Shown in pieces: positions 1 through 64,000 of a DNA stretch of 64,000 nt. The position numbers and the translations under genes were made by a program. The DNA comes from an uncultured Gammaproteobacteria bacterium. Lineage in GTDB: Bacteria > Patescibacteriota > Microgenomatia > CAYGWK01. The stretch lies in the NCBI GenBank assembly GCA_964353785.1, contig CAYGWK010000001.1, positions 26,982-90,981 on the forward strand, in the 5' to 3' direction. The notes under the pieces were generated by a model that saw nothing but the letters and a program-made list of their open reading frames with translations, was not told the origin of the DNA and did no database searches. The stretch's first letter is position 1. The number at the start of each line of letters is the position of its first letter.

Positions 1-12
1 TAAAATAAAATC

Positions 13-1308
13 ATGAATCTTTTTCAGAAAGTGGCTATAAATACTTTGGTTCAAGGACTGGGAAGAGGCGGGGTGATTTTGGCAACGATTGTTACCACCG
101 CTATTTTGACTCGTTCTTTGGGAATTTCTGGTTATGGAAATTATGTTTTTGTAACTTCTTTTATTTTACTTTTTACCTCTATTTCCGATTGGGGAACAGG
201 AATGATTTCAATTCGAGAGGCAGCCAAAGACAAAAAAGAGGAAGAAAAGATTTTTGGCAATGCTTTAGTCTTCCGCTTTATTTTGGCTTTAGTCTCTTTT
301 TTATTAGTTAATTTTCTAATTAGATTTTTACCTCAATTTAAAACTCTTGCTTTGGCAACCACCATTGCCTCAATTTTACTTTTTCTTCACTCGCTTCGGA
401 CTTCCTGTCAGATTATTTTTCAAACCAAACTTCGGTTTGAAAACATTGCCGCAGCGGAGGTAGCGATCAGTTTTTCTTTTTTAATTTTCTTACTTTTGGC
501 TTTAAAATCCTTAACTCTTTATCAAGTTTTGCTTTTTTTAGTTTTTGCCAACTTTTTGGGAACTATCCTGGCATTTTATCTGGCGCAAAGACTGGCTAAA
601 TTTGAATTTTCTCCAGACCCAAAAATTATTAAAAAAATTTTCTTTGAAGCCTTGCCTACCGGTGCTCTTCTCTTGATTTTCTCAGTCTATAACAGGGTGG
701 ATATCATAATTTTGCAAGCCCTAAAAGGTTCAGAGCCAGTTGGGATTTATGGCTTGGCTTACAAGGTTCATGACAATTTAGTTTTGGGGGCAGCTTACCT
801 CGCCAATTCTTTATTTCCAATTCTCTCAAGATGCGCAGATGAGCGCAGATTAGGAAATAGATTAGCCTTGATTTACAAAAAATCTTTTGACGTTCTTTTT
901 TTAGCCGGGATAATCCTAGTGGTTTTGGTTTATATTTTTGCTCCTTTAATCGTAGCTATCGTTGGCGGCCCGCAATTTTTCCAAAGTGTGCTTGTGTTGC
1001 GGATTTTGGTTTTTGCCACTTTTGTTGCCTATTTTAATCATTTGACTGGCTATAGTTTAATTGCCTTAGGTAAACAGAAGGTCTCCTTAATAGTTGCCAT
1101 TATCGCCTTAGTCTGGAACGTTAGTCTTAATTTAATCTTTATTCCCCGATATTCCTATCTGGCGGCCGCCGCCATTACCATTGCCACCGAAGGTTTGGTT
1201 TTAATCTTAACCAGTGTTTATCTTGCTCGGAAATTTAATCTTAAACCGTCTTTTTCTTTTCCAAAAACTTTGGTTGAAATCATTAAAACTCATGGTAAAA
1301 TCTTTTAA
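13..1308 (+). CDS. Polysaccharide biosynthesis/export membrane protein (MOP/Wzx-type flippase-like)
   Basis: 431 aa, hydrophobic throughout with about 12-14 predicted TM segments; the N-terminal 'TLVQGLGRGGVILATIVTTAILTR' resembles the polysaccharide-biosynthesis (Wzx/MurJ superfamily) N-terminus. Confidence 0.55.
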   Translation: MNLFQKVAINTLVQGLGRGGVILATIVTTAILTRSLGISGYGNYVFVTSFILLFTSISDWGTGMISIREAAKDKKEEEKIFGNALVFRFILALVSFLLVNFLIRFLPQFKTLALATTIASILLFLHSLRTSCQIIFQTKLRFENIAAAEVAISFSFLIFLLLALKSLTLYQVLLFLVFANFLGTILAFYLAQRLAKFEFSPDPKIIKKIFFEALPTGALLLIFSVYNRVDIIILQALKGSEPVGIYGLAYKVHDNLVLGAAYLANSLFPILSRCADERRLGNRLALIYKKSFDVLFLAGIILVVLVYIFAPLIVAIVGGPQFFQSVLVLRILVFATFVAYFNHLTGYSLIALGKQKVSLIVAIIALVWNVSLNLIFIPRYSYLAAAAITIATEGLVLILTSVYLARKFNLKPSFSFPKTLVEIIKTHGKIF

Positions 1309-1317
1309 CTGTCAGAA

Positions 1318-1746
1318 ATGAAAAAAATTTCAGTTTTTTGTGACGGAGGGGCGAGGAGAAATCCTGGTCCGGCAGCCATCGCTTTTGTGGTTTCGGAAGA
1401 CGGAAAAATTATTTATAAATTTTCCAAAAAAATTGGCCAGACAACCAATAATGTGGCTGAATATCAGGCAGTAATAGAAGCCTTGAAGTGGCTAAAAGCT
1501 AATCAACTAATCAACCAATCAACTAATCAACCAATCAATTTTTATTTAGATTCTCAACTAGTTGTAAATCAACTTAATGGTTTTTTCAAAATTAAAGATG
1601 CTAAACTGCGAGACTTAATAATTAAAGCAAGAATTCTTGAGCAAGAAATTAGTGGAAAAATTTTTTACAATTTGATTTCTCGACGACAGAATAAAATGGC
1701 TGATACTTTAATTAATCAAAGTCTTAACGCGGTTTCACGTTGGTAA
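1318..1746 (+). CDS. rnhA: Ribonuclease HI
   Basis: 'CDGGARRNPGPAAIAFVV' (catalytic D at N-terminus) and 'TNNVAEYQAVIEALKWL' are classic RNase H motifs; carries an internal NQ-rich insert encoded by an octamer repeat. Confidence 0.75.
   Translation: MKKISVFCDGGARRNPGPAAIAFVVSEDGKIIYKFSKKIGQTTNNVAEYQAVIEALKWLKANQLINQSTNQPINFYLDSQLVVNQLNGFFKIKDAKLRDLIIKARILEQEISGKIFYNLISRRQNKMADTLINQSLNAVSRW
1501..1538 (+). repeat. Octanucleotide tandem repeat (ctaatcaa/ccaatcaa x4) inside rnhA, encoding NQLINQSTNQPIN
   Basis: Direct reading: aatcaa|ctaatcaa|ccaatcaa|ctaatcaa|ccaatcaa. Confidence 0.8.
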
Positions 1747-1753
1747 ACTTATA

Positions 1754-3670
1754 ATGTTTAAATCGGCAGATTTTCAAGAACCAGAAGATCTTTTTCACAG
1801 GGCAGAAAAAATTTTTCAAGAAGAAAAACCAAAACCAGAAAAGAAAAATTTTACTCTTCTTTTTGCTATTTTACTTATTCTTTTAATCTCTTCGCCATTG
1901 ATTTTTTTGGGCATAAATTTTTCGCTTTCAGCTTTTCGGATTAAACAAATCCAAAAATCAGTTCAAACTTTTGATTTAGTAAGAATGAGGAGTCAGGCAA
2001 AAAGCCTGGAGAAAAGTCTTGGCCGAGATATTAATTTTTTGGAGGTTTCAAATTCCCTCTTGGGCATTTTAGGATTTCAGGAAGAATTCTTGAGAATTCA
2101 AAACCTTCTTCTTTTTGGAAAAATAACTTCCGAGAGTCTTTATGAGCTGGCAGAAGTATCTTTAGGGGGAGAAAAAATTTTAAAGAAAGTTCTATCTGGC
2201 GAAGAAATCAGTCTTGAGGAAGATTTATTGGAGGCAAGCCTCGGAATTGATAAGGTCTATGAAAAAACCTCTTATGCCCAAGGGTTTTTGGACGAATTTT
2301 CAGGAAAAGAACCTCTGATTGGTCCTTATCTTTTAAAGGCTAAGAAAAGTTTGCCGAACTTCAGAAAAAATTTAATTATTGCCAGGGAAGTAGTTGATAT
2401 TATCCCCCAAGCCTTAGGAACGAAAGAAAGGAAAACTTATTTAGTTCTTTTTCAAAATAATATGGAAATTCGCCCCACTGGAGGCTTTATTGGCTCTTTT
2501 GGGCTTTTGACCTTTGAAAGGGGTCGCCTTTTGGATTTTGAAATTCAAGATGTTTACTTTGCCGATGGGCAACTCAAAGGTCACGTTGAACCACCAGCAA
2601 AACTTAAAGAATTTTTAGGTCAAGCCGGTTGGTATCTGCGAGATTCAAACTGGGATCCAGATTTTCCTGCTTCGGCCGAGCGAGCCGCCTGGTTTCTCGA
2701 TAAAGAAATCTCAAGACAAGTTGATGGGGTGATTGGAATTAATTTGACCGTGGCTCAAAGAATCTTGGAGAGCATTGGCGAGATAGAGCTTCCAGATTAT
2801 CCAGAGAAAATTTCGGCAAAGAATTTTTTTGAGAGGGCTGAGTATTTTTCTGAAGCAGGATTTTTTCCGGGCTCAACTGGTAAACAAGATTTCTTAGGTC
2901 AGGTTGGAAGAGTTCTTTTTGAAAAAATTAAAAACTCTGATGAAAAAACCTCATTTTTAATTGCCCGCGCCTTTTTGGCTTCTCTTGAAGAAAAAGACAT
3001 GACAATCTTTTTGAAAGATCCCCTAGAAGCTTCTGTTTTAGCAAAATTTAATTGGGACGGAGGGATAAAAAATGTCAAATGTTCCGCCACAGGCGGATCA
3101 AATGTCAAATGTTTGACAGATTACTTGTTTTTGGTTGAAGCAAATGTGGGAGTGAATAAGAGCAATTACTTTTTGAAGAGAAGTCTAGAACAAACGGTTA
3201 AGATCGGAGAAGACGGAAAAGTAAGCGAACGCCTAATTATAAATTACGAAAATCAAAGCCCATCAGAAGTTTTTCCGGCTGGAAGATATAAAAATTATTT
3301 GCGAATATATGTCCCAAAGGGAAGCACGCTTGGGGAATGTAAAATTGGAAATGAAGAATGCAAAATTGACCAAACTGAGGAGCATCAAAGAACTGTTTTT
3401 GGTTTTTTGGTTGAAGTGCCGGTTGGAGAAAAGAAAAAAGTTGAGATTTCCTGGGGTTTACCAAACTTGTTTGAGAAAGGCGAGTATGTTTTGCTTTTTC
3501 AAAAACAATCAGGAAGCGCAAGAGACAATCTTAGTTTATCAGTTTCTTATCCAGGAAATCTTTTCTTGATGGAAACCCAGCCCTCTGCCTTGACGGGGCA
3601 AGGTTTAATCATTTATAATACAACCTTGTCTCGAGACTTAGTATTTAGACTAAATTTTTTAAAAAAGTAA
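1754..3670 (+). CDS. DUF4012-like membrane-anchored protein
   Basis: N-terminal TM ('FTLLFAILLILLISSPLIFLGINF') followed by a large extracytoplasmic domain with 'MEIRPTGGFIGSFGLLTFERGRLLDFEIQDVYFADGQ', typical of the DUF4012 family found in CPR/Actinobacteria. Confidence 0.5.
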   Translation: MFKSADFQEPEDLFHRAEKIFQEEKPKPEKKNFTLLFAILLILLISSPLIFLGINFSLSAFRIKQIQKSVQTFDLVRMRSQAKSLEKSLGRDINFLEVSNSLLGILGFQEEFLRIQNLLLFGKITSESLYELAEVSLGGEKILKKVLSGEEISLEEDLLEASLGIDKVYEKTSYAQGFLDEFSGKEPLIGPYLLKAKKSLPNFRKNLIIAREVVDIIPQALGTKERKTYLVLFQNNMEIRPTGGFIGSFGLLTFERGRLLDFEIQDVYFADGQLKGHVEPPAKLKEFLGQAGWYLRDSNWDPDFPASAERAAWFLDKEISRQVDGVIGINLTVAQRILESIGEIELPDYPEKISAKNFFERAEYFSEAGFFPGSTGKQDFLGQVGRVLFEKIKNSDEKTSFLIARAFLASLEEKDMTIFLKDPLEASVLAKFNWDGGIKNVKCSATGGSNVKCLTDYLFLVEANVGVNKSNYFLKRSLEQTVKIGEDGKVSERLIINYENQSPSEVFPAGRYKNYLRIYVPKGSTLGECKIGNEECKIDQTEEHQRTVFGFLVEVPVGEKKKVEISWGLPNLFEKGEYVLLFQKQSGSARDNLSLSVSYPGNLFLMETQPSALTGQGLIIYNTTLSRDLVFRLNFLKK

Positions 3671-4405
3671 ATGGCAAATCCAAAACTTGAAGCCTCAAAA
3701 AGAAAAACGCTTGGAAGAAAGGTAAAAAAACTTCGAAGAGAAGGAATTTTACCCGCCAATTTATATGGAAAAAAGATAAAATCGCAATCACTTCAGATTT
3801 CTCTAAAAGACTTTCAAAAAATTTATCAAGAGACAGGAGAAACAGGACTTCTTGACTTAAAAATTGACTCAGAAACCCGGCCAGTTCTAATCCACAACGT
3901 TCAACTTCACCCAGTTTCAGGGGAGCCACTTCACGCTGATTTTCGCCAGGTTTCCTTGACGGAAAAAACTGTGGCCACTGTTCCAATTGAAATTTCCGGA
4001 GAATCTCCGGCGATTGAGCAGGGAATTGGGGTTTTGATTCAGCCGATTTCCGAAATTGAGGTTGAGGCCCTGCCGCAGGATTTGCCTGAGCATTTGCTAG
4101 TTGATATTTCAAAGTTGGCTCAGGTTGATGATCAGGTGGCTGTCTCTGATATTCAAATTGATAGAAAAAAGATTGAAATAAAAGCCGACCTTGGGGCAAT
4201 TGTTGCCAAAATTGGACGTTTAGAGAAAGAAGAAGTTGCTCCTCCACCACCGGTTGAAGAGGCAGTGCCAGCCGAAGGTGAAGTCCCAGCCGAAGAAGCC
4301 GCTCCAGCGCCTGAAGGTGCTCCAGTTGAAGAGGAAGCCAAAAAACCACCCGAGGAAGAAAAACCTGGTAAACCAGAGGGTAAACCAAAAGAAGAGAAAA
4401 AGTAA
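3671..4405 (+). CDS. rplY: 50S ribosomal protein L25 / general stress protein Ctc, with a Pro/Glu/Lys-rich C-terminal extension
   Basis: 'RKTLGRKVKKLRREGILPANLYGKK...' is the L25/Ctc N-terminus; the central beta-barrel region is conserved; the C-terminus is low-complexity 'PAEE/KPEE'. Confidence 0.75.
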   Translation: MANPKLEASKRKTLGRKVKKLRREGILPANLYGKKIKSQSLQISLKDFQKIYQETGETGLLDLKIDSETRPVLIHNVQLHPVSGEPLHADFRQVSLTEKTVATVPIEISGESPAIEQGIGVLIQPISEIEVEALPQDLPEHLLVDISKLAQVDDQVAVSDIQIDRKKIEIKADLGAIVAKIGRLEKEEVAPPPPVEEAVPAEGEVPAEEAAPAPEGAPVEEEAKKPPEEEKPGKPEGKPKEEKK

Positions 4406-4408
4406 ATT

Positions 4409-4417
4409 TGCTATAAT
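4409..4417 (+). promoter_or_regulatory. Extended -10 box TGcTATAAT placed 7 nt before the ATG at 4425 (candidate leaderless start)
   Basis: tttgcTATAATtaaaccaATG read directly. Confidence 0.4.
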
Positions 4418-4424
4418 TAAACCA

Positions 4425-5405
4425 ATGGAAGAAAAACCTGCCGAATTACCAATTAGTCCGCAAGAAGTTCAAATTCAGCCCCCGAATTTACTGGATAAAA
4501 TTAAAACTCATAAATTTAAGATTTTAGGTGGGGTTTTGGGAGTTTTGGTTTTTGTCGGAGCAGTTTTCGGGGCTTATAAACTCGGACAAAGACAAGTTTG
4601 GGTAGGTCCTCAACCAACACCTACACCAATAGTAGTTGCTACTCCAACTCCCGATTTAACCGCAAACTGGAAGACTTATAAAAACGAAGAAGCAGGAATC
4701 TCTTTTAAATATCCTAATGATTGGACCGCAGAGCCTTTTAATGTTTCTGGATACGCTGCTTATCACGGAATTGCCAATTTAAAAATTAAAGGACGAGAAT
4801 ATGGCCCCGAGCCAGGCACAGTTTGGATAACTTACTGGGACAACCCAGACAATTTAGATCTCAAAGAATTTGAACAAAAATACACCGGCGCAAGTGGCAA
4901 GGGACCCGGATTGTATTACATTGAAGCAGAGAAAAGCACAATCTCGGGGGTCGCTAGTTATTATACGGAAAAAGCAGACTGCGAACCAGTGTTTTGTAGC
5001 AAATATATTGTTTCTTATAAAAATAAAATCTATGATGTTGCCATCTCTGGATCGGCCTCAATAGAAGAGGGGCAGATTGTTAACCTTATCCTCTCAACTT
5101 TTAAGTTTTTGGAGGAGTCTGCTTATAAATGCGTTGAGGAAAGTTCGCTAAATTGCGCCGAGGAGAAAGAATTATCTTTCCAATGTACTGAAGAATATCA
5201 AACTTGGGCCAGAGAAAATTGTCCGGGCTGGGAAGAAAAAGTTTATTGTCAAGACCCCAGACCCGAAGTTTGTACGATGGAATGTATTGTTAACCCTCCC
5301 TATATTTGTGGTTCAGATGGAAAATCTTATTGTAACGTCTGTGGAGCCTGCGCCGACCTGAAAGTTGACTGGTATGTGATTCAGGATAAGCCTTGCGGAA
5401 CCTGA
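4425..5405 (+). CDS. Membrane-anchored extracytoplasmic protein with PT linker and a C-terminal Kazal-like Cys-rich domain
   Basis: The ATG at 4425 follows the rplY stop, so the ORF-track N-terminal extension that overlaps rplY is rejected. TM 'ILGGVLGVLVFVGAVFGAY'; 'PQPTPTPIVVATPTP' linker; C-terminal 'CGSDGKSYCNVCGAC' fits the Kazal signature C-G-S-D-G-x-T/S-Y-x-N-x-C. Confidence 0.55.
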   Translation: MEEKPAELPISPQEVQIQPPNLLDKIKTHKFKILGGVLGVLVFVGAVFGAYKLGQRQVWVGPQPTPTPIVVATPTPDLTANWKTYKNEEAGISFKYPNDWTAEPFNVSGYAAYHGIANLKIKGREYGPEPGTVWITYWDNPDNLDLKEFEQKYTGASGKGPGLYYIEAEKSTISGVASYYTEKADCEPVFCSKYIVSYKNKIYDVAISGSASIEEGQIVNLILSTFKFLEESAYKCVEESSLNCAEEKELSFQCTEEYQTWARENCPGWEEKVYCQDPRPEVCTMECIVNPPYICGSDGKSYCNVCGACADLKVDWYVIQDKPCGT

Positions 5406-5406
5406 G

Positions 5407-5991
5407 CTACTTTATAATCTCTTCTAACTCTCTCGTTTCCTCGTAATTTGGGTCAAGCTCGAGAGCTTTTTGAAGGTTTTCTTGGGCTTTTTGGCGATTT
5501 CCTAATTTAAAATAATAAAGCGCCAAATGAAGATAGCCGTCGCGGTAGGTTGGAGTTTCCGAAACGACCCTTTCCCATTTTTCAACTAATTTTTGAAGTT
5601 CTTGGGGGTTTTCTTCTTGATATCTAAGCCAAAGCTCCTCAAACCAGGAGGTGGCGCCTAAAACAGATAGTTCATGGTTGATGGTTAATGATTGAGCGAT
5701 AGTTAACTCTTTTTCTGCTTCTTTAATTTGATTATTTTTCAAAAACTCTTCTGCCAAAATTAAATGGGCCTCAAAATCATTTGGGTTTTTCAAAACCCTT
5801 TCTCGAGCCATTTGAAATTTATCTTTAGGAAGAAAGAAAGAATAAAAAGTGATTAATAAAAGAAGAGCCACCCCAGCCGGCGCCCCCCACTTTTTGGCAG
5901 AACGATAAGCCTGACGTTCTCGCAGAGTTCGGATTTTTTGAATTTTGTTTTCAAACCAAGGCTTAAAACCTAAATTTTTCTTTTTGGCCAT
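5407..5991 (-). CDS. TPR-repeat protein with an N-terminal TM anchor
   Basis: TM 'GVALLLLITFYSFFL', followed by TPR-like helices ('AHLILAEEFLKNNQIKEAEKELTIAQ', 'LALYYFKLGNRQKAQENLQKALELDP'). Confidence 0.5.
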   Translation of the reverse strand: MAKKKNLGFKPWFENKIQKIRTLRERQAYRSAKKWGAPAGVALLLLITFYSFFLPKDKFQMARERVLKNPNDFEAHLILAEEFLKNNQIKEAEKELTIAQSLTINHELSVLGATSWFEELWLRYQEENPQELQKLVEKWERVVSETPTYRDGYLHLALYYFKLGNRQKAQENLQKALELDPNYEETRELEEIIK

Positions 5992-8177
5992 TTTGCAGAA
6001 ATTAAAAGACCCTTTTTTCCGGGCAATTTTTGGTAAATTTCTTCAGTAATAAAGGGCATAAAGGGATGTAACAGTTTAAGACTTGTGTCTAAGACCTGAA
6101 GTAAAATTGGTTGGGCTTCATTTCTTCTGGTTTTACTTGCCTCAATATATTTATCGCAAAACTTATGCCAGAAAAATTCATAAAGCTCTTCGGCTGCCTG
6201 ACCTAGTCTGAATTTTTCAATGTCATCAGTTACAGATTTTGCTGTTTTACCTAATTCCTCAAGAATCCAGCTATCGTCGGGATTAAGCGTTGATTTCCAC
6301 TGATGACCAGACTGATTTTCGCCGATTTGATCAGTGTTAATCCGTTTTGAATCTGCGGGAATCTGCGTAAAAACGAAGCGAGCCGCGTTCCAGATTTTAT
6401 TGCAAAAATTTCTCATCGCTTCTATTTTTTCTTCAGACAAAGCCAGGTCTTTGCCTGGGGTTGAGCCAAAAACCAGAGCCATCCGCAAAGCGTCAGTGCC
6501 ATAAACTTTTATGACATCCAAAGGATCAATAACATTGCCTTTACTTTTTGACATTTTTTGACCAAAAGCATCCCGAACCAAACCATGAAGAAAAACAATT
6601 TCAAAAGGAACTTTTTTTGTTCGATAAAGGCCAAGCATAATCATTCTGGCGACCCAGAAAAATAAAATCTCATAACCTGTTTCCATCACCGAAGTGGGGT
6701 AAAAGTATTTATAATCAGAAGAATCAGGAAAACCCAAGGTGGTAAAAGGCCATTGACCAGAGGAGAACCAGGCATCTAGCGTATCCGGGTCTTGAATTAA
6801 TTTTTTATTTTTGCATTTTGGACACTGCCTTGGTTTTTTAACTGAAGCAATAATTTCTCCACAGCCTAGTTCCTCAATTTTTGCCAAATCTGGGTTCATT
6901 AATTTTTGCAAAGTTGATAAATTTTCTGCCCCGCAGTACCAAATGGGAATTTGGTGGCCCCACCAAAGTTGGCGAGAGATACACCAATCGCGGATATCTT
7001 TCATCCACAAAAAATAATTTTTTTCAAATCTCGAAGGGATAATTTTGATTTTTTTACTTTTAACCATAAAGGCTGCTTTTCGGGCAAGGGGTTTGGTTTT
7101 GACAAACCACTGTAAAGAAACTTGAGGTTCACTCACGGTTTTGCATCTTTCACAATGTCCAACCGAATGAGTATAATCTTCGATTTTTTCAAGCAAACCT
7201 TTAGCCTCTAAGTCTTGGATGATTTTTTCTCTGGCTTTCAAAACCTCAAGCCCAGCATATTTTCCTCCCTTTTGGGTCATTTTATTATCAAAACCAATAA
7301 CCTGGACTGCCGGAAGTTTATTTTTTTGGCCAATTTCAAAATCGGCTGGATCATGGGCCGGGGTGACTTTAACCGCTCCTGAACCAAATTCAGGGTCAAC
7401 GCTTTTGTCAGCCACAATGGGAATTTCTCGATGCATTAAAGGCAAGGCTACAGTTTTACCAATCACCTCTTTATATCTTTTGTCCTTTGGGTTAACCGCC
7501 ACGGCTGTGTCCCCAAGCATGGTTTCGGGTCTTGAAGTGGCGACGGTGATAAATTTATCCTCGTTTTTGAAGACATAGCGAATAAACCAAAGCTTAGTTT
7601 TTTCTTCTTTGTGTTCAATCTCTAAATCTGATAAAGCGGTTTGACAGCGGGGACACCAGTTTATGATTCTTTCTGAGCGAAAAATCAAATCCTTTTGATA
7701 CATTTTGACAAAGGTTTCAAGAACAACCTCTGAAATTTTTGGGTCTAAGGTGAATTTTTCTCGTTGCCAATCACAAGAAGCGCCTAAGGCCTTCATCTGG
7801 TCGTACATTGTTTGTTTATTAGAAAGAGTAAATTTAAGAATTTCCTCATAAAACTTTTCTCTCCCTAAATCAAATCTTGTTTTTCCTTCTTCGGCTAGTT
7901 TTTTCTCAAAAACAACCTGGGTCAAAATTCCGGCGTGGTCGGCTCCGGGAAGCCACAAAGTAGGTTCGTCAAGCATGCGGTGAAAGCGAACGAGTAAATC
8001 TTGAATGGCGACAAATCTGGCGTGACCAATATGAAGGGGAGCGTTGGCATTGGGCGGAGGCATGATGATAGAAAAAGGCTTTTTGCCAATTTTTATTTTT
8101 GGAGAAAAAGCCCTGGACTCTTCCCACATTTGATAGATTTTTTTCTCCACTTTTTGCGGCTGGTAAACTTTTTCCAT
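5970..8177 (-). CDS. valS: Valyl-tRNA synthetase (short form lacking the C-terminal coiled-coil)
   Basis: 'PPPNANAPLHIGHA' (HIGH region in a ValRS-type context), 'KMSKSKGNVIDP'; ValRS-like editing and anticodon-binding regions; 735 aa. Confidence 0.85.
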   Translation of the reverse strand: MEKVYQPQKVEKKIYQMWEESRAFSPKIKIGKKPFSIIMPPPNANAPLHIGHARFVAIQDLLVRFHRMLDEPTLWLPGADHAGILTQVVFEKKLAEEGKTRFDLGREKFYEEILKFTLSNKQTMYDQMKALGASCDWQREKFTLDPKISEVVLETFVKMYQKDLIFRSERIINWCPRCQTALSDLEIEHKEEKTKLWFIRYVFKNEDKFITVATSRPETMLGDTAVAVNPKDKRYKEVIGKTVALPLMHREIPIVADKSVDPEFGSGAVKVTPAHDPADFEIGQKNKLPAVQVIGFDNKMTQKGGKYAGLEVLKAREKIIQDLEAKGLLEKIEDYTHSVGHCERCKTVSEPQVSLQWFVKTKPLARKAAFMVKSKKIKIIPSRFEKNYFLWMKDIRDWCISRQLWWGHQIPIWYCGAENLSTLQKLMNPDLAKIEELGCGEIIASVKKPRQCPKCKNKKLIQDPDTLDAWFSSGQWPFTTLGFPDSSDYKYFYPTSVMETGYEILFFWVARMIMLGLYRTKKVPFEIVFLHGLVRDAFGQKMSKSKGNVIDPLDVIKVYGTDALRMALVFGSTPGKDLALSEEKIEAMRNFCNKIWNAARFVFTQIPADSKRINTDQIGENQSGHQWKSTLNPDDSWILEELGKTAKSVTDDIEKFRLGQAAEELYEFFWHKFCDKYIEASKTRRNEAQPILLQVLDTSLKLLHPFMPFITEEIYQKLPGKKGLLISAKWPKRKI

Positions 8178-8186
8178 TGAGGATAA

Positions 8187-9284
8187 TTATACTTCACCAG
8201 TAATTGTCAGTCCAGGCTCAACTTTAATTTTCTGCTCCGCCAAAGGCGGACAGGCAATAATTGGTTTGAAGTTGAAATAAGCAAAAGAAGAAACGTAGGC
8301 AGCATTATCAGTACAGAGCGCAGGAGCGGGTATGAATAATTGATAATTAGATGATTGGATAATTAGATGATTGGATAATTTTTCTCTTAATCTCTTATTT
8401 GCCGCCACCCCACCAGCTAAAAGAATTGATTTGACCTTATATTTTTCCGCTGCCCGGATGGTTCTTTCCACCAAAACATCGGTAATTGCCTCCTGGATCT
8501 CAAAAGATAATTGTTGAATGGTTAAATGGTTAAATTGTTGATTGGTTTTTAAACTTTGAACCTCGCGAATAACGGCTGTCTTAAGGCCTGAAAAAGAAAA
8601 GTCAAAATTTTCCTCCTCAATCATCGGCCTGGGAAGACTAATTCCTAATTCCTGATTCCTGTTTCCTAACCTTACTGCCGCAGCAGCAATCGCTGGTCCT
8701 CCTGGATACCCTAGCCCTAAAACCCGAGCGCATTTATCAAAACATTCACCCGAAGCATCATCTCTTGTTCCTCCGAGCCAGCGAAGTTTACCCCGACCTT
8801 TGGAGGGGTGATTTTTCATTAAAACCAAATCAGTATGGCCGCCGGAAACAACTAAGGCGATGGCGGGAAATTCCGGTTTTGATTCCAACCAATTCGCATA
8901 AATATGAGCCACCAAATGATTAACGGGTATGATTGGTTTTTTCCAAACAAGGCTTAGGGTTTTAGCGGTTTCAACTCCAACCAAAAGCGAACCGATGAGT
9001 CCGGGACCGATGGTGACGGCGATGGCGTCAATGTCATCGTGATACGTGATACGAGACACGTGAGACGTTTTACGTATTGCGTTTTGCGTATCACGTATTG
9101 CCTCCTTAATTACCGGAATTATGCAGCGGATTTGCTCCCGAGCTGCCACCTCCGGAATAATCCCCCCAGTTTTTTTATGAAGTTCAACCGAAGAGGCGAT
9201 GACATTGGATAAAATCTTTGTCCCATCCTCTACGACTGCCGCCGCCGTCTCATCACAGGAGGTTTCAATTCCTAAAATTCTCAT
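8187..9284 (-). CDS. tsaD: tRNA N6-adenosine threonylcarbamoyltransferase TsaD (Kae1/Gcp family), with three low-complexity in-frame inserts
   Basis: 'MRILGIETSCDETAAAVV', 'GGVAANKRLRE', 'LVVSGGHTDL'; inserts encoded by the repeat tracts at 8342-8380, 8641-8670 and 9039-9101. Confidence 0.85.
   Translation of the reverse strand: MRILGIETSCDETAAAVVEDGTKILSNVIASSVELHKKTGGIIPEVAAREQIRCIIPVIKEAIRDTQNAIRKTSHVSRITYHDDIDAIAVTIGPGLIGSLLVGVETAKTLSLVWKKPIIPVNHLVAHIYANWLESKPEFPAIALVVSGGHTDLVLMKNHPSKGRGKLRWLGGTRDDASGECFDKCARVLGLGYPGGPAIAAAAVRLGNRNQELGISLPRPMIEEENFDFSFSGLKTAVIREVQSLKTNQQFNHLTIQQLSFEIQEAITDVLVERTIRAAEKYKVKSILLAGGVAANKRLREKLSNHLIIQSSNYQLFIPAPALCTDNAAYVSSFAYFNFKPIIACPPLAEQKIKVEPGLTITGEV
8342..8380. 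repeat. 16-nt tandem repeat (gataattagatgattg x2.4) inside tsaD
   Basis: Direct reading. Confidence 0.8.
8641..8670. repeat. Heptanucleotide tandem tract (attccta/attcctg/attcctg/tttccta) inside tsaD
   Basis: Direct reading; encodes 'LGNRNQELGI'. Confidence 0.8.
9039..9101. repeat. GTGATAC-type heptamer tract plus inverted repeat (gtgatacg...cgtatcac) inside tsaD
   Basis: gtgatacgtgatacgagacacgtgagacg...tacgtattgcgttttgcgtatcacgtattgc; encodes 'AIRDTQNAIRKTSHVSRITYH'. Confidence 0.8.
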
Positions 9285-11047
9285 GGTACTGGTCCGGTGC
9301 CTCGCAAAAATATTGCTTGCCAGGGCTGATAGTTTGAATAAAAGGTCCGTTCCTGTAAAACCTCGCCACCTCTTTCAACTTTCCAGTCAAAAGCGACCTT
9401 GGCTCCCCAGGCTTTCCAGTCTATTTGTTTAATTTGGCCAGAAGGCAGGGTTGGATCATCTTGATATAAATCAGGCGGTGGAGGAACCTGGTCCCAAACT
9501 CGGGATTTGCCAATTAAAGATACCCTTCCGTCCGAGGTTCCATAAAGTTCAAAAACTAATTTTTTATTTTTGGTATCAACCAAAGTTTGAATCAAAATAT
9601 AGGCTGGAGTATCGTTTTTAAATTTCAAATCCGCAGTTGGGTCCCAAACCGTGGCATCCAAACCTGGAGAAAAACCCTGCTCATAATAAGATACCCTATA
9701 GGCATGGGGATGTCTTTCCTCCACAGGTAAACCAGCCGAAAGAACGGCCCGAAACAGGGTTGTTGAGACCTGACAAACTCCGCCGCCGTCGCCTAAAATT
9801 GTTCTTCCTTCGCGAATAACATAGGCTTCTTGATAGCCTGTAGCCTGAGAAACTTCGCCCAAGGAACGGTTGAAGGAAAAAGTCTCTCCAGAGGGAATTA
9901 AAATTCCATTCAATCTTGAAGAAGCCAAGGTAATATTATGGATTCTTGAGGTAATTGAGCCCCTGAAGAAAGATTCACCTTTGCCCAAAAGCTCCTTAAT
10001 ACCGAGGCTGTTGACATCTTGGGTTTTGACCTGGGGAGGAATTTTTGCAAAAGGAATAGAAAGAGTTTCTTTTTTTGCCCCTTCCTTTTCAATTTTTTCA
10101 AGAAGAGACAAAAGCCCGCTTTTTAATTTTTCTTCATCAATTTTTATTCCCTCTTTGGCAGGTTTAAAGATAACCACTTTTCCTTCAGAGAACTGAAAGG
10201 CAGCATTTTGAGGAGGGCGATTAAAAGTTGAAGAAAGGTTAGCCGCCACGCTTGCGATTTTCTCTTGGTCAAACCCGTCCCAGGGAGAAACAAGGTCAAT
10301 TAAATCTTTTTCCATTAAGGTTTGCGACTCTTCTTCAAGGACAAGTTCTATTTTTTTATCCAAAAACTTTTCCGCTCTCTCTTTGGTTTTTTCAAGTTCC
10401 GCTGGGGTGAGTTTTGGAGTGGTAAAAATAATTGGCAGGGAAATTGGCTCGCTTGAAAGTTGGACTAAGTTTAAGTTTACTTTTTCTCGAAGAAGTTTTA
10501 AGTCTGCCTCCTGGCCATCTTTTCCTGGGTCGATGATGATCTGTTTTCCAGAAAGAAGAATTTGGGGTTCAATAGCGGGAATAAAAATTGCCTGGGAAAT
10601 TTCTTCTAATTTTTGGCCTAGGGCAGACTGATTAAGACTATAACTTAAAGGGAGATTAATTTCTCCTTTCCAGGCATGCCATTTTTCTAAATAGGCACGG
10701 AAAGGATTTTTATTTCTGCCAACTGAATAAGCTGAATTTACATCTTTTTCGATATCATAAGATAATTCAAGTTCGGACAAAGAAATATTCCAGGTCTTGC
10801 CTGGAGCGCTAATTATAATTTCATTTGGTTTTTTGGCTTGAATCTCTTGGAAGAGAAAATTTTTGGCTTGGTTTTTGGTTTTGTTTCCCAAGTCTATTCC
10901 GGCGACGTTAACCCCTGGATAAATTCGGCCAAAATAGGCAAGATGATAGGCAAGAAGAACAACCAAAGTAAACCCGAGAGCAAAAATTGGGATTAGTTTA
11001 AAAAACTTCTTGAAACGAACTTCCATTTTCCTGTATGATATACTCAA
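9281..11047 (-). CDS. VanW-family protein with an N-terminal TM anchor
   Basis: 'GDGGGVCQVSTTLFRAVLSAGLPVEERHPH' is the VanW core motif; N-terminal TM 'LIPIFALGFTLVVLLAYHL'. Confidence 0.7.
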   Translation of the reverse strand: MSISYRKMEVRFKKFFKLIPIFALGFTLVVLLAYHLAYFGRIYPGVNVAGIDLGNKTKNQAKNFLFQEIQAKKPNEIIISAPGKTWNISLSELELSYDIEKDVNSAYSVGRNKNPFRAYLEKWHAWKGEINLPLSYSLNQSALGQKLEEISQAIFIPAIEPQILLSGKQIIIDPGKDGQEADLKLLREKVNLNLVQLSSEPISLPIIFTTPKLTPAELEKTKERAEKFLDKKIELVLEEESQTLMEKDLIDLVSPWDGFDQEKIASVAANLSSTFNRPPQNAAFQFSEGKVVIFKPAKEGIKIDEEKLKSGLLSLLEKIEKEGAKKETLSIPFAKIPPQVKTQDVNSLGIKELLGKGESFFRGSITSRIHNITLASSRLNGILIPSGETFSFNRSLGEVSQATGYQEAYVIREGRTILGDGGGVCQVSTTLFRAVLSAGLPVEERHPHAYRVSYYEQGFSPGLDATVWDPTADLKFKNDTPAYILIQTLVDTKNKKLVFELYGTSDGRVSLIGKSRVWDQVPPPPDLYQDDPTLPSGQIKQIDWKAWGAKVAFDWKVERGGEVLQERTFYSNYQPWQAIFLRGTGPVP

Positions 11048-11113
11048 TTAACTCGAATTTGCAATTCTCGTTAATTGATTATGAACCCAACATAGCTGTT
11101 TGTAATATGCAAA

Positions 11114-12595
11114 TTGGAATATGTTGGGTATAGCATAAGAATGGATCAACAAGAAGAAAATATTTCAGAACAAACTCTAGTTTCGGCTGAACCCACACCA
11201 GAGACTGTAGCCGTGCCACCGCCAGCCGAGACCCCACCGCCCCCACCTGCTGAAACTCAGGCAAAAACTTTTATTATGGAAGAAGAGGGAGGGGGGCTTT
11301 CGAAACTTAAAGGAATCCTGCCAGTAATACTGGTGCTTTTAGTTTTAGTAATCGGCGCTTTTGCTGTTTTTAAATTCGTCCTTCCGAAAATGGCCAAACC
11401 CAAAGAAGTAAGTTTGACTTATTGGGGGCTTTGGGAACCAGAAACGGTTATGTCTTCAGTAATTTCTGATTATCAAAAAACTCATCCAAATGTAAAAATA
11501 AATTATGTTTTTCAATCACCCAAAGATTATCGAGAAAGACTCGCCTCGGCTTTGGTTTCCGATAAAGGACCAGATATTTTTCGCTTTCATTCAAGTTGGG
11601 TACCAATGTTTAAAAATGACCTCTCGCCAATTCCGGCCAAAACTATGGATGCGGCTTCTTTTGAAGCAAGTTTTTATCCAGTGGCCAGACAAGATTTGCG
11701 GGTCGGTAATTCTTATGTTGGCATTCCTTTGGAAATTGATACCTTGGCGCTTTTTATAAATGAGGAGATTTTTGAGACGGCTGGCAAAACTCCACCGACC
11801 ACCTGGGATGAACTTAGAAAAACCGCCATTGAACTGACGACTAAAGATTCAGAAGGGAAAATCCAAATTTCTGGAGCGGCTTTGGGAAGAACGGAAAATG
11901 TTGACCACTGGTCAGATATTTTGGCTTTGATGATGCTTCAAAACGGAGCAGACCTAACAAACCCAACTGGAGCTTTAGCTGAAGATGCCCTGGCTTTTTT
12001 TAGTATTTTTTCCAAAATTGATGGAGTTTGGGACGAAACTCTACCTTCTTCAACTGCCGCTTTTGCTGGAGGAAAAGTGGCCATGTATTTTGGTTCTTCC
12101 TGGGAAGTTTTTGAAATCAAAAAAGCCAATCCCAATTTGCGGTTTCGGGTTTTACCAGTTCCTCAACTTGAGGGAACAAATATAACTTGGGCGAGTTACT
12201 GGGTTGAAGGAGTGGCGAAAAAGTCAAAATTCCAGGATGAGTCTTTTGAGTTTTTGAAATATCTTTCCGAAAGGGAAACCCTGCAGAAACTTTTTCAAGC
12301 GGAAAGCCAACTTCGGCTCTTTGGTGAGCCTTATTCCCGGGTTGATATGGCAAACCTTCTCTCTGACGATGATTTTGCCGGAGCCTTTATTAAGCAGGCG
12401 CCGGCGGCTCGGTCTTGGTATTTATGCTCGCGGACTTTTGATAATGGCCTAAATGATAAAATGATTAAATATTTTGAAGATGCGGTTAATAGCGTTAACG
12501 AGGGAAAAACCGCCAAAGAAGCTTTGGAGACAACTGCTTCCGGAGTCTCCCAAATTTTGGCTCAATACGGAATTTCTGCCTCTGTGGTAAGATAG
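11114..12595 (+). CDS. Extracellular solute-binding protein (ABC transporter SBP family 1-like, sugar type); the true start may be the ATG at 11141
   Basis: TM/signal 'ILPVILVLLVLVIGAFAVF', then 'LTYWGLWEPE...YQKTHPNVKINY...DIFRFHSSW', typical of the SBP_bac_1 family. Confidence 0.55.
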   Translation: MEYVGYSIRMDQQEENISEQTLVSAEPTPETVAVPPPAETPPPPPAETQAKTFIMEEEGGGLSKLKGILPVILVLLVLVIGAFAVFKFVLPKMAKPKEVSLTYWGLWEPETVMSSVISDYQKTHPNVKINYVFQSPKDYRERLASALVSDKGPDIFRFHSSWVPMFKNDLSPIPAKTMDAASFEASFYPVARQDLRVGNSYVGIPLEIDTLALFINEEIFETAGKTPPTTWDELRKTAIELTTKDSEGKIQISGAALGRTENVDHWSDILALMMLQNGADLTNPTGALAEDALAFFSIFSKIDGVWDETLPSSTAAFAGGKVAMYFGSSWEVFEIKKANPNLRFRVLPVPQLEGTNITWASYWVEGVAKKSKFQDESFEFLKYLSERETLQKLFQAESQLRLFGEPYSRVDMANLLSDDDFAGAFIKQAPAARSWYLCSRTFDNGLNDKMIKYFEDAVNSVNEGKTAKEALETTASGVSQILAQYGISASVVR

Positions 12596-12619
12596 GTTTA
12601 CAGTGAGCGCAGTCGAACT

Positions 12620-13267
12620 GTGAAAAAAGAAATTCTTCAAACCTTATCTTATGCTGATGTTTTTGATTATCCTCTTTCAGTTTCGGAAGTCTGGAGATTT
12701 TTAATTAGTCAGAGAAAAACCAAAGTAAGGGATGTTCAAAAAGCCTTGGCACGGATGGGCACGGATTTGAAACTGATTAACACGGAAGGGGGTTTTTATT
12801 TTTTGCCAGGACGAAAGGAAATTATAGAAACCAGAAGAAAAAGAGAAAGGGAAAGTAGAAAAAAATTAGAGATTGCGGAAAAAGTTGCGGGAATTTTGCG
12901 GAAAATCCCCTGGGTAAAAATGATTGGAGTAACCGGCGCCTTAGCAATGGAAAATTCAAATAAAGAAGATGATATTGATTTGTTTATCATTACCTCAAAA
13001 AATCGTCTCTGGCTGACGCGCGGGCTGGTGGTAACCTTTTTACGCCTGACAGGTTTGTACCGTCGACCCGGTAAAATTAAAAACAAAATTTGCCCAAACA
13101 TGCTTCTAGATGAAGATCATTTTGAGGTTCCTAAAAATGAACAAGATTTGTTTTCTGCTCATGAGGTTTGCCAGTTAAAAGTAATTTGGGAGAGAGAGGG
13201 AATTTATCAAAAATTTTTAAAGGAGAACCAATGGTCCAAAAAATTTTTACCAAATTGGAAGCCTTAG
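12620..13267 (+). CDS. Nucleotidyltransferase-domain (Pol-beta superfamily) protein, hypothetical
   Basis: 'GVTGALAMENSNKEDDIDLFIIT' matches the G[ST]x9-13 DxD nucleotidyltransferase motif. Confidence 0.4.
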   Translation: MKKEILQTLSYADVFDYPLSVSEVWRFLISQRKTKVRDVQKALARMGTDLKLINTEGGFYFLPGRKEIIETRRKRERESRKKLEIAEKVAGILRKIPWVKMIGVTGALAMENSNKEDDIDLFIITSKNRLWLTRGLVVTFLRLTGLYRRPGKIKNKICPNMLLDEDHFEVPKNEQDLFSAHEVCQLKVIWEREGIYQKFLKENQWSKKFLPNWKP

Positions 13268-13412
13268 CCAGATGGCTGCAGTTAAAATATATGGCTTCTC
13301 GGAGAACAACCGAGATAGTTGAACCTGGCCGAATTCGTTTTCATCCAAAAGATGCAAGAGTTTGGGTTTTGAGAGAATATCAAAAACGATTAGATAAACT
13401 GGAAATTAAATA

Positions 13413-13901
13413 ATGGATATTTTATCTCACGCTCTTTGGGGAGCAACAATTGTTAGAGATAAAGAGCTTTTACCCTTAGTGATTGGGGCATCTGTTTTTC
13501 CAGATGTGGGTTGTTTGCCTGATGTCTTTGAGGTTCTGCGTGTCTATTACCAGGATTATAAAAGGGGAGTCAAAAGAAGCTTCAAAGAGCTTTTGACTGA
13601 CTGGAAGGAAATTCCCTCACGCGCCTCTGCTTTTGGTGTTTATTATTTTTTCCATAGCTTCTTTGTTTGGTTAGCACTTACTGGGGCTTTATTTTTGATA
13701 GCCAGAGATTATCTAGTAATTTCAATTTGCTATCTGCTTCATCTTTTAATTGATATTCCAACCCACCGAGAAGCAAGACCCTTCTTTCCTTTTTCTAAGT
13801 TTCATATTAAAGGAGTTTATTTTCTAGATGATTGGCGAGTTTTTCTTATTAACATTTTTCTTCTGGCTATTATTAACCTCATAATTGTTAATTTTACTTG
13901 A
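13413..13901 (+). CDS. Hypothetical integral membrane protein (DUF457/YdjM-like membrane-bound hydrolase is possible)
   Basis: Begins 'MDILSHALWG'; 3-4 TM segments; His residues in 'HLLIDIPTHRE'. Confidence 0.3.
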   Translation: MDILSHALWGATIVRDKELLPLVIGASVFPDVGCLPDVFEVLRVYYQDYKRGVKRSFKELLTDWKEIPSRASAFGVYYFFHSFFVWLALTGALFLIARDYLVISICYLLHLLIDIPTHREARPFFPFSKFHIKGVYFLDDWRVFLINIFLLAIINLIIVNFT

Positions 13902-14057
13902 TTTTTAGCCTATATTGTGTTAATCTCCGCTTAGAAAATTCCAGTCTTTCTGGATTTAGGCTTTCAGAAAAGGCTGATTAAATATAGTTCTTTGACATCG
14001 CTATTTCATTGCCGTTGCCAGCGGTTCTGGTAAAGAAGAAAAAAGGAGGAGGAAGAA

Positions 14058-14360
14058 GTGGAAGAGTGGTTAGGAGTTGGGGCGAGTCTGGTGGTTTGGG
14101 TAGCCATCTACTTCATTGTCATGTTCCTTTGGGTTCCGCGAATCCGTTGGACCAGACATATCAGGTTAAATGAACTGCTCATCCTCTTTGGACTACCGAT
14201 TCTTATAGGAATAGTCGCAGGCTGGGTTTCAGGCAATTGGGTTATAGGAGCGCTTTTCTTTCTGGTCCCGCCAGTTTCCTTAATAATTGTGGTCTTTCTG
14301 CTCCTCGCGGATTTAATCATTCGACCACCAGACGTCAAGAAACCGATCAAGTCGGGATAG
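14058..14360 (+). CDS. Small hydrophobic protein (about 100 aa, 3 TM), GTG start behind a strong SD 'AAAAGGAGGAGG'
   Basis: SD 8 nt upstream; locally elevated GC; hydrophobic sequence 'LVVWVAIYFIVMFLWV...LILFGLPILIGIVAGWVSGNWVIGALFFLVPPVSLIIVVFLLL'. Confidence 0.45.
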   Translation: MEEWLGVGASLVVWVAIYFIVMFLWVPRIRWTRHIRLNELLILFGLPILIGIVAGWVSGNWVIGALFFLVPPVSLIIVVFLLLADLIIRPPDVKKPIKSG

Positions 14361-14374
14361 AAAAGGAGGAAAGG

Positions 14375-14497
14375 ATGGACCGAGTTATTAGCGGGTTTAT
14401 ATACGTGATTGGTTTCTGCGCATCGGTTGAGCTTCTTTCTATCGTCTTGGGCATTCCAGTTCTCGTCTTGGTCGCCTTGACTAGCGGGATACATTAG
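14375..14497 (+). CDS. Small hydrophobic peptide (40 aa, 1-2 TM), SD 'AAAAGGAGGAAAGG' then ATG
   Basis: 'MDRVISGFIYVIGFCASVELLSIVLGIPVLVLVALTSGIH'; canonical SD spacing. Confidence 0.4.
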   Translation: MDRVISGFIYVIGFCASVELLSIVLGIPVLVLVALTSGIH

Positions 14498-14510
14498 AAA
14501 AGGAGGAAAG

Positions 14511-14687
14511 ATGAGCCCAGAAGATGTAAGACTGCTAGCTCAGTTTGTCATAGCCCTGTTTGTTGGCCTTCTGCCCTCTCTCTGGATAGCAGGGACTCTA
14601 GTAAAGAGCGACGCCGATTATCTCGACCTTTATTACCTGGATCGGGAAAAATGGGAAGAGCAGCGGAGAAAACACTACGGAGGATGA
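14511..14687 (+). CDS. Small membrane protein (58 aa, 1 TM plus charged tail), SD 'AAAAGGAGGAAAG' then ATG
   Basis: 'MSPEDVRLLAQFVIALFVGLLPSLWIAGTLVKSDADYLDLYYLDREKWEEQRRKHYGG', translated by hand. Confidence 0.4.
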   Translation: MSPEDVRLLAQFVIALFVGLLPSLWIAGTLVKSDADYLDLYYLDREKWEEQRRKHYGG

Positions 14688-14793
14688 GATGAAATGGCGA
14701 TAACATTTAGGAAAAAAGGGACTACCTACAGGGGTTAATGACCTATGCAAGGGGTCTCTTTTAATATGGGAAAAAAATTGTTAAAATTGACCT

Positions 14794-17025
14794 ATGCCTC
14801 AAGAAAGTTTTGAAAAAGTAATTTTAGAACTTCGGTTGCCAAGAGAATCGGAGGAAACAACCGAGGCAATGGCGGCCTGTTTTTCCGCTCTGGCAAATAT
14901 TAAATCTTCATTTTTAGACCGACTTTTGGGCAAGGAAAAGCCTTTAATTTTTGAAATTGCTACTTATAATCAAATCATTCATTTTTATGCCGTTTTGCCT
15001 TTAGAGTATCAAACCTATTTTGAAAGCCAACTTTCCGCTCAATATCCTAAAGCAACCATTTTGGCTTCTCCTGATTATCTCCCTTCTTGGTTAACTTTAG
15101 GCCAGGCTTTGGTCTCTGGACAACTAAAATTAATTTCTCCATTTTATTTTCCCTTAAAAACTTATTTAGATTTTAAAGAGACTGACCCTTTATCCTCGAT
15201 TTTGGGAACTCTGGCTCGGGCCGAGAAAGAGGAGAAAGTCTTGGTTCAAATTGTTCTACTTCCGGCGGGCAAAGGTTGGCAAAGGGTTGGTTCTTCGGTT
15301 TTGCGAAAAGGAGTGACTCTTCCTGATGGAAAAATTTCCTCCCACCCTCAAGAAAAATTAATTGAGCAAAAGATTTCCCAACCAGGTTTTAGGGCGGCCA
15401 TCCGGCTTCTTGTTTGCTCACCGACGAAAGCCGCCAGCGCCTCTTTGCTTCGCCATCTGGCTGGTTCTTTTGGGGGAGTGGCTTTGGGTGAGGGAAATGC
15501 TTTTTCCTTGACAAAACCCTCTTTTTGGCAAGAGAAAAAATTTGAAAAATCAATATTTTTACGAAAACCTGGCTTTGTTCCTAAAAATCAAATCTTAAAT
15601 ACTCAAGAGCTGGCCACTATTTATCATTTACCAAGTATAACTTTGTCGGGAATTAAAAACATTGCCTGGGGAACAAAGCTAACTGGTGAGCCGCCAGACA
15701 ATTTACCAATTGCTATTGGTGCCACTGAAGAAGAAAAGCAAAAAATTAACTTTTTCGCCAGGACAGAGTTTAAAAATAAACTAATTACTTTTGGGATTAA
15801 AAAAGACGACCGCCGACGCCACATTTATATTATTGGTAAAACCGGCACCGGGAAAACAACCTTAATTGCCAATATGGCCATTAACGATATGCGAAATCGC
15901 GAAGGCTTGGCCGTGGTTGATCCTCATGGAGATTTATCAGAGATTTTATTAGATTTTATTCCTTCCCATCGTTTAAATGATGTTTGTTATCTTGATCCAT
16001 CTGACCGAGCCCATCCATTTTATTTAAATCCTTTAGAAGTTAAAGACCCAGAACACCGGGAACTGGTGGCCTCAGGAATTGTCGCCATTTTCTACAAACT
16101 TTATTCCTATTCCTGGGGACCGCGCTTAGAGTATATTTTGCGAAACGCGATTTTGACTTTACTTTCAAAGCCAGACTCAACTCTAGTTGAAGTTCCTGAA
16201 CTTTTAACCAATCGAGATTTTCGCCAAAAGGTAGTTGAGAAAATTGATGACCGGGTTTTGCGGAATTTTTGGACCAAAGAATTTGAGCAAATGTCAGAAA
16301 GACTGATGGCAGAAGCAATTTCGCCGATTTTAAATAAGGTTGGTCAGTTTGTCTCCTCTCCGATGATTCGGGGAATTATCGGTCATCCCCGCTCAACTGT
16401 AGATTTGGAAGAAATAATGAATGAAGGAAAAATTTTAATTGTTAATTTATCTCAAGGAAAGCTAGGGGAGGACAATGCCGCTCTTTTAGGAGCGATGTTT
16501 ATTACTAAAATGCAGCTGGCCTCCATGGGAAGGGTTAAAGTTCCGGAAGCCGAAAGGCGCGATTTTTATCTTTATGTTGACGAGTTTCAAAATTTTGCCA
16601 CTTCTTCGTTTATTAAAATTTTATCCGAAGCCCGAAAATACCGCTTAAATTTGGCTTTGGCAAACCAGTATATTGCCCAGGTGCCAGAAGAGGTCCAAAA
16701 AGCAATTTTTGGCAATACCGGAACCTTGCTTTCTTTTTTGGTTGGGGCTGAAGACAGTCAGATTCTTTCCCGAGAATTTGGTGGAGTTTATAAAGAAGAG
16801 GAATTGGTGGGCTTAGGGAACTATCAGATAATCTGTAAATTGGCCATTGAAAATTTAACCTCAAGACCATTTTATGCTTTTACTCTGCCTTTGCCCCGTT
16901 CGAAAAATCAAAATCGGGAAAAAGTTTTGCGTCTTTCTCAAGAAAGATACACTAAGCCCCTTGAAAAAGAGGCGCCTTTTATTCAGCCAAAATTTCAGCC
17001 AAGAGCGATTTTTGGAAGAAAATAG
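14794..17025 (+). CDS. VirD4/TraG/TraD-like (type IV coupling protein-like, DUF87/HerA-FtsK superfamily) P-loop ATPase with a soluble N-terminal domain
   Basis: Walker A 'YIIGKTGTGKTTLIANM', 'VVDPHGDL', Walker B 'FYLYVDEFQNF', and a C-terminal 'SEARKYRLNLALANQYIAQV' resembling the T4CP motif; no N-terminal TM segments. Confidence 0.6.
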   Translation: MPQESFEKVILELRLPRESEETTEAMAACFSALANIKSSFLDRLLGKEKPLIFEIATYNQIIHFYAVLPLEYQTYFESQLSAQYPKATILASPDYLPSWLTLGQALVSGQLKLISPFYFPLKTYLDFKETDPLSSILGTLARAEKEEKVLVQIVLLPAGKGWQRVGSSVLRKGVTLPDGKISSHPQEKLIEQKISQPGFRAAIRLLVCSPTKAASASLLRHLAGSFGGVALGEGNAFSLTKPSFWQEKKFEKSIFLRKPGFVPKNQILNTQELATIYHLPSITLSGIKNIAWGTKLTGEPPDNLPIAIGATEEEKQKINFFARTEFKNKLITFGIKKDDRRRHIYIIGKTGTGKTTLIANMAINDMRNREGLAVVDPHGDLSEILLDFIPSHRLNDVCYLDPSDRAHPFYLNPLEVKDPEHRELVASGIVAIFYKLYSYSWGPRLEYILRNAILTLLSKPDSTLVEVPELLTNRDFRQKVVEKIDDRVLRNFWTKEFEQMSERLMAEAISPILNKVGQFVSSPMIRGIIGHPRSTVDLEEIMNEGKILIVNLSQGKLGEDNAALLGAMFITKMQLASMGRVKVPEAERRDFYLYVDEFQNFATSSFIKILSEARKYRLNLALANQYIAQVPEEVQKAIFGNTGTLLSFLVGAEDSQILSREFGGVYKEEELVGLGNYQIICKLAIENLTSRPFYAFTLPLPRSKNQNREKVLRLSQERYTKPLEKEAPFIQPKFQPRAIFGRK

Positions 17026-17041
17026 TTTTTACCACGAGAGA

Positions 17042-17131
17042 GGCGCCGGTTCGATGAGAGAAAATGTAAGTTGTGGGAAATTCCCCAAGGCACTGAGCCA
17101 CAACCTATTTTTTTTGGCGAAATCCGGCGCC
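17042..17131 (+). terminator. Nested inverted repeats: outer GGCGCCGG/CCGGCGCC (17042-17049 / 17124-17131) enclosing the hairpin GTTGTGG-N21-CCACAAC (17070-17104) followed by T8 (17108-17115). This is an intrinsic terminator after the ATPase gene
   Basis: Direct reading of the sequence. Confidence 0.5.
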
Positions 17132-17215
17132 CCAAGCAAGATATTAGTCTTCCGATTGAATGGTTACCTCATAGCAACGTGGTTTACCATTTTCCTTTCC
17201 AGGAGGTAGTACTGG

Positions 17216-17476
17216 TTGATGGTGGATAGTGTTGGTAGGCCGTTGATTGCTACTTGGACGATTCCGTTTTTTGCCTTTATCCTTGCCGGTTTGGTTTCTT
17301 GTCTGAGCCCGCAATCCTTTTCCTCCTTTCGGATTTACAGTGCTTACAGTGGTTATTTGGGTCAGGTTCTAGGTAAGGACAATAGATTTTCCTTATCTTA
17401 CACCAGCCATGACTCCAACCTCTGCGACTCAAGACGCCACCTCCTTTCCGGAAGACTTTTTATATTTTTCTCTTAA
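17216..17476 (+). CDS. Possible small membrane protein (86 aa) behind the SD 'AGGAGG' (17202-17207)
   Basis: SD at correct spacing to the TTG/ATG at 17216/17219; TM 'LIATWTIPFFAFILAGLVSCL'; GC-rich; the rest is low complexity, so this is uncertain. Confidence 0.25.
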   Translation: MMVDSVGRPLIATWTIPFFAFILAGLVSCLSPQSFSSFRIYSAYSGYLGQVLGKDNRFSLSYTSHDSNLCDSRRHLLSGRLFIFFS

Positions 17477-17545
17477 AAAAATAAAACCCGCTGCATTCTG
17501 CGGGAGAATTCATTTAAGGAAATTATTGTTCTTGAAAAGAACTGA
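17476..17545 (-). ncRNA. Candidate small RNA (about 70 nt) transcribed divergently from the groES promoter
   Basis: Minus-strand TTGACA (complement of 17573-17578), a 17-nt spacer, TATAGT (complement of 17550-17555); then the hairpin guucuuuucaagaac, and the intrinsic terminator cccgc-N8-gcggg (17487-17504) followed by a U-run (complement of 17474-17486). Confidence 0.3.
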
Positions 17546-17601
17546 AAAGACTATACAAAAGTCAAAGCCAAATGTCAACTCGGCGTCCCGCTTTGCAGGA
17601 C

Positions 17602-17663
17602 TTGACAAGTAAAAAAAATTCTTCTAAAATAGCACTTGCTTGGTAAGATTGCCAAGTTTTTAG
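17602..17663 (+). promoter_or_regulatory. groESL promoter (TTGACA 17602-17607, 17-nt spacer, TAAAAT 17625-17630) followed by a degenerate CIRCE-like palindrome (TAGCACTTG...CAAGTTTTTA)
   Basis: Direct reading; the CIRCE consensus is TTAGCACTC-N9-GAGTGCTAA and only the left half-site is well conserved. Confidence 0.5.
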
Positions 17664-17960
17664 ATGAAAAAACTTAAGCTTAAACCAACAGCCGGATATA
17701 TTTTAATTGAACCAGTTGAGGCGGAGAGAAAAACTCCTTCAGGGATTGTTTTGCCGGAAACTCATGAGGAAAAACCCCAAAGAGGAAAAGTTTTGGCAGT
17801 TGGCGCAGAGGAAATAACTGATTCTGGACAAAAAAGAATCGCTCCTTGCAAAACTGGCGACTATGTTATCTACAAACAATGGGGCGGAAATGAAGTCAAA
17901 ATTGAAGGTAAAGAATATTTATTTGTGAAATTTGAAGACATACTCGCGGTAGAAGCATAA
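17664..17960 (+). CDS. groES: Co-chaperonin GroES
   Basis: '[27 protein letters not shown]...GKVLAVG' is the GroES signature. Confidence 0.9.
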
Positions 17961-17962
17961 CT

Positions 17963-19597
17963 ATGGCTAAACAACTTTTATATTCAGAAGAGGCCAGAGA
18001 AAAACTAAAGAAAGGCATCGATGCTGTTGCCCGAGCCGTGGGAACCACCCTTGGCCCGAAAGGTCGGAATATTGCTTTAGACAAAAAATGGGGTGCTCCC
18101 TCAGTGGTTCATGACGGCGTTTCTGTGGCTAAAGAGATTGAGCTTAAGGACCCATTCGAGAATATGGGAGCTCAATTAATTAGGGAGGCAGCTGATAAAA
18201 CTAATGACGCTACCGGTGATGGGACAACCACAGCTACCATTTTGACCCAGGCAATTGTTAATGAGGGAATCAAAAACATAACCGCTGGCGCCAATCCGAT
18301 GGTTCTTATTAAGGGAATTGAAAAGGCAGCCCAAAAGGTGGTTGAGTCAATTAAGAAACAAGCAAAACCGGTTAAAGGTGGTCAAGACATTACCCAAATA
18401 GCCACCATTTCTGCCGCTTCTCCGGAGATTGGTCAAAAAATTGCCGAGGCTTTGGAAAAGGTTGGCCGAGACGGGGTAGTGACGGTTGAAGAAGGTAAAG
18501 GTTTGACTTTGGAAATTGAATACAAAGAAGGAATGGAGTTTGATAATGGTTACGTCTCTCCCTATTTTGTTACCAACCCCGAGAAAATGGAGGCGGAAAT
18601 TGAAAACCCCTACATTTTAATTACTGATAAAAAGATTTCCGCTTTAGATGAATTTTTGCCTTTTTTGGAGAACTTTGTTAAAACTTCAAAAGACCTGGTG
18701 ATTGTGGCTGATGATTTAGAAGGTGAAGCGCTAGCAACTTTGGTGGTTAACAAACTTCGGGGAACAATAAATCTTTTAGCCGTTAAGGCTCCTGGTTTTG
18801 GGGACAGAAGAAAGGAAATGCTTGAAGATATTGCTATTTTAACTGGGGGAACGGTGATTTCTGAAGATACGGGCAGAAAATTTGAGTCAATTGAGATTTC
18901 TGATTTAGGTCAGGCTGATAAAGTCTGGAGCGATAAAGATAATTGCCGAATAATTGGCGGAAAAGGAAGCGAGTCTGCAATTAAAGGCAGAATTGGTCAG
19001 ATTAAAAAGCAAATTGAGAGCGAGACTTCGGATTTTGATAAAGAAAAACTTCAAGAGAGATTGGCGAAATTATCTGGCGGAGTGGCCCAAATTAATGTTG
19101 GAGCGGCGACCGAAGTTGAATTAAATGAAAAAAAAGAAAGAGTCAAAGATGCGGTTGAGGCAACCAAGGCGGCGATTGAAGAAGGAATTGTTCCTGGCGG
19201 CGGGGTAGTTTTATTTGAGGCGGCCAAAGAATTAGACCCAAAACTTCTAAAAGATGTTCCTGGAGAAGGAGACCAGGCAACTGGAGTTAAGGTTGTCAAA
19301 GAGGCTCTGTGGGCCCCAATTAAAAAATTAGCCGAGAATGCTGGAGTAAATGGTGACGTTGTCATTCAGGAAATTGAGAAAAAAGAAGCTGGCTTTGGTT
19401 TTGATGTTTTGGATGGTCAATATAAAGATATGGTTAAAGCGGGAATTATTGACCCAGCCAAAGTGACTCGAATTGCTCTTCAAAATGCAGTTTCGGTGGC
19501 GATAATGATTTTAACTACAGAGGGGTTGATTACCGATATTCCGGAAAAAGAAAAAGAAACTCCAGGAGCGGCTATGCCACCGGGAGGAGAATACTAG
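17963..19597 (+). CDS. groEL: Chaperonin GroEL
   Basis: '[45 protein letters not shown]', '[14 protein letters not shown]', C-terminal '[10 protein letters not shown]'. Confidence 0.95.
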
Positions 19598-19602
19598 TTA
19601 CC

Positions 19603-19623
19603 AATTTCTAATTTCTAATTACT
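19603..19623. repeat. Heptamer tandem tract (aatttct/aatttct/aattact), intergenic after groEL
   Basis: Direct reading. Confidence 0.7.
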
Positions 19624-19630
19624 AATGATT

Positions 19631-19652
19631 CCGCCAAAGGGCGGATTTTTTA
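19631..19652 (+). terminator. Intrinsic terminator of groESL (ccgcc-aaag-ggcgg plus T-run)
   Basis: Direct reading. Confidence 0.7.
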
Positions 19653-19687
19653 GTTTTTCTCCTGATGAGATTTGATAAAATTAGTTT

Positions 19688-20254
19688 GTGGAATTTAGAC
19701 AATTTCAAAATAAACTTCGAAAATGCTGGATTTGTAAAGAAGTAGTCGGTCCACCCTTAGTTTGGGGGGATAAAGAAGCAAAGATTGTTCATATTGGTCA
19801 GGCACCTTCAAGGCTAGCAATTACCAGCCAGAAACCTTATTCTGATAAAAGTGGCGAGAGGTTACGGCGTAAATGGTACCAGATTTCTGATAGAGTATTT
19901 TATAATCCAAAGAATTTCTATATTACTGCTATTGCCCACTGTTTTCCGGGAAAAGATAAGAAAGGAGCAGATAAAAAGGCGCCGTTGGTTTGCGCCAAAA
20001 CTTGGCTTTTAAAAGAAATTTCCTTTTTAAAACCAAAACTTTTTCTTATCGTAGGTAAACAAGCAGCTGAATTTTTGTTTCCTGGCAAAAGTTATCAGAA
20101 ATTGATTTTTCAGGACCAAATCTTAAATGGAATCAAATGTTTGGTTTTACCGCATCCTTCACCAGCGAATATTACCTGGTTTAAAGATAATCCTGATTTT
20201 GAGAAAAAGCGATTATCCCAGATTCGAAAAATAATTCATAAGGTTTTATTTTGA
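19688..20254 (+). CDS. Uracil-DNA glycosylase family 4-like protein (non-ATG start)
   Basis: N-terminal 'CWICKEV' Cys pair, 'HIGQAPSRLAITSQKPYSDKSGERLRR' (family-4 GEAPG...G-x-x-L-like), and C-terminal 'LVLPHPSP' (HPSP motif). Confidence 0.55.
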   Translation: MEFRQFQNKLRKCWICKEVVGPPLVWGDKEAKIVHIGQAPSRLAITSQKPYSDKSGERLRRKWYQISDRVFYNPKNFYITAIAHCFPGKDKKGADKKAPLVCAKTWLLKEISFLKPKLFLIVGKQAAEFLFPGKSYQKLIFQDQILNGIKCLVLPHPSPANITWFKDNPDFEKKRLSQIRKIIHKVLF

Positions 20255-20279
20255 TTTTATGATATAATTCCCCCAACTG
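20255..20279 (+). promoter_or_regulatory. Promoter module copy 1 (TTTTATGATATAATTCCCCCAACTG; extended -10 TGaTATAAT) upstream of the PHP gene; followed by the hairpin ctgcc-ccaaa-ggcag
   Basis: Identical 25-mer also found at 21071 and 21845. Confidence 0.55.
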
Positions 20280-20297
20280 CCCCAAAGGCAGGTTTTT

Positions 20298-21059
20298 ATG
20301 AGAGAAAGAATAAAAATTGATTGCCATGTTCACTCTCGGTTTTCGGTAAAAGATTCTGTTGCTCCAGTTTGGCAGATTGAGGAGGAGAGACAAAGAAAGG
20401 CTTTAGATTGTGTAGCGGTAGTTGACCACGACACTATTGCTGAAACAGCACGAGATCTTAAAGAAACTTCTGGATTTCCCTTTATTTTAGGTGAAGAAAT
20501 ATTGACTTCAGATAAAAACAGCCGTGGTAAAAGAATTGAGATTATTGGGTTATTTCTCCAAGAGCCGATTGAGGCAGGCAAGACAATAGAAGAAACTATT
20601 TATCGAATTGATGCCCAAAAGGGAATTGTGGTTATTCCTCATCCTTTTGAAGAGTGGAGACATGGTGCCGGTGGGCCAGTCAGCCGAGTAATTATCACCA
20701 AATGTCAAGAAGATAGAATTCCAGTGGCAGTTGAAGTTTTTAACGCCCGAGCCGGGAAGAATGATAACTTTTTAGCAGAAGTCCTTTGGCTAGAATTTAA
20801 GACTAATGGTGTTTTAGCTACTGCCGGGAGCGATGCCCATAGAATTCCAGAAATAGGACGGGGATGTGTAGAAATACCACCATTCCAAACAAAAGAAGAA
20901 TTCTTAGAAGCCTTAACGCAAGCAAGAATTCATGGAGAAATCAATTCTCTCGGAACAGTCTATCATCGCTTAATGAATAGAATAGAAGTTGCCATAGGTT
21001 CTTCTTTTCAAGACTTAGGGAAACTAGTCCTGGAACAAGTAAGTAACGGTAGCCGCTAA
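20298..21059 (+). CDS. PHP-domain metal-dependent phosphoesterase
   Basis: 'IDCHVHSRFSVKDS' (PHP HxH motif), 'VVDHDT', 'IPHPFEE', 'GSDAHR'. Confidence 0.65.
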   Translation: MRERIKIDCHVHSRFSVKDSVAPVWQIEEERQRKALDCVAVVDHDTIAETARDLKETSGFPFILGEEILTSDKNSRGKRIEIIGLFLQEPIEAGKTIEETIYRIDAQKGIVVIPHPFEEWRHGAGGPVSRVIITKCQEDRIPVAVEVFNARAGKNDNFLAEVLWLEFKTNGVLATAGSDAHRIPEIGRGCVEIPPFQTKEEFLEALTQARIHGEINSLGTVYHRLMNRIEVAIGSSFQDLGKLVLEQVSNGSR

Positions 21060-21070
21060 ATATTTATCCT

Positions 21071-21095
21071 TTTTATGATATAATTCCCCCAACTG
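21071..21095 (+). promoter_or_regulatory. Promoter module copy 2 upstream of the LuxR-HTH gene; hairpin ctgtcccaaaggcag follows
   Basis: Identical 25-mer. Confidence 0.55.
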
Positions 21096-21116
21096 TCCCA
21101 AAGGCAGTTTTATTTT

Positions 21117-21857
21117 ATGGTAGTTGCTCAAGAATTAGATAACCGGCAAATTGAGACTTTGGGAGGTCCGGTAGGCTTAAGTCCAAAATTAATTGAAATT
21201 ATTCCATTCTTGGGGAGGGAGCTTACCCCCCGAGAAATTGGAGAAATTTTGGATTATCCAAAGAGTACAGTTAAAGGTAGACTGCATTGTCTTTACTTAA
21301 AATTTGGAATTACTAGGCCCGACCAAAAATCAAAACTTCTAGATACCATTAGACAAAGAGGATACTTTCAAGAAGAAAAACCTTCCAGACGAATTGAAAT
21401 TTTAAGATTATTAGGACATGGTTTGACAGATAAAAAAATTGCAGAGAATCTGAGAATTAGCCCCGAAACCGTTAAAAACCACCTTGCTACAATATTTCAA
21501 TCTTTTGAGGCACAAGATAGAACCCAAGCAGTTTTAAAAGCAATCGATCTTGGAATTTTAACATTAGAAGAGTTAATCGCCGGTTATGACTTAGATCGCT
21601 ACTTTTTGCTTTCTTTCCGAGAAGAAGATGTCCTTGCTGACATCGCAAATCCTGAAAATACCCCAGGAAATAAGGGAATTGCCAGACGTTTAGGTATTTC
21701 CTTCAAGACAGTTAAAAATCATATTGCTAATATTTTGGGCAAGCTAAATTTGTCAAACCGTACTCAGGCAGCAGTATTTTACTTGGTAGCAAAAGAAAAA
21801 GGTTTAGTTACTTCTTCGGTAAAACCTCAAGGGGGGAGTTCCGCTTTTATGATATAA
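21117..21857 (+). CDS. LuxR/GerE-family DNA-binding protein with three tandem HTH modules and no receiver domain
   Basis: Three GerE-type HTH segments: 'LTPREIGEILDYPKSTVKGRLHCLYLKFGI', 'LTDKKIAENLRISPETVKNHLATIFQSF', 'GIARRLGISFKTVKNHIANILGKLNLSNRTQAA'. Confidence 0.55.
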   Translation: MVVAQELDNRQIETLGGPVGLSPKLIEIIPFLGRELTPREIGEILDYPKSTVKGRLHCLYLKFGITRPDQKSKLLDTIRQRGYFQEEKPSRRIEILRLLGHGLTDKKIAENLRISPETVKNHLATIFQSFEAQDRTQAVLKAIDLGILTLEELIAGYDLDRYFLLSFREEDVLADIANPENTPGNKGIARRLGISFKTVKNHIANILGKLNLSNRTQAAVFYLVAKEKGLVTSSVKPQGGSSAFMI

Positions 21858-21869
21858 TTCCCCCAACTG
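21845..21869 (+). promoter_or_regulatory. Promoter module copy 3, overlapping the last codons of the LuxR gene, upstream of the receiver gene
   Basis: Identical 25-mer. Confidence 0.55.
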
Positions 21870-21886
21870 TTTACCTTGAACCGATT

Positions 21887-22249
21887 ATGTCACCAGAGAG
21901 AGCACGAATTTTTATTGCTGAAGACGAAGAAGAAGTGATAAAGATTATTGAGAGGGTGTTAATACCCGAAGGACATCAAGTTTTAATTAGAGCGACATCA
22001 TTTGAGAGCGCGATAAACGTGATTGAAGAAGCCAAGGAAAAAGGAATTAATGTTGCCTTAATTGATGGGTCTTTGTCTGGAGGACAACCAGATTATACCC
22101 ATGGTTTAAGAATTTCCCAGGCCCTTAAAGCGGCAATTCCTGGAATTAAAATTATTTCCATCTCCGGCCGAGAGGTGAATTGGGCCGATGCCAGTTGCTA
22201 CAAACCTTTTCGTCTTAATGAATTAAAAGAGAAGGTTCGAGGAATTTAA
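21887..22249 (+). CDS. Stand-alone response-regulator receiver (CheY-like) domain protein
   Basis: 'RIFIAEDEEEV' acidic pocket, 'VALIDGSL' phospho-acceptor Asp, 'KPF' near the C-terminus; 120 aa. Confidence 0.6.
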   Translation: MSPERARIFIAEDEEEVIKIIERVLIPEGHQVLIRATSFESAINVIEEAKEKGINVALIDGSLSGGQPDYTHGLRISQALKAAIPGIKIISISGREVNWADASCYKPFRLNELKEKVRGI

Positions 22250-22251
22250 TT

Positions 22252-22959
22252 TTACTTAACTGGTAAAATTGTTAATGGATTAATATGGCGGTCGTTGTCT
22301 AAAACTTCTAAGTGTAAATGGTCGCCAAAAGCCATGCCGCTGGTACCAACTCTTCCAATAACTTGGTCAATTTTAACTTCATCACCAGCAGAAACCTCAA
22401 TTCTTGAGAGGTGGGCGTAGACGGATTTTAGACCCGAACCATGATTTATAATAATATGGTTTCCTAAAGCAAAACGGTCAAAAATAACCGCCTCAACCTT
22501 CCCTTCGGTAATTGGATAAACAGGGTCGCCAGTTAAACCATCAAAATCTAAGGCCGGATGGAAAAGGTGAAAACCTTGGGTAATTTTTACCTCCTCAAGA
22601 GGAAAACGAAAACCAGCTTTAGTGGTCAGCTCGACCACTCCTGGAGAAAGAGCAGTGACTTCGGTTTCGGAAATGGTTGAAAGAGCGGAAACTTGGGGCG
22701 AAAAAATTGAGGCCGTTAAAACCAAAAGAGCCAAATTTCCCCCCAAAATAGTTTTAATTTTTCTTTTTTCAAAAAGATAGCGGAAGACCCGAGAGAATCG
22801 GGAACCAGAACGGGCGCTTTTTAGAGTCTCCAAAAGCCCTTTTTCCCCACGAAAATTTCTCCGCTTGGTCAGGGTGATTTTTAAGCGGCGGGAAGGAAAA
22901 TTTAAAGAAAAAGATAACATAACAATAAAAAAATCTCTGTTTTGGACAGAGACAGACAA
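22252..22959 (-). CDS. M23 (LytM) family metallopeptidase
   Basis: 'HPALDFDG', 'NHIIINHGSGLKSVYAHLS', 'GTSGMAFGDHLHLEV'; the M23 HxxxD and HxH motifs. Confidence 0.7.
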   Translation of the reverse strand: MSVSVQNRDFFIVMLSFSLNFPSRRLKITLTKRRNFRGEKGLLETLKSARSGSRFSRVFRYLFEKRKIKTILGGNLALLVLTASIFSPQVSALSTISETEVTALSPGVVELTTKAGFRFPLEEVKITQGFHLFHPALDFDGLTGDPVYPITEGKVEAVIFDRFALGNHIIINHGSGLKSVYAHLSRIEVSAGDEVKIDQVIGRVGTSGMAFGDHLHLEVLDNDRHINPLTILPVK

Positions 22960-23076
22960 AAAAATTCTCCGAGTTTCCTTGGAGAATTAAAACGAATTAT
23001 ATCAGAAAAAAAGGCTTTTGTCAAGTTTTGAGAAAGAGGTTGATTTTTCCCGAGCCTCCTGGTAGAATACTCTTGC

Positions 23077-23151
23077 GACCTGGTGGCTGAGTGGCTCAAG
23101 CATCGGTCTGCAAAACCGATTACGGGGGTTCAATTCCCCCCCAGGTCTCCA
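23077..23151 (+). tRNA. tRNA-Cys (anticodon GCA), with the CCA end encoded
   Basis: Hand fold: acceptor stem GACCTGG/CCAGGTC, T-arm GGGGG-TTCAATT-CCCCC, anticodon loop CTGCAAA, discriminator T, CCA. Confidence 0.75.
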
Positions 23152-24026
23152 TGAAACAATATATTCTACCCGGAATTGTTGGTATTTTAATTCTTCTGGT
23201 GATTGGGGCAATTATTAAAGGAGTTTTCTTTAAGCCTGCTAACGCCGCCTTAAAAATAGACTCTATCCCCCAAGCAACGATTTTTTTGGACGGAAAAAAT
23301 CTGGGCAAAACCCCATATGAAGAAGAAAAACTTTCTCCAGGAGAAAAAACCTTAAAACTTGTGCCCGAAGGAGGAACTTTTTATCCCTGGGAGGTAAAAA
23401 TAAAACTTACCAGTATGGCCATGACCGTGGTTAAAAGAGAATTTGGGGAAACTGAAGGAAAATCAAGCGGGGAGACAATCACCTTAGAAAAAATTGCTGA
23501 TAAAAAAACCTCCTCGCTTTCAGTCATTTCTATTCCTGATTCAAGCATGGTTAAAGTAAATGGCGAAGACCGCGGTTTTACTCCAGTTTCTTTGGATAAA
23601 CTTTCCGAGGGTGAAATCTCAATTTCTCTCTCTGCTTCTGGTTTTAAGGAAAAAACAGTTAGAACTAAACTTACCCTTGGTTTTAAGACCAATGTTTCTC
23701 TCAAGTTAGCCGAAAGTGAAGAAGGAGAAGAACTGACTGGCACCCCAACCCCAACCGGAACAGTGACCCCAACCCCAAAGCTTACTCCAAAACCAACTGG
23801 TCCAACTGCCACCCCACCACCAAGACCCTATATTGAAATTAAAGAAACTCCAACTGGCTGGCTAAGAGTCCGACTTGAACCCTCAACCACGGCCACTGAA
23901 GCAGCCAAGGTTTATCCTGGAGAAATGTATTCTCTTTTGGATGAGGAGTCTGGTTGGTATAAAATTGAGTATCAGAAAGGAAAAGATGGTTGGGTTTCGG
24001 GTCAGTATGCGGAGAAGTATAAATAA
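23151..24026 (+). CDS. Membrane-anchored PEGA-domain plus bacterial SH3 (SH3b) domain protein with a TPTPTG linker
   Basis: The ATG begins on the final A of the tRNA CCA; TM 'ILPGIVGILILLVIGAII'; two PEGA-like units; C-terminal 'GWLRVRLEPST...GEMYSLLDEESGWYKIEY...GWVSGQY' is SH3b-like. Confidence 0.5.
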   Translation: MKQYILPGIVGILILLVIGAIIKGVFFKPANAALKIDSIPQATIFLDGKNLGKTPYEEEKLSPGEKTLKLVPEGGTFYPWEVKIKLTSMAMTVVKREFGETEGKSSGETITLEKIADKKTSSLSVISIPDSSMVKVNGEDRGFTPVSLDKLSEGEISISLSASGFKEKTVRTKLTLGFKTNVSLKLAESEEGEELTGTPTPTGTVTPTPKLTPKPTGPTATPPPRPYIEIKETPTGWLRVRLEPSTTATEAAKVYPGEMYSLLDEESGWYKIEYQKGKDGWVSGQYAEKYK

Positions 24027-24029
24027 TTG

Positions 24030-24958
24030 TTAAGGGCTTAAGCCATAAAGAATTAAAACTACTAGAATTCCCCAAATTATAACCGCAGACAAAAGAGGTC
24101 TGTCAGAAAGAAGAACTCTTTCCGGTGCTTCCGCCCTTTCTCCCTCATAAATAATTTTCAAATATCTCATTACTCCATAGATAACAATTGGAATGGTTAC
24201 CATGAGCCACTTGCCAATTCCGGCAAAAGTGAGGGGAAAATAGGCCAAAATTGGAAGAGGATGAATAGAAAGAGGGGGTTCAAAAAAGGTAAAAAGAGCC
24301 CAGGAAAGCCAGGTTGAGGAGGCAAAAATAGACAAATAATCATCAAGCAAAGCGGGAGAATAAAGAGCTAGGGTTTTTCGGTGAGAAGAGGCAGTCTCGG
24401 CAAGAATCGCCATTTCTGCTCTTCTTTTACCAACTGCCAAAAAAAGGGCCAGAGAAATAACGCAAAGCAAAAACCAAACCGAAAGATGAACCCCAATAAC
24501 GACCGCTCCGGCATAAACCCTAAGAATAAAAGACCCAGCAATCAGCAAAACATCTAAAATAACCACATTTTTAAGAAAAAAGGAATAGATTATCTGAAGG
24601 GCGAGGTAGGAAACTAAAACTAGGAAAAAGAAAAATGAGAAAAAAATTCCCAAATAAAGACTTAAGAAAATTCCCAAAATAGAAATGAAAAAAGCCAAGG
24701 GAATTGGAAGGCTGCCTTTGGCAATTGGCCGGAAGCGCTTGAACGGATGGAGGCGGTCTTGGCTAAGATCGGCAATGTCATTTAAAAGATAGCAAGAAGA
24801 GGTAAGGATAGTGAAGACAATGGTGGCAAAAAAGACAGTTTGAAATTTCTCAAAGTCAAAAAGGTTTCCCGAGAAAACTAAAGCGGCAAAAAGAGAGAGA
24901 TTTTTTAGCCACTGTCTTGGTCTTGTCGATCGTGCCAGGTTTTCAAGTAAGTTAGCCA
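24030..24958 (-). CDS. UbiA-family prenyltransferase (decaprenyl-phosphate phosphoribosyltransferase-like); GTG start proposed
   Basis: 'RPRQWLKN', 'LLNDIADLSQDRLHPFKRFRPIAKG' (the UbiA NDxxDxxxD motif); the longer ORF-track start would overlap the upstream gene by 160 nt. Confidence 0.55.
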
Positions 24959-26005
24959 CAAAAGTAAACCTCCAATTAAAACTCCAACCATGACTATTGT
25001 ATAAAATTTTTGTTTTGAGTTCAAATTCAAGGCAAGAATTCCTAAAATTGCGGTTACCAACCAATAGAAAGCGGCTACCTTTCGTTTACTTAAGCCCAAA
25101 TCTAAAAGCCGGTGGTGAAGATGACCTCGGTCTCCCCAAAAGGGAGATTGGCCTTGGGCAAGTCGGCGGATAATGGTATATAAGCCGTCGGTTAGAGGAA
25201 GACCTAAAACTAAAATGGCGGTGGCAACCTTAGCCCCAGAAAGAATCGAAAGAGTCGCCAATAAAAATCCAGCCAGAGTCGCTCCTCCATAGCCAGGCAT
25301 AATTTTTTGGGGAAAGAGATGAAATGGCAAAAATCCTAAGTATGCTCCGGCGGTTGTGGCCGCTAAAATGGCCACATTCCACTGGGTAATATCTTCGGTA
25401 AAGCGAAAAGACAAGAGAGCGATGGTTATGGCGGCAATCGGCACCATCCCCGAAAGTTGACCATCTAAACCCGATGACCAGTTGACCATATTCATACACC
25501 AAACAATCCAAAAAAGAGCAAAAAGACAAGATAAAACCCAAATACTTCTTAACTCTCCAAAAAGTTCAAAATAAATTCGCGGTTGAGAAAGATCAATTAT
25601 GCCACCAAAAGGGTTGGTGATAAAGGCGATGCCAATTCCGGCGCCGACTACAAGGGCAGCAGATAAAAATCCAGTAAAAAGCCGCAAAATTGGGTGGAGG
25701 TCGTATTTATCATCCAATGTTCCAATGATAACCGCTAAAGTTGCCCCAGATAAGATTCCCACCAGGTGTTTATCAAGTTTTAAGAAAAGAAGCGAGGTTA
25801 AAAGAAGGGCGACTAGAATCGGTATTCCTCCGCCCCGGGGAACAGGATAGGTGTGAATAATTTTCGGATGCTTTCTTTTTTGGGGATATTCAACCAGTCC
25901 TGTCTTCCAGGCAGCCTTGATAACTAAAGGCGTAGAAAGAAAGGAAATTAAAAATGAGACAATCAAGGGCAAAAAGAAAATTTGCCAAATAAGCAAAAAG
26001 TTCAT
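24905..26005 (-). CDS. Polyprenyl-phosphate sugar-1-phosphate transferase (MraY/WecA/TagO family)
   Basis: 'IGTLDDKYDL', 'NMVNWSSGLDGQLSG', and 10-11 TM segments; its length fits WecA-like rather than MraY. Confidence 0.7.
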   Translation of the reverse strand: MNFLLIWQIFFLPLIVSFLISFLSTPLVIKAAWKTGLVEYPQKRKHPKIIHTYPVPRGGGIPILVALLLTSLLFLKLDKHLVGILSGATLAVIIGTLDDKYDLHPILRLFTGFLSAALVVGAGIGIAFITNPFGGIIDLSQPRIYFELFGELRSIWVLSCLFALFWIVWCMNMVNWSSGLDGQLSGMVPIAAITIALLSFRFTEDITQWNVAILAATTAGAYLGFLPFHLFPQKIMPGYGGATLAGFLLATLSILSGAKVATAILVLGLPLTDGLYTIIRRLAQGQSPFWGDRGHLHHRLLDLGLSKRKVAAFYWLVTAILGILALNLNSKQKFYTIVMVGVLIGGLLLWLTYLKTWHDRQDQDSG

Positions 26006-26006
26006 C

Positions 26007-26336
26007 TTAGATTGCTAAAGTTATGATTTTTAAAAGGGTCAAAAAAGAAAGAAAAGAAAAAAGAACTATCCCTGTATTGATTATTCTCAAAAGAAGACTC
26101 TCAAGACTGTAGAATTTGCCAATCAGGGTAGCGCCAAGGTAAAAGAGAAAGGAGGTTCCGGGCAAAATTAAAAGCTCAAGAGGTTTTCCTAATTGTTCTT
26201 CGCCCCAAGGACGGGAATAAAAAAAAGGAACTTGAGGGGGAAGTTTTCCCCAAAAGAGAATTAAAAGGAAGAAAGAGGTGATAATAAAAAAAAGAGTGGT
26301 TGTCTTTCCAAAACGAGTAAGTTTATCCTGCTCCAT
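26007..26336 (-). CDS. Hypothetical small membrane protein
   Basis: 3 TM segments; no recognisable motif. Confidence 0.3.
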   Translation of the reverse strand: MEQDKLTRFGKTTTLFFIITSFFLLILFWGKLPPQVPFFYSRPWGEEQLGKPLELLILPGTSFLFYLGATLIGKFYSLESLLLRIINTGIVLFSFLSFLTLLKIITLAI

Positions 26337-26347
26337 ACCTTGTTAAA

Positions 26348-27796
26348 TTATATCATTTTCAAGGAGGACAGGCGGAAAATTTTGGCACCATCGATAATTT
26401 TGAAGAGGGAATAATCTCTGGCCAAAATTTCCCGGAGTTTGGGAAAAGGTTTTGTCTCATCCTGAAGGTCAATGATAAAGCGAGGTTTTTCTTTTCCTAA
26501 AACCGAAGCAGTTTCTCCAAATCCGCCAAAATCGATAATATGATAGGCGACAGTGTAGCGACCAACTGGAAGGCGCCGAGATAAAGCGTAAATACAAGGA
26601 GAATCTCCCCAAATAAAGACTTTTTCATTTTTCTGGGTGTGGAGGGTGAGAAATTGAGCTAGTTGGTAGTCTCTTCCCACCTTTTGACCAAAGTAGGAAA
26701 AATATTTTTCTTGGGAATATCTTTTTGTGGCAAAAAGGAGGAAATTTTTATATGGGGAGAAAGGAGAATAAATCCAAAATCGAAAATAGAAAAGAGCCAG
26801 GAGGAAAATTGCCAAAGAGGCGGAGAGGAAAAGATGCTCTTTTGTTTTTAATTTTGAAAAGAAAAAGGCTAAAAGAAGACAAAGCGAAGGAAGACTCTGG
26901 ACCAGATAATGAGGATAGGGCCTGCCAGAAAGGGTAGCCCCAAAAAGAGAAAAAGCAAACCAAACGAGAACAAAAAGAAGGGAATTTCCTATTTCTTTTC
27001 GTTTCCATAAGGCGAGACCAACAAAGAAAACCAAGAGACCAAATCTTAGCCGAGGACTATTGCCCCAGGAAGAAAGATAAGGAAGATTTTGGAAAAAAGC
27101 AGCGGTTAAATACTGGCTTAGGGCGCCTTGGCTTAAGAAGTAGGCAAAACTTGCTAAAATGGGCAGAAGAAAACCAAGAAGCAGGAATGTAGAATTGAGA
27201 ATGTATAATTTGAATTTTTTGCGGTTAGTTAGGAAAAATACTAGAAAGACCAAAACGGCGGCAAAATCAAAAATAGCTGGTACCTTAAAAAGGGTGGCCA
27301 AGGAGAAAAAAATTCCAGCTGAAAAAAAGACCCATTTAGATTGTTTTTCTCCGCAAAATATCCGCAGGATTCCCGCAATAGTGAAAAGGATCAGAAAAAC
27401 TTCGGCATTAGCCACTCCGCCTTCAAATAAAGGTATTGAGGAAAAAAAGACAAAAGACAAAGTTGAGATTTTGATAAGTTTTTCTTCTTTTTGGAAAAAA
27501 ATCTGGGCCAGTTTATAAAATAGAAAAATGGTTGCCAGTCCCCAAAATAAAAGAAGTGCCCTAAACCAAAAAAGATTACCCGATAAGGCGGCTAAAAGAT
27601 AAAGAAGAGGAGGTTTGTTATCGTGGATTTGGCGATAAAGGACAAGACCCTGTTGAACAGCCTGACCTAAGGTAAGATAAATACACTCATCGCCATAAGA
27701 ATAAGGCTCAAAAAGAGAAGGGAGGCGTAAGAGAAAAGCCAACCCCAGTCCCAAGATTAGCCACATTGGTATTTTGATGTTTCTTTTTTGAACCAT
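26348..27796 (-). CDS. GT39/GT83 (ArnT/PMT-like) polyprenyl-phosphate-dependent membrane glycosyltransferase
   Basis: N-terminal 'YGDECIYLTLGQAV...HDNKPPLLYLL' (DE motif in loop 1), then about 11 TM segments. Confidence 0.6.
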   Translation of the reverse strand: MVQKRNIKIPMWLILGLGLAFLLRLPSLFEPYSYGDECIYLTLGQAVQQGLVLYRQIHDNKPPLLYLLAALSGNLFWFRALLLFWGLATIFLFYKLAQIFFQKEEKLIKISTLSFVFFSSIPLFEGGVANAEVFLILFTIAGILRIFCGEKQSKWVFFSAGIFFSLATLFKVPAIFDFAAVLVFLVFFLTNRKKFKLYILNSTFLLLGFLLPILASFAYFLSQGALSQYLTAAFFQNLPYLSSWGNSPRLRFGLLVFFVGLALWKRKEIGNSLLFVLVWFAFSLFGATLSGRPYPHYLVQSLPSLCLLLAFFFSKLKTKEHLFLSASLAIFLLALFYFRFWIYSPFSPYKNFLLFATKRYSQEKYFSYFGQKVGRDYQLAQFLTLHTQKNEKVFIWGDSPCIYALSRRLPVGRYTVAYHIIDFGGFGETASVLGKEKPRFIIDLQDETKPFPKLREILARDYSLFKIIDGAKIFRLSSLKMI

Positions 27797-29082
27797 ATAA
27801 GATAAAGACTATCAAATTTAACCTTTTGTTCCAAAAAATACCCACAAAAATAAGTTTTTTCTGGCTCTTCGCTTGAGATTACCATAATTTTTTCTTTATC
27901 AGGGAGAACATTTAGGATATCCTCTTTATCCATCAAGGCCGTGCCAGCATAAAAAGGAAGCGAGCCTTGAGGAACATAAATCGGGGCGGAAAGACCGTAG
28001 TACTTAGACTCAAAAAGATGGTGAGCCTTGCCGTTATAATTAATTAAACCAAAGTCTGGTTTTTTATTTTGCTTAACGTAAGTGGCCAACTCTTTAAATG
28101 GTCTTTTAATAGGATGGGTGAAATAGTGCCAGTCTATGATGATTAAAGAAAAGATAGCCAAGAAAATAAACAAAGTTTGTAGCTTCGCAATAAAAGTTAA
28201 GGAGGCGGCTCGCCTCCGGGAGACTAAAAGCAATACTTGCGGAGGAAGACAATAAAGCAGATAGCGATCATAAAAAATCGAAGATTTTATCTGCGAGATA
28301 AAAAAGGTTAAAACAATGGGAATAAAAGCCCAAGCTAGCAAAAATCTGTCTTTTTTCCATTCTCTCCAAGACCGCAAAAGAAAAAGAAAGACAAATGCCA
28401 GGAGAACTGCTAGTTGAAGAGGATGAATGTTTGCTCCTAAAAAGAAATTAGAAAATAAGTCTCCGATGGTTTTAAGATTTGGTTTGCCTAGCCAAAAACC
28501 ACTAGCAACTAAGGAAGTCTGATAATAGAGGGGATAAAGCCAGGGAAGATAGGCAAGACCGATAATAAAATATGGTTTTAAGAAAGAAAAAAGAGTTTGT
28601 TTTTTTAATTCTTTCAAAGACCAGAAAAACTGAACAAAAATGACAAAGATTGAGAAGTGATGGGTGTATAAGGCGGCGATGGTAGAAAGAATATAACCGC
28701 GTTGGTTTTTTCTAAGGTAGAAATACATTGAGGCAGTGGTAGTTAACAAAAGCAAAGAGTACATCCTACCTTCAAACCCATATTGAAAAAGAAAGGGATT
28801 TAAGAAGGTAAAAAGGGCAGCCAGAAGGGCGGTTTTTTTCTCCCAAAGACTTTTTCCTATTAAATAAACAAAGAAACAAGTGGTAAGAAAAAAGAGAAAA
28901 GAGAGAGTGCGGATTGAGACCTCACTGGTGCCAAAAATTTTCATCCAAGAATGGAGAAGAAGGTAATAGAGCGGTGGGGAGGTATCGCGGCTGACGATGG
29001 TTACAATTTGCCAAATTGGTTTAACAGCTAAAGTGGCGGCCCAAGCCTCGTCTCCCCAAAGACTGGCAGTAAATTGATTCAC
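27757..29082 (-). CDS. GT39/ArnT-like membrane glycosyltransferase (second paralog)
   Basis: 'LWGDEAWAAT...DTSPPLYYLL', multi-TM. Confidence 0.5.
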   Translation of the reverse strand: MNQFTASLWGDEAWAATLAVKPIWQIVTIVSRDTSPPLYYLLLHSWMKIFGTSEVSIRTLSFLFFLTTCFFVYLIGKSLWEKKTALLAALFTFLNPFLFQYGFEGRMYSLLLLTTTASMYFYLRKNQRGYILSTIAALYTHHFSIFVIFVQFFWSLKELKKQTLFSFLKPYFIIGLAYLPWLYPLYYQTSLVASGFWLGKPNLKTIGDLFSNFFLGANIHPLQLAVLLAFVFLFLLRSWREWKKDRFLLAWAFIPIVLTFFISQIKSSIFYDRYLLYCLPPQVLLLVSRRRAASLTFIAKLQTLFIFLAIFSLIIIDWHYFTHPIKRPFKELATYVKQNKKPDFGLINYNGKAHHLFESKYYGLSAPIYVPQGSLPFYAGTALMDKEDILNVLPDKEKIMVISSEEPEKTYFCGYFLEQKVKFDSLYLIWFKKETSKYQCG

Positions 29083-29090
29083 TGAACCTA

Positions 29091-30608
29091 TTATACTTTT
29101 TCGGTAACCCGATACTCAAGATATTTTCCCAGCATAAGTCGAGTATGAGTATCAAGTCCAGGTATAACCCCAAAGACAAAACCCGAGAGTGGCATGAGGA
29201 TAAATTCCAGAGGAATAAAGATTGCTCGTAATCTTGAAACAAACTGTGGCCTTGGTGGCCTTTGTTTTGAGTCGATTACCAAAATTATTAAAAGGAAAAC
29301 AAGACAGAGAGTCAAAATTAGACTGGAAATTTTAGGCAGGGTGTAGCCTATAACAGTCCGGGAGAAATCGGGAACAAAAAAGGTAGGAATCATAATTCCC
29401 AAGGTTATCCAAAACCAATTAACTGGCATTAAAATATGGTCTTCTAAAAGACGGATAAGCCTGATGGTTTTATCCCAAAAAGGAACCCCAGGGGTGAGAA
29501 AATAATTTTTGATAACATAGGGATCATCGGAGACTCCCCAAAACCAGCGCTGATACTGTCTATAGGTATTTAAGATTGTCCGCCAGAAAGAAGTTGATTC
29601 GGCCGCATCAGCATGTAAGGGAAGATATATTGGTTCGGCTGAAAGATTCCCTCGAAGCTTATAATAAGCCTTAAAAAAGATATGGTAGTCCTCGGGAATT
29701 ACGGTTGGATCCCAGTAACCAACTTTGTCTACAAGAGCAAAAGAGGCTGAATAATTTTGGCAATTTATCAAACGGTCAGTTCGGGAAAGGATTGCCCCAT
29801 TCCAGATAGTTGAGAAAGTGTTAACGACCCTGGTAAAAGCAGGCAGTTTCCAGAAATTGTTATAGAAAAAAACTGCCGGTTGCCAAAAAAGATTATAACG
29901 ACGAGGTGAGTCAAGAAAACGGAAAGCAAGATAAGAAAAATGTTTTGGGTGAAAGCAATGGTCAGCATCACAACTGGTCAAGGTCATGTAGTTTATGTTA
30001 TAGCCTCGCTTGTCAACCAGTTGTTTTTTTATCCAGCGGGCGGCATAGTTTTCATTTGAATGTTTGCCTACAGTTTCCCCAGAAGTAAGTTTATGGGAAG
30101 TGACAAAAAAATTAGCAATTTTTTTAACAAACGTTTTTTTTAGAATTTTTGCCTTTTTAGGGGCTTCTTCATCCCGAGCTTCGGTAGCCAAAACAACCGT
30201 AATTTGTTTTAAAGGAAAATCCTGCTTGGCGATTGAATCAAGCGCCCGCTTTAAGGTATGAAGAGGTTCTTTATAGGTAGTGATAATAATAACATGATGG
30301 ACCTTTTTCCAATCAGGAAAAATTTTGGTTTCACCAAGCCAATCCATTGCCTGGGAAGCTTTTATTCTAAAAAAGGAAATGATAGCCGTTAAAGCAAAAG
30401 TAATAGATTTATAAAACCAAAAAATATCAAAAAGGATAACCAGGTATGCCATATAAAGAGGGATGGCAAAGGAGCCGATAAAGTAAAATAAAATTGTACT
30501 CCAGGAAAGAGTTCCGGGCATAATTTCCAAAAGCCGGTGGATTTTTTTATCGTATTTTAGTAAAAGCTTTTTTAGCATTTTGGGTTGTGATTTGGCAGAT
30601 TTCTTCAA
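29091..30608 (-). CDS. Membrane-embedded processive GT2 glycosyltransferase (cellulose/chitin-synthase-like)
   Basis: GT-A fold 'VIIITTYKE...', 'TSCDADH', 'QYQRW' (the Q-x-x-R-W motif); TM segments at both ends. Confidence 0.6.
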   Translation of the reverse strand: MKKSAKSQPKMLKKLLLKYDKKIHRLLEIMPGTLSWSTILFYFIGSFAIPLYMAYLVILFDIFWFYKSITFALTAIISFFRIKASQAMDWLGETKIFPDWKKVHHVIIITTYKEPLHTLKRALDSIAKQDFPLKQITVVLATEARDEEAPKKAKILKKTFVKKIANFFVTSHKLTSGETVGKHSNENYAARWIKKQLVDKRGYNINYMTLTSCDADHCFHPKHFSYLAFRFLDSPRRYNLFWQPAVFFYNNFWKLPAFTRVVNTFSTIWNGAILSRTDRLINCQNYSASFALVDKVGYWDPTVIPEDYHIFFKAYYKLRGNLSAEPIYLPLHADAAESTSFWRTILNTYRQYQRWFWGVSDDPYVIKNYFLTPGVPFWDKTIRLIRLLEDHILMPVNWFWITLGIMIPTFFVPDFSRTVIGYTLPKISSLILTLCLVFLLIILVIDSKQRPPRPQFVSRLRAIFIPLEFILMPLSGFVFGVIPGLDTHTRLMLGKYLEYRVTEKV

Positions 30609-31359
30609 AACTTACACTTCTTAGATTAGCAAGAAATTCGGCGATTAGTTTAACATTTCTAGGTTGATTTCGCAAACCGCGAAGAGGTTCGGGAGATAAA
30701 AATGGGCAATCTGTCTCCAAAAGAATTTTTTCAATAGGGGTAATTTTGGCAATTTCTTGTAAATTTTTGGCATTTTTAAAAGTCAAATTTCCGCAAAAAC
30801 CAATATAAAATCCCATATTTAAAACCTGGTTTAGAAATTCCTTGTCACCAGAAAAACAATGAAAAACACCTCTTGCTTGGTTCAATGTATCGTTACATGA
30901 TACCAGTGTTTCCAAGACTTCTTGATGAGCATCGCGGCAGTGGATGATTACGGGAAGACCTAGTTCCTGGGCTAATTTAAGCTGGGCCTTGAATACCTCG
31001 ATTTGTTTTTCTTTCAAATCCGGAGTAATCTCTTTTCTGAACTTTCCCTGATCGACTGGATGAAAATCAAGCCCGCATTCGCCAATAGCGACCACCTTTG
31101 GTTTTTGGGCAAGTTCTTTCAGTGTTTCAGTGAACTTCTCTGTGTTTTCTATGTCCTGGGCGTCATGGGGATGAATTCCAACCGCCGCATAAATTTCTGG
31201 ATATTTTTGAGCCAGTTCTACTGATTTCTTACAAGCCTGAAGATGAGAGCCAACATTAATAATTCTCTCTATCCCAGCCTTTTTGGCTTGTTGAATTACC
31301 TCATCTCGGTCTTTATCAAATTCAGGAAAATCCAAATGAGCGTGAGTGTCAATTAACAT
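30547..31359 (-). CDS. tatD: TatD-family metal-dependent hydrolase
   Basis: 'MLIDTHAHLDFPEFD', 'GIHPHD', 'IGECGLDF', 'HCR', 'LETDCPFL'; the internal ATG is preferred over the longer ORF-track start. Confidence 0.8.
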   Translation of the reverse strand: MLIDTHAHLDFPEFDKDRDEVIQQAKKAGIERIINVGSHLQACKKSVELAQKYPEIYAAVGIHPHDAQDIENTEKFTETLKELAQKPKVVAIGECGLDFHPVDQGKFRKEITPDLKEKQIEVFKAQLKLAQELGLPVIIHCRDAHQEVLETLVSCNDTLNQARGVFHCFSGDKEFLNQVLNMGFYIGFCGNLTFKNAKNLQEIAKITPIEKILLETDCPFLSPEPLRGLRNQPRNVKLIAEFLANLRSVSFEEICQITTQNAKKAFTKIR

Positions 31360-31360
31360 T

Positions 31361-31957
31361 TTATTTCTCCAAAACAAAAAAGGCGAAATGCCAACGAAAA
31401 GGAAAAGGGTCTCCACGACCAGAATACCATTTATGAGAATATTTAACTTTGAAGCCAAGCCTGGAGAAAATTTTTAGCCATTCATCAAAAGTTTTATTGT
31501 TGCGTGGATGAAGCACAGTATTAGCTAAAAATCCGTCAACGATGTTTATCAGAGAATCAAATAGGAAAGTGGAATATTTTTCCCAAGAATTTTTATAGAT
31601 GTCTTCAAAAACAAAGATGTATTTTTTGGTAACTCTTTTGGTTTCAAGGAGAAGTTTTTCTGGATTTTGAGAGTGATGTAAAACCGCGCGCAAGATTGCA
31701 CAATTAAAAGAATTGTCTTCAAAAGGAATTCTTCGCCCATCATAAACTGTTATTTTTACTCCTGAAATTGGGAATCTTGACTTTTTAGTATCGATGGCCG
31801 TAGTTTCAATTCGGCATTTCTTGTTAAGAAATTTGGTAATTTCACCTCTTCCTGCTCCTATGTCTAAAATCTCATCCTTTTTTGAAACAAAAGGAAAAAT
31901 TCGTTTTACCCAATAATGGGCGAACTCTAGGTTGTTTTTTCTTTGGTCGTCTCTCAT
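31361..31957 (-). CDS. Class I SAM-dependent methyltransferase
   Basis: 'ILDIGAGRGEIT' (motif I), acidic 'TAIDT' (motif II). Confidence 0.55.
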   Translation of the reverse strand: MRDDQRKNNLEFAHYWVKRIFPFVSKKDEILDIGAGRGEITKFLNKKCRIETTAIDTKKSRFPISGVKITVYDGRRIPFEDNSFNCAILRAVLHHSQNPEKLLLETKRVTKKYIFVFEDIYKNSWEKYSTFLFDSLINIVDGFLANTVLHPRNNKTFDEWLKIFSRLGFKVKYSHKWYSGRGDPFPFRWHFAFFVLEK

Positions 31958-31985
31958 TTATTTATTGCAAGGCAACAAACTTTGT

Positions 31986-32582
31986 TTATTTTTCCAATAA
32001 AAATAAACCCGGTTCCCACTTAAGAAAAAATTTTGAACCTTCTTTTATTTTAAATCCTTTAAATAGATGGTGCCACCAACTCGCGGTTTTTACTGTTATA
32101 TGAGTTGGGTCGTCAACCGGAGGTTGGAATAAAGTTTTAGTAAAGATTTTATGGAGAACAAATTTTTTTGAAACTCGCTGACATTCTTTAAGAACTAAAA
32201 CTAATTCAGATTCGAGAATATGCTCAAGCAGACCGATTGAGACAATTAGGTCAAATGAATCGTTTTTAAATGGAATTTTTTCCGTAGCGTCTACTAGTTT
32301 AAGATACTTTTTAACTTCTGGGTTAGCCTGCGATAAAGCATAAGGGCTGATATCTATACCCCAGGTATCAATTCCTAGCCGTCGCGTCCAATAAACAAAT
32401 CTTCCTGCTCCACAGCCAACTTCTAGTAGATTTTCAGGATGGAAGAAAACCTTAATTATTAAAGCCCGAAAAAATGGTTGCATCTTATAGAGCAGATTCC
32501 TGACTAAATTAACAAAAGGATTTCTTGAAAACCCTCTTTGACAGGTGACCCTTTCAAAGTAATCTTTATTGTAGGGGATTTT
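31986..32582 (-). CDS. Class I SAM-dependent methyltransferase (second, adjacent); start uncertain
   Basis: 'LLEVGCGAGRF', 'GIDIS', 'FDLIVSIGLLEHI'; the ORF-track start at 32732 overlaps metG by 143 nt, and a TTG at 32582 just after the metG stop is proposed. Confidence 0.5.
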   Translation of the reverse strand, partial: KIPYNKDYFERVTCQRGFSRNPFVNLVRNLLYKMQPFFRALIIKVFFHPENLLEVGCGAGRFVYWTRRLGIDTWGIDISPYALSQANPEVKKYLKLVDATEKIPFKNDSFDLIVSIGLLEHILESELVLVLKECQRVSKKFVLHKIFTKTLFQPPVDDPTHITVKTASWWHHLFKGFKIKEGSKFFLKWEPGLFLLEK

Positions 32583-32589
32583 GTTCAAG

Positions 32590-34020
32590 TTAGATTCTGG
32601 GAAAAAGAGGTGGGCCGGATTTAATTTTTGGTCCGGCAAATTGTTTTTGAATTTTTTCAGCGGTTTCGGGAAGGAAAGGTTTGAGTAGATAAGCAATCTC
32701 TCGTATTGTGCTAACTGCTTGTCCCTTAACAACTATTTCCCACAGGGCCTTTTTTCCTTCAGAAACAGATTCCCAGGGTCTTTTTCTGTCTATATATTCA
32801 TCTAGTCCAGAGATGGCGTGCCATAGCAATTCTAGGGCACCGCTAAAATTAAATTTTTCTAATTCATTGGCGACCTCATCAGACAGCGAAGTTTTTCGAA
32901 ATTCTTTTTCAAATTCTAGATTATAATTTTGTGCCAACCTAGCTATTCTGGCAACTAAATTACCCAAACCATTGGCCAAATCGGCATTGTAGACTTCTTT
33001 AAACCGCTGAATTGAAAAATCACCGTCTCTGTAGGCTGGGATTTCTCGTAAAAGATAATAGCGAATTGGGTCGGTGTCGTATTTTTTAACCAAACCAAAG
33101 GGGTCAATAACATTTCCTAGGGATTTGCTTATTTTTTGACCCTCAACCGTGACATAACCATGAATAAATTCTTGTTTGGGAATTGCTATTCCCGCACTTT
33201 TGAGTATGGCTGGCCAATAAATGGCGTGGAAGCGACTTATCCCTTTACCAATAACATGGACATTAGCTGGCCAGTATTTCTTAAATAACTTTTCATCGTT
33301 TCCATAGTCTAGGGCGGTAATATAATTTGCCAAGGCGTCAAACCAGACATAGATTATCTGTTCTGGATCATCAGGAACTGGAATTCCCCAACCATGGGCT
33401 CTTTTTACACTTCGAGAAATACTAAAATCCTGAAGCCCACGGCGAATAAATGATAAAACCTCATTTTTGCGAATTTCAGGGATAATTTTTAATTTATCAG
33501 TAGAAATTAAATCCTTAAGCCAGTCTTGGTATTTTGAAAGCCTAAAAAAATAATTTTGTTCCGAAACTTCTTCTGGTTTAGTTTGATGCTCCGGACATTT
33601 TCCCTCAACCAATTCATCCTCGTCATAAAAAACTTCACAACCAACACAATAAAGTCCTTTATATTTTTTCTTATAAATATCTTTTTGACACTTTTGCCAT
33701 AATTTTTGGACTCCGTCGATGTGACGCTTTTCGGTGGTTCGGATAAAATCATCGAAGGAAATATTTAAGATATTTTTGAATTCGTAAAATTTTTTAGAAT
33801 TCTCATCGCACAATTTTTTTACTGGAATTTTTAATTTTTCTGCTGCCTGAACGTTTTTGAGGCTATTTTCATCAGAACCAGACAAAAAATAAGTTTCATC
33901 ACCAATTAACCGGTGATATCTAGCAATAACATCAGTTTGGACAAACTCAAGCGCATGTCCAATATGAGGAGCGGCATTAACATAAGGAATAGCCGTGGTA
34001 ATGTAAAATTTCTTGTTCAT
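32590..34020 (-). CDS. metG: Methionyl-tRNA synthetase (short form)
   Basis: 'ITTAIPYVNAAPHIGHALEFVQTDVIARYHRL', 'KISKSLGNVIDP', and a Cys4 knuckle 'CVGCE...CPEH'. Confidence 0.85.
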   Translation of the reverse strand: MNKKFYITTAIPYVNAAPHIGHALEFVQTDVIARYHRLIGDETYFLSGSDENSLKNVQAAEKLKIPVKKLCDENSKKFYEFKNILNISFDDFIRTTEKRHIDGVQKLWQKCQKDIYKKKYKGLYCVGCEVFYDEDELVEGKCPEHQTKPEEVSEQNYFFRLSKYQDWLKDLISTDKLKIIPEIRKNEVLSFIRRGLQDFSISRSVKRAHGWGIPVPDDPEQIIYVWFDALANYITALDYGNDEKLFKKYWPANVHVIGKGISRFHAIYWPAILKSAGIAIPKQEFIHGYVTVEGQKISKSLGNVIDPFGLVKKYDTDPIRYYLLREIPAYRDGDFSIQRFKEVYNADLANGLGNLVARIARLAQNYNLEFEKEFRKTSLSDEVANELEKFNFSGALELLWHAISGLDEYIDRKRPWESVSEGKKALWEIVVKGQAVSTIREIAYLLKPFLPETAEKIQKQFAGPKIKSGPPLFPRI

Positions 34021-34063
34021 AAGAGGAATTATACCTTAAAGCCAGGCTGGAGGCAAAAGGAGA

Positions 34064-34525
34064 TTACTTTTTCCTAAATAAACTTTCAATCTTTCCCGTC
34101 CATTTGGAAGCCCATTTTTCCGCTTCGATTTTCTTTAAGGCCAGGATATAACCTTTTGACTTTCTGGCTTTGTCAACCGAGGCAACAGTGGCTGAAGAAA
34201 CCTTTAGATTTTGTTTAATATTCTCATAGCTTCGGCCATGGGTAAGATAATAGGCAACCGCTAATCTTTTTGCCAAAGCAATTGTTTCGTTTTTTCCTAA
34301 AACATCTTCAAAAAAAAGGGCAACTTCTTGAGGATTTTTTAAATCAGCAATAAGTTGATAGAGAATTTGAAAAATCTCTTTTTGGAGGTTTTTATTAATT
34401 TGTCTTTTTGAGACCTGCATGTAAAGAAAAACCCACTTTAGGCAATTAAAGTGGGCAGTTTGATACTTTAAATAATTAAACCACAAATCCCAGCGATTGT
34501 CAATGGCGAGAAAAAAATAATTCAA
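34064..34525 (-). CDS. TrpR/YerC-YecD-like DNA-binding protein
   Basis: 'LGKNETIALAKRLAVAYYLTHGRSYENIKQNLKVSSATVASV' matches the TrpR-like HTH pattern; the real start is probably the internal Met ('MQVSKRQ'). Confidence 0.4.
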   Translation of the reverse strand: MNYFFLAIDNRWDLWFNYLKYQTAHFNCLKWVFLYMQVSKRQINKNLQKEIFQILYQLIADLKNPQEVALFFEDVLGKNETIALAKRLAVAYYLTHGRSYENIKQNLKVSSATVASVDKARKSKGYILALKKIEAEKWASKWTGKIESLFRKK

Positions 34526-34808
34526 AAGAAAGAAAAATTCCTAACAGAAGAACTAGGTTTGAAATATTTAAAAGTTTAAACTGCTGAAGGATGGCTATGC
34601 TGATAGCACCTAGAGCCAATAAAAATCCTCTTCGGCTGTTGCCCAAGATTAAAGAAAAAGTAAGAAATAAGGAGATAAAAAGCAAGAAGTAAAAAGTAAA
34701 AAGTAAAAGATTGGATTCTGGGACAGTAAAAAGTAAGATATAAACCCAGCAAAGCCAGGAAAGGATGGTTAGAAGAAATGAAGGCAGAAAATTTTTCCTT
34801 CTCCTCAT
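34500..34808 (-). CDS. Hypothetical small membrane protein containing a heptamer-repeat-encoded segment
   Basis: 3 TM segments; 'FTFYFLLF' is encoded by the gtaaaaa tract. Confidence 0.25.
   Translation of the reverse strand: MRRRKNFLPSFLLTILSWLCWVYILLFTVPESNLLLFTFYFLLFISLFLTFSLILGNSRRGFLLALGAISIAILQQFKLLNISNLVLLLGIFLSFELFFSRH
34682..34709. repeat. Heptamer tandem tract (gcaagaa/gtaaaaa/gtaaaaa/gtaaaag) within an ORF
   Basis: Direct reading. Confidence 0.75.
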
Positions 34809-34825
34809 GATATAATTATATCCAA

Positions 34826-35806
34826 ATGCCCAATGAAATCTACTTAATCGCCGCTTTAATTATTGCTGGTTTAGCCATTGTCTTTTTTCTTCTAAACAAA
34901 AGGCTTTCGGAAATCAAAGAAGCGACCAAACCTGACGAGACCTTAAAAGATTGGCTTAAAAGCCAACAAGACCAAAGTCTGTCAATGTCAAAAGCGATAA
35001 ATGAAAGGCTTGATAACGCTGCTCGGGTAATTGGTCAGGTCCAGCGGAATATTGGAGAGATGTCAGAAATTGGTCGGGGAATGAAAGACCTCCAGGAATT
35101 TTTGCGTTCCCCCAAACTTCGGGGAAATATCGGCGAGCAGGTTTTGAAAGAACTTTTAGGCCAAATGCTTCCCAAACAATCTTTTCATCTTCAATATACC
35201 TTTAAATCCGGAGTAACAGTTGATGCGGCTATCAAAACTGCCTCGGGAATTATTCCGGTTGACTCAAAATTTCCGATGGAGAACTTCCGAAAAATGTTGG
35301 CCGCCAAGACCGAGGAAGAGAAAAAGATTGTTGAAAAGGAATTTGTTAAAGATGTTAAAATCCACATTGATGATATTGCCTCAAAATATATTTTAACCGA
35401 AGAGGGGACAATTGATTATGCCTTAATGTATATTCCCGCAGAAGCAGTTTATTATGAAATTGTCAATAACGCCGACCTTTTTGATTATTCTGGGAAAAAG
35501 CGAGTTTTACCAGTTTCGCCAATGACCTTTTATGCTTATTTGCGGGCAATTTTGATGAGTTTTGAAGGGCAAAAAATAGAACAAAGAGCAAGACAAATTC
35601 TGGCCGCCATTAGAGCGGTTCAAAAAGACTATCAAAAAGTTGATGAAAATTTAGGCGTTTTAGGAAAACATATTCAAAATGCCTACAATCAAATGTCAAA
35701 TGTCATGGGCGGGTTTACTCTTTTGGGCCAAAAACTCTCCTCAACCCAAGCCCTAGGAACCGGAGTTAAAGAGGAAGAAAAACAACTGAAAATCGGCGAA
35801 GAATGA
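34826..35806 (+). CDS. rmuC: DNA recombination protein RmuC
   Basis: N-terminal TM, 'LRSPKLRGNIGEQVLKELLGQMLP', 'IPVDSKFPMENF', typical of the RmuC family; TGaTATAAT at 34808-34816, 9 nt before the ATG. Confidence 0.7.
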   Translation: MPNEIYLIAALIIAGLAIVFFLLNKRLSEIKEATKPDETLKDWLKSQQDQSLSMSKAINERLDNAARVIGQVQRNIGEMSEIGRGMKDLQEFLRSPKLRGNIGEQVLKELLGQMLPKQSFHLQYTFKSGVTVDAAIKTASGIIPVDSKFPMENFRKMLAAKTEEEKKIVEKEFVKDVKIHIDDIASKYILTEEGTIDYALMYIPAEAVYYEIVNNADLFDYSGKKRVLPVSPMTFYAYLRAILMSFEGQKIEQRARQILAAIRAVQKDYQKVDENLGVLGKHIQNAYNQMSNVMGGFTLLGQKLSSTQALGTGVKEEEKQLKIGEE

Positions 35807-36258
35807 AGGGATTTACTTTAATTGAGCTTCTGGTGGTTATCGCCTTACTGGCGGTATTAGCTGTGATAGTAATCGCGGCCATCAATCCAGTTGAGCAACT
35901 TAAAAAAGCTCAAGATGTCTCAAGAAAAATTTATGCCAACGAACTTGCGAGGGCGATTGAAAGATACCAAGCCCGCCTTGGGGAAAATCCAGTTATTAGC
36001 CCGACGGCTACCTCTATTACTTGCTCGGAAGTGACTGCTGGAGAGCCAATTTCTGATTTAACTGGGCTTGAGAGTGAACTTTCCTCTTGGTTTTCAGGCC
36101 GAGTTAATGAACCAGAAAACAGGCTTTATGTTGGACTATTACCCCATTCTGGTTTGACAAAAATTTGTTTTCAGGTTGAATCAGCCGGAAATATTGCTAG
36201 AGCAATTCAGGGAGGTTGCTTTCTTTCTTCAAAATTCTACCTTTGTGTTCCGGAATAA
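35803..36258 (+). CDS. Type IV pilin-like protein (prepilin-type N-terminal cleavage/methylation domain)
   Basis: 'MKGFTLIELLVVIALLAVLA' is the class III signal peptide; the ATG overlaps the rmuC stop (ATGA). Confidence 0.7.
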   Translation: MKGFTLIELLVVIALLAVLAVIVIAAINPVEQLKKAQDVSRKIYANELARAIERYQARLGENPVISPTATSITCSEVTAGEPISDLTGLESELSSWFSGRVNEPENRLYVGLLPHSGLTKICFQVESAGNIARAIQGGCFLSSKFYLCVPE

Positions 36259-37313
36259 GTGCTTATCAGGAAAGCCAAATAAACCCAGTGAACTACTCCA
36301 ATTGGTTGGAAAAAAGAAAAAATCAAAAAACCAACCAAAGAAGAAAGAAGCCAACTTTTATCCCTGATTAATTTTTTAAAAGTTCCCCAAAACCAAACAG
36401 AGAAAATAATCAGTCCAATTAAGCCCGAGAATAAAGAAATATCAAGAAAGAGATTGTGGGAACGATCGACAACCACGCTTTCAAGAGGTCGATTAATCTG
36501 GCGAAATTGTTTATCATAGGCACTAATTATTCCTTCGGCACCATAGCCAAAGATTGGTTTTTCAAAAGCAGCCTTGATCCCCAAATTCCAGATTAACCAG
36601 CGATTTTCAAAAGGGGAGATGTTTTTCTCTTGCCAGACCCCAAAAATTCCCAAAGAAAGAATTATAATCAACCCCAAGATTGTCAAAAATTTTTTTCCAG
36701 AAAAATTTCTAGTTTTTAAATATCCATATATTAGTCCTTCGGCAAGCAATGCTCCAAATCCTGCTTTTGAGCCGGTGGCAATAATTGCAAAAATAGGCAA
36801 GAGAATTAAAAAACAGGGAAAAGAGTTAACAAAAATCGGCAATCCCATGACTAGAAAACCCGCCACCGCATTTGGTTCTCCAAAGGTGCCAATTGGTCTT
36901 CCAAAATTTGAAGCGAACCACTGACCTAGAACAATTAAAGATTCAATTAAGATTGCTATACTTATCCACCACCATATTTTTTTCAGATTTTTTGCTCCCT
37001 CTCTGGCGGAAAAAACTATCATCCAGATTCCCAGCATCAAGAAGAAAATTACTCCTTGATGACGATATCCATCGCCAATTAAACCAGGAAGAAACCTATT
37101 GTTTAAAACAGTACTCAAAAAAAGTAATCCAATCCACAAAAACCAAGTTCTGTTTTCAATTTTCCTAAACTCGCCTTTTGCCAAAAACCAAATTATTAAA
37201 AAGAAACTTAAAGCCAAAAAAAGAATAACTTTTGGAAGCTCAAATTTTAAGGGATTTGGCCAAAAAAATAGGGGTAAAAGTACCAGGATAAGTTTTGATA
37301 AAAAAGAAGGCAT
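36237..37313 (-). CDS. O-antigen ligase/polymerase (Wzy_C)-like membrane protein
   Basis: About 10 TM segments; 'IIATGSKAGFGALLAEGLIYGYL' resembles the Wzy_C conserved loop; a periplasmic loop follows. Confidence 0.45.
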   Translation of the reverse strand: MPSFLSKLILVLLPLFFWPNPLKFELPKVILFLALSFFLIIWFLAKGEFRKIENRTWFLWIGLLFLSTVLNNRFLPGLIGDGYRHQGVIFFLMLGIWMIVFSAREGAKNLKKIWWWISIAILIESLIVLGQWFASNFGRPIGTFGEPNAVAGFLVMGLPIFVNSFPCFLILLPIFAIIATGSKAGFGALLAEGLIYGYLKTRNFSGKKFLTILGLIIILSLGIFGVWQEKNISPFENRWLIWNLGIKAAFEKPIFGYGAEGIISAYDKQFRQINRPLESVVVDRSHNLFLDISLFSGLIGLIIFSVWFWGTFKKLIRDKSWLLSSLVGFLIFSFFQPIGVVHWVYLAFLISTYSGTQR

Positions 37314-37358
37314 TATTTGACAACTATATAGTAGCAGATATATTCTTAAGATAAGAAA

Positions 37359-38795
37359 ATGCTTGAGAAAATCAGGCTTAAATTAGAAAAAATTCCCTCT
37401 GAATATCGTCGTTGGTCTGCTTTTGGAGTTTTACTGGCTCTTCTTTTGGCTTTACCAATAACAGTCTGGGGCCTGACTTCTGGCAGATTTGAGGTTGGAA
37501 AAAGAGCGGTCACCAGCGAAGTTACTCCAACTCCAACATTAGGCCCAGGCAAGGTCAGAGTTTATGCTTCTAAAAGCACCCATCCCTTTGGACAACCAGG
37601 AATAATCACTCTTTCTTTGGATAACGATTCTAGAAACCGCATAAATCTTATTCAATTATTTATGACCTTTGATCCGAGAGTAATTAATTTTGGAGGGCCG
37701 GATGTCGAACTATTAATGAGCGGAGAGGCTACAACTAAGGAGGTTTTCTTCATTTCGGGAGAGAAGGCCCAACTGAGACTTATATATCCGGTTAATTATG
37801 ATCTAGGTGGCGGCTCAATCGCCAACATCCATTACATGCCGGTAAATATTGGAGTCACTCAGTTAGTTTTTGAGAATGACCTTAAAACTGGTGCTTTGGA
37901 AAATAAAGTCACCGCTGTAGGAAGTGAGGAAAATTTAATAAAAGAAATTATTGGTGGTTCAGTAACGATTGTTGCAACTCCTTCTCCAACGTCTACGCCG
38001 GTTTGTAAAACAGGCCTCAATTCATTTTCTGTCTATAATTTCTGTCCCGAGGGTTCCAGGAATGCAAGATATGTGTGTTACGATGGTTTCTCGGGAACCC
38101 TGGGCGATCCAACAAGTTGCAAATCATATGATGTTTGGAGAAGATACGCGGAAGAGGCTTGTAAAGGACACAGTTCGTGCCCGACACCGACTCCTCAACT
38201 TGGTTGTCGCCAGCCTTGCAGTTCGGATAAAAATTGTGCTCCTGGATTCAAATGTGGAACGCCCTGTCCATCGGGACAACTCTGCGCTCAATATCTTTTC
38301 TGTTACAATCCCAATTGTCCTTATGATGCAGACTGCACCTGTCCGACGCCAACTCCAACACTGAGACCTTCTCCAACCCTTATACCTTGTGTTCCTGAAG
38401 GCCAAACAATGCCGGTTTATCCTGGATATCAATGTTGTCCTGGTTTAACTGCTATCTCCACCGCCAAACCTGATCAATACGGAAATTGTCCATCGCAGCC
38501 ACCGCTTGGGGCTTCTGTTTGTGCTAAGTGCGGAAATGGAATTTGTGGGTTAGGAGAAAATAAATGTAACTGTCCTAAGGATTGCCTAGCGCTGACTCCA
38601 ATCATAACAATAATCCCAACTCCGACCCCAACACCAACCCCAAGACCGACACCAAGTCCTACACCTGGTCGTTGTCCAGGAATCTGTCTTCCCAGGATAT
38701 TTTGTAGATTAATAGGTGGCACTTGTTATTCTGGTTTTAGATGTACTGGCTGGAGAGGGATTTCTCCATGTTGCTGCTTAAGGCCAAAAAGATAA
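37359..38795 (+). CDS. N-terminally anchored extracytoplasmic protein: beta-sandwich-like domain plus an extensive Cys-rich region with PT linkers
   Basis: TM 'AFGVLLALLLALPITVWGL'; about 45 Cys residues in C-x-C/CP patterns; 'PTPTPTPTPRPTPSPTPG'. Confidence 0.5.
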   Translation: MLEKIRLKLEKIPSEYRRWSAFGVLLALLLALPITVWGLTSGRFEVGKRAVTSEVTPTPTLGPGKVRVYASKSTHPFGQPGIITLSLDNDSRNRINLIQLFMTFDPRVINFGGPDVELLMSGEATTKEVFFISGEKAQLRLIYPVNYDLGGGSIANIHYMPVNIGVTQLVFENDLKTGALENKVTAVGSEENLIKEIIGGSVTIVATPSPTSTPVCKTGLNSFSVYNFCPEGSRNARYVCYDGFSGTLGDPTSCKSYDVWRRYAEEACKGHSSCPTPTPQLGCRQPCSSDKNCAPGFKCGTPCPSGQLCAQYLFCYNPNCPYDADCTCPTPTPTLRPSPTLIPCVPEGQTMPVYPGYQCCPGLTAISTAKPDQYGNCPSQPPLGASVCAKCGNGICGLGENKCNCPKDCLALTPIITIIPTPTPTPTPRPTPSPTPGRCPGICLPRIFCRLIGGTCYSGFRCTGWRGISPCCCLRPKR

Positions 38796-38842
38796 TCTTT
38801 TAGAGCCTCAATCATAGTCTCCTTCGTGGTATAATTCTACTG

Positions 38843-41743
38843 ATGGCTGAAGAGAAGAAATTAAATAAGGAGCAACTTGAGGCAGTTAAACATGGTGAAG
38901 GTCCGCTTCTGATTATTGCTGGGGCCGGAACGGGGAAAACGACGGTTATTACCGAGCGAATTAAGTGGTTGGTTTCCTCTGGGAAAGCAAAACCCGCAGA
39001 AATCCTGGCTTTAACTTTCACTGACAAAGCCGCTCGGGAAATGGAAGAACGGGTGGATATTGCCATGCCTTTAGGCTTTATCCAAATGTGGATTTCTACT
39101 TTCCACTCTTTCTGCGACCGAGTTTTGCGAGCCGAAGCCTTACATATTGGTCTTGACCCAAAATATAATCTTTTAACCGAGGCAGAAACTATTCAATTTT
39201 TACGAACCAATCTTTTTAAATTTGACTTAAAATACTTTAGACCCCTAGGAAATCCTAATAAATTTATTGCCGGCATGCTTCAACATTTCTCGCGGCTTAA
39301 AGACGAGGATGTTAGTCCGGAAGAGTACCTTAAATACGCAAATAAACAAATGTCCAATAAACAAATTTCAAATGAGGAGAAGGAGAAGACGCTTGAGTTG
39401 GCGAAAGCATATAAAACTTATGAAGAATTAAAAGTTAAAGAGGGAGTGATGGATTTTGCTGATTTAATCTCCAATACCCTAAAACTTTTTCGGACCAGAA
39501 AAAATGTTTTAAAAGAATATCAAGATAAGTTTGAATATATTTTAGTTGATGAATTTCAAGACACAAATTATGCCCAAAATGAACTAGCCATGCTTTTGGC
39601 GGGCCCGCCTGCCGGCGAGGCAAGCAAGAAAGCAAACTTGACCGTGACCGGAGATGATGACCAGAGTATTTATAGATTTCGGGGGGCAGCCGTCTCAAAT
39701 ATTATTCAATTTCGGCAAAATTATCCCAAGGCAAAAATCGTGGTTTTGACCAAAAATTATCGTTCAACTCAGGAAATTTTAGACCAGGCCTACAATTTAA
39801 TTCAAAACAATAACCCTGACAGACTTGAGGTTAAAGAAAAAATTATAAAAAAACTTGAGGCAGTCCGGAAAATAAAAGGAGGAAAAATTGGTTTTGTCAA
39901 AACCGACCGGGTAGAAAACGAGGCCGAAGCAGTGGCAGAGACAATTAAAAAGCTCCAAGCTTCAAGTTCCAATTTCAAATATTCAGATTTTGCTATTTTG
40001 ATTAGGGCAAATAATCACGCTGATGCTTTTGTCCGGGCGCTTGCCAGGGCGGGAATTCCTTATCAGTTTTTGGGTCCGGGAATGCTTTTTCGCCAGCCAG
40101 AAGTCAAGGATTTAATCGCTTATCTTAAAGTTTTATATAATTTTGAAGATTCAGTGGCCATGTATCGGATTTTGGCCATGGATTTTTTTGAAATTTCTCC
40201 TCGAGATTTGGCGGCCATTTCCAATTTCGGGCGTCGCCAGAACCTTTCCCTTTTCGAAGCTTGTGAGCAGGTCGATAAAGTCTTCGTTTCTCAAAAAACT
40301 CGGGAAACCGTAGAAAAAATAGTTAAAATGATTCATCGCCATTTAGGCTTGATTAAAAAAGAAACCGCCGGCCAGATTCTTTATTATTTTTTAGAAGATA
40401 CCGGACTCCTTCGGAAATTGGCTGAATACAAAACTCCGGTCGAGGAACGCCGGGCCCAAAATATTTCCAAATTTTTTGACAAATTAAAAACTTACGAAGT
40501 TGAACATGAAGACGCCAGCGTGTTTGTGGTTTCTGATTGGATTGACCTTTCTTTGGAACTTGGAGAATCACCTTTGGCGGCAGACATGGATTGGACTGAA
40601 GTTGATGCGGTCAATATTTTGACCGTTCATTCTAGCAAAGGCTTAGAATTTCCGATAGTTTTTTTGGTAAATTTGGTTTCCCAAAGATTTCCGACAATTG
40701 AACGAAGAGAGCAAATTCCAATTCCTGAAGCGTTAATTAAAGAAATCTTACCAGTAGGTGATTATCATCTTGAGGAGGAGCGCCGGCTTTTTTATGTGGG
40801 CATGACTCGAGCCCAAGATTTACTATTTTTGACTGCCGCAGACTTCTATGGCGAAGGAAAAAGAGAAAGAAGGCTTTCCCCATTCGTCTTTGAGACTCTG
40901 GGAGAGGAAGCAATTAAGCGATTGGGGAATTTAGCAATTGAGGAAAAGCAGTTATCTCTCCTGGAGTGGGCAAAACCAGCGGAAACATCCCGAATTATCC
41001 AATCATCTAATTATCCAATTAACTACTTATCTTTTTCCCAAATTGACACTTTTAATACCTGTCCTTTGCAATATCGTTATAAATTCATCCAGCGGATTCC
41101 TGTTCTGCCCGGAGCGGCGGCTAGTTTTGGAGATTCAATTCATAAAACTTTGCGAGATTTTTATCAAAGAGTAAAAAAGGGAGAAAAGTTAACAAAAAAA
41201 GACCTACTTAAAATCTTGGAGATTAACTGGTCATCTCAAGGATACGCCAGCAAAATCCATGAGGAAAAGATGAAAAAGGTTGGGGAGCGGATGCTGTCTG
41301 ATTTTTATGAAAAATTTGATTCAAAAATTGTTCCTCGCGATTTAGAACAATCATTTATTATCAAAGTTAGCCCAAATCTTAAAATTGGGGGAAAAATTGA
41401 CAGGATTGATGAAAAAGAAGGAAAAATTGAGATTATTGACTATAAGACCGGCAAGATTTTAGAGCAAAAAGATATTGATAAATCCTTACAGATGACGGTT
41501 TATGCCTTGGCCGCCACTGATAAAGGGCTTTACGACAAAAAACCAGAAGAGGTAGTCTTAACTTTTTATTTTCTGGAGAATTTAGAAAAGAAATCAACAA
41601 AAAGAACAGTAGAACAGTTAAAACAGGCTAAAAGCCAGCTTCTTGAAAAGGCAAAAGAAATTGAAAAAAGTACCTTTGAACCAACCCCTGGAGTTTGGTG
41701 TGATTTTTGCGACTTCAAACTAATCTGCGAAGCCTGGCAATAA
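38843..41743 (+). CDS. UvrD/PcrA-family helicase fused to a C-terminal PD-(D/E)xK (RecB/AddAB-like) nuclease with a Cys cluster
   Basis: Walker A 'IIAGAGTGKTTVITERI', 'VDEFQDTN', 'LTKNYRST', 'VHSSKGLEFP'; C-terminal 'IIDYKTGK', 'GVWCDFCDFKLIC'. Confidence 0.75.
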   Translation: MAEEKKLNKEQLEAVKHGEGPLLIIAGAGTGKTTVITERIKWLVSSGKAKPAEILALTFTDKAAREMEERVDIAMPLGFIQMWISTFHSFCDRVLRAEALHIGLDPKYNLLTEAETIQFLRTNLFKFDLKYFRPLGNPNKFIAGMLQHFSRLKDEDVSPEEYLKYANKQMSNKQISNEEKEKTLELAKAYKTYEELKVKEGVMDFADLISNTLKLFRTRKNVLKEYQDKFEYILVDEFQDTNYAQNELAMLLAGPPAGEASKKANLTVTGDDDQSIYRFRGAAVSNIIQFRQNYPKAKIVVLTKNYRSTQEILDQAYNLIQNNNPDRLEVKEKIIKKLEAVRKIKGGKIGFVKTDRVENEAEAVAETIKKLQASSSNFKYSDFAILIRANNHADAFVRALARAGIPYQFLGPGMLFRQPEVKDLIAYLKVLYNFEDSVAMYRILAMDFFEISPRDLAAISNFGRRQNLSLFEACEQVDKVFVSQKTRETVEKIVKMIHRHLGLIKKETAGQILYYFLEDTGLLRKLAEYKTPVEERRAQNISKFFDKLKTYEVEHEDASVFVVSDWIDLSLELGESPLAADMDWTEVDAVNILTVHSSKGLEFPIVFLVNLVSQRFPTIERREQIPIPEALIKEILPVGDYHLEEERRLFYVGMTRAQDLLFLTAADFYGEGKRERRLSPFVFETLGEEAIKRLGNLAIEEKQLSLLEWAKPAETSRIIQSSNYPINYLSFSQIDTFNTCPLQYRYKFIQRIPVLPGAAASFGDSIHKTLRDFYQRVKKGEKLTKKDLLKILEINWSSQGYASKIHEEKMKKVGERMLSDFYEKFDSKIVPRDLEQSFIIKVSPNLKIGGKIDRIDEKEGKIEIIDYKTGKILEQKDIDKSLQMTVYALAATDKGLYDKKPEEVVLTFYFLENLEKKSTKRTVEQLKQAKSQLLEKAKEIEKSTFEPTPGVWCDFCDFKLICEAWQ

Positions 41744-42542
41744 TTGGATTATAGAATTTTGTGAAACTTTCTGGATATTCAATTTCTTTCCCTCCAAAAC
41801 TTTTCTTAAAATGAGAAAAACCGAGCCAGGATTTTTGGGGAAATCTTTCGTCATAAATTCCCTCAAAATCAAAAACTTCACAATTTTTTCTTTTTGCTAA
41901 TTTTATTGCTTCCCAGACAACTAAATATGGAGCAGATAATTTTCGTCCTTCGGGAGTTGAGGCGGCGTGGAAATAATAAGCAGTTTTGTCAGAGAATAAG
42001 ATTAGGGCACCAGCGAGAGGATGGCGAGACGTGATACGTGATATGTGATATGTAAGAAAGAGATGAGCGTTTTTACCAAAAGCCTGATAAATACTTCTAA
42101 TTTCTTTGCCAAAAGGAATCCAGAAACCGCGACGAAGGGCATTTTTATGCCAGATTTTAATAAATAATTCGATATCTTCGGATTGTTTGACAATGATTTT
42201 ATTGCGAAGCAACAAACTTTGTTTATTTTTTTCTGCTTTTCTGATTTCATAGCGAGCATCTTTTTTAAATTGAGCAAAAATTTTTTCTTCAGATTGAGTT
42301 AAGTCTACCTGAAGAGTTTTTGTGGGAGAATAATTTATTTGAACAGCAAAGGCATGATATTTTTTAGCAAGACTTTCAAGTTTTTTTGCTGAAATTTTAG
42401 ATGGTAGTCGCTGGATTTTAATAAAATTACCAAGAATTGGAAGATGGCGAATATAAAATCGGAAGTTTTTTTCTTTACCGACAATCCAGTTGATTTTCTC
42501 CATAAAACAGGCAAATTCAGAAGATTGGCGTAAGTCTTGCAT
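41715..42542 (-). CDS. FemAB-family (aminoacyl-tRNA-dependent peptidyltransferase) protein; short, mainly the C-terminal GNAT-like half
   Basis: 'GALILFSDKTAYYFHAASTPEGRKLSAPYLVVWEAIKLAKRKNCEVFDFEG' is the FemAB C-domain signature. Confidence 0.55.
   Translation of the reverse strand: MQDLRQSSEFACFMEKINWIVGKEKNFRFYIRHLPILGNFIKIQRLPSKISAKKLESLAKKYHAFAVQINYSPTKTLQVDLTQSEEKIFAQFKKDARYEIRKAEKNKQSLLLRNKIIVKQSEDIELFIKIWHKNALRRGFWIPFGKEIRSIYQAFGKNAHLFLTYHISRITSRHPLAGALILFSDKTAYYFHAASTPEGRKLSAPYLVVWEAIKLAKRKNCEVFDFEGIYDERFPQKSWLGFSHFKKSFGGKEIEYPESFTKFYNPIIARLRRLV
42026..42052. repeat. GTGATAC/GTGATAT heptamer tract inside the FemAB gene (the same motif as in tsaD at 9039)
   Basis: gagacgtgatacgtgatatgtgatatg; encodes 'TYHISRITSRH'. 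Confidence 0.8.
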
Positions 42543-42749
42543 GTCTTGTGAGTAATTTGGCTCGGTAACGAATTTATTACTTGGATTTAGAGATGGCTGC
42601 CCTGCGGGGCACCAGCTCGCGATTGGGAAATTCCAAAACTCAAGTTGTGTTCTGCGGGATCGCGGCTTGCCACATAAATCCTGCGCAAAAATTGTTACCT
42701 CGCCACCTTATTAAACCTTCGCAAAAGTTATATCCTCACCCTTTTTGTT

Positions 42750-43769
42750 TTATATTGATATTCTTGCTTTTGTTCTTAAAAATATCCAGCGGAATTTGTC
42801 AGCCAGATTGTAGAAAGGATAAAGATAGGGATTTAAAACTAAGTCATAAGTGCCGATAAATTCGATAAGCTCGGGAGAGAATCCAAGCTTAAAGCGGTGG
42901 AAACCAAACCAGGGATCAGATGGCAGAGGATTAGGTCCTGGAGTCCCCCAAAGGTCAAAAATCTTACATTTTTGTCTTTTGCCAAATTGAATTGCTTCCC
43001 ACATCATGGCGTAGGAAGGCATGACCTCTCTATGTTCTCGGGAGGAGCCACCATAAGGGTAATATAAAACTTTATTGAAAACAAAGACAATCCAGGTGAC
43101 TAAAGGCTTTCCTTTATATTTGGCCACCAGGAGATGAGCAATACCTGAAGGATTAAGAATTTCCCACATTTTTCGGTGATACTTGGGAGTATGAGCATAA
43201 AATCCTTGTCTTTTGGTTGTTTCTAAAAGAAGTTTTAAGTGGGTTTCAAACGCCTCTGGAGAATTTTCTTCGGTCACGGTCACCCCATATTTTTGAGCGA
43301 GCCGAAGATTATAGCGAGTTTTGGAATGCATTGCCGTTATAAATTCTTCATTTTTTTTGCTCAAATCAAGCCAGAAAGTATATTTGGGAAAATTGGGCTT
43401 TCCCATCCGACAGTTATTCTCCAAAAGAAATTTTTCAATGTTTTCAAAACCCGAGGCTTTCTGAACTGCCGGCTCCATTTTGACAAAAATGGCATTTTCC
43501 TGCCTTCCAATTTTTGCTAAAGACTGAAGCATTGGTTTGTCAGGAAGCGGGCCTTTGGGAAGGTAAATAATTGAATAAGAAGTGTGGGGAATTGGGTGGA
43601 CGGTTGCTTGATAACCGGAAATTAATTTTTTACCCTCAAAAACTCCAAGTCTTAAGACTTTTTGCCCTAAATTTTCCCGAAACTCTCCCCATTCCCAAGA
43701 TTGGAGAGGATGAAGAGCAAAAGAATTGAAAGCGGATTTTTCTACATCTTGAACTTCACGAATGAGCAT
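42750..43769 (-). CDS. FemAB-family protein (full length)
   Basis: 'HLLVAKYKGKPLVTWIVFVFNKVLYYPYGGSSREHREVMPSYAMMWEAIQFGKRQKCKIFDLWG'. Confidence 0.65.
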   Translation of the reverse strand: MLIREVQDVEKSAFNSFALHPLQSWEWGEFRENLGQKVLRLGVFEGKKLISGYQATVHPIPHTSYSIIYLPKGPLPDKPMLQSLAKIGRQENAIFVKMEPAVQKASGFENIEKFLLENNCRMGKPNFPKYTFWLDLSKKNEEFITAMHSKTRYNLRLAQKYGVTVTEENSPEAFETHLKLLLETTKRQGFYAHTPKYHRKMWEILNPSGIAHLLVAKYKGKPLVTWIVFVFNKVLYYPYGGSSREHREVMPSYAMMWEAIQFGKRQKCKIFDLWGTPGPNPLPSDPWFGFHRFKLGFSPELIEFIGTYDLVLNPYLYPFYNLADKFRWIFLRTKARISI

Positions 43770-43808
43770 ATCTATTCTAATTGTATCACTTAAGATATAA
43801 TATCACTC

Positions 43809-44759
43809 ATGACAAAAAAGAAAATCTTTTTGGCTTTGGGAATTTTGGGGCTAGTAATACTGTTTGCGGCCTCGGCGATTTTTGGATTTTTCTTTTTTTA
43901 TAAACAAAGTTTGTTGCTTCGCAATAAAGGAAAAGAAAGGGTAAATCTTCTCTTTTTGGGCGAATCTGGTCCAGGACACCAAGGAGCAACCTTGACCGAT
44001 ACAATAATTTTTACCTCGGTCTCAAAAAAAGGAACAGTTTTGTTGTCCATTCCCCGGGATATTTGGTACCAACCATTACAGACAAAAATTAATTCTTTAT
44101 ATTTTTATGGAGGTTTAGCTCAAGAGGAAGAGGTGATGGGGGAAATTTTAGGACAAAGAATTGATACAGTGGTGTTAGTTGATTTCGACACCTTTGTTAA
44201 AACAATTGATTTTTTAGGAGGAATAGATGTTTATGTGGAAGGGACATTTGATGATTTTAAATATCCAATTCCTGGAAAAGAGGAGGATTTATGTGGCGGC
44301 GACAAAACTTTTGCTTGCCGATATGAGCATATTCATTTCGAGGCCGGCTTAAAACACTTGGATGGACAAACTGTCTTAAAATTTGTCCGTTCCCGCAATG
44401 CCATAGGTGACGAGGGGACAGATTATGCCAGGTCTCGCCGGCAGCAAAAAGTAATTGCTGCCTTAAAGAGCAAGATTTTTTCACCCTGGTTTTTGTCTAA
44501 GCCGGGAAATATTTTAGGTCTTTGGAAAGTTTTAAACCAGGGACTTAAAACTGATTTTAAAATCGATGATTTAATTCCTTTGGTAAAAATTTTGGCTACT
44601 CCTTCTTCAAGAAAAATGAGTACCTTTGTTTTGGATGGATGGGAGACAGCTGAAGGATATTTATATCATCCTCAAAAACATTCTTCTGGGCAATGGGTTC
44701 TTTTGCCTGTTGGGGAAAGCTGGGAAGGGATTCACAGTTTTGTGGAATCAATCTTGTAA
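43809..44759 (+). CDS. LytR-CpsA-Psr (LCP) family cell-envelope phosphotransferase
   Basis: TM, then 'VNLLFLGESG...TLTDTIIFTSV...LLSIPRDIWY', typical of LCP; TATAAT at 43796-43801, 7 nt before the ATG. Confidence 0.7.
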   Translation: MTKKKIFLALGILGLVILFAASAIFGFFFFYKQSLLLRNKGKERVNLLFLGESGPGHQGATLTDTIIFTSVSKKGTVLLSIPRDIWYQPLQTKINSLYFYGGLAQEEEVMGEILGQRIDTVVLVDFDTFVKTIDFLGGIDVYVEGTFDDFKYPIPGKEEDLCGGDKTFACRYEHIHFEAGLKHLDGQTVLKFVRSRNAIGDEGTDYARSRRQQKVIAALKSKIFSPWFLSKPGNILGLWKVLNQGLKTDFKIDDLIPLVKILATPSSRKMSTFVLDGWETAEGYLYHPQKHSSGQWVLLPVGESWEGIHSFVESIL

Positions 44760-46795
44760 ATCTTGGTCTTTCCTGATTGAAAAACAATTTCTCCAATTTG
44801 AGCAAATTTTTCTTCAGAAATTTTATACTTTTCTCTTTCTTTCTCTCCGACAAAAATATATTGGACGTTATATTTTTTAATTAAATCTAAAGCCTGATCT
44901 TTATTCTTTGTTTCATAAATTGCTTGGACTTCGTTTGCTCTTTTTCCTGGCTCATCAAAACTTCCTCGCCAGAGCCATTCATGAACTAACCAGCCCTCAA
45001 TTGTTGGTAGTCCAGTTAGGGCAGAGACTCGGTTAAAAAGAGTGTAACTGTCTCCGCTTGCCTCTAAAACTACTAGTTGATTCTTAATATTTTTGTTTAA
45101 CCAGGTAATTGCTTGATAATCATCTGGAGAGGTTCTTTTTAAAAATGAAAGACCATATAAGCCATGATAAATTTTTAAATTACCATAATATGAATTAATG
45201 GCAAAGTAGGGATAAATAAAAACAAAAGTAAAAAGTAAAAAGTAAAAAGCAAAAAGCATAAATTTTAAAACTTTCTTTTTTAACGAAGTGAGAATTTGAA
45301 CAATGATGTATCCTGAAGCGAGAGCGTACATCATAAAAGATTGGTAAACCAGTTTAAACATGGTGTTGGCGCGATGATAAGAGGGAATATAGATATCCTT
45401 AACATAGAAAAATTCTGGGATAATGATTAAAAAGGTGGCAACAGAAATAAGAATTAAGATAAAGATGTCAGGAATTTGTAATTGGGAATTAGTGATTCTT
45501 TTCTTGAGAACCAGGAAAATAATAAAACTTAAAAAAATTATCCATTGATAACCCCATAAAACCAAAAGTTGCCAGAAAGGAGAGTGGGCATTAACTGAGG
45601 CAATTCCCTTAGCGATTTGGGAAAAGGAAAGATTAAAGGGAAGAGAGAAGAGAATACTACCAGTAAGTACCAATACTACCAACCCGCCTGCCAGCGCCTT
45701 CGGCGCAAGCCGATGGCGGGCAGGTAAACCAATATTTAAAAATGATTTATAGAAAATTGTTGCTCCTAAAATTGAAAAATAAATCGGAAAATCCCAAGAA
45801 TTGGTCATATATAAGACGCCCAGGAGCAAAGATATAAAGATATAAAGAGATAAGGAGGGTTTCTTGGACGCAAAAATAGTGAAGACTGTTGCGAGAAATA
45901 AAAGAACAAAGGGAATATTAGAGACGTGCCCATGTAGGTCGGAAACCACAAAGGAATAAATAGGAAATTCGTGAATAGTGTTATCGATTGCCCCAAATTT
46001 TTCCACAATAAACCGGGTAGCATCAGGATACCAATAAGCGGCAAAATTGAAATTATGGGTTAAAAACCACCAAAAGGCATGAAGATTGCCACCCAGGGTT
46101 AATAAAAAGGCAGAGAGTAGACCGCCAATAAATACCAATTTCCAATAATTACCAATTTTCAATTTCAAATGAAATATGAGATTTGATGCCAGGGAGAATG
46201 TACCCGTAAAAGTTAGGGCGAAAATGGTAGCAATCATTAGGTTGTAGGTAATAGCTGGATCTATTCCGGAAAGTTTTGTTAAAACAGCGGCCACCAAATG
46301 CCCGAAATAATAATAGTTAATGGTTTTTCCGGCCATCCACATATCCAAAGGAGGAAAATATTGACTGCGGAGAATAGAATTAACAAATCCGAAATCCATA
46401 AATTTCTCAAGTCCCTCAATATCAGGTTGAAAACCACGGATAAAAGACCAAGAGGTTAGGGCGACAAAGAAAAGAATTTCTTCAAAAAATAAAATCTTCC
46501 AGGATTTTTTAAGAGACGTCTTAAACTCTCCCTCGTTTTTCTTAGCCAAAATTATATTTAGTCCTGCCAGAACTAAAACTGTAAGCCAAATAGTTGGAGT
46601 TCCGAAAGGAAGAAGATGAAGGCTGCCCAAAAGCCAGACAAAATAACTGACTAGCAAAATGGCAATTATTTTTGAAAATGAATATCCAAGGTCAAAAAAT
46701 TTTTTGAAAAACCACCAAGTTAGGGGCAAAAAAGCCACCCCTAATCCGAAAAGTAAAAACCACCAAGAAAAAATTATGAAAAAATCAGAAATCAT
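44732..46795 (-). CDS. Large polytopic membrane protein with a C-terminal soluble domain (DUF2298/YYY-type, putative glycosyltransferase-like)
   Basis: More than 14 TM segments; C-terminal 'PTIEGWLVHEWLWRG...KYNVQYIFVGEKEREKY'; contains a heptamer tract. Confidence 0.35.
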   Translation of the reverse strand: MISDFFIIFSWWFLLFGLGVAFLPLTWWFFKKFFDLGYSFSKIIAILLVSYFVWLLGSLHLLPFGTPTIWLTVLVLAGLNIILAKKNEGEFKTSLKKSWKILFFEEILFFVALTSWSFIRGFQPDIEGLEKFMDFGFVNSILRSQYFPPLDMWMAGKTINYYYFGHLVAAVLTKLSGIDPAITYNLMIATIFALTFTGTFSLASNLIFHLKLKIGNYWKLVFIGGLLSAFLLTLGGNLHAFWWFLTHNFNFAAYWYPDATRFIVEKFGAIDNTIHEFPIYSFVVSDLHGHVSNIPFVLLFLATVFTIFASKKPSLSLYIFISLLLGVLYMTNSWDFPIYFSILGATIFYKSFLNIGLPARHRLAPKALAGGLVVLVLTGSILFSLPFNLSFSQIAKGIASVNAHSPFWQLLVLWGYQWIIFLSFIIFLVLKKRITNSQLQIPDIFILILISVATFLIIIPEFFYVKDIYIPSYHRANTMFKLVYQSFMMYALASGYIIVQILTSLKKKVLKFMLFAFYFLLFTFVFIYPYFAINSYYGNLKIYHGLYGLSFLKRTSPDDYQAITWLNKNIKNQLVVLEASGDSYTLFNRVSALTGLPTIEGWLVHEWLWRGSFDEPGKRANEVQAIYETKNKDQALDLIKKYNVQYIFVGEKEREKYKISEEKFAQIGEIVFQSGKTKIYKIDSTKL
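45221..45262. repeat. Heptamer tandem tract (aacaaaa/gtaaaaa x3/gcaaaaa/gcataaa) inside an ORF
   Basis: Direct reading; encodes 'MLFAFYFLLFTFV'. Confidence 0.8.
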
Positions 46796-48456
46796 AAACT
46801 AAGCAATATTTTAAGACTTTCCACCGGGAGACGCTTTTTATTAGCAAAGATGAGAACTTTAGGGTGGTCGTAGACTTGGAAGGTCTCCTCGGAAGTGTCA
46901 TCGTTGATGGTTATTCCTAAAAGTGAAGGATAAGAAGAAAATTCGGCAATTTTAGTGTAACCCAGTTCTCCAGCAAATAGAAGTTTATAATAGCGACTGG
47001 TTATTGGATATTTTTCTGGCAGATTAATTAAAGTTCCATATAGCCGGCGACTGTTAATGACAATATAATCTGCTTGAGAAAGTTTTTCTGCATAGTAATT
47101 AATTTTTTGAATATTGTCTGGTTCATAAATGGTGAGTGCCTCAATTTGGTATTGGCCTGGATTATCTGTATCCAGAGGAATAGGTAAACCATCATCCCAG
47201 TGTTCACCTAAGATTTTTGCTCCTTTTGGAATATTTTGATAAATAAAGCGAGAAGCAGCGATTCTAGTGGACTGCCTGGTATAAATAGAGAAAAAAGCCA
47301 AGGACCAAAGAAAAGTAAGAGCAAGAAAAAGAGTAAGAGTTATTCCGCCAAAAATCTTAGATTTTTTCCAAACCCCAAAAAGAAACCAGGCAGCAAAAAT
47401 TGCTAAAAATGGCAAAACTGGAACCATAAAGCGGATAAATTTTGTGTGCCAAGAGCCGACATAGACAAAATAAACAACGGGAAATGAAAGTAAAATAAGC
47501 AAAGCTTGTTGTTTCGCAATTAGGAGTTTTTTATCGCGAGTTTTGAGAGCAATTACTAAGAGTAAGATTGCTCCCAAAATCCCCAAAAATGCAACTGGGC
47601 CCATTTGCCAAAAAAAGTTTTTAATTTGGAAAAGATAAGGAAAAGTTTTTTCAAACTGGAGAACATAAACAACTTTAAGTCTCCCCAAAACCACTCCAGT
47701 TTCATAATTCATAGACTCTAAAAATTTTTGTTTATCTAAAAATGTGTAAGGAGAAAACACAAAAAATGTTAAAAAGCCCACCAGAAGAGAAACTAAAAAT
47801 CTGAACTGATACTTTAAATATTTAAAGTGGACAAGAATTTGAACAGCGATTGGGATAATCAAAAATGAAAGGGCTGAAATCTTGGTTGCTACTGCCAATC
47901 CCAAAATAATTCCTATTTTTAGATAATTTTTAAAAGTTGGGTTTTGAGAGATTTCAAAAGAAAAAATAGAAAGAAGTACAAGCCAGAAAATAAGCATGTT
48001 TTCGGTCACGCCAAAATGGGCGGTTTGGATAAGAGAGGGGCAAAAAGCGACAAGGAATGAAGCTAAAATCCCAATTTTCTCATCCCAAATTTTTTTGGTC
48101 AAGAGGAAAACTAAAAGAATCGTTAGCGATGACAAGAAGGCGGAAACACCTCTACCGATAAGATTAATGTAAGCCCAATTAGAAACCCAACTTTGGTTTT
48201 TAGTTATCAAGACCAAAAAATCGCCAATTGCTCGATAAAGATAAACTGGCAGTCCTCCATAGGCAAAAAATTCTGGGTTAAGTTGGTCAAAAAAGTGGAT
48301 ACGAGAAACCGCTGAAGCAATATTTCGTTCGTCGGGATGAAAGAAATGTCCTTGGTCCCAATTTAAATTATAGAAACGGAGAAAAGCACCAATAAAAGCA
48401 ACAAGCAATAAGCAATAAGCAATAAGCAAATTTTGACTAGGAATTTTCAATTTCAT
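46792..48456 (-). CDS. GT39/ArnT-like polyprenyl-phosphate-dependent membrane glycosyltransferase (third paralog)
   Basis: 'FFHPDERNIA' DE-motif loop, 12+ TM segments. Confidence 0.5.
   Translation of the reverse strand: MKLKIPSQNLLIAYCLLLVAFIGAFLRFYNLNWDQGHFFHPDERNIASAVSRIHFFDQLNPEFFAYGGLPVYLYRAIGDFLVLITKNQSWVSNWAYINLIGRGVSAFLSSLTILLVFLLTKKIWDEKIGILASFLVAFCPSLIQTAHFGVTENMLIFWLVLLSIFSFEISQNPTFKNYLKIGIILGLAVATKISALSFLIIPIAVQILVHFKYLKYQFRFLVSLLVGFLTFFVFSPYTFLDKQKFLESMNYETGVVLGRLKVVYVLQFEKTFPYLFQIKNFFWQMGPVAFLGILGAILLLVIALKTRDKKLLIAKQQALLILLSFPVVYFVYVGSWHTKFIRFMVPVLPFLAIFAAWFLFGVWKKSKIFGGITLTLFLALTFLWSLAFFSIYTRQSTRIAASRFIYQNIPKGAKILGEHWDDGLPIPLDTDNPGQYQIEALTIYEPDNIQKINYYAEKLSQADYIVINSRRLYGTLINLPEKYPITSRYYKLLFAGELGYTKIAEFSSYPSLLGITINDDTSEETFQVYDHPKVLIFANKKRLPVESLKILLSL
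48405..48425. repeat. Heptamer tandem tract (gcaataa x3) at the 5' end of the GT39 gene
   Basis: Direct reading. Confidence 0.8.
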
Positions 48457-49657
48457 TGGCGATTTTTTCTCCTAACTCTATGGCATAATTTATTCCTCGG
48501 TCCCAGGGATAAAATTGTTGCATGTTGGCAAGAAAGACATTGGGGATTGGGGTTTGAGGCGGAGGAATAAGACTGGAATAGTTTACCGGAATAACGGGTT
48601 GGGCATCAAGACTGTGTGACAAGTGACAAGTGACAAGTGACAAGTGATTAAATTTTGGGTTGATTTTCTGAAGATAGGGCAAGAATTCCTTGAAAATTTC
48701 CTCTTTGGTCATTTTGAAATAGGGGTGATTTTGGGGATAGTAGCCACCAACATAGAGAAGATGATTTCCACCGTAATATTTTTGGTCAACAAAATTAGTA
48801 TGTTCAACCACGGCCACAAAAGGAAGACTAGGTTCGTTGATATTCAACCAATAAGTGCCACCGGTTAAGAATTTTTCTTTTAGAACCAGAATTAAATTAA
48901 GAGCCCCGAGCATTTCTGGCAGTTTTGTTTTTTTGAAAAATGTTTGGGTTGGAGTAGTAATAATAACCCTGTTAAACTTGTTAAAATGATTTAAGTCATT
49001 TAAGGAAGTAATTTCCTGGTTTAGATAAATTTCTCCACCGCCATCTCTTATTTTTTCTACCAACCTGTTAATTAAAACCTGAAATCCGCCCTCAAAATAT
49101 CCAAGTCTCTGACTTCTTTTTTTGATTCTTGCCCAAAACCAAGACATAGAAATTTTTTCTGCCTGATTTCCAAATTTTCCTAAAAGGAGTGGTTTCCATA
49201 AAATCTCAAAAGAGCGTTTTCCATAATATTTTTTAAGCCAGGAAAAAGCAGTAATATTTTCAAAAGATTTCCAGTCGCTTGTTAGTTTTAAATAACTAGT
49301 GATTATTCCAGTACGAAGTCTGTTAGGAAATGAGAGAAAGGGAAAAGAGATAAGAGATAAGGGAGAGTCAAATTGAGAAATTTTTCCTTGATAAAAAATT
49401 GAAGTTTTTGGTCGAGTGTAAAAAAGTTTGCTGGAAAGTCCAAGTTCGGATATTAAATTCTGGGCTGCCGAATCAGAGGTAAATAGATGATGGAAAAAAT
49501 ACTCCAGAGACCAATCCCAACCTTTTTCTTTAAATCCGGCGGCTAAGCCTCCGGGAAATTTTTCTTTTTCAAAAACAGAAACCTTATGTCCCTTTTGGGA
49601 AAGTCTATAAGCAGCGGCTAAACCAGTAAAACCTGCTCCGATAATGACAATTCGCAT
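48437..49657 (-). CDS. FAD/NAD(P)-binding oxidoreductase (amine-oxidase/UDP-galactopyranose-mutase-like fold)
   Basis: 'MRIVIIGAGFTGLAAAYRLSQKGHKVSVFEKEKFPGG' is a Rossmann GxGxxG dinucleotide-binding motif. Confidence 0.55.
   Translation of the reverse strand: MRIVIIGAGFTGLAAAYRLSQKGHKVSVFEKEKFPGGLAAGFKEKGWDWSLEYFFHHLFTSDSAAQNLISELGLSSKLFYTRPKTSIFYQGKISQFDSPLSLISFPFLSFPNRLRTGIITSYLKLTSDWKSFENITAFSWLKKYYGKRSFEILWKPLLLGKFGNQAEKISMSWFWARIKKRSQRLGYFEGGFQVLINRLVEKIRDGGGEIYLNQEITSLNDLNHFNKFNRVIITTPTQTFFKKTKLPEMLGALNLILVLKEKFLTGGTYWLNINEPSLPFVAVVEHTNFVDQKYYGGNHLLYVGGYYPQNHPYFKMTKEEIFKEFLPYLQKINPKFNHLSLVTCHLSHSLDAQPVIPVNYSSLIPPPQTPIPNVFLANMQQFYPWDRGINYAIELGEKIANEIENS
48616..48650. repeat. Heptamer tandem tract (gtgacaa x4 plus gtgatta) inside the oxidoreductase gene
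   Basis: Direct reading; encodes 'NHLSLVTCHLSH'. Confidence 0.85.
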
Positions 49658-49686
49658 GGCAATATTTTAACACCGGACGAGGTTTT

Positions 49687-50193
49687 TTAGAAGGCTAAAA
49701 CTAAAGCCAGTCCTAAAATTAGAATTCCTCCAAGGACCGCTCCCCAGGTTGGGGCAGAAAAACCTGCTGGAGGAAGTTCGACCAGAGTTGGGGTTGGAGT
49801 AACTTCTTCCGTTGGTGTCGGCGTAACTTCCTCAGTTGGAGTTGGGGTAACTGTCCCGGTTGGAGTTGGAGTAACTGTTCCTGTCGGAGTTGGAGTCGGT
49901 GTTTCAGTCGGAGTAGGCGTAGTTGTCCCAGTTGGTGTTGGAGTTGGAGTCTCAGTTGGTGTTGGAGTTATTGTTCCGGTTGGCGTCGGGGTGGGAGTGA
50001 GCAGAGTTATATTAAAGGTTAATTTGCACTCTGAAATTGGTTCTCTGGCAGGAGCCGGGACCGGAACAGTTGGAGCAACTGGTTGTTTGCCAGCTTGATA
50101 GAGTTTAATTGCCGTTATCACCGCGATTGCTCCCAAGGCTATTGTAGCTAGAGCAATTAAGATTAGATACCAATTTTGTTTTAATCTATTCAT
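49687..50193 (-). CDS. TM-anchored TP-repeat (TPTPTGT x about 8) surface protein with a C-terminal hydrophobic segment
   Basis: N-terminal TM; 'TPTPTGTITPTPTETPTPTPTGT...'; C-terminal 'LPPAGFSAPTWGAVLGGILILGLALVLAF'. Confidence 0.45.
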   Translation of the reverse strand: MNRLKQNWYLILIALATIALGAIAVITAIKLYQAGKQPVAPTVPVPAPAREPISECKLTFNITLLTPTPTPTGTITPTPTETPTPTPTGTTTPTPTETPTPTPTGTVTPTPTGTVTPTPTEEVTPTPTEEVTPTPTLVELPPAGFSAPTWGAVLGGILILGLALVLAF

Positions 50194-50196
50194 AAT

Positions 50197-51735
50197 CTAC
50201 CACCAACCTAAAACCGGATTGTAGACCATCGATTCAACTGCATAACTTCCGGCTGAAGGAATGGTGTACTCGATATAGAATTTGTTGTCGTGTTTTTCGG
50301 TTGTCTGTTGCCAAGAGCCGACTACCCCATCAATAGTAATTCTAAAGCGAGCCTTAGTAATTCCCTGGGCATGGGTTGTTGCCCCCCGAGTAGCAAAATA
50401 AACAGTTTGGCCAACAGTTAAGGTTGACAAATCTGGAATTTCATTCCAGTCTGTATCGTAAACTTTACAAAAATCGCAACGGGCAGTATCTGGTGGTGGA
50501 GGCGTTGGGGTAACTTCCTCCTCACATCCGGTGGTTTTACAGGACCCACATCCCCCTCCGCCGGCTTCGGTCCAGAAAACCTCTATTTGACCGCATTTGT
50601 CTGCTCCTAAAGAGAATTCCCTAGAAGTTCCAGCATTTACCACCACCGTGGTTCTACTTGCTTCTTTGGTGCAAGGACAAACACCTGGACCGCAGATATT
50701 TTTCTGAACGGTGACATTAAAGTTGGTCCCAGTTTGATTTTCAACCTTGACCTTACCCGGGCCGGTTTCGCTACAACCACTTCTGAATCCCCCTGAACAC
50801 ATTCCATTTGCCCAACAACAGAAAGGATTTCCTTGGGAACTTTTACAACATTGGCCGCCGCTCCCCTCACAGGTAGCAATATCACCAGGAAGACCAGCGC
50901 AACCTACCTTAGTGAATCCATGGGGGGAACAATAATTTCCACCAGGAGGTTGAGTAGGGGTGGGAGTGACTTTTTTACATTGGTCATTATTAGAACACTC
51001 TGGAGTACATGGTTCTCCCACGGCGCACACCTGATTTACACATTGTGTACCAACGCATTTTTTGGTGTAGCCGGGAGTATTACAGTCCCTACTACTATAA
51101 CCGCTTTGACAGTAGCCATTGGGAATGTCGCAAATTTTTCCATTAGCACCACAATTTTTATTATAAGCGCAACAAGCAGGGTTGCACCCACCATCAACAT
51201 CACATTTATCCAAATTGGCGCAGGTTTCTCCGGGTGAACCATCTTTTTTAGTGCATTTTTGGCTAGAAGGTGGTGGTGTGGGTGTTGGCTCTTCTCCTCT
51301 TTTACAAATGCAACTTCCGCTATAAGGATCGCCTTCCCAGGCGCAACCGCTTCCAGCCCAAGTCCAACATTCCTTATTGTCACGGGTGGCGCTACAATCC
51401 CGGTCGCATCCTGCTGCCTTTGGGGCAAAAACTCGACGTTGAACTAGATAGACAGCACCTGGAACTGAAACAAGAAGAACAAGAAGAATAATTGAAGCCA
51501 TAATGACTTTTACTCGAGATTTTTTGGGCGGAGTGGAGATGACTAAAGAAGGCTCCTCTGATGGTGGTGGAGATGGAGGAGTTGGTTCGACTGGTGTTTC
51601 TGCTGGTTTGGGTGGTCCTTCAGGAGGTAATCCCGGTGGTGGTTGAGGGGGTTCAGTTCCGGGAACTGAAGGAGTAATTGGGGGAACTTGGACCGTTGGT
51701 CCACTTGGTTGATTTAAATCATCTGGCATGGGCAA
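50197..51735 (-). CDS. Large Cys-rich extracytoplasmic protein with a Pro-rich cytoplasmic N-tail and a single TM
   Basis: About 60 Cys residues; PPxP-rich N-terminus; TM 'IMASIILLVLLVSVPGAVYLV'. Confidence 0.45.
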   Translation of the reverse strand: MPMPDDLNQPSGPTVQVPPITPSVPGTEPPQPPPGLPPEGPPKPAETPVEPTPPSPPPSEEPSLVISTPPKKSRVKVIMASIILLVLLVSVPGAVYLVQRRVFAPKAAGCDRDCSATRDNKECWTWAGSGCAWEGDPYSGSCICKRGEEPTPTPPPSSQKCTKKDGSPGETCANLDKCDVDGGCNPACCAYNKNCGANGKICDIPNGYCQSGYSSRDCNTPGYTKKCVGTQCVNQVCAVGEPCTPECSNNDQCKKVTPTPTQPPGGNYCSPHGFTKVGCAGLPGDIATCEGSGGQCCKSSQGNPFCCWANGMCSGGFRSGCSETGPGKVKVENQTGTNFNVTVQKNICGPGVCPCTKEASRTTVVVNAGTSREFSLGADKCGQIEVFWTEAGGGGCGSCKTTGCEEEVTPTPPPPDTARCDFCKVYDTDWNEIPDLSTLTVGQTVYFATRGATTHAQGITKARFRITIDGVVGSWQQTTEKHDNKFYIEYTIPSAGSYAVESMVYNPVLGWW

Positions 51736-53092
51736 GTATTTTTTCTACAACAAAACCAATCAAAATAAATACTAACCCCATTATGAAGACCGAAAATGTT
51801 GGTGTCAAGTACCCAGGACTGGGGACCCCGGCTTCGGTTGCTGGCATGGCGGTTCGGGCCGAAGGAGTGGCAGTTGGACTGGGAGTTAATTTTGGAGTTG
51901 GTTCGGGCGTTGGAGTAATCGTTGCTGAAGGAGTGGCGGTAAAGGCCGGAAGTTCGCTTTCTCCGGCCGCCAAAACTGTAAAAGTTTGAGAAATTGTTTT
52001 TCCCCCAAGAGTTACTTTAACGGTATGAATTCCGGGAGTTAAATTTGTTGGTGGAGTAAAACTCCAGTCTCCTTGACTGTCAGTCTTTACAGTTCCGGTA
52101 TAGGTTGGGGACTCAATAACAATTTGAATTGTTTGATTGACTGGTCCGGTCCCTAAAATCTCCGGTTTTTGCGTTGAGATTTTTTCATTTTTTTCAGGGC
52201 TTATTATTGCCAACTCAACTGATTCGGTTGCTTCCTTTGCTGGAGCAAGTTCGGCGAAAGAAAACTTAGATGAAGGAGTTGCCTGGACTTCGGATTCTGG
52301 CTGGGGAGACGGAGTAGGAAAAACGCTTTCCTCTTCCTCAGGCTGTGCTGCCTGGCGGAAATCATAACTTTTACCCAAGATTATTTCGGGAAGAGGATTG
52401 TCGTTTTTGGTGGTGGTAATGACGGTGGCCGTCCCGCGCAAGCCTCCCTGAACAAAAATTTCTTCAACTTGGGCTTCTTTGTCATAGGAAGCAAAGCCTA
52501 ATAAATCTTCCGAAAGAGCGGCGCTTAAAGGAATAATAAAGCTTCCAGAAGAACGAACAAGGGCGGATTGAGGAGTAACGTTAGCCATTTTAAAATAAAC
52601 AATTGCTCCATCAGCCGGGGTGTTATCTGAGCCAAGGATTGTTCCCGAGACGAGATCGCTTGGAGGAAAAGTTCCAGAAATAGTTCCGGCAGTGGCTACC
52701 TCATAAGGCTTGCCAGAGTTATCAAAAATTTTTCCTCCAGAACCAAGTTTGAAAAAATAAGTAGTTTTTGGTTTCAAATTTTTTAAGGTGACATGGTGGG
52801 CTTGAAAAGAACCTGTTGAACCCGAAATTTGGTCTCGGTCGTCAGCAAAAGTCTGGCCCAAAGAAGATGTTTCTCCAAAACGGACAAAGCCCGAAGCCTC
52901 TTTTTCAGTGGTCCAAGAAACAGTAAAAGAAGAAGAGGACAGATTGGTAATTTTCATCCCGCTTGGGGTAATTTCGGGAGAGGCTTTTAAGAAAAATACC
53001 TGGCCTTTTTGAATAAGGAGCACTCCAGCAAATAAGGAAACAAGGAGAAATAAAATTGCTAAAATTGTGGGAATTTTTTTATCACGAATCAT
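51719..53092 (-). CDS. Secreted FN3-like (purple-acid-phosphatase N-domain-like) beta-sandwich repeat protein with a C-terminal TM and charged tail
   Basis: 'ITNLSSSSFTVSWTT...TTYFFKLGSGG'; C-terminal 'FSVFIMGLVFILIGFVVEKILAHAR'. Confidence 0.45.
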   Translation of the reverse strand: MIRDKKIPTILAILFLLVSLFAGVLLIQKGQVFFLKASPEITPSGMKITNLSSSSFTVSWTTEKEASGFVRFGETSSLGQTFADDRDQISGSTGSFQAHHVTLKNLKPKTTYFFKLGSGGKIFDNSGKPYEVATAGTISGTFPPSDLVSGTILGSDNTPADGAIVYFKMANVTPQSALVRSSGSFIIPLSAALSEDLLGFASYDKEAQVEEIFVQGGLRGTATVITTTKNDNPLPEIILGKSYDFRQAAQPEEEESVFPTPSPQPESEVQATPSSKFSFAELAPAKEATESVELAIISPEKNEKISTQKPEILGTGPVNQTIQIVIESPTYTGTVKTDSQGDWSFTPPTNLTPGIHTVKVTLGGKTISQTFTVLAAGESELPAFTATPSATITPTPEPTPKLTPSPTATPSARTAMPATEAGVPSPGYLTPTFSVFIMGLVFILIGFVVEKILAHAR

Positions 53093-53093
53093 C

Positions 53094-53363
53094 TTAAATT
53101 TCTCCAGACACGGTAGCCTCGGGCGTTGGGATTATTGTTGGCAAAACAAGCACCCCTTCTTTTATTAATAAACGTTTTGAGAGATTTTCAAAAACTTTAC
53201 TTTCAAGTTCAGGGTTAAGCGGAGAAATTTGTTCTTTTAAAACTTTAGGAACCTCGGCCTTAGTGAAGGCACGATAAGTATCAAGACTAATCCAGGTTAA
53301 GGTGGTGATGACCGTTAAAATTGAAAGAAAAAATAAATCTCGAGAAATTTTTGGGCGTTTCAT
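53094..53363 (-). CDS. Small membrane-anchored protein (PilP-like position)
   Basis: 89 aa, one TM; position only, no motif. Confidence 0.25.
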   Translation of the reverse strand: MKRPKISRDLFFLSILTVITTLTWISLDTYRAFTKAEVPKVLKEQISPLNPELESKVFENLSKRLLIKEGVLVLPTIIPTPEATVSGEI

Positions 53364-54025
53364 AATTCTTTTTTGGGCAGAAAATAAACTTTTCCTGAAA
53401 GATTTAAACTCATTATCTTCTCTTCCTCGCCCTTTCTTTGGGTAAAAGTCAAAGAATCAATTGTGACGATTCTTCTTAACTGTTCCAAAGAGGAAACAAG
53501 TTTGGTTAAATTTTCAAAGTTTCCAGTTAGAGACAAGGAAAAGGAAAGCGTATCTGGGCCAGGAACTTTTTTGGCGATTCTTTTCTCCTTTGGTTCTCCA
53601 ACCAACGTTACCGGCTCAAAAGCCAAAGAAGTGATGGTTAGCTCTTGCTGTTGGACCAAAATTTCAAGTTGGTAAACAATTTGGGATAAAGAAGGCTCAG
53701 CCGGCAAGGCGTCGTCGACCAGCGGCAGAGAATTTTCCATAAGAGCGTAATTTGCTTGGGCGGATGCTAAAGCGTTTATTTTAGTCTGAAGTTCGCGGTC
53801 AATCTGTTTTTTGCTTTGTTGTTCTTTAACTAAAGAGGCGATGGTGACAATTGTCGGTTTTAAAGCAAAAACTCCAAAAAAAGCAATAGTTAGGAGAGTT
53901 AGGGTTAAACCGGTATAGACAACCACCTCTCTCTTTTGGTAGAGTCGGCGGATATCGACAAAATAGTGTTGATAGCGATGATATTCAGTTTTTGGATTAA
54001 ATGGCACTTTTTTCTCCTCCGCCAA
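53360..54025 (-). CDS. PilO-like type IV pilus assembly protein
   Basis: Short cytoplasmic N-terminus, single TM, coiled-coil, then a C-terminal alpha/beta domain; immediately follows and overlaps pilN. Confidence 0.45.
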   Translation of the reverse strand: MAEEKKVPFNPKTEYHRYQHYFVDIRRLYQKREVVVYTGLTLTLLTIAFFGVFALKPTIVTIASLVKEQQSKKQIDRELQTKINALASAQANYALMENSLPLVDDALPAEPSLSQIVYQLEILVQQQELTITSLAFEPVTLVGEPKEKRIAKKVPGPDTLSFSLSLTGNFENLTKLVSSLEQLRRIVTIDSLTFTQRKGEEEKIMSLNLSGKVYFLPKKEL

Positions 54026-54557
54026 TATATTTTGCCGTCAGTGAAAAGCGAATTCCTGCCTCTTCTCCGGTTTTTTTAGATACAGAAGAAAGGGTAACTT
54101 CGGAAAAACTTGGAGACGTTGCCAGGCCCGCTAAAAAACTGCCGAGCCCTTCCTCCGAAAGAGCCACTCCTGAGAGTTTTACCGCTTCTTCATCAAAGGA
54201 AAAACTAGAGAAGGAAACATCCCCGGGGGTGAGTGCCGAAATTGCTGAAACTATTGAGGTTACCTTAACTTGCCCCTTTTCTAAATTTTTAATCTCGGAA
54301 AGTCTTTTTTGCAAGAACAGAAAATCTTGTTCAAAAGAAGAGGAAGAAGCGATAATTGCCTGTTTTTGCTTAATTTGATCGTAAAGGTCAGCAATATCAC
54401 GATCAAGTTTAAATCGAGAAAGAAAAGCCAAAATAACAACCAGTTCCGTAAAAACAACAATCCAGCGTCCAATCGAAAGGGCCCAGAGTAAAAATTTACC
54501 TAGAGGCTTTTTTTCGAACTCTTCCCGTGGTAGAAGGTTGATTTGACTTTTGGGCAT
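53997..54557 (-). CDS. PilN-like type IV pilus assembly protein
   Basis: N-terminal 'QINLLP' signature, TM 'LWALSIGRWIVVFTELVVILAFL', then a coiled-coil. Confidence 0.6.
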   Translation of the reverse strand: MPKSQINLLPREEFEKKPLGKFLLWALSIGRWIVVFTELVVILAFLSRFKLDRDIADLYDQIKQKQAIIASSSSFEQDFLFLQKRLSEIKNLEKGQVKVTSIVSAISALTPGDVSFSSFSFDEEAVKLSGVALSEEGLGSFLAGLATSPSFSEVTLSSVSKKTGEEAGIRFSLTAKYIGGGEKSAI

Positions 54558-54822
54558 GGCTTTTTCTAGTATAGTGAACTTTACCAGACTTTGTCAAAAG
54601 CAAAAAAAGTCGTCTCTTAAGTCGCGAGGCTCTCTTTTTAGGGATGACCCCTTTTTTGGCTGCCTGATCAAGAAGACTTTCGGCTGTCCTGACATTCTCC
54701 AAGGAAATTTTTTTTCGGGCAAGGGAAAGAGCCGTTTTAACTTTTTGGGAAATCAAAGAATTTACTCCCGCTCGACGGCGGGAAACCCGAAGAGCCTTTT
54801 TAGCACTTTTGGTTTGTGGCAT
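54496..54822 (-). CDS. rpsT: 30S ribosomal protein S20 with a basic C-terminal extension
   Basis: 'PQTKSAKKALRVSRRRAGVNSLISQKVKTAL...LDQAAKKGVIPKKRASRLKRRL'. Confidence 0.7.
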   Translation of the reverse strand: MPQTKSAKKALRVSRRRAGVNSLISQKVKTALSLARKKISLENVRTAESLLDQAAKKGVIPKKRASRLKRRLFLLLTKSGKVHYTRKSHAQKSNQPSTTGRVRKKASR

Positions 54823-54840
54823 TTGAAGATATAATATATC

Positions 54841-56532
54841 ATGCCAGAAGGATTTTGCAAGAGAATGGTAAGAAATATTTTTAAAAACGGAAAAATAATT
54901 TTTCTAAGACGACAGACAAATATTTTGTCAGCCGCTTTTGTCATTATGGTTACGGTTTTAGTCTCTGGACTTTTGGGGCTTTTCAGGGACCGACTTTTAG
55001 CAGGTAGATTCTTTGGCGGAAGCGAGTGGCAACTAGATGTTTATTTTGCTGCCTTCAGACTTCCAGATATGATTTTTCAGCTTTTAGTGATTGGGGCTTT
55101 GTCGGCTGCCTTTATTCCGGTTTTTTCAGAATACTTAGAAAAAAATAAAAATGAAGCCTATCAGGTTGCCTCTTCGATTATAAACATAGTTTTAAGTTTT
55201 TTTATCTTTTTGGGGATTTTGATTTTTATTTTTGCTCCAGAGCTTTGTCGGTTTATTGCCCCGAGTTTCTCTCCAGAGAAAATTGTTTTAATGTCTTCCT
55301 TGACGCGCCTGATGCTTTTTGCCCAGGTATTTTTTTGTCTTTCAAATTTTTTGACTGGTATAATTCAATCTAATCAGCGTTTTTTAGTTCCTGCCCTCGC
55401 CCCTGTTGCCTACAATTTGGGAATTATTTTTGGAATAATTGCTTTAACTCCTACTTTTGGAATTTATGGACCAACTCTAGGGGTGGTTATCGGCGCTCTT
55501 TTACATCTTTTGGTTCAGCTTCCTTTAGCTTTAAAACTTGGCTTTTCTTACCTTCCGCTGTCTTGGGAATTTTCTCATCCTGGAGTCAAAGAAATTGTTA
55601 GGCTTATGTTTCCCCGAACCCTGGCTTTGGCAGTTTCTCAAATCGAGGCCACGGTGCCTGTCTTTTTGGCAAGTTCGCTTATGGCCGGGTCTTTGACAAT
55701 TTTTTATTTTGCCCAGCACTTAATGAATCTTCCAGTTGGTCTTTTTGGGGGAACTATTGGTCAGGCGGCCCTGCCAGCTCTATCTCAAAATTCCGCTAAA
55801 AAAGATTGGCAGGAGTTTAAAAAAACCTTTTTATCTTCATTTTTTCAGATTCTTTATTTGGTCTTGCCAGCAAGCGCGATTTTACTTATTCTGCGAATTC
55901 CGACAGTTCGGCTTGTTTTTGGAACAAGAAATTTCCCTTGGCAAGCGACAATTCTAACGGGAAAAACTTTGGCTCTTTTTACCATCGCTATTTTTAGTCA
56001 AAGTATAATTCAAGTTTTGGTTAGAGGGTTTTATGCTCTTCGGAATACCAAAACTCCTCTTTTAATTGGAGCTTTTGGGGTGGCAATCAATGTTTTTTTA
56101 AGCGTTCTTTTGACCCTTCGTTTAGGTTTTGGGGTTTTGGGTTTGGCGGCGGCCACTTCAATTGCCAGCTTTATTCATGCAGTTTTGCTTTTTGTTTTTT
56201 TAGACAGAAGTATTAGGGGATTTGAAAGAAAAAGCGTTTTTATTCCTCTTTTTAAGATGAGCCTGGCGACTCTGGTGACCGCCGTCTTTCTCTGGATTCC
56301 GATGAGGGTTTTGGACCGCTACATTTTGGACACCACCAGGACGATAAATCTTATTATTTTGACGATTCTGGCTAGTTTTATTGGTTTAGGGGTTTATATC
56401 CTTTGTTCTTTGATTTTAAAAATTGAGGAACTGGCAGTTTTTATCGGGCTTCTAAAAAGAGTCGGGCAATGGCGAAAGATTCTTTCCGAGTCAGAAGAAA
56501 TGATTGACTCAACCCGAGCCCCCCAAAGCTAG
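54841..56532 (+). CDS. murJ: Lipid II flippase MurJ (MviN); an alternative ATG lies at 54865
   Basis: 'LLGLFRDRLLAGRFFGGSEWQLDVYFAAFRLPDM' plus 14 TM segments. Confidence 0.8.
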   Translation: MPEGFCKRMVRNIFKNGKIIFLRRQTNILSAAFVIMVTVLVSGLLGLFRDRLLAGRFFGGSEWQLDVYFAAFRLPDMIFQLLVIGALSAAFIPVFSEYLEKNKNEAYQVASSIINIVLSFFIFLGILIFIFAPELCRFIAPSFSPEKIVLMSSLTRLMLFAQVFFCLSNFLTGIIQSNQRFLVPALAPVAYNLGIIFGIIALTPTFGIYGPTLGVVIGALLHLLVQLPLALKLGFSYLPLSWEFSHPGVKEIVRLMFPRTLALAVSQIEATVPVFLASSLMAGSLTIFYFAQHLMNLPVGLFGGTIGQAALPALSQNSAKKDWQEFKKTFLSSFFQILYLVLPASAILLILRIPTVRLVFGTRNFPWQATILTGKTLALFTIAIFSQSIIQVLVRGFYALRNTKTPLLIGAFGVAINVFLSVLLTLRLGFGVLGLAAATSIASFIHAVLLFVFLDRSIRGFERKSVFIPLFKMSLATLVTAVFLWIPMRVLDRYILDTTRTINLIILTILASFIGLGVYILCSLILKIEELAVFIGLLKRVGQWRKILSESEEMIDSTRAPQS

Positions 56533-57755
56533 TGGCCATAACGATAAACATCAACGGTCATCTTTTCCCCGTCGTTACAGCCCACCGAGAAGTTTTGTTG
56601 AGTAACTGTTTTTAATGCCCCAAAATCAGCTGTTTGGCGCCACTCTCCACATTTTAAAGGACAAGTCTGATTGGTAACATCATATTTGGTTTCACCTACA
56701 CTCCAGTTGGCTCCGGTAGAGCCATAACAATAAAGGGAAATCGTGCAATCTCCGCCCCCTCCAGAGACCATTTGAAATTTCATTCGGCGAGACAGATAAG
56801 AAACGGAAGTTGAGGAATTACAACCTACGGTGTAAGTTCCAGTTTTAATCCAAGATAAAGTTGGGGTTGGGCTAGGAATTCCGGTTATTGTCGGTGTAGG
56901 CGAGGGCGTTGGCAAAGACGTAGGTGTTGGGGTTGGGATAGCCAGGATGAGGTCTTGGCTGGGTGAGGACTCGCTTATAGCAAAGTTGGCCGAAGCGGCT
57001 CCGTTCTGGCCTGCCTGAACATCAATCAAAACCCTGTCATTTCCGTCAAAATCAAAAAAAGCTCCCAGACCTTGCTTTCTGGTATTTTTGATATCCACTA
57101 CCCAGCCTTCATCACTTTTTGTAACGGTTGACATCAAAGCCGATTTGGTGTCGCTATCGTCTTTTTTGAGCCTGACATAGACCAAAGCACCGGAAATTTT
57201 ATTTCCACCCTGGTCTTTAATAAAGCCATATATTGGACGGGGGTTACCGCTGAGCTCAAGAGTCTTGGGAGTTTTTTGTCCTTTGGCTGTTCCGCCCTTA
57301 ACCCAACGCTCTCCAGCTGGATTTAAACCATAAAGGTCAGGTCCAGATTTAATCTTAAAATAGTAAGTTGTTTCTGCATTTAGGTTAAAAATGGAAACAT
57401 GATGAGTAGTTGAAGAAAAATTTTCTCCGCCTCGGTCATCATAAGTAGTTTTATCGAGGTTGTCTTGGTTGGGGCTGTATTTTAGCCAACCAGTGGTTTG
57501 GGTAAAGGAATTGTCGTTGCCAAGGTCAGAAGAAGTCCAAGAAACAGAGAACCCACCGCCATGGAGATTGGTAATTTTTACATTAGTTGGTCTGGCTTCG
57601 GCTCCGACTGCTTTTTCTTGGTAAATTTGTTGTTGCTGAACCAGAAAAACGGCTACCGGTAAAGCCACAAGGATAAAAAGAAAGACCAAAAGACTGAAAA
57701 TTTGCTTTCGGGAAAGCTTGGGAAAGTTTGGTTTTTTTATTTCTGGAAATTTCAT
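56529..57755 (-). CDS. Secreted FN3-like domain protein (paralog of 51719..53092) with a Cys-containing C-terminal domain
   Basis: 'VKITNLHGGGFSVSWTSSD...TTYYFKIKSG'; N-terminal TM/signal. Confidence 0.45.
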   Translation of the reverse strand: MKFPEIKKPNFPKLSRKQIFSLLVFLFILVALPVAVFLVQQQQIYQEKAVGAEARPTNVKITNLHGGGFSVSWTSSDLGNDNSFTQTTGWLKYSPNQDNLDKTTYDDRGGENFSSTTHHVSIFNLNAETTYYFKIKSGPDLYGLNPAGERWVKGGTAKGQKTPKTLELSGNPRPIYGFIKDQGGNKISGALVYVRLKKDDSDTKSALMSTVTKSDEGWVVDIKNTRKQGLGAFFDFDGNDRVLIDVQAGQNGAASANFAISESSPSQDLILAIPTPTPTSLPTPSPTPTITGIPSPTPTLSWIKTGTYTVGCNSSTSVSYLSRRMKFQMVSGGGGDCTISLYCYGSTGANWSVGETKYDVTNQTCPLKCGEWRQTADFGALKTVTQQNFSVGCNDGEKMTVDVYRYGH

Positions 57756-59234
57756 TTAAAGCGTCCAGGTACAAGCCTTAGTTACATTTATAAAGTAATT
57801 TTGTTCATTTTGCAAGTTAAAATTTTCTCCCCCATAATTTTTAACAAAATCCTCCCACCAATCTTTTCTTTTTCGGGAAATTGCTACACTTGTTCCTGCC
57901 CCACAATCATTGTCAATATCCTCCAAAGCTGTCTTGGCCGTATAGCCTGAAATATCTGGCCAAGTGATTTTATTCCAACCTGAAGAGAGGCTAAACTTTT
58001 TTTCTTGGGGAACCTTGGTTAAAATTTTGGCACTATGGGCAGAAAGACTGACTTTCTTAATTTGAACCGCGTCGTCATAATAATTTCCTCCTAGGTCAAT
58101 ATTTTCGTCTCTGTCGGCGGTAGGGTTGACTAAGACCGTACCATACTCAAAATTTCTTCGATAAGACCGATGATTGGGAATCTTAAAGCCATCAATAGTT
58201 GAATCTTGAATGGGTTTTCCCAATTTAACTTGGGGTCTAGTATCTTCTACCATACTTGGAAGTTCCGTTTCTCGGTCGTAGCAGTAACAAAAATAAGCCG
58301 AGCGATCATTTCCTGAGGAAATAGCTAAAAGATAGGAAGCAAAGCTGAAATTTTCAACTCTTTTTCTTTCAGTAAGACTTTCATCGAGATTTTTAGTTTT
58401 AACCAAGATAATCTGTCCTGGTTTAGTTTTAATTGCATTAATCAAGATACCAACTGCCTCTCTCCAACCTTCCTCCCCGACAGTCCTTTTATTTAAAAAA
58501 CCATCAAATTGGGCTCCATCTGATTCTGACTTGTCCCAGAAATCTTTAGTATTTTTGTATTCATTCCAATGAGAGGGAATCGGGTTCCAAAGATGAAGTT
58601 TTTCCCCAAGGCGTTGTTTTAAAAACTTAAGCCGACCAATTTGGTCGCTAATCCACTCTCCTTGAGTATAGTCTCCACCTCTTTGAGGGTCGGGATCAAT
58701 AATTGGATGAGGTTGAAAATTAGTCTGGATAACCATCGGGCCAGAAACATCGGCAAATATTCCATCATAGCCTTTAACAAGTTGTTCTTGATACTGTTCC
58801 CAGACAAACTCGCGGGTTTCTTGGAGATTTGGTTTAAGAACCTTACAGCTCTCTGCAAGCCAGTGAACAATCTCATTTCCTTTGGCTCTAAGCCACCATT
58901 CCGGATGCTCCTCAACTAATGGTCCCCAATTTTCTTGGCCACAAATTGCGCTGTGGCCTTTGTATTTTAAGATTATAAAATTGGGATTTAACTGATGAAG
59001 TCTATCAATTTGCTCTTTGGTTAAAGAGCCATTCTGGTCACGATAGACATCATAATGACTAGCGATGTACTGAAGATCAGTATCAGTTAGTTTTTTGGCA
59101 TCAATCCAGCAAATCCAAGCTCCGCCGGGAATTTCCGGTTCTGCTTGGGCCCAAGAAACAGGAATTGAAGGTTTAATTTGCCAGAGAAGAAAAGAAAACA
59201 AGGAGATAAAGATAAAAAGAATAATTTTTCTCAC
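57756..59234 (-). CDS. Secreted glycoside-hydrolase-like protein (TIM-barrel GHL-type) with the shared C-terminal ~88-aa module; GTG start overlapping the upstream TGA
   Basis: Signal peptide; C-terminal 'SSGWNKITWPDISGYTAKTALEDIDNDCGAGTSVAISRKRKDWWEDFVKNYGGENFNLQNEQNYFINVTKACTWTL'. Confidence 0.45.
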   Translation of the reverse strand: MRKIILFIFISLFSFLLWQIKPSIPVSWAQAEPEIPGGAWICWIDAKKLTDTDLQYIASHYDVYRDQNGSLTKEQIDRLHQLNPNFIILKYKGHSAICGQENWGPLVEEHPEWWLRAKGNEIVHWLAESCKVLKPNLQETREFVWEQYQEQLVKGYDGIFADVSGPMVIQTNFQPHPIIDPDPQRGGDYTQGEWISDQIGRLKFLKQRLGEKLHLWNPIPSHWNEYKNTKDFWDKSESDGAQFDGFLNKRTVGEEGWREAVGILINAIKTKPGQIILVKTKNLDESLTERKRVENFSFASYLLAISSGNDRSAYFCYCYDRETELPSMVEDTRPQVKLGKPIQDSTIDGFKIPNHRSYRRNFEYGTVLVNPTADRDENIDLGGNYYDDAVQIKKVSLSAHSAKILTKVPQEKKFSLSSGWNKITWPDISGYTAKTALEDIDNDCGAGTSVAISRKRKDWWEDFVKNYGGENFNLQNEQNYFINVTKACTWTL

Positions 59235-60397
59235 AGGTTCCAATTGCAAGCTTTAGTTACATTTATAAAGTAATCTTGTTCATTTTGCAAATTAAAATTT
59301 CCTCCGCCAAAGTTTTTTATAAAATCCTCCCACCAATCTTTTCTTTTTCGGGAAATTGCTACACTTGTTCCTGTCCCACAATCATTATCAATATCAACTA
59401 AAGCAGAGGAGGCAGTATAGCCTGAAATACCCGACCAAGTAATTTTATTCCAACCCGAAGAGAGAGAAAAGGTTTTTTTGCCAGTGGCTAGCTCTTTGTA
59501 GATATAAAAAAGAGAAGAAGGACTTAAGTCGAGGTTAAGAAGTGATTGTTTCATTCCAGGCGAATTACTCCAGAAGAGAACCTCAACCCCTTTCTCTTTA
59601 GCAATTGAATAAAATTTAGGTAGAAGTTTCTCGCTTTCTTCCCAGGTTTGTGACTCTGGATTGAAACTATGACCAGACTCGGTAATCCAAATTGGTTTTT
59701 TTAAATCGTATTTTTTAAGAAATCCTTTGGCTTGGTCAATCCGGTTTGAGAAATAACTCTCGTTTCCGTACGAATGAAAATTAAAGACATCAAAATATTG
59801 CCCACCTCCTTTTTGTAAAACGAGGTCGGTGAAACCGTTTTCCTTTGCGAACGCGCCCGCAACTCCACCAAACAAGACAGTGGCTTGGGGATCATTTTCT
59901 TTAATGGTTTGATAGGCTGTCTTAAGAATTTTGAAATAATAAGTTGAACACTGTTGGGCTCCCTGGTCACAAAATTTTTCTCCACCTGGTTCGTTCCAAA
60001 TCTCCCAATAATGGACTAAATTGAGGCCAGGTGGACCAAAACGCAAAACCATTTGGCGAACATGCTCTTTCCAGGCGGTCAAATTTTTGGCTGTGTCGAC
60101 CAAGTTATCTTCCTGGAGTCTGCCTAGTGGTTGAATTCCGTGTTGGGAAAGAAGTAACAATCTTCGCTCTGTTTGTTCATCGGACCCTATTCCCTCTCTT
60201 GCCCATTTAACTCCTGCCTCGGCCTGTTTTTGGGTGAGGACTTGCTCGTGCTGAATAATTTCTTGCTCGCTGAATCCTTCAAAAAAACGGCCATTAAAAA
60301 ACAGGGCAAGACCAAATGGTGAAATTACTGCTTGAATCTTGCTCACTATGATTAAAGAAAATGTTGAAAAAATCAAAGCAAATAAAATTTTTTTCAC
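59231..60397 (-). CDS. Secreted GH5-like (clan GH-A) glycoside hydrolase with the shared C-terminal module
   Basis: 'HYWEIWNEPG' (acid/base NEP motif), 'PIWITESGHS' (nucleophile TE-x-G), and the same C-terminal module. Confidence 0.55.
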   Translation of the reverse strand: MKKILFALIFSTFSLIIVSKIQAVISPFGLALFFNGRFFEGFSEQEIIQHEQVLTQKQAEAGVKWAREGIGSDEQTERRLLLLSQHGIQPLGRLQEDNLVDTAKNLTAWKEHVRQMVLRFGPPGLNLVHYWEIWNEPGGEKFCDQGAQQCSTYYFKILKTAYQTIKENDPQATVLFGGVAGAFAKENGFTDLVLQKGGGQYFDVFNFHSYGNESYFSNRIDQAKGFLKKYDLKKPIWITESGHSFNPESQTWEESEKLLPKFYSIAKEKGVEVLFWSNSPGMKQSLLNLDLSPSSLFYIYKELATGKKTFSLSSGWNKITWSGISGYTASSALVDIDNDCGTGTSVAISRKRKDWWEDFIKNFGGGNFNLQNEQDYFINVTKACNWNL

Positions 60398-61707
60398 AGG
60401 TTCCAATTACAGTCTTTAGTTACATTTATAAAGTAATCTTGTTCATTTTGTAAATTAAAATTTTCACCCCCGAAATCTTTGACAAAATCTTTCCACCAAT
60501 TCTTTTGCTTCCTGGCGATTGCCATCGCTGTTCCTGCCCCACAATCATTATCAATATCCTCCAAAGCTGTCTTAGCAGTATAGCCTGAAATATCTGGCCA
60601 GGCAATCTTGTTCCAGCCAGAAGAAAGAATAAAAGTTTTTTTACCAGTGGCTAGCTCTTGATAAGCAAAGAAAAAAGGTGTCAGCTCGAGGGTGTCTTTG
60701 TCGATCAGAGAACCTGTCCAAAAAACCTTGCTTATTTTAATGGTAACGCCGGGAATTTTAGTTTTTCCTAGGGCAATGTTATATCTTTCTCGCATTATTT
60801 CAACTTTTTCTTCTTCAGTTGGCGGCTCGCCTGGCATCCAAGAACCCCAAGGACCTCCCTCGGTAACCCAAACCTGTTTTCCTTGAAGGTGGTAATTTGA
60901 ATTATTAATCATCCAGTTCATTGCTTTGATTACCTCAACAAATTGATTTGTTGGACCATATTTATGGAAACCTAAAATATCAGTATATTGTCCTGCGCCA
61001 ATATACTTACCATTTTCATTCTTCATGGCAAAAACTTTACCTATCCAGGTTTGTTCTCCCTCTTCTTTCTTTTCAATTGCTATCTGATCTTTAGCCCAGG
61101 CACCCTCAAAGCTTATCCAAGCTACTGCTTGAGGATCAGCTGCTTTAATCGTCTGGTACTTCATTTTGACATCGGCCAAAAATTTATTGGGCTTTATTGC
61201 TTCTTCTCCAGAGAGTTCAGGGACCATTTCCCAATGTTTAATTGCCCCATTGCCTTTAGAGCCATATCGTCCCACTACCTCTTTGAGCCATTGTTGAAGA
61301 TAATTTGTTTTCTCGGTTTCAGATAAAGACTCAAGCCAATCAGGAGTACAATCTCCGCCTGTCCCCAGGTTTGACATAAGTAAAAATCCATAACTTTTAA
61401 GCAAAGAAATCTCTTGGTCGTGTTTTTCCCAGTCCAATGGGCCATTTTTCTGAGGCTGGACTCTTCTCCAACAAACAAGGGGATCTCCTCGGGGCGCACC
61501 ACCCCATCTTATCCATTTGACTCCGGCATCTTTGTAGGCTTGATAGATTTTTTCTTTTTTTCCTGGGTCAAAGCCCCAATAGTTTATAAAATGTTTGCCA
61601 AAAGGAGAATCCTCATCGGAAAATTGGGAAAATGTTTTGCTGGGAGACCGAAGCAAAGTAGCCAATAAAATTGTTAATAAAAAGAAGATAAAAACATATT
61701 TTTTCAT
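60394..61707 (-). CDS. Secreted clan GH-A-like glycoside hydrolase with the shared C-terminal module
   Basis: 'VWVTEGGPWG' nucleophile-like motif and 'HWEMVPE'; the same C-terminal module. Confidence 0.45.
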   Translation of the reverse strand: MKKYVFIFFLLTILLATLLRSPSKTFSQFSDEDSPFGKHFINYWGFDPGKKEKIYQAYKDAGVKWIRWGGAPRGDPLVCWRRVQPQKNGPLDWEKHDQEISLLKSYGFLLMSNLGTGGDCTPDWLESLSETEKTNYLQQWLKEVVGRYGSKGNGAIKHWEMVPELSGEEAIKPNKFLADVKMKYQTIKAADPQAVAWISFEGAWAKDQIAIEKKEEGEQTWIGKVFAMKNENGKYIGAGQYTDILGFHKYGPTNQFVEVIKAMNWMINNSNYHLQGKQVWVTEGGPWGSWMPGEPPTEEEKVEIMRERYNIALGKTKIPGVTIKISKVFWTGSLIDKDTLELTPFFFAYQELATGKKTFILSSGWNKIAWPDISGYTAKTALEDIDNDCGAGTAMAIARKQKNWWKDFVKDFGGENFNLQNEQDYFINVTKDCNWNL

Positions 61708-61737
61708 CCAAGATTACTATACCACAAGTTTTTCCTC

Positions 61738-61774
61738 TTGACAAATTTTAGCAGTCGTGGTATAAAAGTGCTAA
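61738..61774 (+). promoter_or_regulatory. hrcA promoter (TTGACA 61738-61743; TATAAA 61761-61766) overlapped by the CIRCE operator TTAGCAGTC-N9-AAGTGCTAA (61748-61774), whose last A is the A of the hrcA ATG
   Basis: Direct reading; CIRCE consensus is TTAGCACTC-N9-GAGTGCTAA. Confidence 0.7.
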
Positions 61775-62511
61775 TGGCAGATTTGACCGAAAGACAGGCA
61801 AAAATCTTAAAAACAGTTATTGAAGAGTATATCCAAACAGCTGAACCAGTTGGTTCAGAAACCCTGGATAAAAAATATTCTTTGGGAATTTCGCCAGCCA
61901 CCATCAGAAATGAGATGGTTGCTTTAACCAAAGCTGGTTTTTTGCGTCAACCCCATACTTCTGCCGGTCGGGTGCCGACACCAATGGGTTTTAAGTTTTA
62001 TATTGATTCTTTAATGGAAGAAAAGAAATTATCCGTGGCTGATGAAGTGGCTGCCAAAGAGGCAGTTTGGGATTATCGCTTTGAATTTGACAGGCTAATG
62101 CGTGAGGTGACTCGAGCTTTGGCTCAAAGAACAAAGAATCTGGCCGTGGCGGCCACCAAAGAAGGCGATGTTTATTCTGCCGGTGTAGCTAATATTTTGG
62201 AAATGCCGGAATTTTTTGATATTGATGTCACCAGAAGCGTTTTGGAACTTTTAGACCAAGCCCAAAGACTGGAAAGTTTTTTTGACCGGGCTTTTGGCGA
62301 AGACCCAATTCATGTTCTTTTGGGCGATGAGTTTGAGCAAGAATACCTTAAGCCTTGTGGTTTAGTTTTTACTCATTTTGAAGCAGGACCAAAACACTCT
62401 GGGGCGGTAGGAGTTATCGGGCCATGCCGGCTTAATTATTCAGAAATTATTCCGACCGTTCGTTATTTTGGTGATTTGATTTCGGAGATTGCTAAAAGTT
62501 GGCCCGCATGA
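61774..62511 (+). CDS. hrcA: Heat-inducible transcription repressor HrcA
   Basis: 'LTERQAKILKTVIEEYIQTAEPVGSETL...ISPATIRNEMVALTKAGFLRQPHTSAGRVPT'; the TTG start in the ORF track is rejected in favour of ATG 61774. Confidence 0.85.
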   Translation: MADLTERQAKILKTVIEEYIQTAEPVGSETLDKKYSLGISPATIRNEMVALTKAGFLRQPHTSAGRVPTPMGFKFYIDSLMEEKKLSVADEVAAKEAVWDYRFEFDRLMREVTRALAQRTKNLAVAATKEGDVYSAGVANILEMPEFFDIDVTRSVLELLDQAQRLESFFDRAFGEDPIHVLLGDEFEQEYLKPCGLVFTHFEAGPKHSGAVGVIGPCRLNYSEIIPTVRYFGDLISEIAKSWPA

Positions 62512-62921
62512 AAAAGAAAGATTCAGAAATTAAAAGACTGGAGAATTTGTGGAAAAGAGCCTTAGCAGATTATCAAAATTTAGAAAAAAGGACAGCCGAA
62601 GAGAAAAAAGATTTTGTTAAATTTGCCAATTCGCAGTTAATTTTGAAGATTTTGCCAGCAATTGATAGTTTAGAAAAAGCCGAAAAACACTTAAAAGACG
62701 AAGGATTAAGCCTGGCTTTAAAACAATTAAAAGAAGGACTTATCCAGGAGGGTTTGGAAAAAATCCAAACTCAAGGGAAAGATTTTGACCCAGAAGAAAT
62801 GGAATGCGTTGAAGTTTGTCCGGGCGAGGAAGGAAAGGTTCTTGACGAAATCCGCCCAGGTTATAAACTAGGAGATAGGGTTTTAAGAGTCGCCCAAGTT
62901 AGAGTGGCTAAAAAAATATGA
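62508..62921 (+). CDS. grpE: Nucleotide exchange factor GrpE
   Basis: '[16 protein letters not shown]...[11 protein letters not shown]' and the C-terminal beta domain; ATG overlaps the hrcA stop. Confidence 0.8.
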
Positions 62922-64000
62922 AACCAATTGGAATTGATTTAGGGACAACTAATTCTTGCTGTGCGGTGATGGAGGGTGGAAAGCCCAAAGTCATCTTTTC
63001 CGCTGAAGGCAGGAATGTTTTTCCCTCGGTAGTTGACCCGATTAAGAATTTAGTCGGTGAGGTGGCCAAAAGGCAGATGATTGTTAATCCCAAGTCAACT
63101 ATTTTTTCAATCAAGCGGTTGATGGGCAGGAGATTCAAGGATGAATCAGTTCAATATGATGCTAAATGGCTCCCTTACAAAATCTCCGAAGGTCGGGATG
63201 GCATGGCCGTCGTTGAGGCTGATGGCAGAACTTTTACCCCCCAGGAGATATCGGCCAAAATTTTGCAAAAAATAAAAACTGATGCCGAAGCCTATTTAGG
63301 CGGAAAAGTCACCCAGGCAGTCATTACAGTTCCGGCTTATTTTGATGATTCTCAAAGACAGGCAACCAAGCAAGCAGGAGAAATTGCCGGACTCGAGGTT
63401 TTGCGAATTATTAATGAGCCAACGGCTGCCTCCTTGGCTTATGGACTGGATAAAAAACAAGCCCAGACCATTGCTGTTTATGATTTAGGCGGAGGAACTT
63501 TTGATATTTCCATTTTGGAATTAGGTGAGGGAGTTTATGAGGTTAAAGCGACTAATGGCGATACCCATTTAGGCGGAGATGATTTTGATAAAAAAATCTT
63601 AGACTTTTTAGCCGATGAATTTCAAAAAGAAAACAATGTTGATTTACGCAAAGACCCGCAATCCTTGCAACGTCTTCGAGACGCAGCCGAAAAAGCCAAA
63701 GTTGAACTCTCCTCAAGCCAGGAAACCGAAATTAATCTGCCTTTTATTACCCAAGGCTCGGCCGGACCACTCCACCTGGTCCAAAAACTAACTCGTTCCA
63801 AACTTGAACAAATTGTTGATGATTTAATTCAAAAAACGACAAAACCAGTTGAACTTTGCTTAAAGGATGCTAAAAAGACGACCAAAGATATTGATGAAGT
63901 GATTTTGGTTGGCGGAATGACGAGAATGCCCAAAGTTTATGAGACCGTGAAAAATCTTTTTGGCAAAGAACCAAACAAATCAGTTAATCCGGATGAGGTG
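62918..64000 (+). CDS. dnaK: Chaperone DnaK (Hsp70), 5' partial; continues beyond the window
   Basis: '[20 protein letters not shown]', '[12 protein letters not shown]', '[11 protein letters not shown]'; ATGA overlap with the grpE stop. Confidence 0.9.

Follow-up and report, generated by a model that had tools for sequence, protein, structure and literature searches.

A deeply conserved cell-envelope gene cluster with PilN and PilO in CPR (Patescibacteria)

What are the type IV pilus genes pilN and pilO doing between a ribosomal protein gene and a run of genes for secreted proteins and membrane glycosyltransferases? The question is raised by a locus in a 64-kb stretch of DNA, the window hereafter, for which a sequence-only reading had proposed a PilN/PilO-based module for assembling or glycosylating surface structures. 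The locus belongs to a cell-envelope gene cluster that is deeply conserved among CPR (Patescibacteria) and is present in the window in its Microgenomates type; the invariant core of this cluster consists of pilN, pilO, the gene for a small membrane protein termed s89 and that for a protein with FN3 and BIg domains. A conserved PilN–PilO operon situated away from other pilus genes points to a previously undescribed envelope module.

Layout of the locus

Ten tightly packed minus-strand genes extend from rpsT, at 54822, down to a DUF2298 gene ending at 44732, and all ten open reading frames of the sequence-only reading were found at the positions given there. The features of the region are:

54841–56532, plus strand: murJ, lipid II flippase (PF03023, 4.5e-85), divergent from rpsT and a conserved neighbour of the module
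54496–54822, minus strand: rpsT, ribosomal protein S20, 108 aa (Pfam S20p, 2.4e-9; TIGR00029, 3.2e-13)
54568–54597, minus strand: promoter-like site TTGACA-18-TATACT (11/12), inside the 3' end of rpsT, 10 nt upstream of the pilN ATG
53997–54557, minus strand: pilN, 186 aa (PF05137, 7.4e-14)
53360–54025, minus strand: pilO, 221 aa, TTG start (PF04350, 4.2e-11; T2SSM_b, 4.7e-5)
53094–53363, minus strand: s89, one-pass membrane protein, 89 aa (no Pfam, NCBIfam or PDB match)
51719–53092, minus strand: FN3/BIg envelope protein, 457 aa (Pur_ac_phosph_N, 1.9e-12; Big_13, 5.5e-7; fn3, 1.1e-6)
50197–51735, minus strand: Cys-rich variable membrane protein X, 512 aa, TTG start (no family match)
49687–50193, minus strand: Thr/Pro-repeat (TP) protein, 168 aa, 42% Thr+Pro (no family match)
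49786–49983, minus strand: 24-nt tandem repeat, 8.2 copies, encoding TPTPTGTx units
48437–49657, minus strand: FAD-dependent oxidoreductase, PPOX/phytoene-desaturase (amine-oxidase) fold (Amino_oxidase, 3e-25; NCBIfam PRK07233, 1.8e-126)
46792–48456, minus strand: PMT-like GT-C membrane glycosyltransferase, 554 aa (PMT_2, 9.1e-8; PMT, 3.4e-7)
44732–46795, minus strand: DUF2298/Chlor_Arch_YYY polytopic membrane protein, 687 aa (PF10060, 9e-108; TIGR03662, 1.1e-168)
43809–44759, plus strand: LytR-CpsA-Psr (LCP) wall-polymer ligase (PF03816, 5.5e-29), convergent with the DUF2298 gene and overlapping its end

The described packing is real: six of the nine junctions overlap (by 62, 29, 4, 17, 20 and 4 nt), and the remaining three have spacers of 1, 3 and 29 nt. 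The pilN ATG at 54557 does lie 62 nt within rpsT, as had been noticed, and the protein begins MPKSQINLLP. The overlap involves a basic, clade-specific C-terminal extension of S20 and is confined to the window and its closest relatives, L001 and L003; the remaining same-strand loci have a spacer, mostly of 3–300 nt. Promoter-like sites in the region are no more numerous in total than in shuffled controls, so the one preceding pilN is at most suggestive; given its position just upstream of that gene, co-transcription of rpsT and pilN is not established. A second such site precedes the Cys-rich gene, and the two would allow separate transcription. The cluster is flanked by wall genes, namely those for MurJ, LCP and two FemAB proteins, and the LCP gene occupies the same position in eight other loci.

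The ORFs of at least 100 aa that were scanned in the window contain no domain of PilM, a secretin, PilB/T or PilC, and neither pilM nor genes for a pilin (GFTLIE-type), a pilus ATPase (GPTGSGKTT) or a secretin occur within 8–10 kb of the module in about 140 loci; the reported absence of pilM and a secretin beside pilN–pilO thus extends from the window to its relatives. As no pilus genes lie nearby, it is homology and the INLLP motif of PilN that link the module to pili.

Conservation of gene order across CPR

Gene order was compared in 133 non-redundant CPR loci, with counts given over those testable. pilN adjoins pilO in all 121, an s89 gene directly follows pilO in 114 of 116, and a gene for a protein of about 450 aa with FN3, beta-sandwich and BIg domains comes next in 88 of 95. 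Immediately upstream of pilN lies MurJ or rpsT (83/96 loci), with rpsT no more than 2.5 kb upstream in 80 of 96 and MurJ, in two orientations, within 1.2 kb in 82 of 96; at least two arrangements exist, MurJ<-rpsT>pilN and rpsT<-MurJ>pilN. This organization, seen in more than 100 species-level genomes and down to 30% PilN identity, far exceeds chance. When two distant FN3 homologs were looked up reciprocally, both again followed PilN–PilO–s89. Neither of the outcomes that the sequence-only reading had named against itself, an unconserved pairing and ORFan partners, is seen, because the pairing of PilN–PilO with the small membrane protein and the FN3 protein is strongly conserved and neither partner is an ORFan.

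The ten genes do not always occur together. L001 and L003 share the identical ten-gene order; the Cys-rich and TP genes are absent from L144, and the FAD oxidoreductase gene is found downstream in 24 of 75 genome loci. The trio of FAD, GT-C and DUF2298 genes is less conserved and gives way elsewhere to enzymes combining PMT and PMT_4TMC domains, encoded on the opposite strand in Woesebacteria. In four independent loci, VirB2-like (T4SS pilin) arrays directly follow s89, and in some Paceibacterota-type loci such arrays stand in place of the FN3 gene.

The encoded proteins

PilN and PilO are true members of their families by Pfam, by the match of the PilN profile to Myxococcus xanthus PilN (PDB 3jc8, 1.6e-7; the PilO profile reaches 3jc8 PilO at 0.15) and by fold. 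In PilN, the INLLP peptide at the N-terminus precedes a single TM helix, in or near which lie the conserved charged residues R31 and E38; a long coiled coil then leads to a C-terminal domain of ferredoxin-like fold. The AF2 model of PilN (pLDDT 81) is matched best in Foldseek by GspL/PulL, PilO and Thermus PilN. PilO, likewise with a single TM helix, combines a PilO/GspM-like domain with a conserved ..LYQK motif on the cytoplasmic side. The PilM-binding N-terminus ([IV][NE][LF][LIV]P) is kept in about 105 of 117 PilN relatives, and no catalytic domain was detected in PilN or PilO by domain search or in the PilN model. Homology in sequence and fold, adjacent genes, the docking motif and the one-pass topology with coiled coil and ferredoxin-like ectodomain are all shared with the type IVa PilM-PilN-PilO-PilP(-PilQ) subcomplex of diderms (Pseudomonas aeruginosa, M. 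xanthus, Thermus). Unlike that subcomplex, the module has no upstream pilM, PilP lipoprotein or secretin, is located next to rpsT/murJ and not within a pilus operon, and continues into s89 and an FN3/BIg protein whose C-terminus is LPXTG-like. Type II secretion GspL-GspM-GspC offers a second parallel, in that the PilN ectodomain is closest in structure to GspL/PulL/EpsL, PilO weakly matches T2SSM_b/GspM and s89, small and one-pass, occupies a GspC-like position; however, PilN lacks the cytoplasmic GspL domain and no other Gsp genes are present.

In s89, a TM helix carrying an invariant Trp precedes a PLxPxLD...L..R motif, followed in turn by a Thr/Pro/Ser tail that is variable; relatives of the protein form 662 clusters at 50% identity (E<=1e-3), with lengths of 51–139 aa among the 150 matches listed. 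The suggestion that s89 is PilP is not supported, as the defining features of PilP are missing; nor does it contain an HR or a PDZ domain.

The FN3 protein begins with a conserved TM helix (..IPTILxL..), followed by an FN3 domain, a second, transthyretin-like beta-sandwich, an acidic linker, a BIg domain (Big_13), a Thr/Pro stalk, a VPSPG-YLTPT motif, a TM helix and a tail with basic residues (EKILAHAR), in agreement with the FN3-like protein with C-terminal TM and charged tail that had been described. The sequence of its N-terminal helix is conserved (P8 invariant, T9 and G23 nearly so), an unusual trait if it were a cleaved signal peptide. The AF2 model (pLDDT 82.5) shows helices at 6–34 and 430–456 and three beta domains, and Foldseek returns tandem FN3/Ig adhesins, SiiE and SlaB; residues 332–437 weakly match TIGR04216, the C-terminal region of the Haloferax S-layer glycoprotein (0.0017). 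A kinship with secretin N-domains had been envisaged, and profile and fold searches revealed none, nor any likeness to PilP or TsaP, leaving a generic tandem beta-sandwich protein.

Protein X has a Pro-rich cytoplasmic N-terminus, a TM helix (77–95), an ectodomain with 40 Cys (residues 110–423) in place of the roughly 60 first counted, and, at the C-terminus, a conserved beta domain with ..LGWW as its last residues. Its middle part is hypervariable, the C-terminal domain is recognizable in at least 21 loci, and in most loci this slot of the cluster encodes a Cys-rich protein (the median number of Cys is 12, the maximum 87). The TP protein, as described earlier, combines TPTPTGT/TPTPTE repeats, after an N-terminal TM helix, with LPPAG, here LPPAG-FSAPT, and a hydrophobic tail devoid of basic residues. 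Its orthologs end in LPx[AST]G-xxxPT and a hydrophobic segment, 34 of 40 matching the looser [LIVM]PxxG, a few of them on a downstream LPT.G segment instead. The FN3 and TP proteins can be aligned at their C-termini and share an LPXTG-like signal there, [LIV]PxxG-xxx-PT-hydrophobic. TIGR01167 (LPXTG_anchor) is reached, weakly, by 20 of 52 orthologous C-termini, and no NCBIfam sorting-domain model by the TP C-terminus of the window, the sole member with its own table. The tripartite end ([LIV]Px[STA]G, hydrophobic segment and, in the FN3 protein, basic tail) and the Ig-like body recall sortase-anchored LPXTG proteins of Gram-positives, from which the proteins differ in their degenerate window motifs (VPSPG, LPPAG), the extra conserved xxxPT after the Gly, the uncharged TP tail, the acidic FN3 tails of a second CPR group and the N-terminal helix kept by the FN3 protein. 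A sortase-like TLxTC ORF was found neither in the window nor in the loci; sortase is reported to be near-ubiquitous in Microgenomates (PMC6744442), and sortase anchoring of both proteins is plausible from their motifs. Both are devoid of a class III (prepilin) signal.

The FAD oxidoreductase and the DUF2298-like protein were correctly recognized earlier, as their family matches attest; the nearest solved structures to the former are PF1083 (3nrn), protoporphyrinogen oxidase and phytoene desaturase, and the structure search returned no solved relative of the latter. The GT39 label given to the GT-C enzyme, which has about 10 TM helices and a DE motif in loop 1, is right in that the Pfam PMT and PMT_2 thresholds are reached, but the PMT_4TMC domain is missing. 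In every lineage examined, genes for PMT-type GT-C enzymes, of differing subtypes, come after those for the surface proteins. A common theme of surface proteins and glycosylation is therefore reasonable, and to this extent the proposed module stands, Thr/Pro-rich proteins being consistently followed by such enzymes; there is no sign that PilN and PilO assemble or glycosylate them. Similar associations are the Actinobacteria Pmt (GT39) enzymes, encoded alongside the Thr/Pro-rich secreted proteins that they O-mannosylate, and the Haloferax S-layer glycoprotein, whose Thr-rich O-glycosylated stalk and C-terminal anchor resemble the Thr/Pro-rich linkers by the membrane anchor here. Unlike those systems, the window enzyme lacks PMT_4TMC and is accompanied by the DUF2298 protein and a PPOX-like flavoenzyme, and O-glycosylation is predicted from gene content. 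Host attachment by the module proteins is conjecture.

A pilus platform and its alternatives

We favour, with a probability of about one half, a model of a pilus that has no secretin, in which PilN and PilO supply the platform, partners specific to CPR link it to the wall, and the surface proteins are O-glycosylated. PilN, its INLLP peptide docking PilM, would form with PilO the membrane platform of a type IV pilus machine whose PilM, ATPases, PilC and pilins are encoded elsewhere. The s89 and FN3 proteins may be CPR-specific accessory subunits in the niche of diderm PilP/PilQ, the FN3 protein being held by its N-terminal helix beside PilN, PilO and s89 and either fixed to the wall through its C-terminal signal, presumably by sortase, or reaching through, and so tying the platform to peptidoglycan or a surface layer. 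Protein X and the TP protein would be surface-exposed and adhesin-like, Thr/Pro stalks would be probable substrates of the PMT-like enzymes, and the FAD oxidoreductase possibly acts on a lipid or sugar donor. Since PilN keeps its PilM-binding motif, the simplest reading is that it serves as usual in a type IV pilus machine whose other genes lie elsewhere. Relocation of the whole module as one unit in L143 favours the model; against the model stand the deviant sorting motifs, the uncharged TP tail, the acidic tails of the second group, the generic nature of the FN3 protein and the exchange of its gene for VirB2-like arrays, which implies that PilN–PilO–s89 can pair with other cargo.

A possible, though rather unlikely, alternative is a conserved neighbourhood without a shared machine, with PilN–PilO, and perhaps s89, as ordinary pilus parts in a stable envelope super-operon by murJ, and the FN3, Cys-rich and TP proteins as independent glycoproteins, of the wall or S-layer-like, that are served by glycosylation genes of their own. 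The wall genes on all flanks, the resemblance of the FN3 protein to generic adhesin and S-layer stalks, the gain and loss of the five downstream genes between lineages, the internal promoter-like sites and the VirB2-like replacements would all fit. Mere neighbours, however, would rarely keep the s89–FN3 order, with junctions from 1 nt to overlapping, down to about 30% PilN identity, under two upstream configurations and after relocation, and the conserved FN3 N-terminal helix is what one expects of an intramembrane partner. Still more doubtful is that PilN–PilO–s89 is a CPR-wide scaffold uncoupled from type IV pili, which organizes or anchors lineage-specific extracellular structures, such as the FN3 glycoprotein, tethered to the wall, in Microgenomates and related lineages or VirB2-like filaments in Paceibacterota, possibly at sites of lipid II export by MurJ. 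In its favour, the module never adjoins a pilus gene, whereas in Saccharibacteria canonical pilM-pilN-pilO sets are kept inside pilus loci (PMC11623550): the contiguous PilM1N1O1 and PilM2N2O2 sets of TM7x, like those of monoderms, lie among pilB/pilC/pilT/pilD/pilin genes, and although the same three-protein platform logic is expected in these secretin-less envelopes, the two extra conserved partners are peculiar to the module. The third subunit, universal here and unknown in canonical systems, the MurJ or rpsT adjacency, the four VirB2-like arrays and the charged R31/E38 also agree with an independent scaffold. But without PilM it would be difficult to account for a PilM-docking motif that about 90% of these PilN proteins keep; PilM, PilC and PilO are reported together in most CPR genomes (PMC8672522; PMC6744442), and a complete Microgenomates genome has PilM, PilB, PilT, PilC, PilD and pilins at one locus for which PilN and PilO are not listed (PMC7143001).

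That all ten genes form a single dedicated pathway, in which PilN and PilO themselves polymerize or glycosylate the downstream products, is highly improbable and already disfavoured: the packing in the window and the order shared with L001 and L003 suggest it, but the last three genes are missing or replaced in most lineages, L144 manages without two more, PilN and PilO carry no catalytic domains, and the FN3 and TP proteins have no prepilin signal. The window holds one other pilus-related gene, an orphan N_methyl pilin at 35803–36258, whose presence counts for PilN–PilO as a pilus platform.

Composition of the ten-gene run

All ten minus-strand ORFs that the sequence-only reading had placed in one run, from rpsT (54822) down to the DUF2298 gene (44732), are present as described, and the start of pilN, encoding MPKSQINLLP, does lie 62 nt within rpsT. 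Neighboring genes overlap at six of the nine junctions, and gaps of 1, 3 and 29 nt separate them at the rest. From simple hydropathy, there is a single transmembrane (TM) helix in each of PilN, PilO, the 89-aa protein that follows PilO (s89) and the Cys-rich protein, and both an N-terminal and a C-terminal helix in the FN3 and TP-repeat proteins.

Products of the ten-gene run (minus strand) and their family matches
rpsT, first gene: ribosomal protein S20, from the family scan
PilN: PF05137 ectodomain model, 52 bits against a cut-off of 22.8, E 7.4e-14
PilO: PF04350, 43.6 bits against a cut-off of 22, E 4.2e-11
s89, 89 aa: no family match
FN3 protein, 457 aa: purple-acid-phosphatase-type FN3 domain and Big_13 domain
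Cys-rich protein, 512 aa, and TP-repeat protein, 168 aa: no family match
Flavoenzyme: amine-oxidase fold, NCBIfam PRK07233, 1.8e-126
GT-C enzyme: PMT/PMT_2
Last gene: DUF2298 (PF10060, 361.7 bits) and TIGR03662 (563.2 bits against a cut-off of 300)

The family scan also took in the other 44 main ORFs of at least 100 aa, essentially all predicted genes of the window, and PilM, PilB/T, PilC, PilD, a secretin or a sortase was found in none of these, in agreement with the earlier statement that there is no pilM upstream and no secretin. The run is flanked by wall genes, namely a divergent murJ, a convergent LCP ligase gene and two FemAB genes. A near-consensus promoter-like hexamer pair lies within the C-terminal extension of S20, directly before pilN; promoter-like sites show no enrichment over the region as a whole. 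The basic extension (54496-54600, minus strand) holds both this site and the pilN start codon, and S20 of the window's clade is 108-114 aa long, against ~77-95 aa elsewhere.

PilN has a short cytoplasmic N-terminus followed by TM helix 27-45, and its AF2 model (pLDDT 81) combines a TM/coiled-coil helix (18-109) with a beta-beta-alpha-beta-beta ferredoxin-like domain, for which PulL/EpsL, PilO and Thermus PilN are the best Foldseek matches; the family profile matches M. xanthus PilN (3jc8, 1.6e-7). The N-terminal motif, [IV][NE][LF][LIV]P, is kept in ~105 of 117 PilN relatives; in the PilM-PilN complexes known from Thermus and Pseudomonas, this is the peptide to which PilM docks. PilO is a one-pass protein (TM helix 34-52). 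The most conserved part of PilN (53997-54557, minus strand) is the TM/juxtamembrane segment at residues 25-54; W25, G30, R31, E38, R48, F49, K50, D52 and D54 are invariant in 22 relatives, and the charged positions among them that lie within or beside the membrane helix may point to an intramembrane partner.

The s89 family is marked by an invariant Trp within the TM helix and a PLxPxLD motif, and has no relatives by Pfam, NCBIfam or PDB-profile search. A word-indexed search returned only 5 homologs; an exhaustive HMMER search gave a family of no fewer than 662 clusters (50% identity), of which the best 150 listed are 51-139 aa long. The suggestion that s89 might be PilP was not borne out. PilP is recognized by a lipobox Cys and a C-terminal beta-sandwich (HR) domain of ~80 aa; s89 contains no Cys or lipobox, extends for only ~60 residues after the TM helix and has no profile hits, and this assignment was rejected.

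Conservation of the module across CPR loci

All PilN homologs belong to Patescibacteria/Microgenomates MAGs. Three relatives with PilN identities of 73, 60 and 54% keep the window's gene order on long contigs (murJ< rpsT> pilN pilO 89-aa FN3/Big_13 unknown small-protein FAD GT-C DUF2298 <LCP), with an FN3/Big_13 protein of 450-475 aa followed by an unknown protein of 400-500 aa. A scan at one genome per species yielded 69 loci, including Woesebacteria, Shapirobacteria, Cerribacteria and a few Paceibacterota, and a metagenome scan seeded with a Paceibacterota PilO added 67 more. Many of the CPR MAG TPA_asm records (e.g. L018 and L065) are titled "uncultured Gammaproteobacteria" or "Bathyarchaeia", which their gene content contradicts, and such record names are unreliable as taxonomy.

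Gene order was counted over 133 non-redundant loci, in which called ORFs were searched with purpose-built profiles. The pilN and pilO genes are adjacent in every one of the 121 testable loci, s89 directly follows pilO in 114 of 116, and the next gene is of the FN3 type in 88 of 95 cases, VirB2-like in four and something else in three. Directly upstream of pilN is murJ or rpsT (83/96), in two layouts, murJ< rpsT> pilN and rpsT< murJ> pilN; in L143 the entire module is placed after a UvrD/AddA-like gene instead. The complete genomes CP011214.1, CP066686.1, OZ246397.1 and OZ246419.1 are among the carriers of the module, as is JGI contig Ga0265292_1000005. Reverse look-ups with two distant FN3 homologs led in both cases back to a position 3' of PilN-PilO-s89. 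PilN-PilO is thus linked to its downstream genes in a conserved way, and these partners are not ORFans, so that neither of the outcomes which the sequence-only reading had named as counting against it, an unconserved pairing or lineage-specific ORFans, was found. Only in the window's clade do rpsT and pilN overlap, owing to the S20 extension. In a second CPR group, represented by metagenome loci L085-L127, murJ is co-directional with pilN and directly upstream of it, rpsT is on the opposite strand, and the FN3 orthologs are longer (500-560 aa).

The FN3/BIg protein, C-terminal signals and predicted glycosylation

The FN3 protein family, with a mean column identity of 34-49%, goes under no database name other than "fibronectin type III domain-containing" or hypothetical. 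The AF2 model (pLDDT 82.5) has the following segments.

Segments of the FN3 protein in the AF2 model (residues)
6-34: helix
44-133: FN3 domain
147-244: second beta-sandwich, then a disordered linker
295-373: BIg domain, then a disordered Thr/Pro stalk
430-456: helix

Foldseek and profile searches matched tandem FN3/Ig proteins only (contactins, SiiE, an ice adhesin, SlaB), with no PilP-like fold among the matches. The comparison with secretin/PilQ N-domains that had been proposed from sequence revealed no resemblance by profile or fold, and this candidate is ruled out, PDB-profile and Foldseek searches returning FN3/Ig/BIg folds alone. The N-terminal helix is conserved in sequence (..IPTILGL.., P8 invariant) in both CPR groups, which suggests a retained membrane anchor and not a cleaved signal peptide.

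At the other end, FN3 orthologs terminate in [VIL]Px[ST]G-xLTPT-hydrophobic-basic and TP-repeat orthologs in LPx[AST]G-xxxPT-hydrophobic, the latter lacking the basic tail; the C-termini of the two families can be aligned, with the Pro and the Gly invariant. The window's FN3 protein ends in VPSPG, a TM helix and the tail EKILAHAR, and its TP-repeat protein in LPPAG and a TM helix with no charged tail. The TIGR01167 LPXTG_anchor model was matched weakly by 20 of the 52 orthologous C-termini (best 0.0019), and no sorting-domain model was matched by the window's full-length FN3 and TP-repeat proteins, nor by the C-terminus of its TP-repeat protein, the sole member with a table of its own. Sorting of the PEP-CTERM, VPDSG-CTERM and PGF-CTERM types was set aside, LPXTG-type models alone recurring, weakly. 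FN3 C-termini of the second CPR group read [LIV]P[VK]SGSxGxT..GGLFF..G.WSWW and continue into an acidic tail. According to Méheust et al. (PMC6744442), sortase is near-ubiquitous in Microgenomates; a motif scan found no sortase-like TLxTC ORF in the window or the related loci. Because no sortase is encoded nearby, the tails of the second group are acidic, and the window's VPSPG and LPPAG deviate from LPXTG, sortase anchoring of the FN3 and TP-repeat proteins is plausible only.

The gene after the FN3 gene was analyzed by position and domain, an iterated Cys profile having drifted on low-complexity Thr/Pro sequence. In most loci its product is rich in Cys (a median of 12 and a maximum of 87), with a hypervariable middle region and a recurrent C-terminal beta domain, a pattern typical of a diversifying surface protein. 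In the window this protein is indeed Cys-rich, as had been claimed, with 40 cysteines and not ~60. The TP repeats are encoded by a 24-nt tandem repeat.

The GT-C enzyme exceeds the cut-offs of both PMT (30.5 bits) and PMT_2 (32.9 bits) and carries HPDERN in loop 1. A GT39/PMT enzyme is defined by a PMT N-terminal domain with the loop-1 DE motif plus a PMT_4TMC C-terminal domain, and PMT_4TMC is absent here. Since bona fide PMT+PMT_4TMC enzymes occupy the equivalent downstream position in Woesebacteria and others, the module's link to a PMT-type glycosyltransferase is conserved as to the kind of enzyme but not as to the individual gene. The linkage of Thr/Pro-rich surface proteins to such enzymes predicts protein O-glycosylation in CPR bacteria. 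The nearest solved relatives of the flavoenzyme are an uncharacterised archaeal protein, protoporphyrinogen oxidase and phytoene desaturase, and no functional literature was found on DUF2298, TIGR03662 or PRK07233. Two further glycan-related clusters lie in the window, and L003, a related locus, has a set analogous to the second of them upstream of murJ.

Other glycan-related clusters of the window
24030-30608, minus strand: lipid-linked glycan cluster with a UbiA prenyltransferase, a GT4 (MraY/WecA-like), a PMT_2 GT-C and GT2 enzymes, and two family-less proteins of 109 and 482 aa
56529-61707, minus strand, convergent with murJ: surface-protein and glycan operon with a 437-aa protein without family, a GH5/GH39-like enzyme, a GHL15 enzyme and a 408-aa FN3 protein (PAP-N type) that has a TP linker and Cys residues in its C-terminal domain

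Relation to type IV pili and possible functions

CPR bacteria are thought to rely on pili and surface proteins for attachment to host cells. Upstream of pilN is rpsT/murJ instead of pilM. Within 8-10 kb of the module in ~140 loci, phmmer searches with approximate P. aeruginosa and Thermus PilM queries found no PilM-like ORF, a weak negative, and motif scans found no GFTLIE-type pilin or GPTGSGKTT ATPase. The window's downstream proteins have neither a class III signal peptide (G/FTLIE) nor the two-TM VirB2/T4SS_pilin architecture. PilM, PilN, PilO, PilC, PilB and PilT are present in most CPR genomes, often co-localized (PMC6744442; PMC8672522), pilM-pilN-pilO sets are contiguous in TM7x (PMC11623550), and a complete Microgenomates genome has PilM, PilB, PilT, PilC, PilD and pilins in one locus, for which PilN/PilO are not listed (PMC7143001). 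Given the retained INLLP motif and these published pilus loci, the most economical reading is that the rpsT/murJ-linked PilN-PilO would serve a pilus machine encoded elsewhere.

In Paceibacterota-type loci, and only there, the FN3 protein is replaced by 4-7 tandem VirB2-like/T4SS_pilin paralogs directly after PilN-PilO-s89, each with two TM helices and a "GGxxWxxSGGDKGK" loop. VirB2-like arrays in CPR have been published (PMC12102498; PMC10633639), with the PilN/PilO link unmentioned in both.

VirB2-like arrays (PF18895)
L047: 11636-14642
L061 (= L119): 11686-14557
L066 (grouped with L079): 11371-14324
L082: further array

The reading that we favor, with a probability of about 0.5, is that of a pilus platform which lacks a secretin and has two accessory proteins specific to CPR; the FN3 protein would form a membrane-to-wall link, and the products of the downstream genes would be surface proteins that are O-glycosylated and anchored. 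It is possible, if doubtful, that the genes merely form a stable envelope neighborhood with no shared machine. A platform independent of pili, to which the VirB2-like arrays lend support, seems quite unlikely. That all ten genes constitute a single assembly or glycosylation pathway is very improbable: the FAD/GT-C/DUF2298/LCP block is found in a subset of loci (FAD in 24 of 75), and L144 has neither the Cys-rich nor the TP gene.

A broader and rather unlikely proposal is that PilN-PilO-s89 is an ancient CPR-wide platform, uncoupled genomically and functionally from type IV pili, that nucleates or anchors lineage-specific envelope-spanning structures at the MurJ lipid II export site. These structures would be a membrane-to-wall FN3/BIg glycoprotein tether in Microgenomates and the second CPR group, and a VirB2-like filament array in Paceibacterota. 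If true, this would be an unrecognised class of envelope machine made from pilus-platform parts, and a platform that also serves VirB2-like arrays would connect two filament systems now treated as unrelated.

The locus bears on how a secretin-less CPR pilus crosses, and is braced against, the wall and surface layer. It offers as candidates s89, a universal small partner of PilN/PilO without a family name, and the conserved FN3/BIg protein, which could link a platform in the membrane to the wall; each of the two occurs in hundreds of lineages. PilN, PilO, FN3/BIg, PMT and DUF2298 are known families. In the searchable literature we found no description of a pilN-pilO-s89-FN3 module away from pilM and pilus genes and beside murJ/rpsT, of the shared LPXTG-like signal, or of the alternative VirB2-array partner.

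Elsewhere in the window, a TrwB/TraG-like T4SS coupling ATPase (14794-17025, plus strand; TrwB_AAD_bind 3e-11) has no recognisable T4SS genes beside it. The sole pilus-related item outside the module is an orphan prepilin-like gene (35803-36258, plus strand; KGFTLIE, N_methyl 1.7e-6), which overlaps the RmuC stop and is convergent with a gene for a Wzy_C-domain protein (36237-37313, minus strand). The Wzy_C Pfam family includes the pilin O-glycosyltransferases PglL/TfpO, and the two genes may form a pilin-glycosylation pair.
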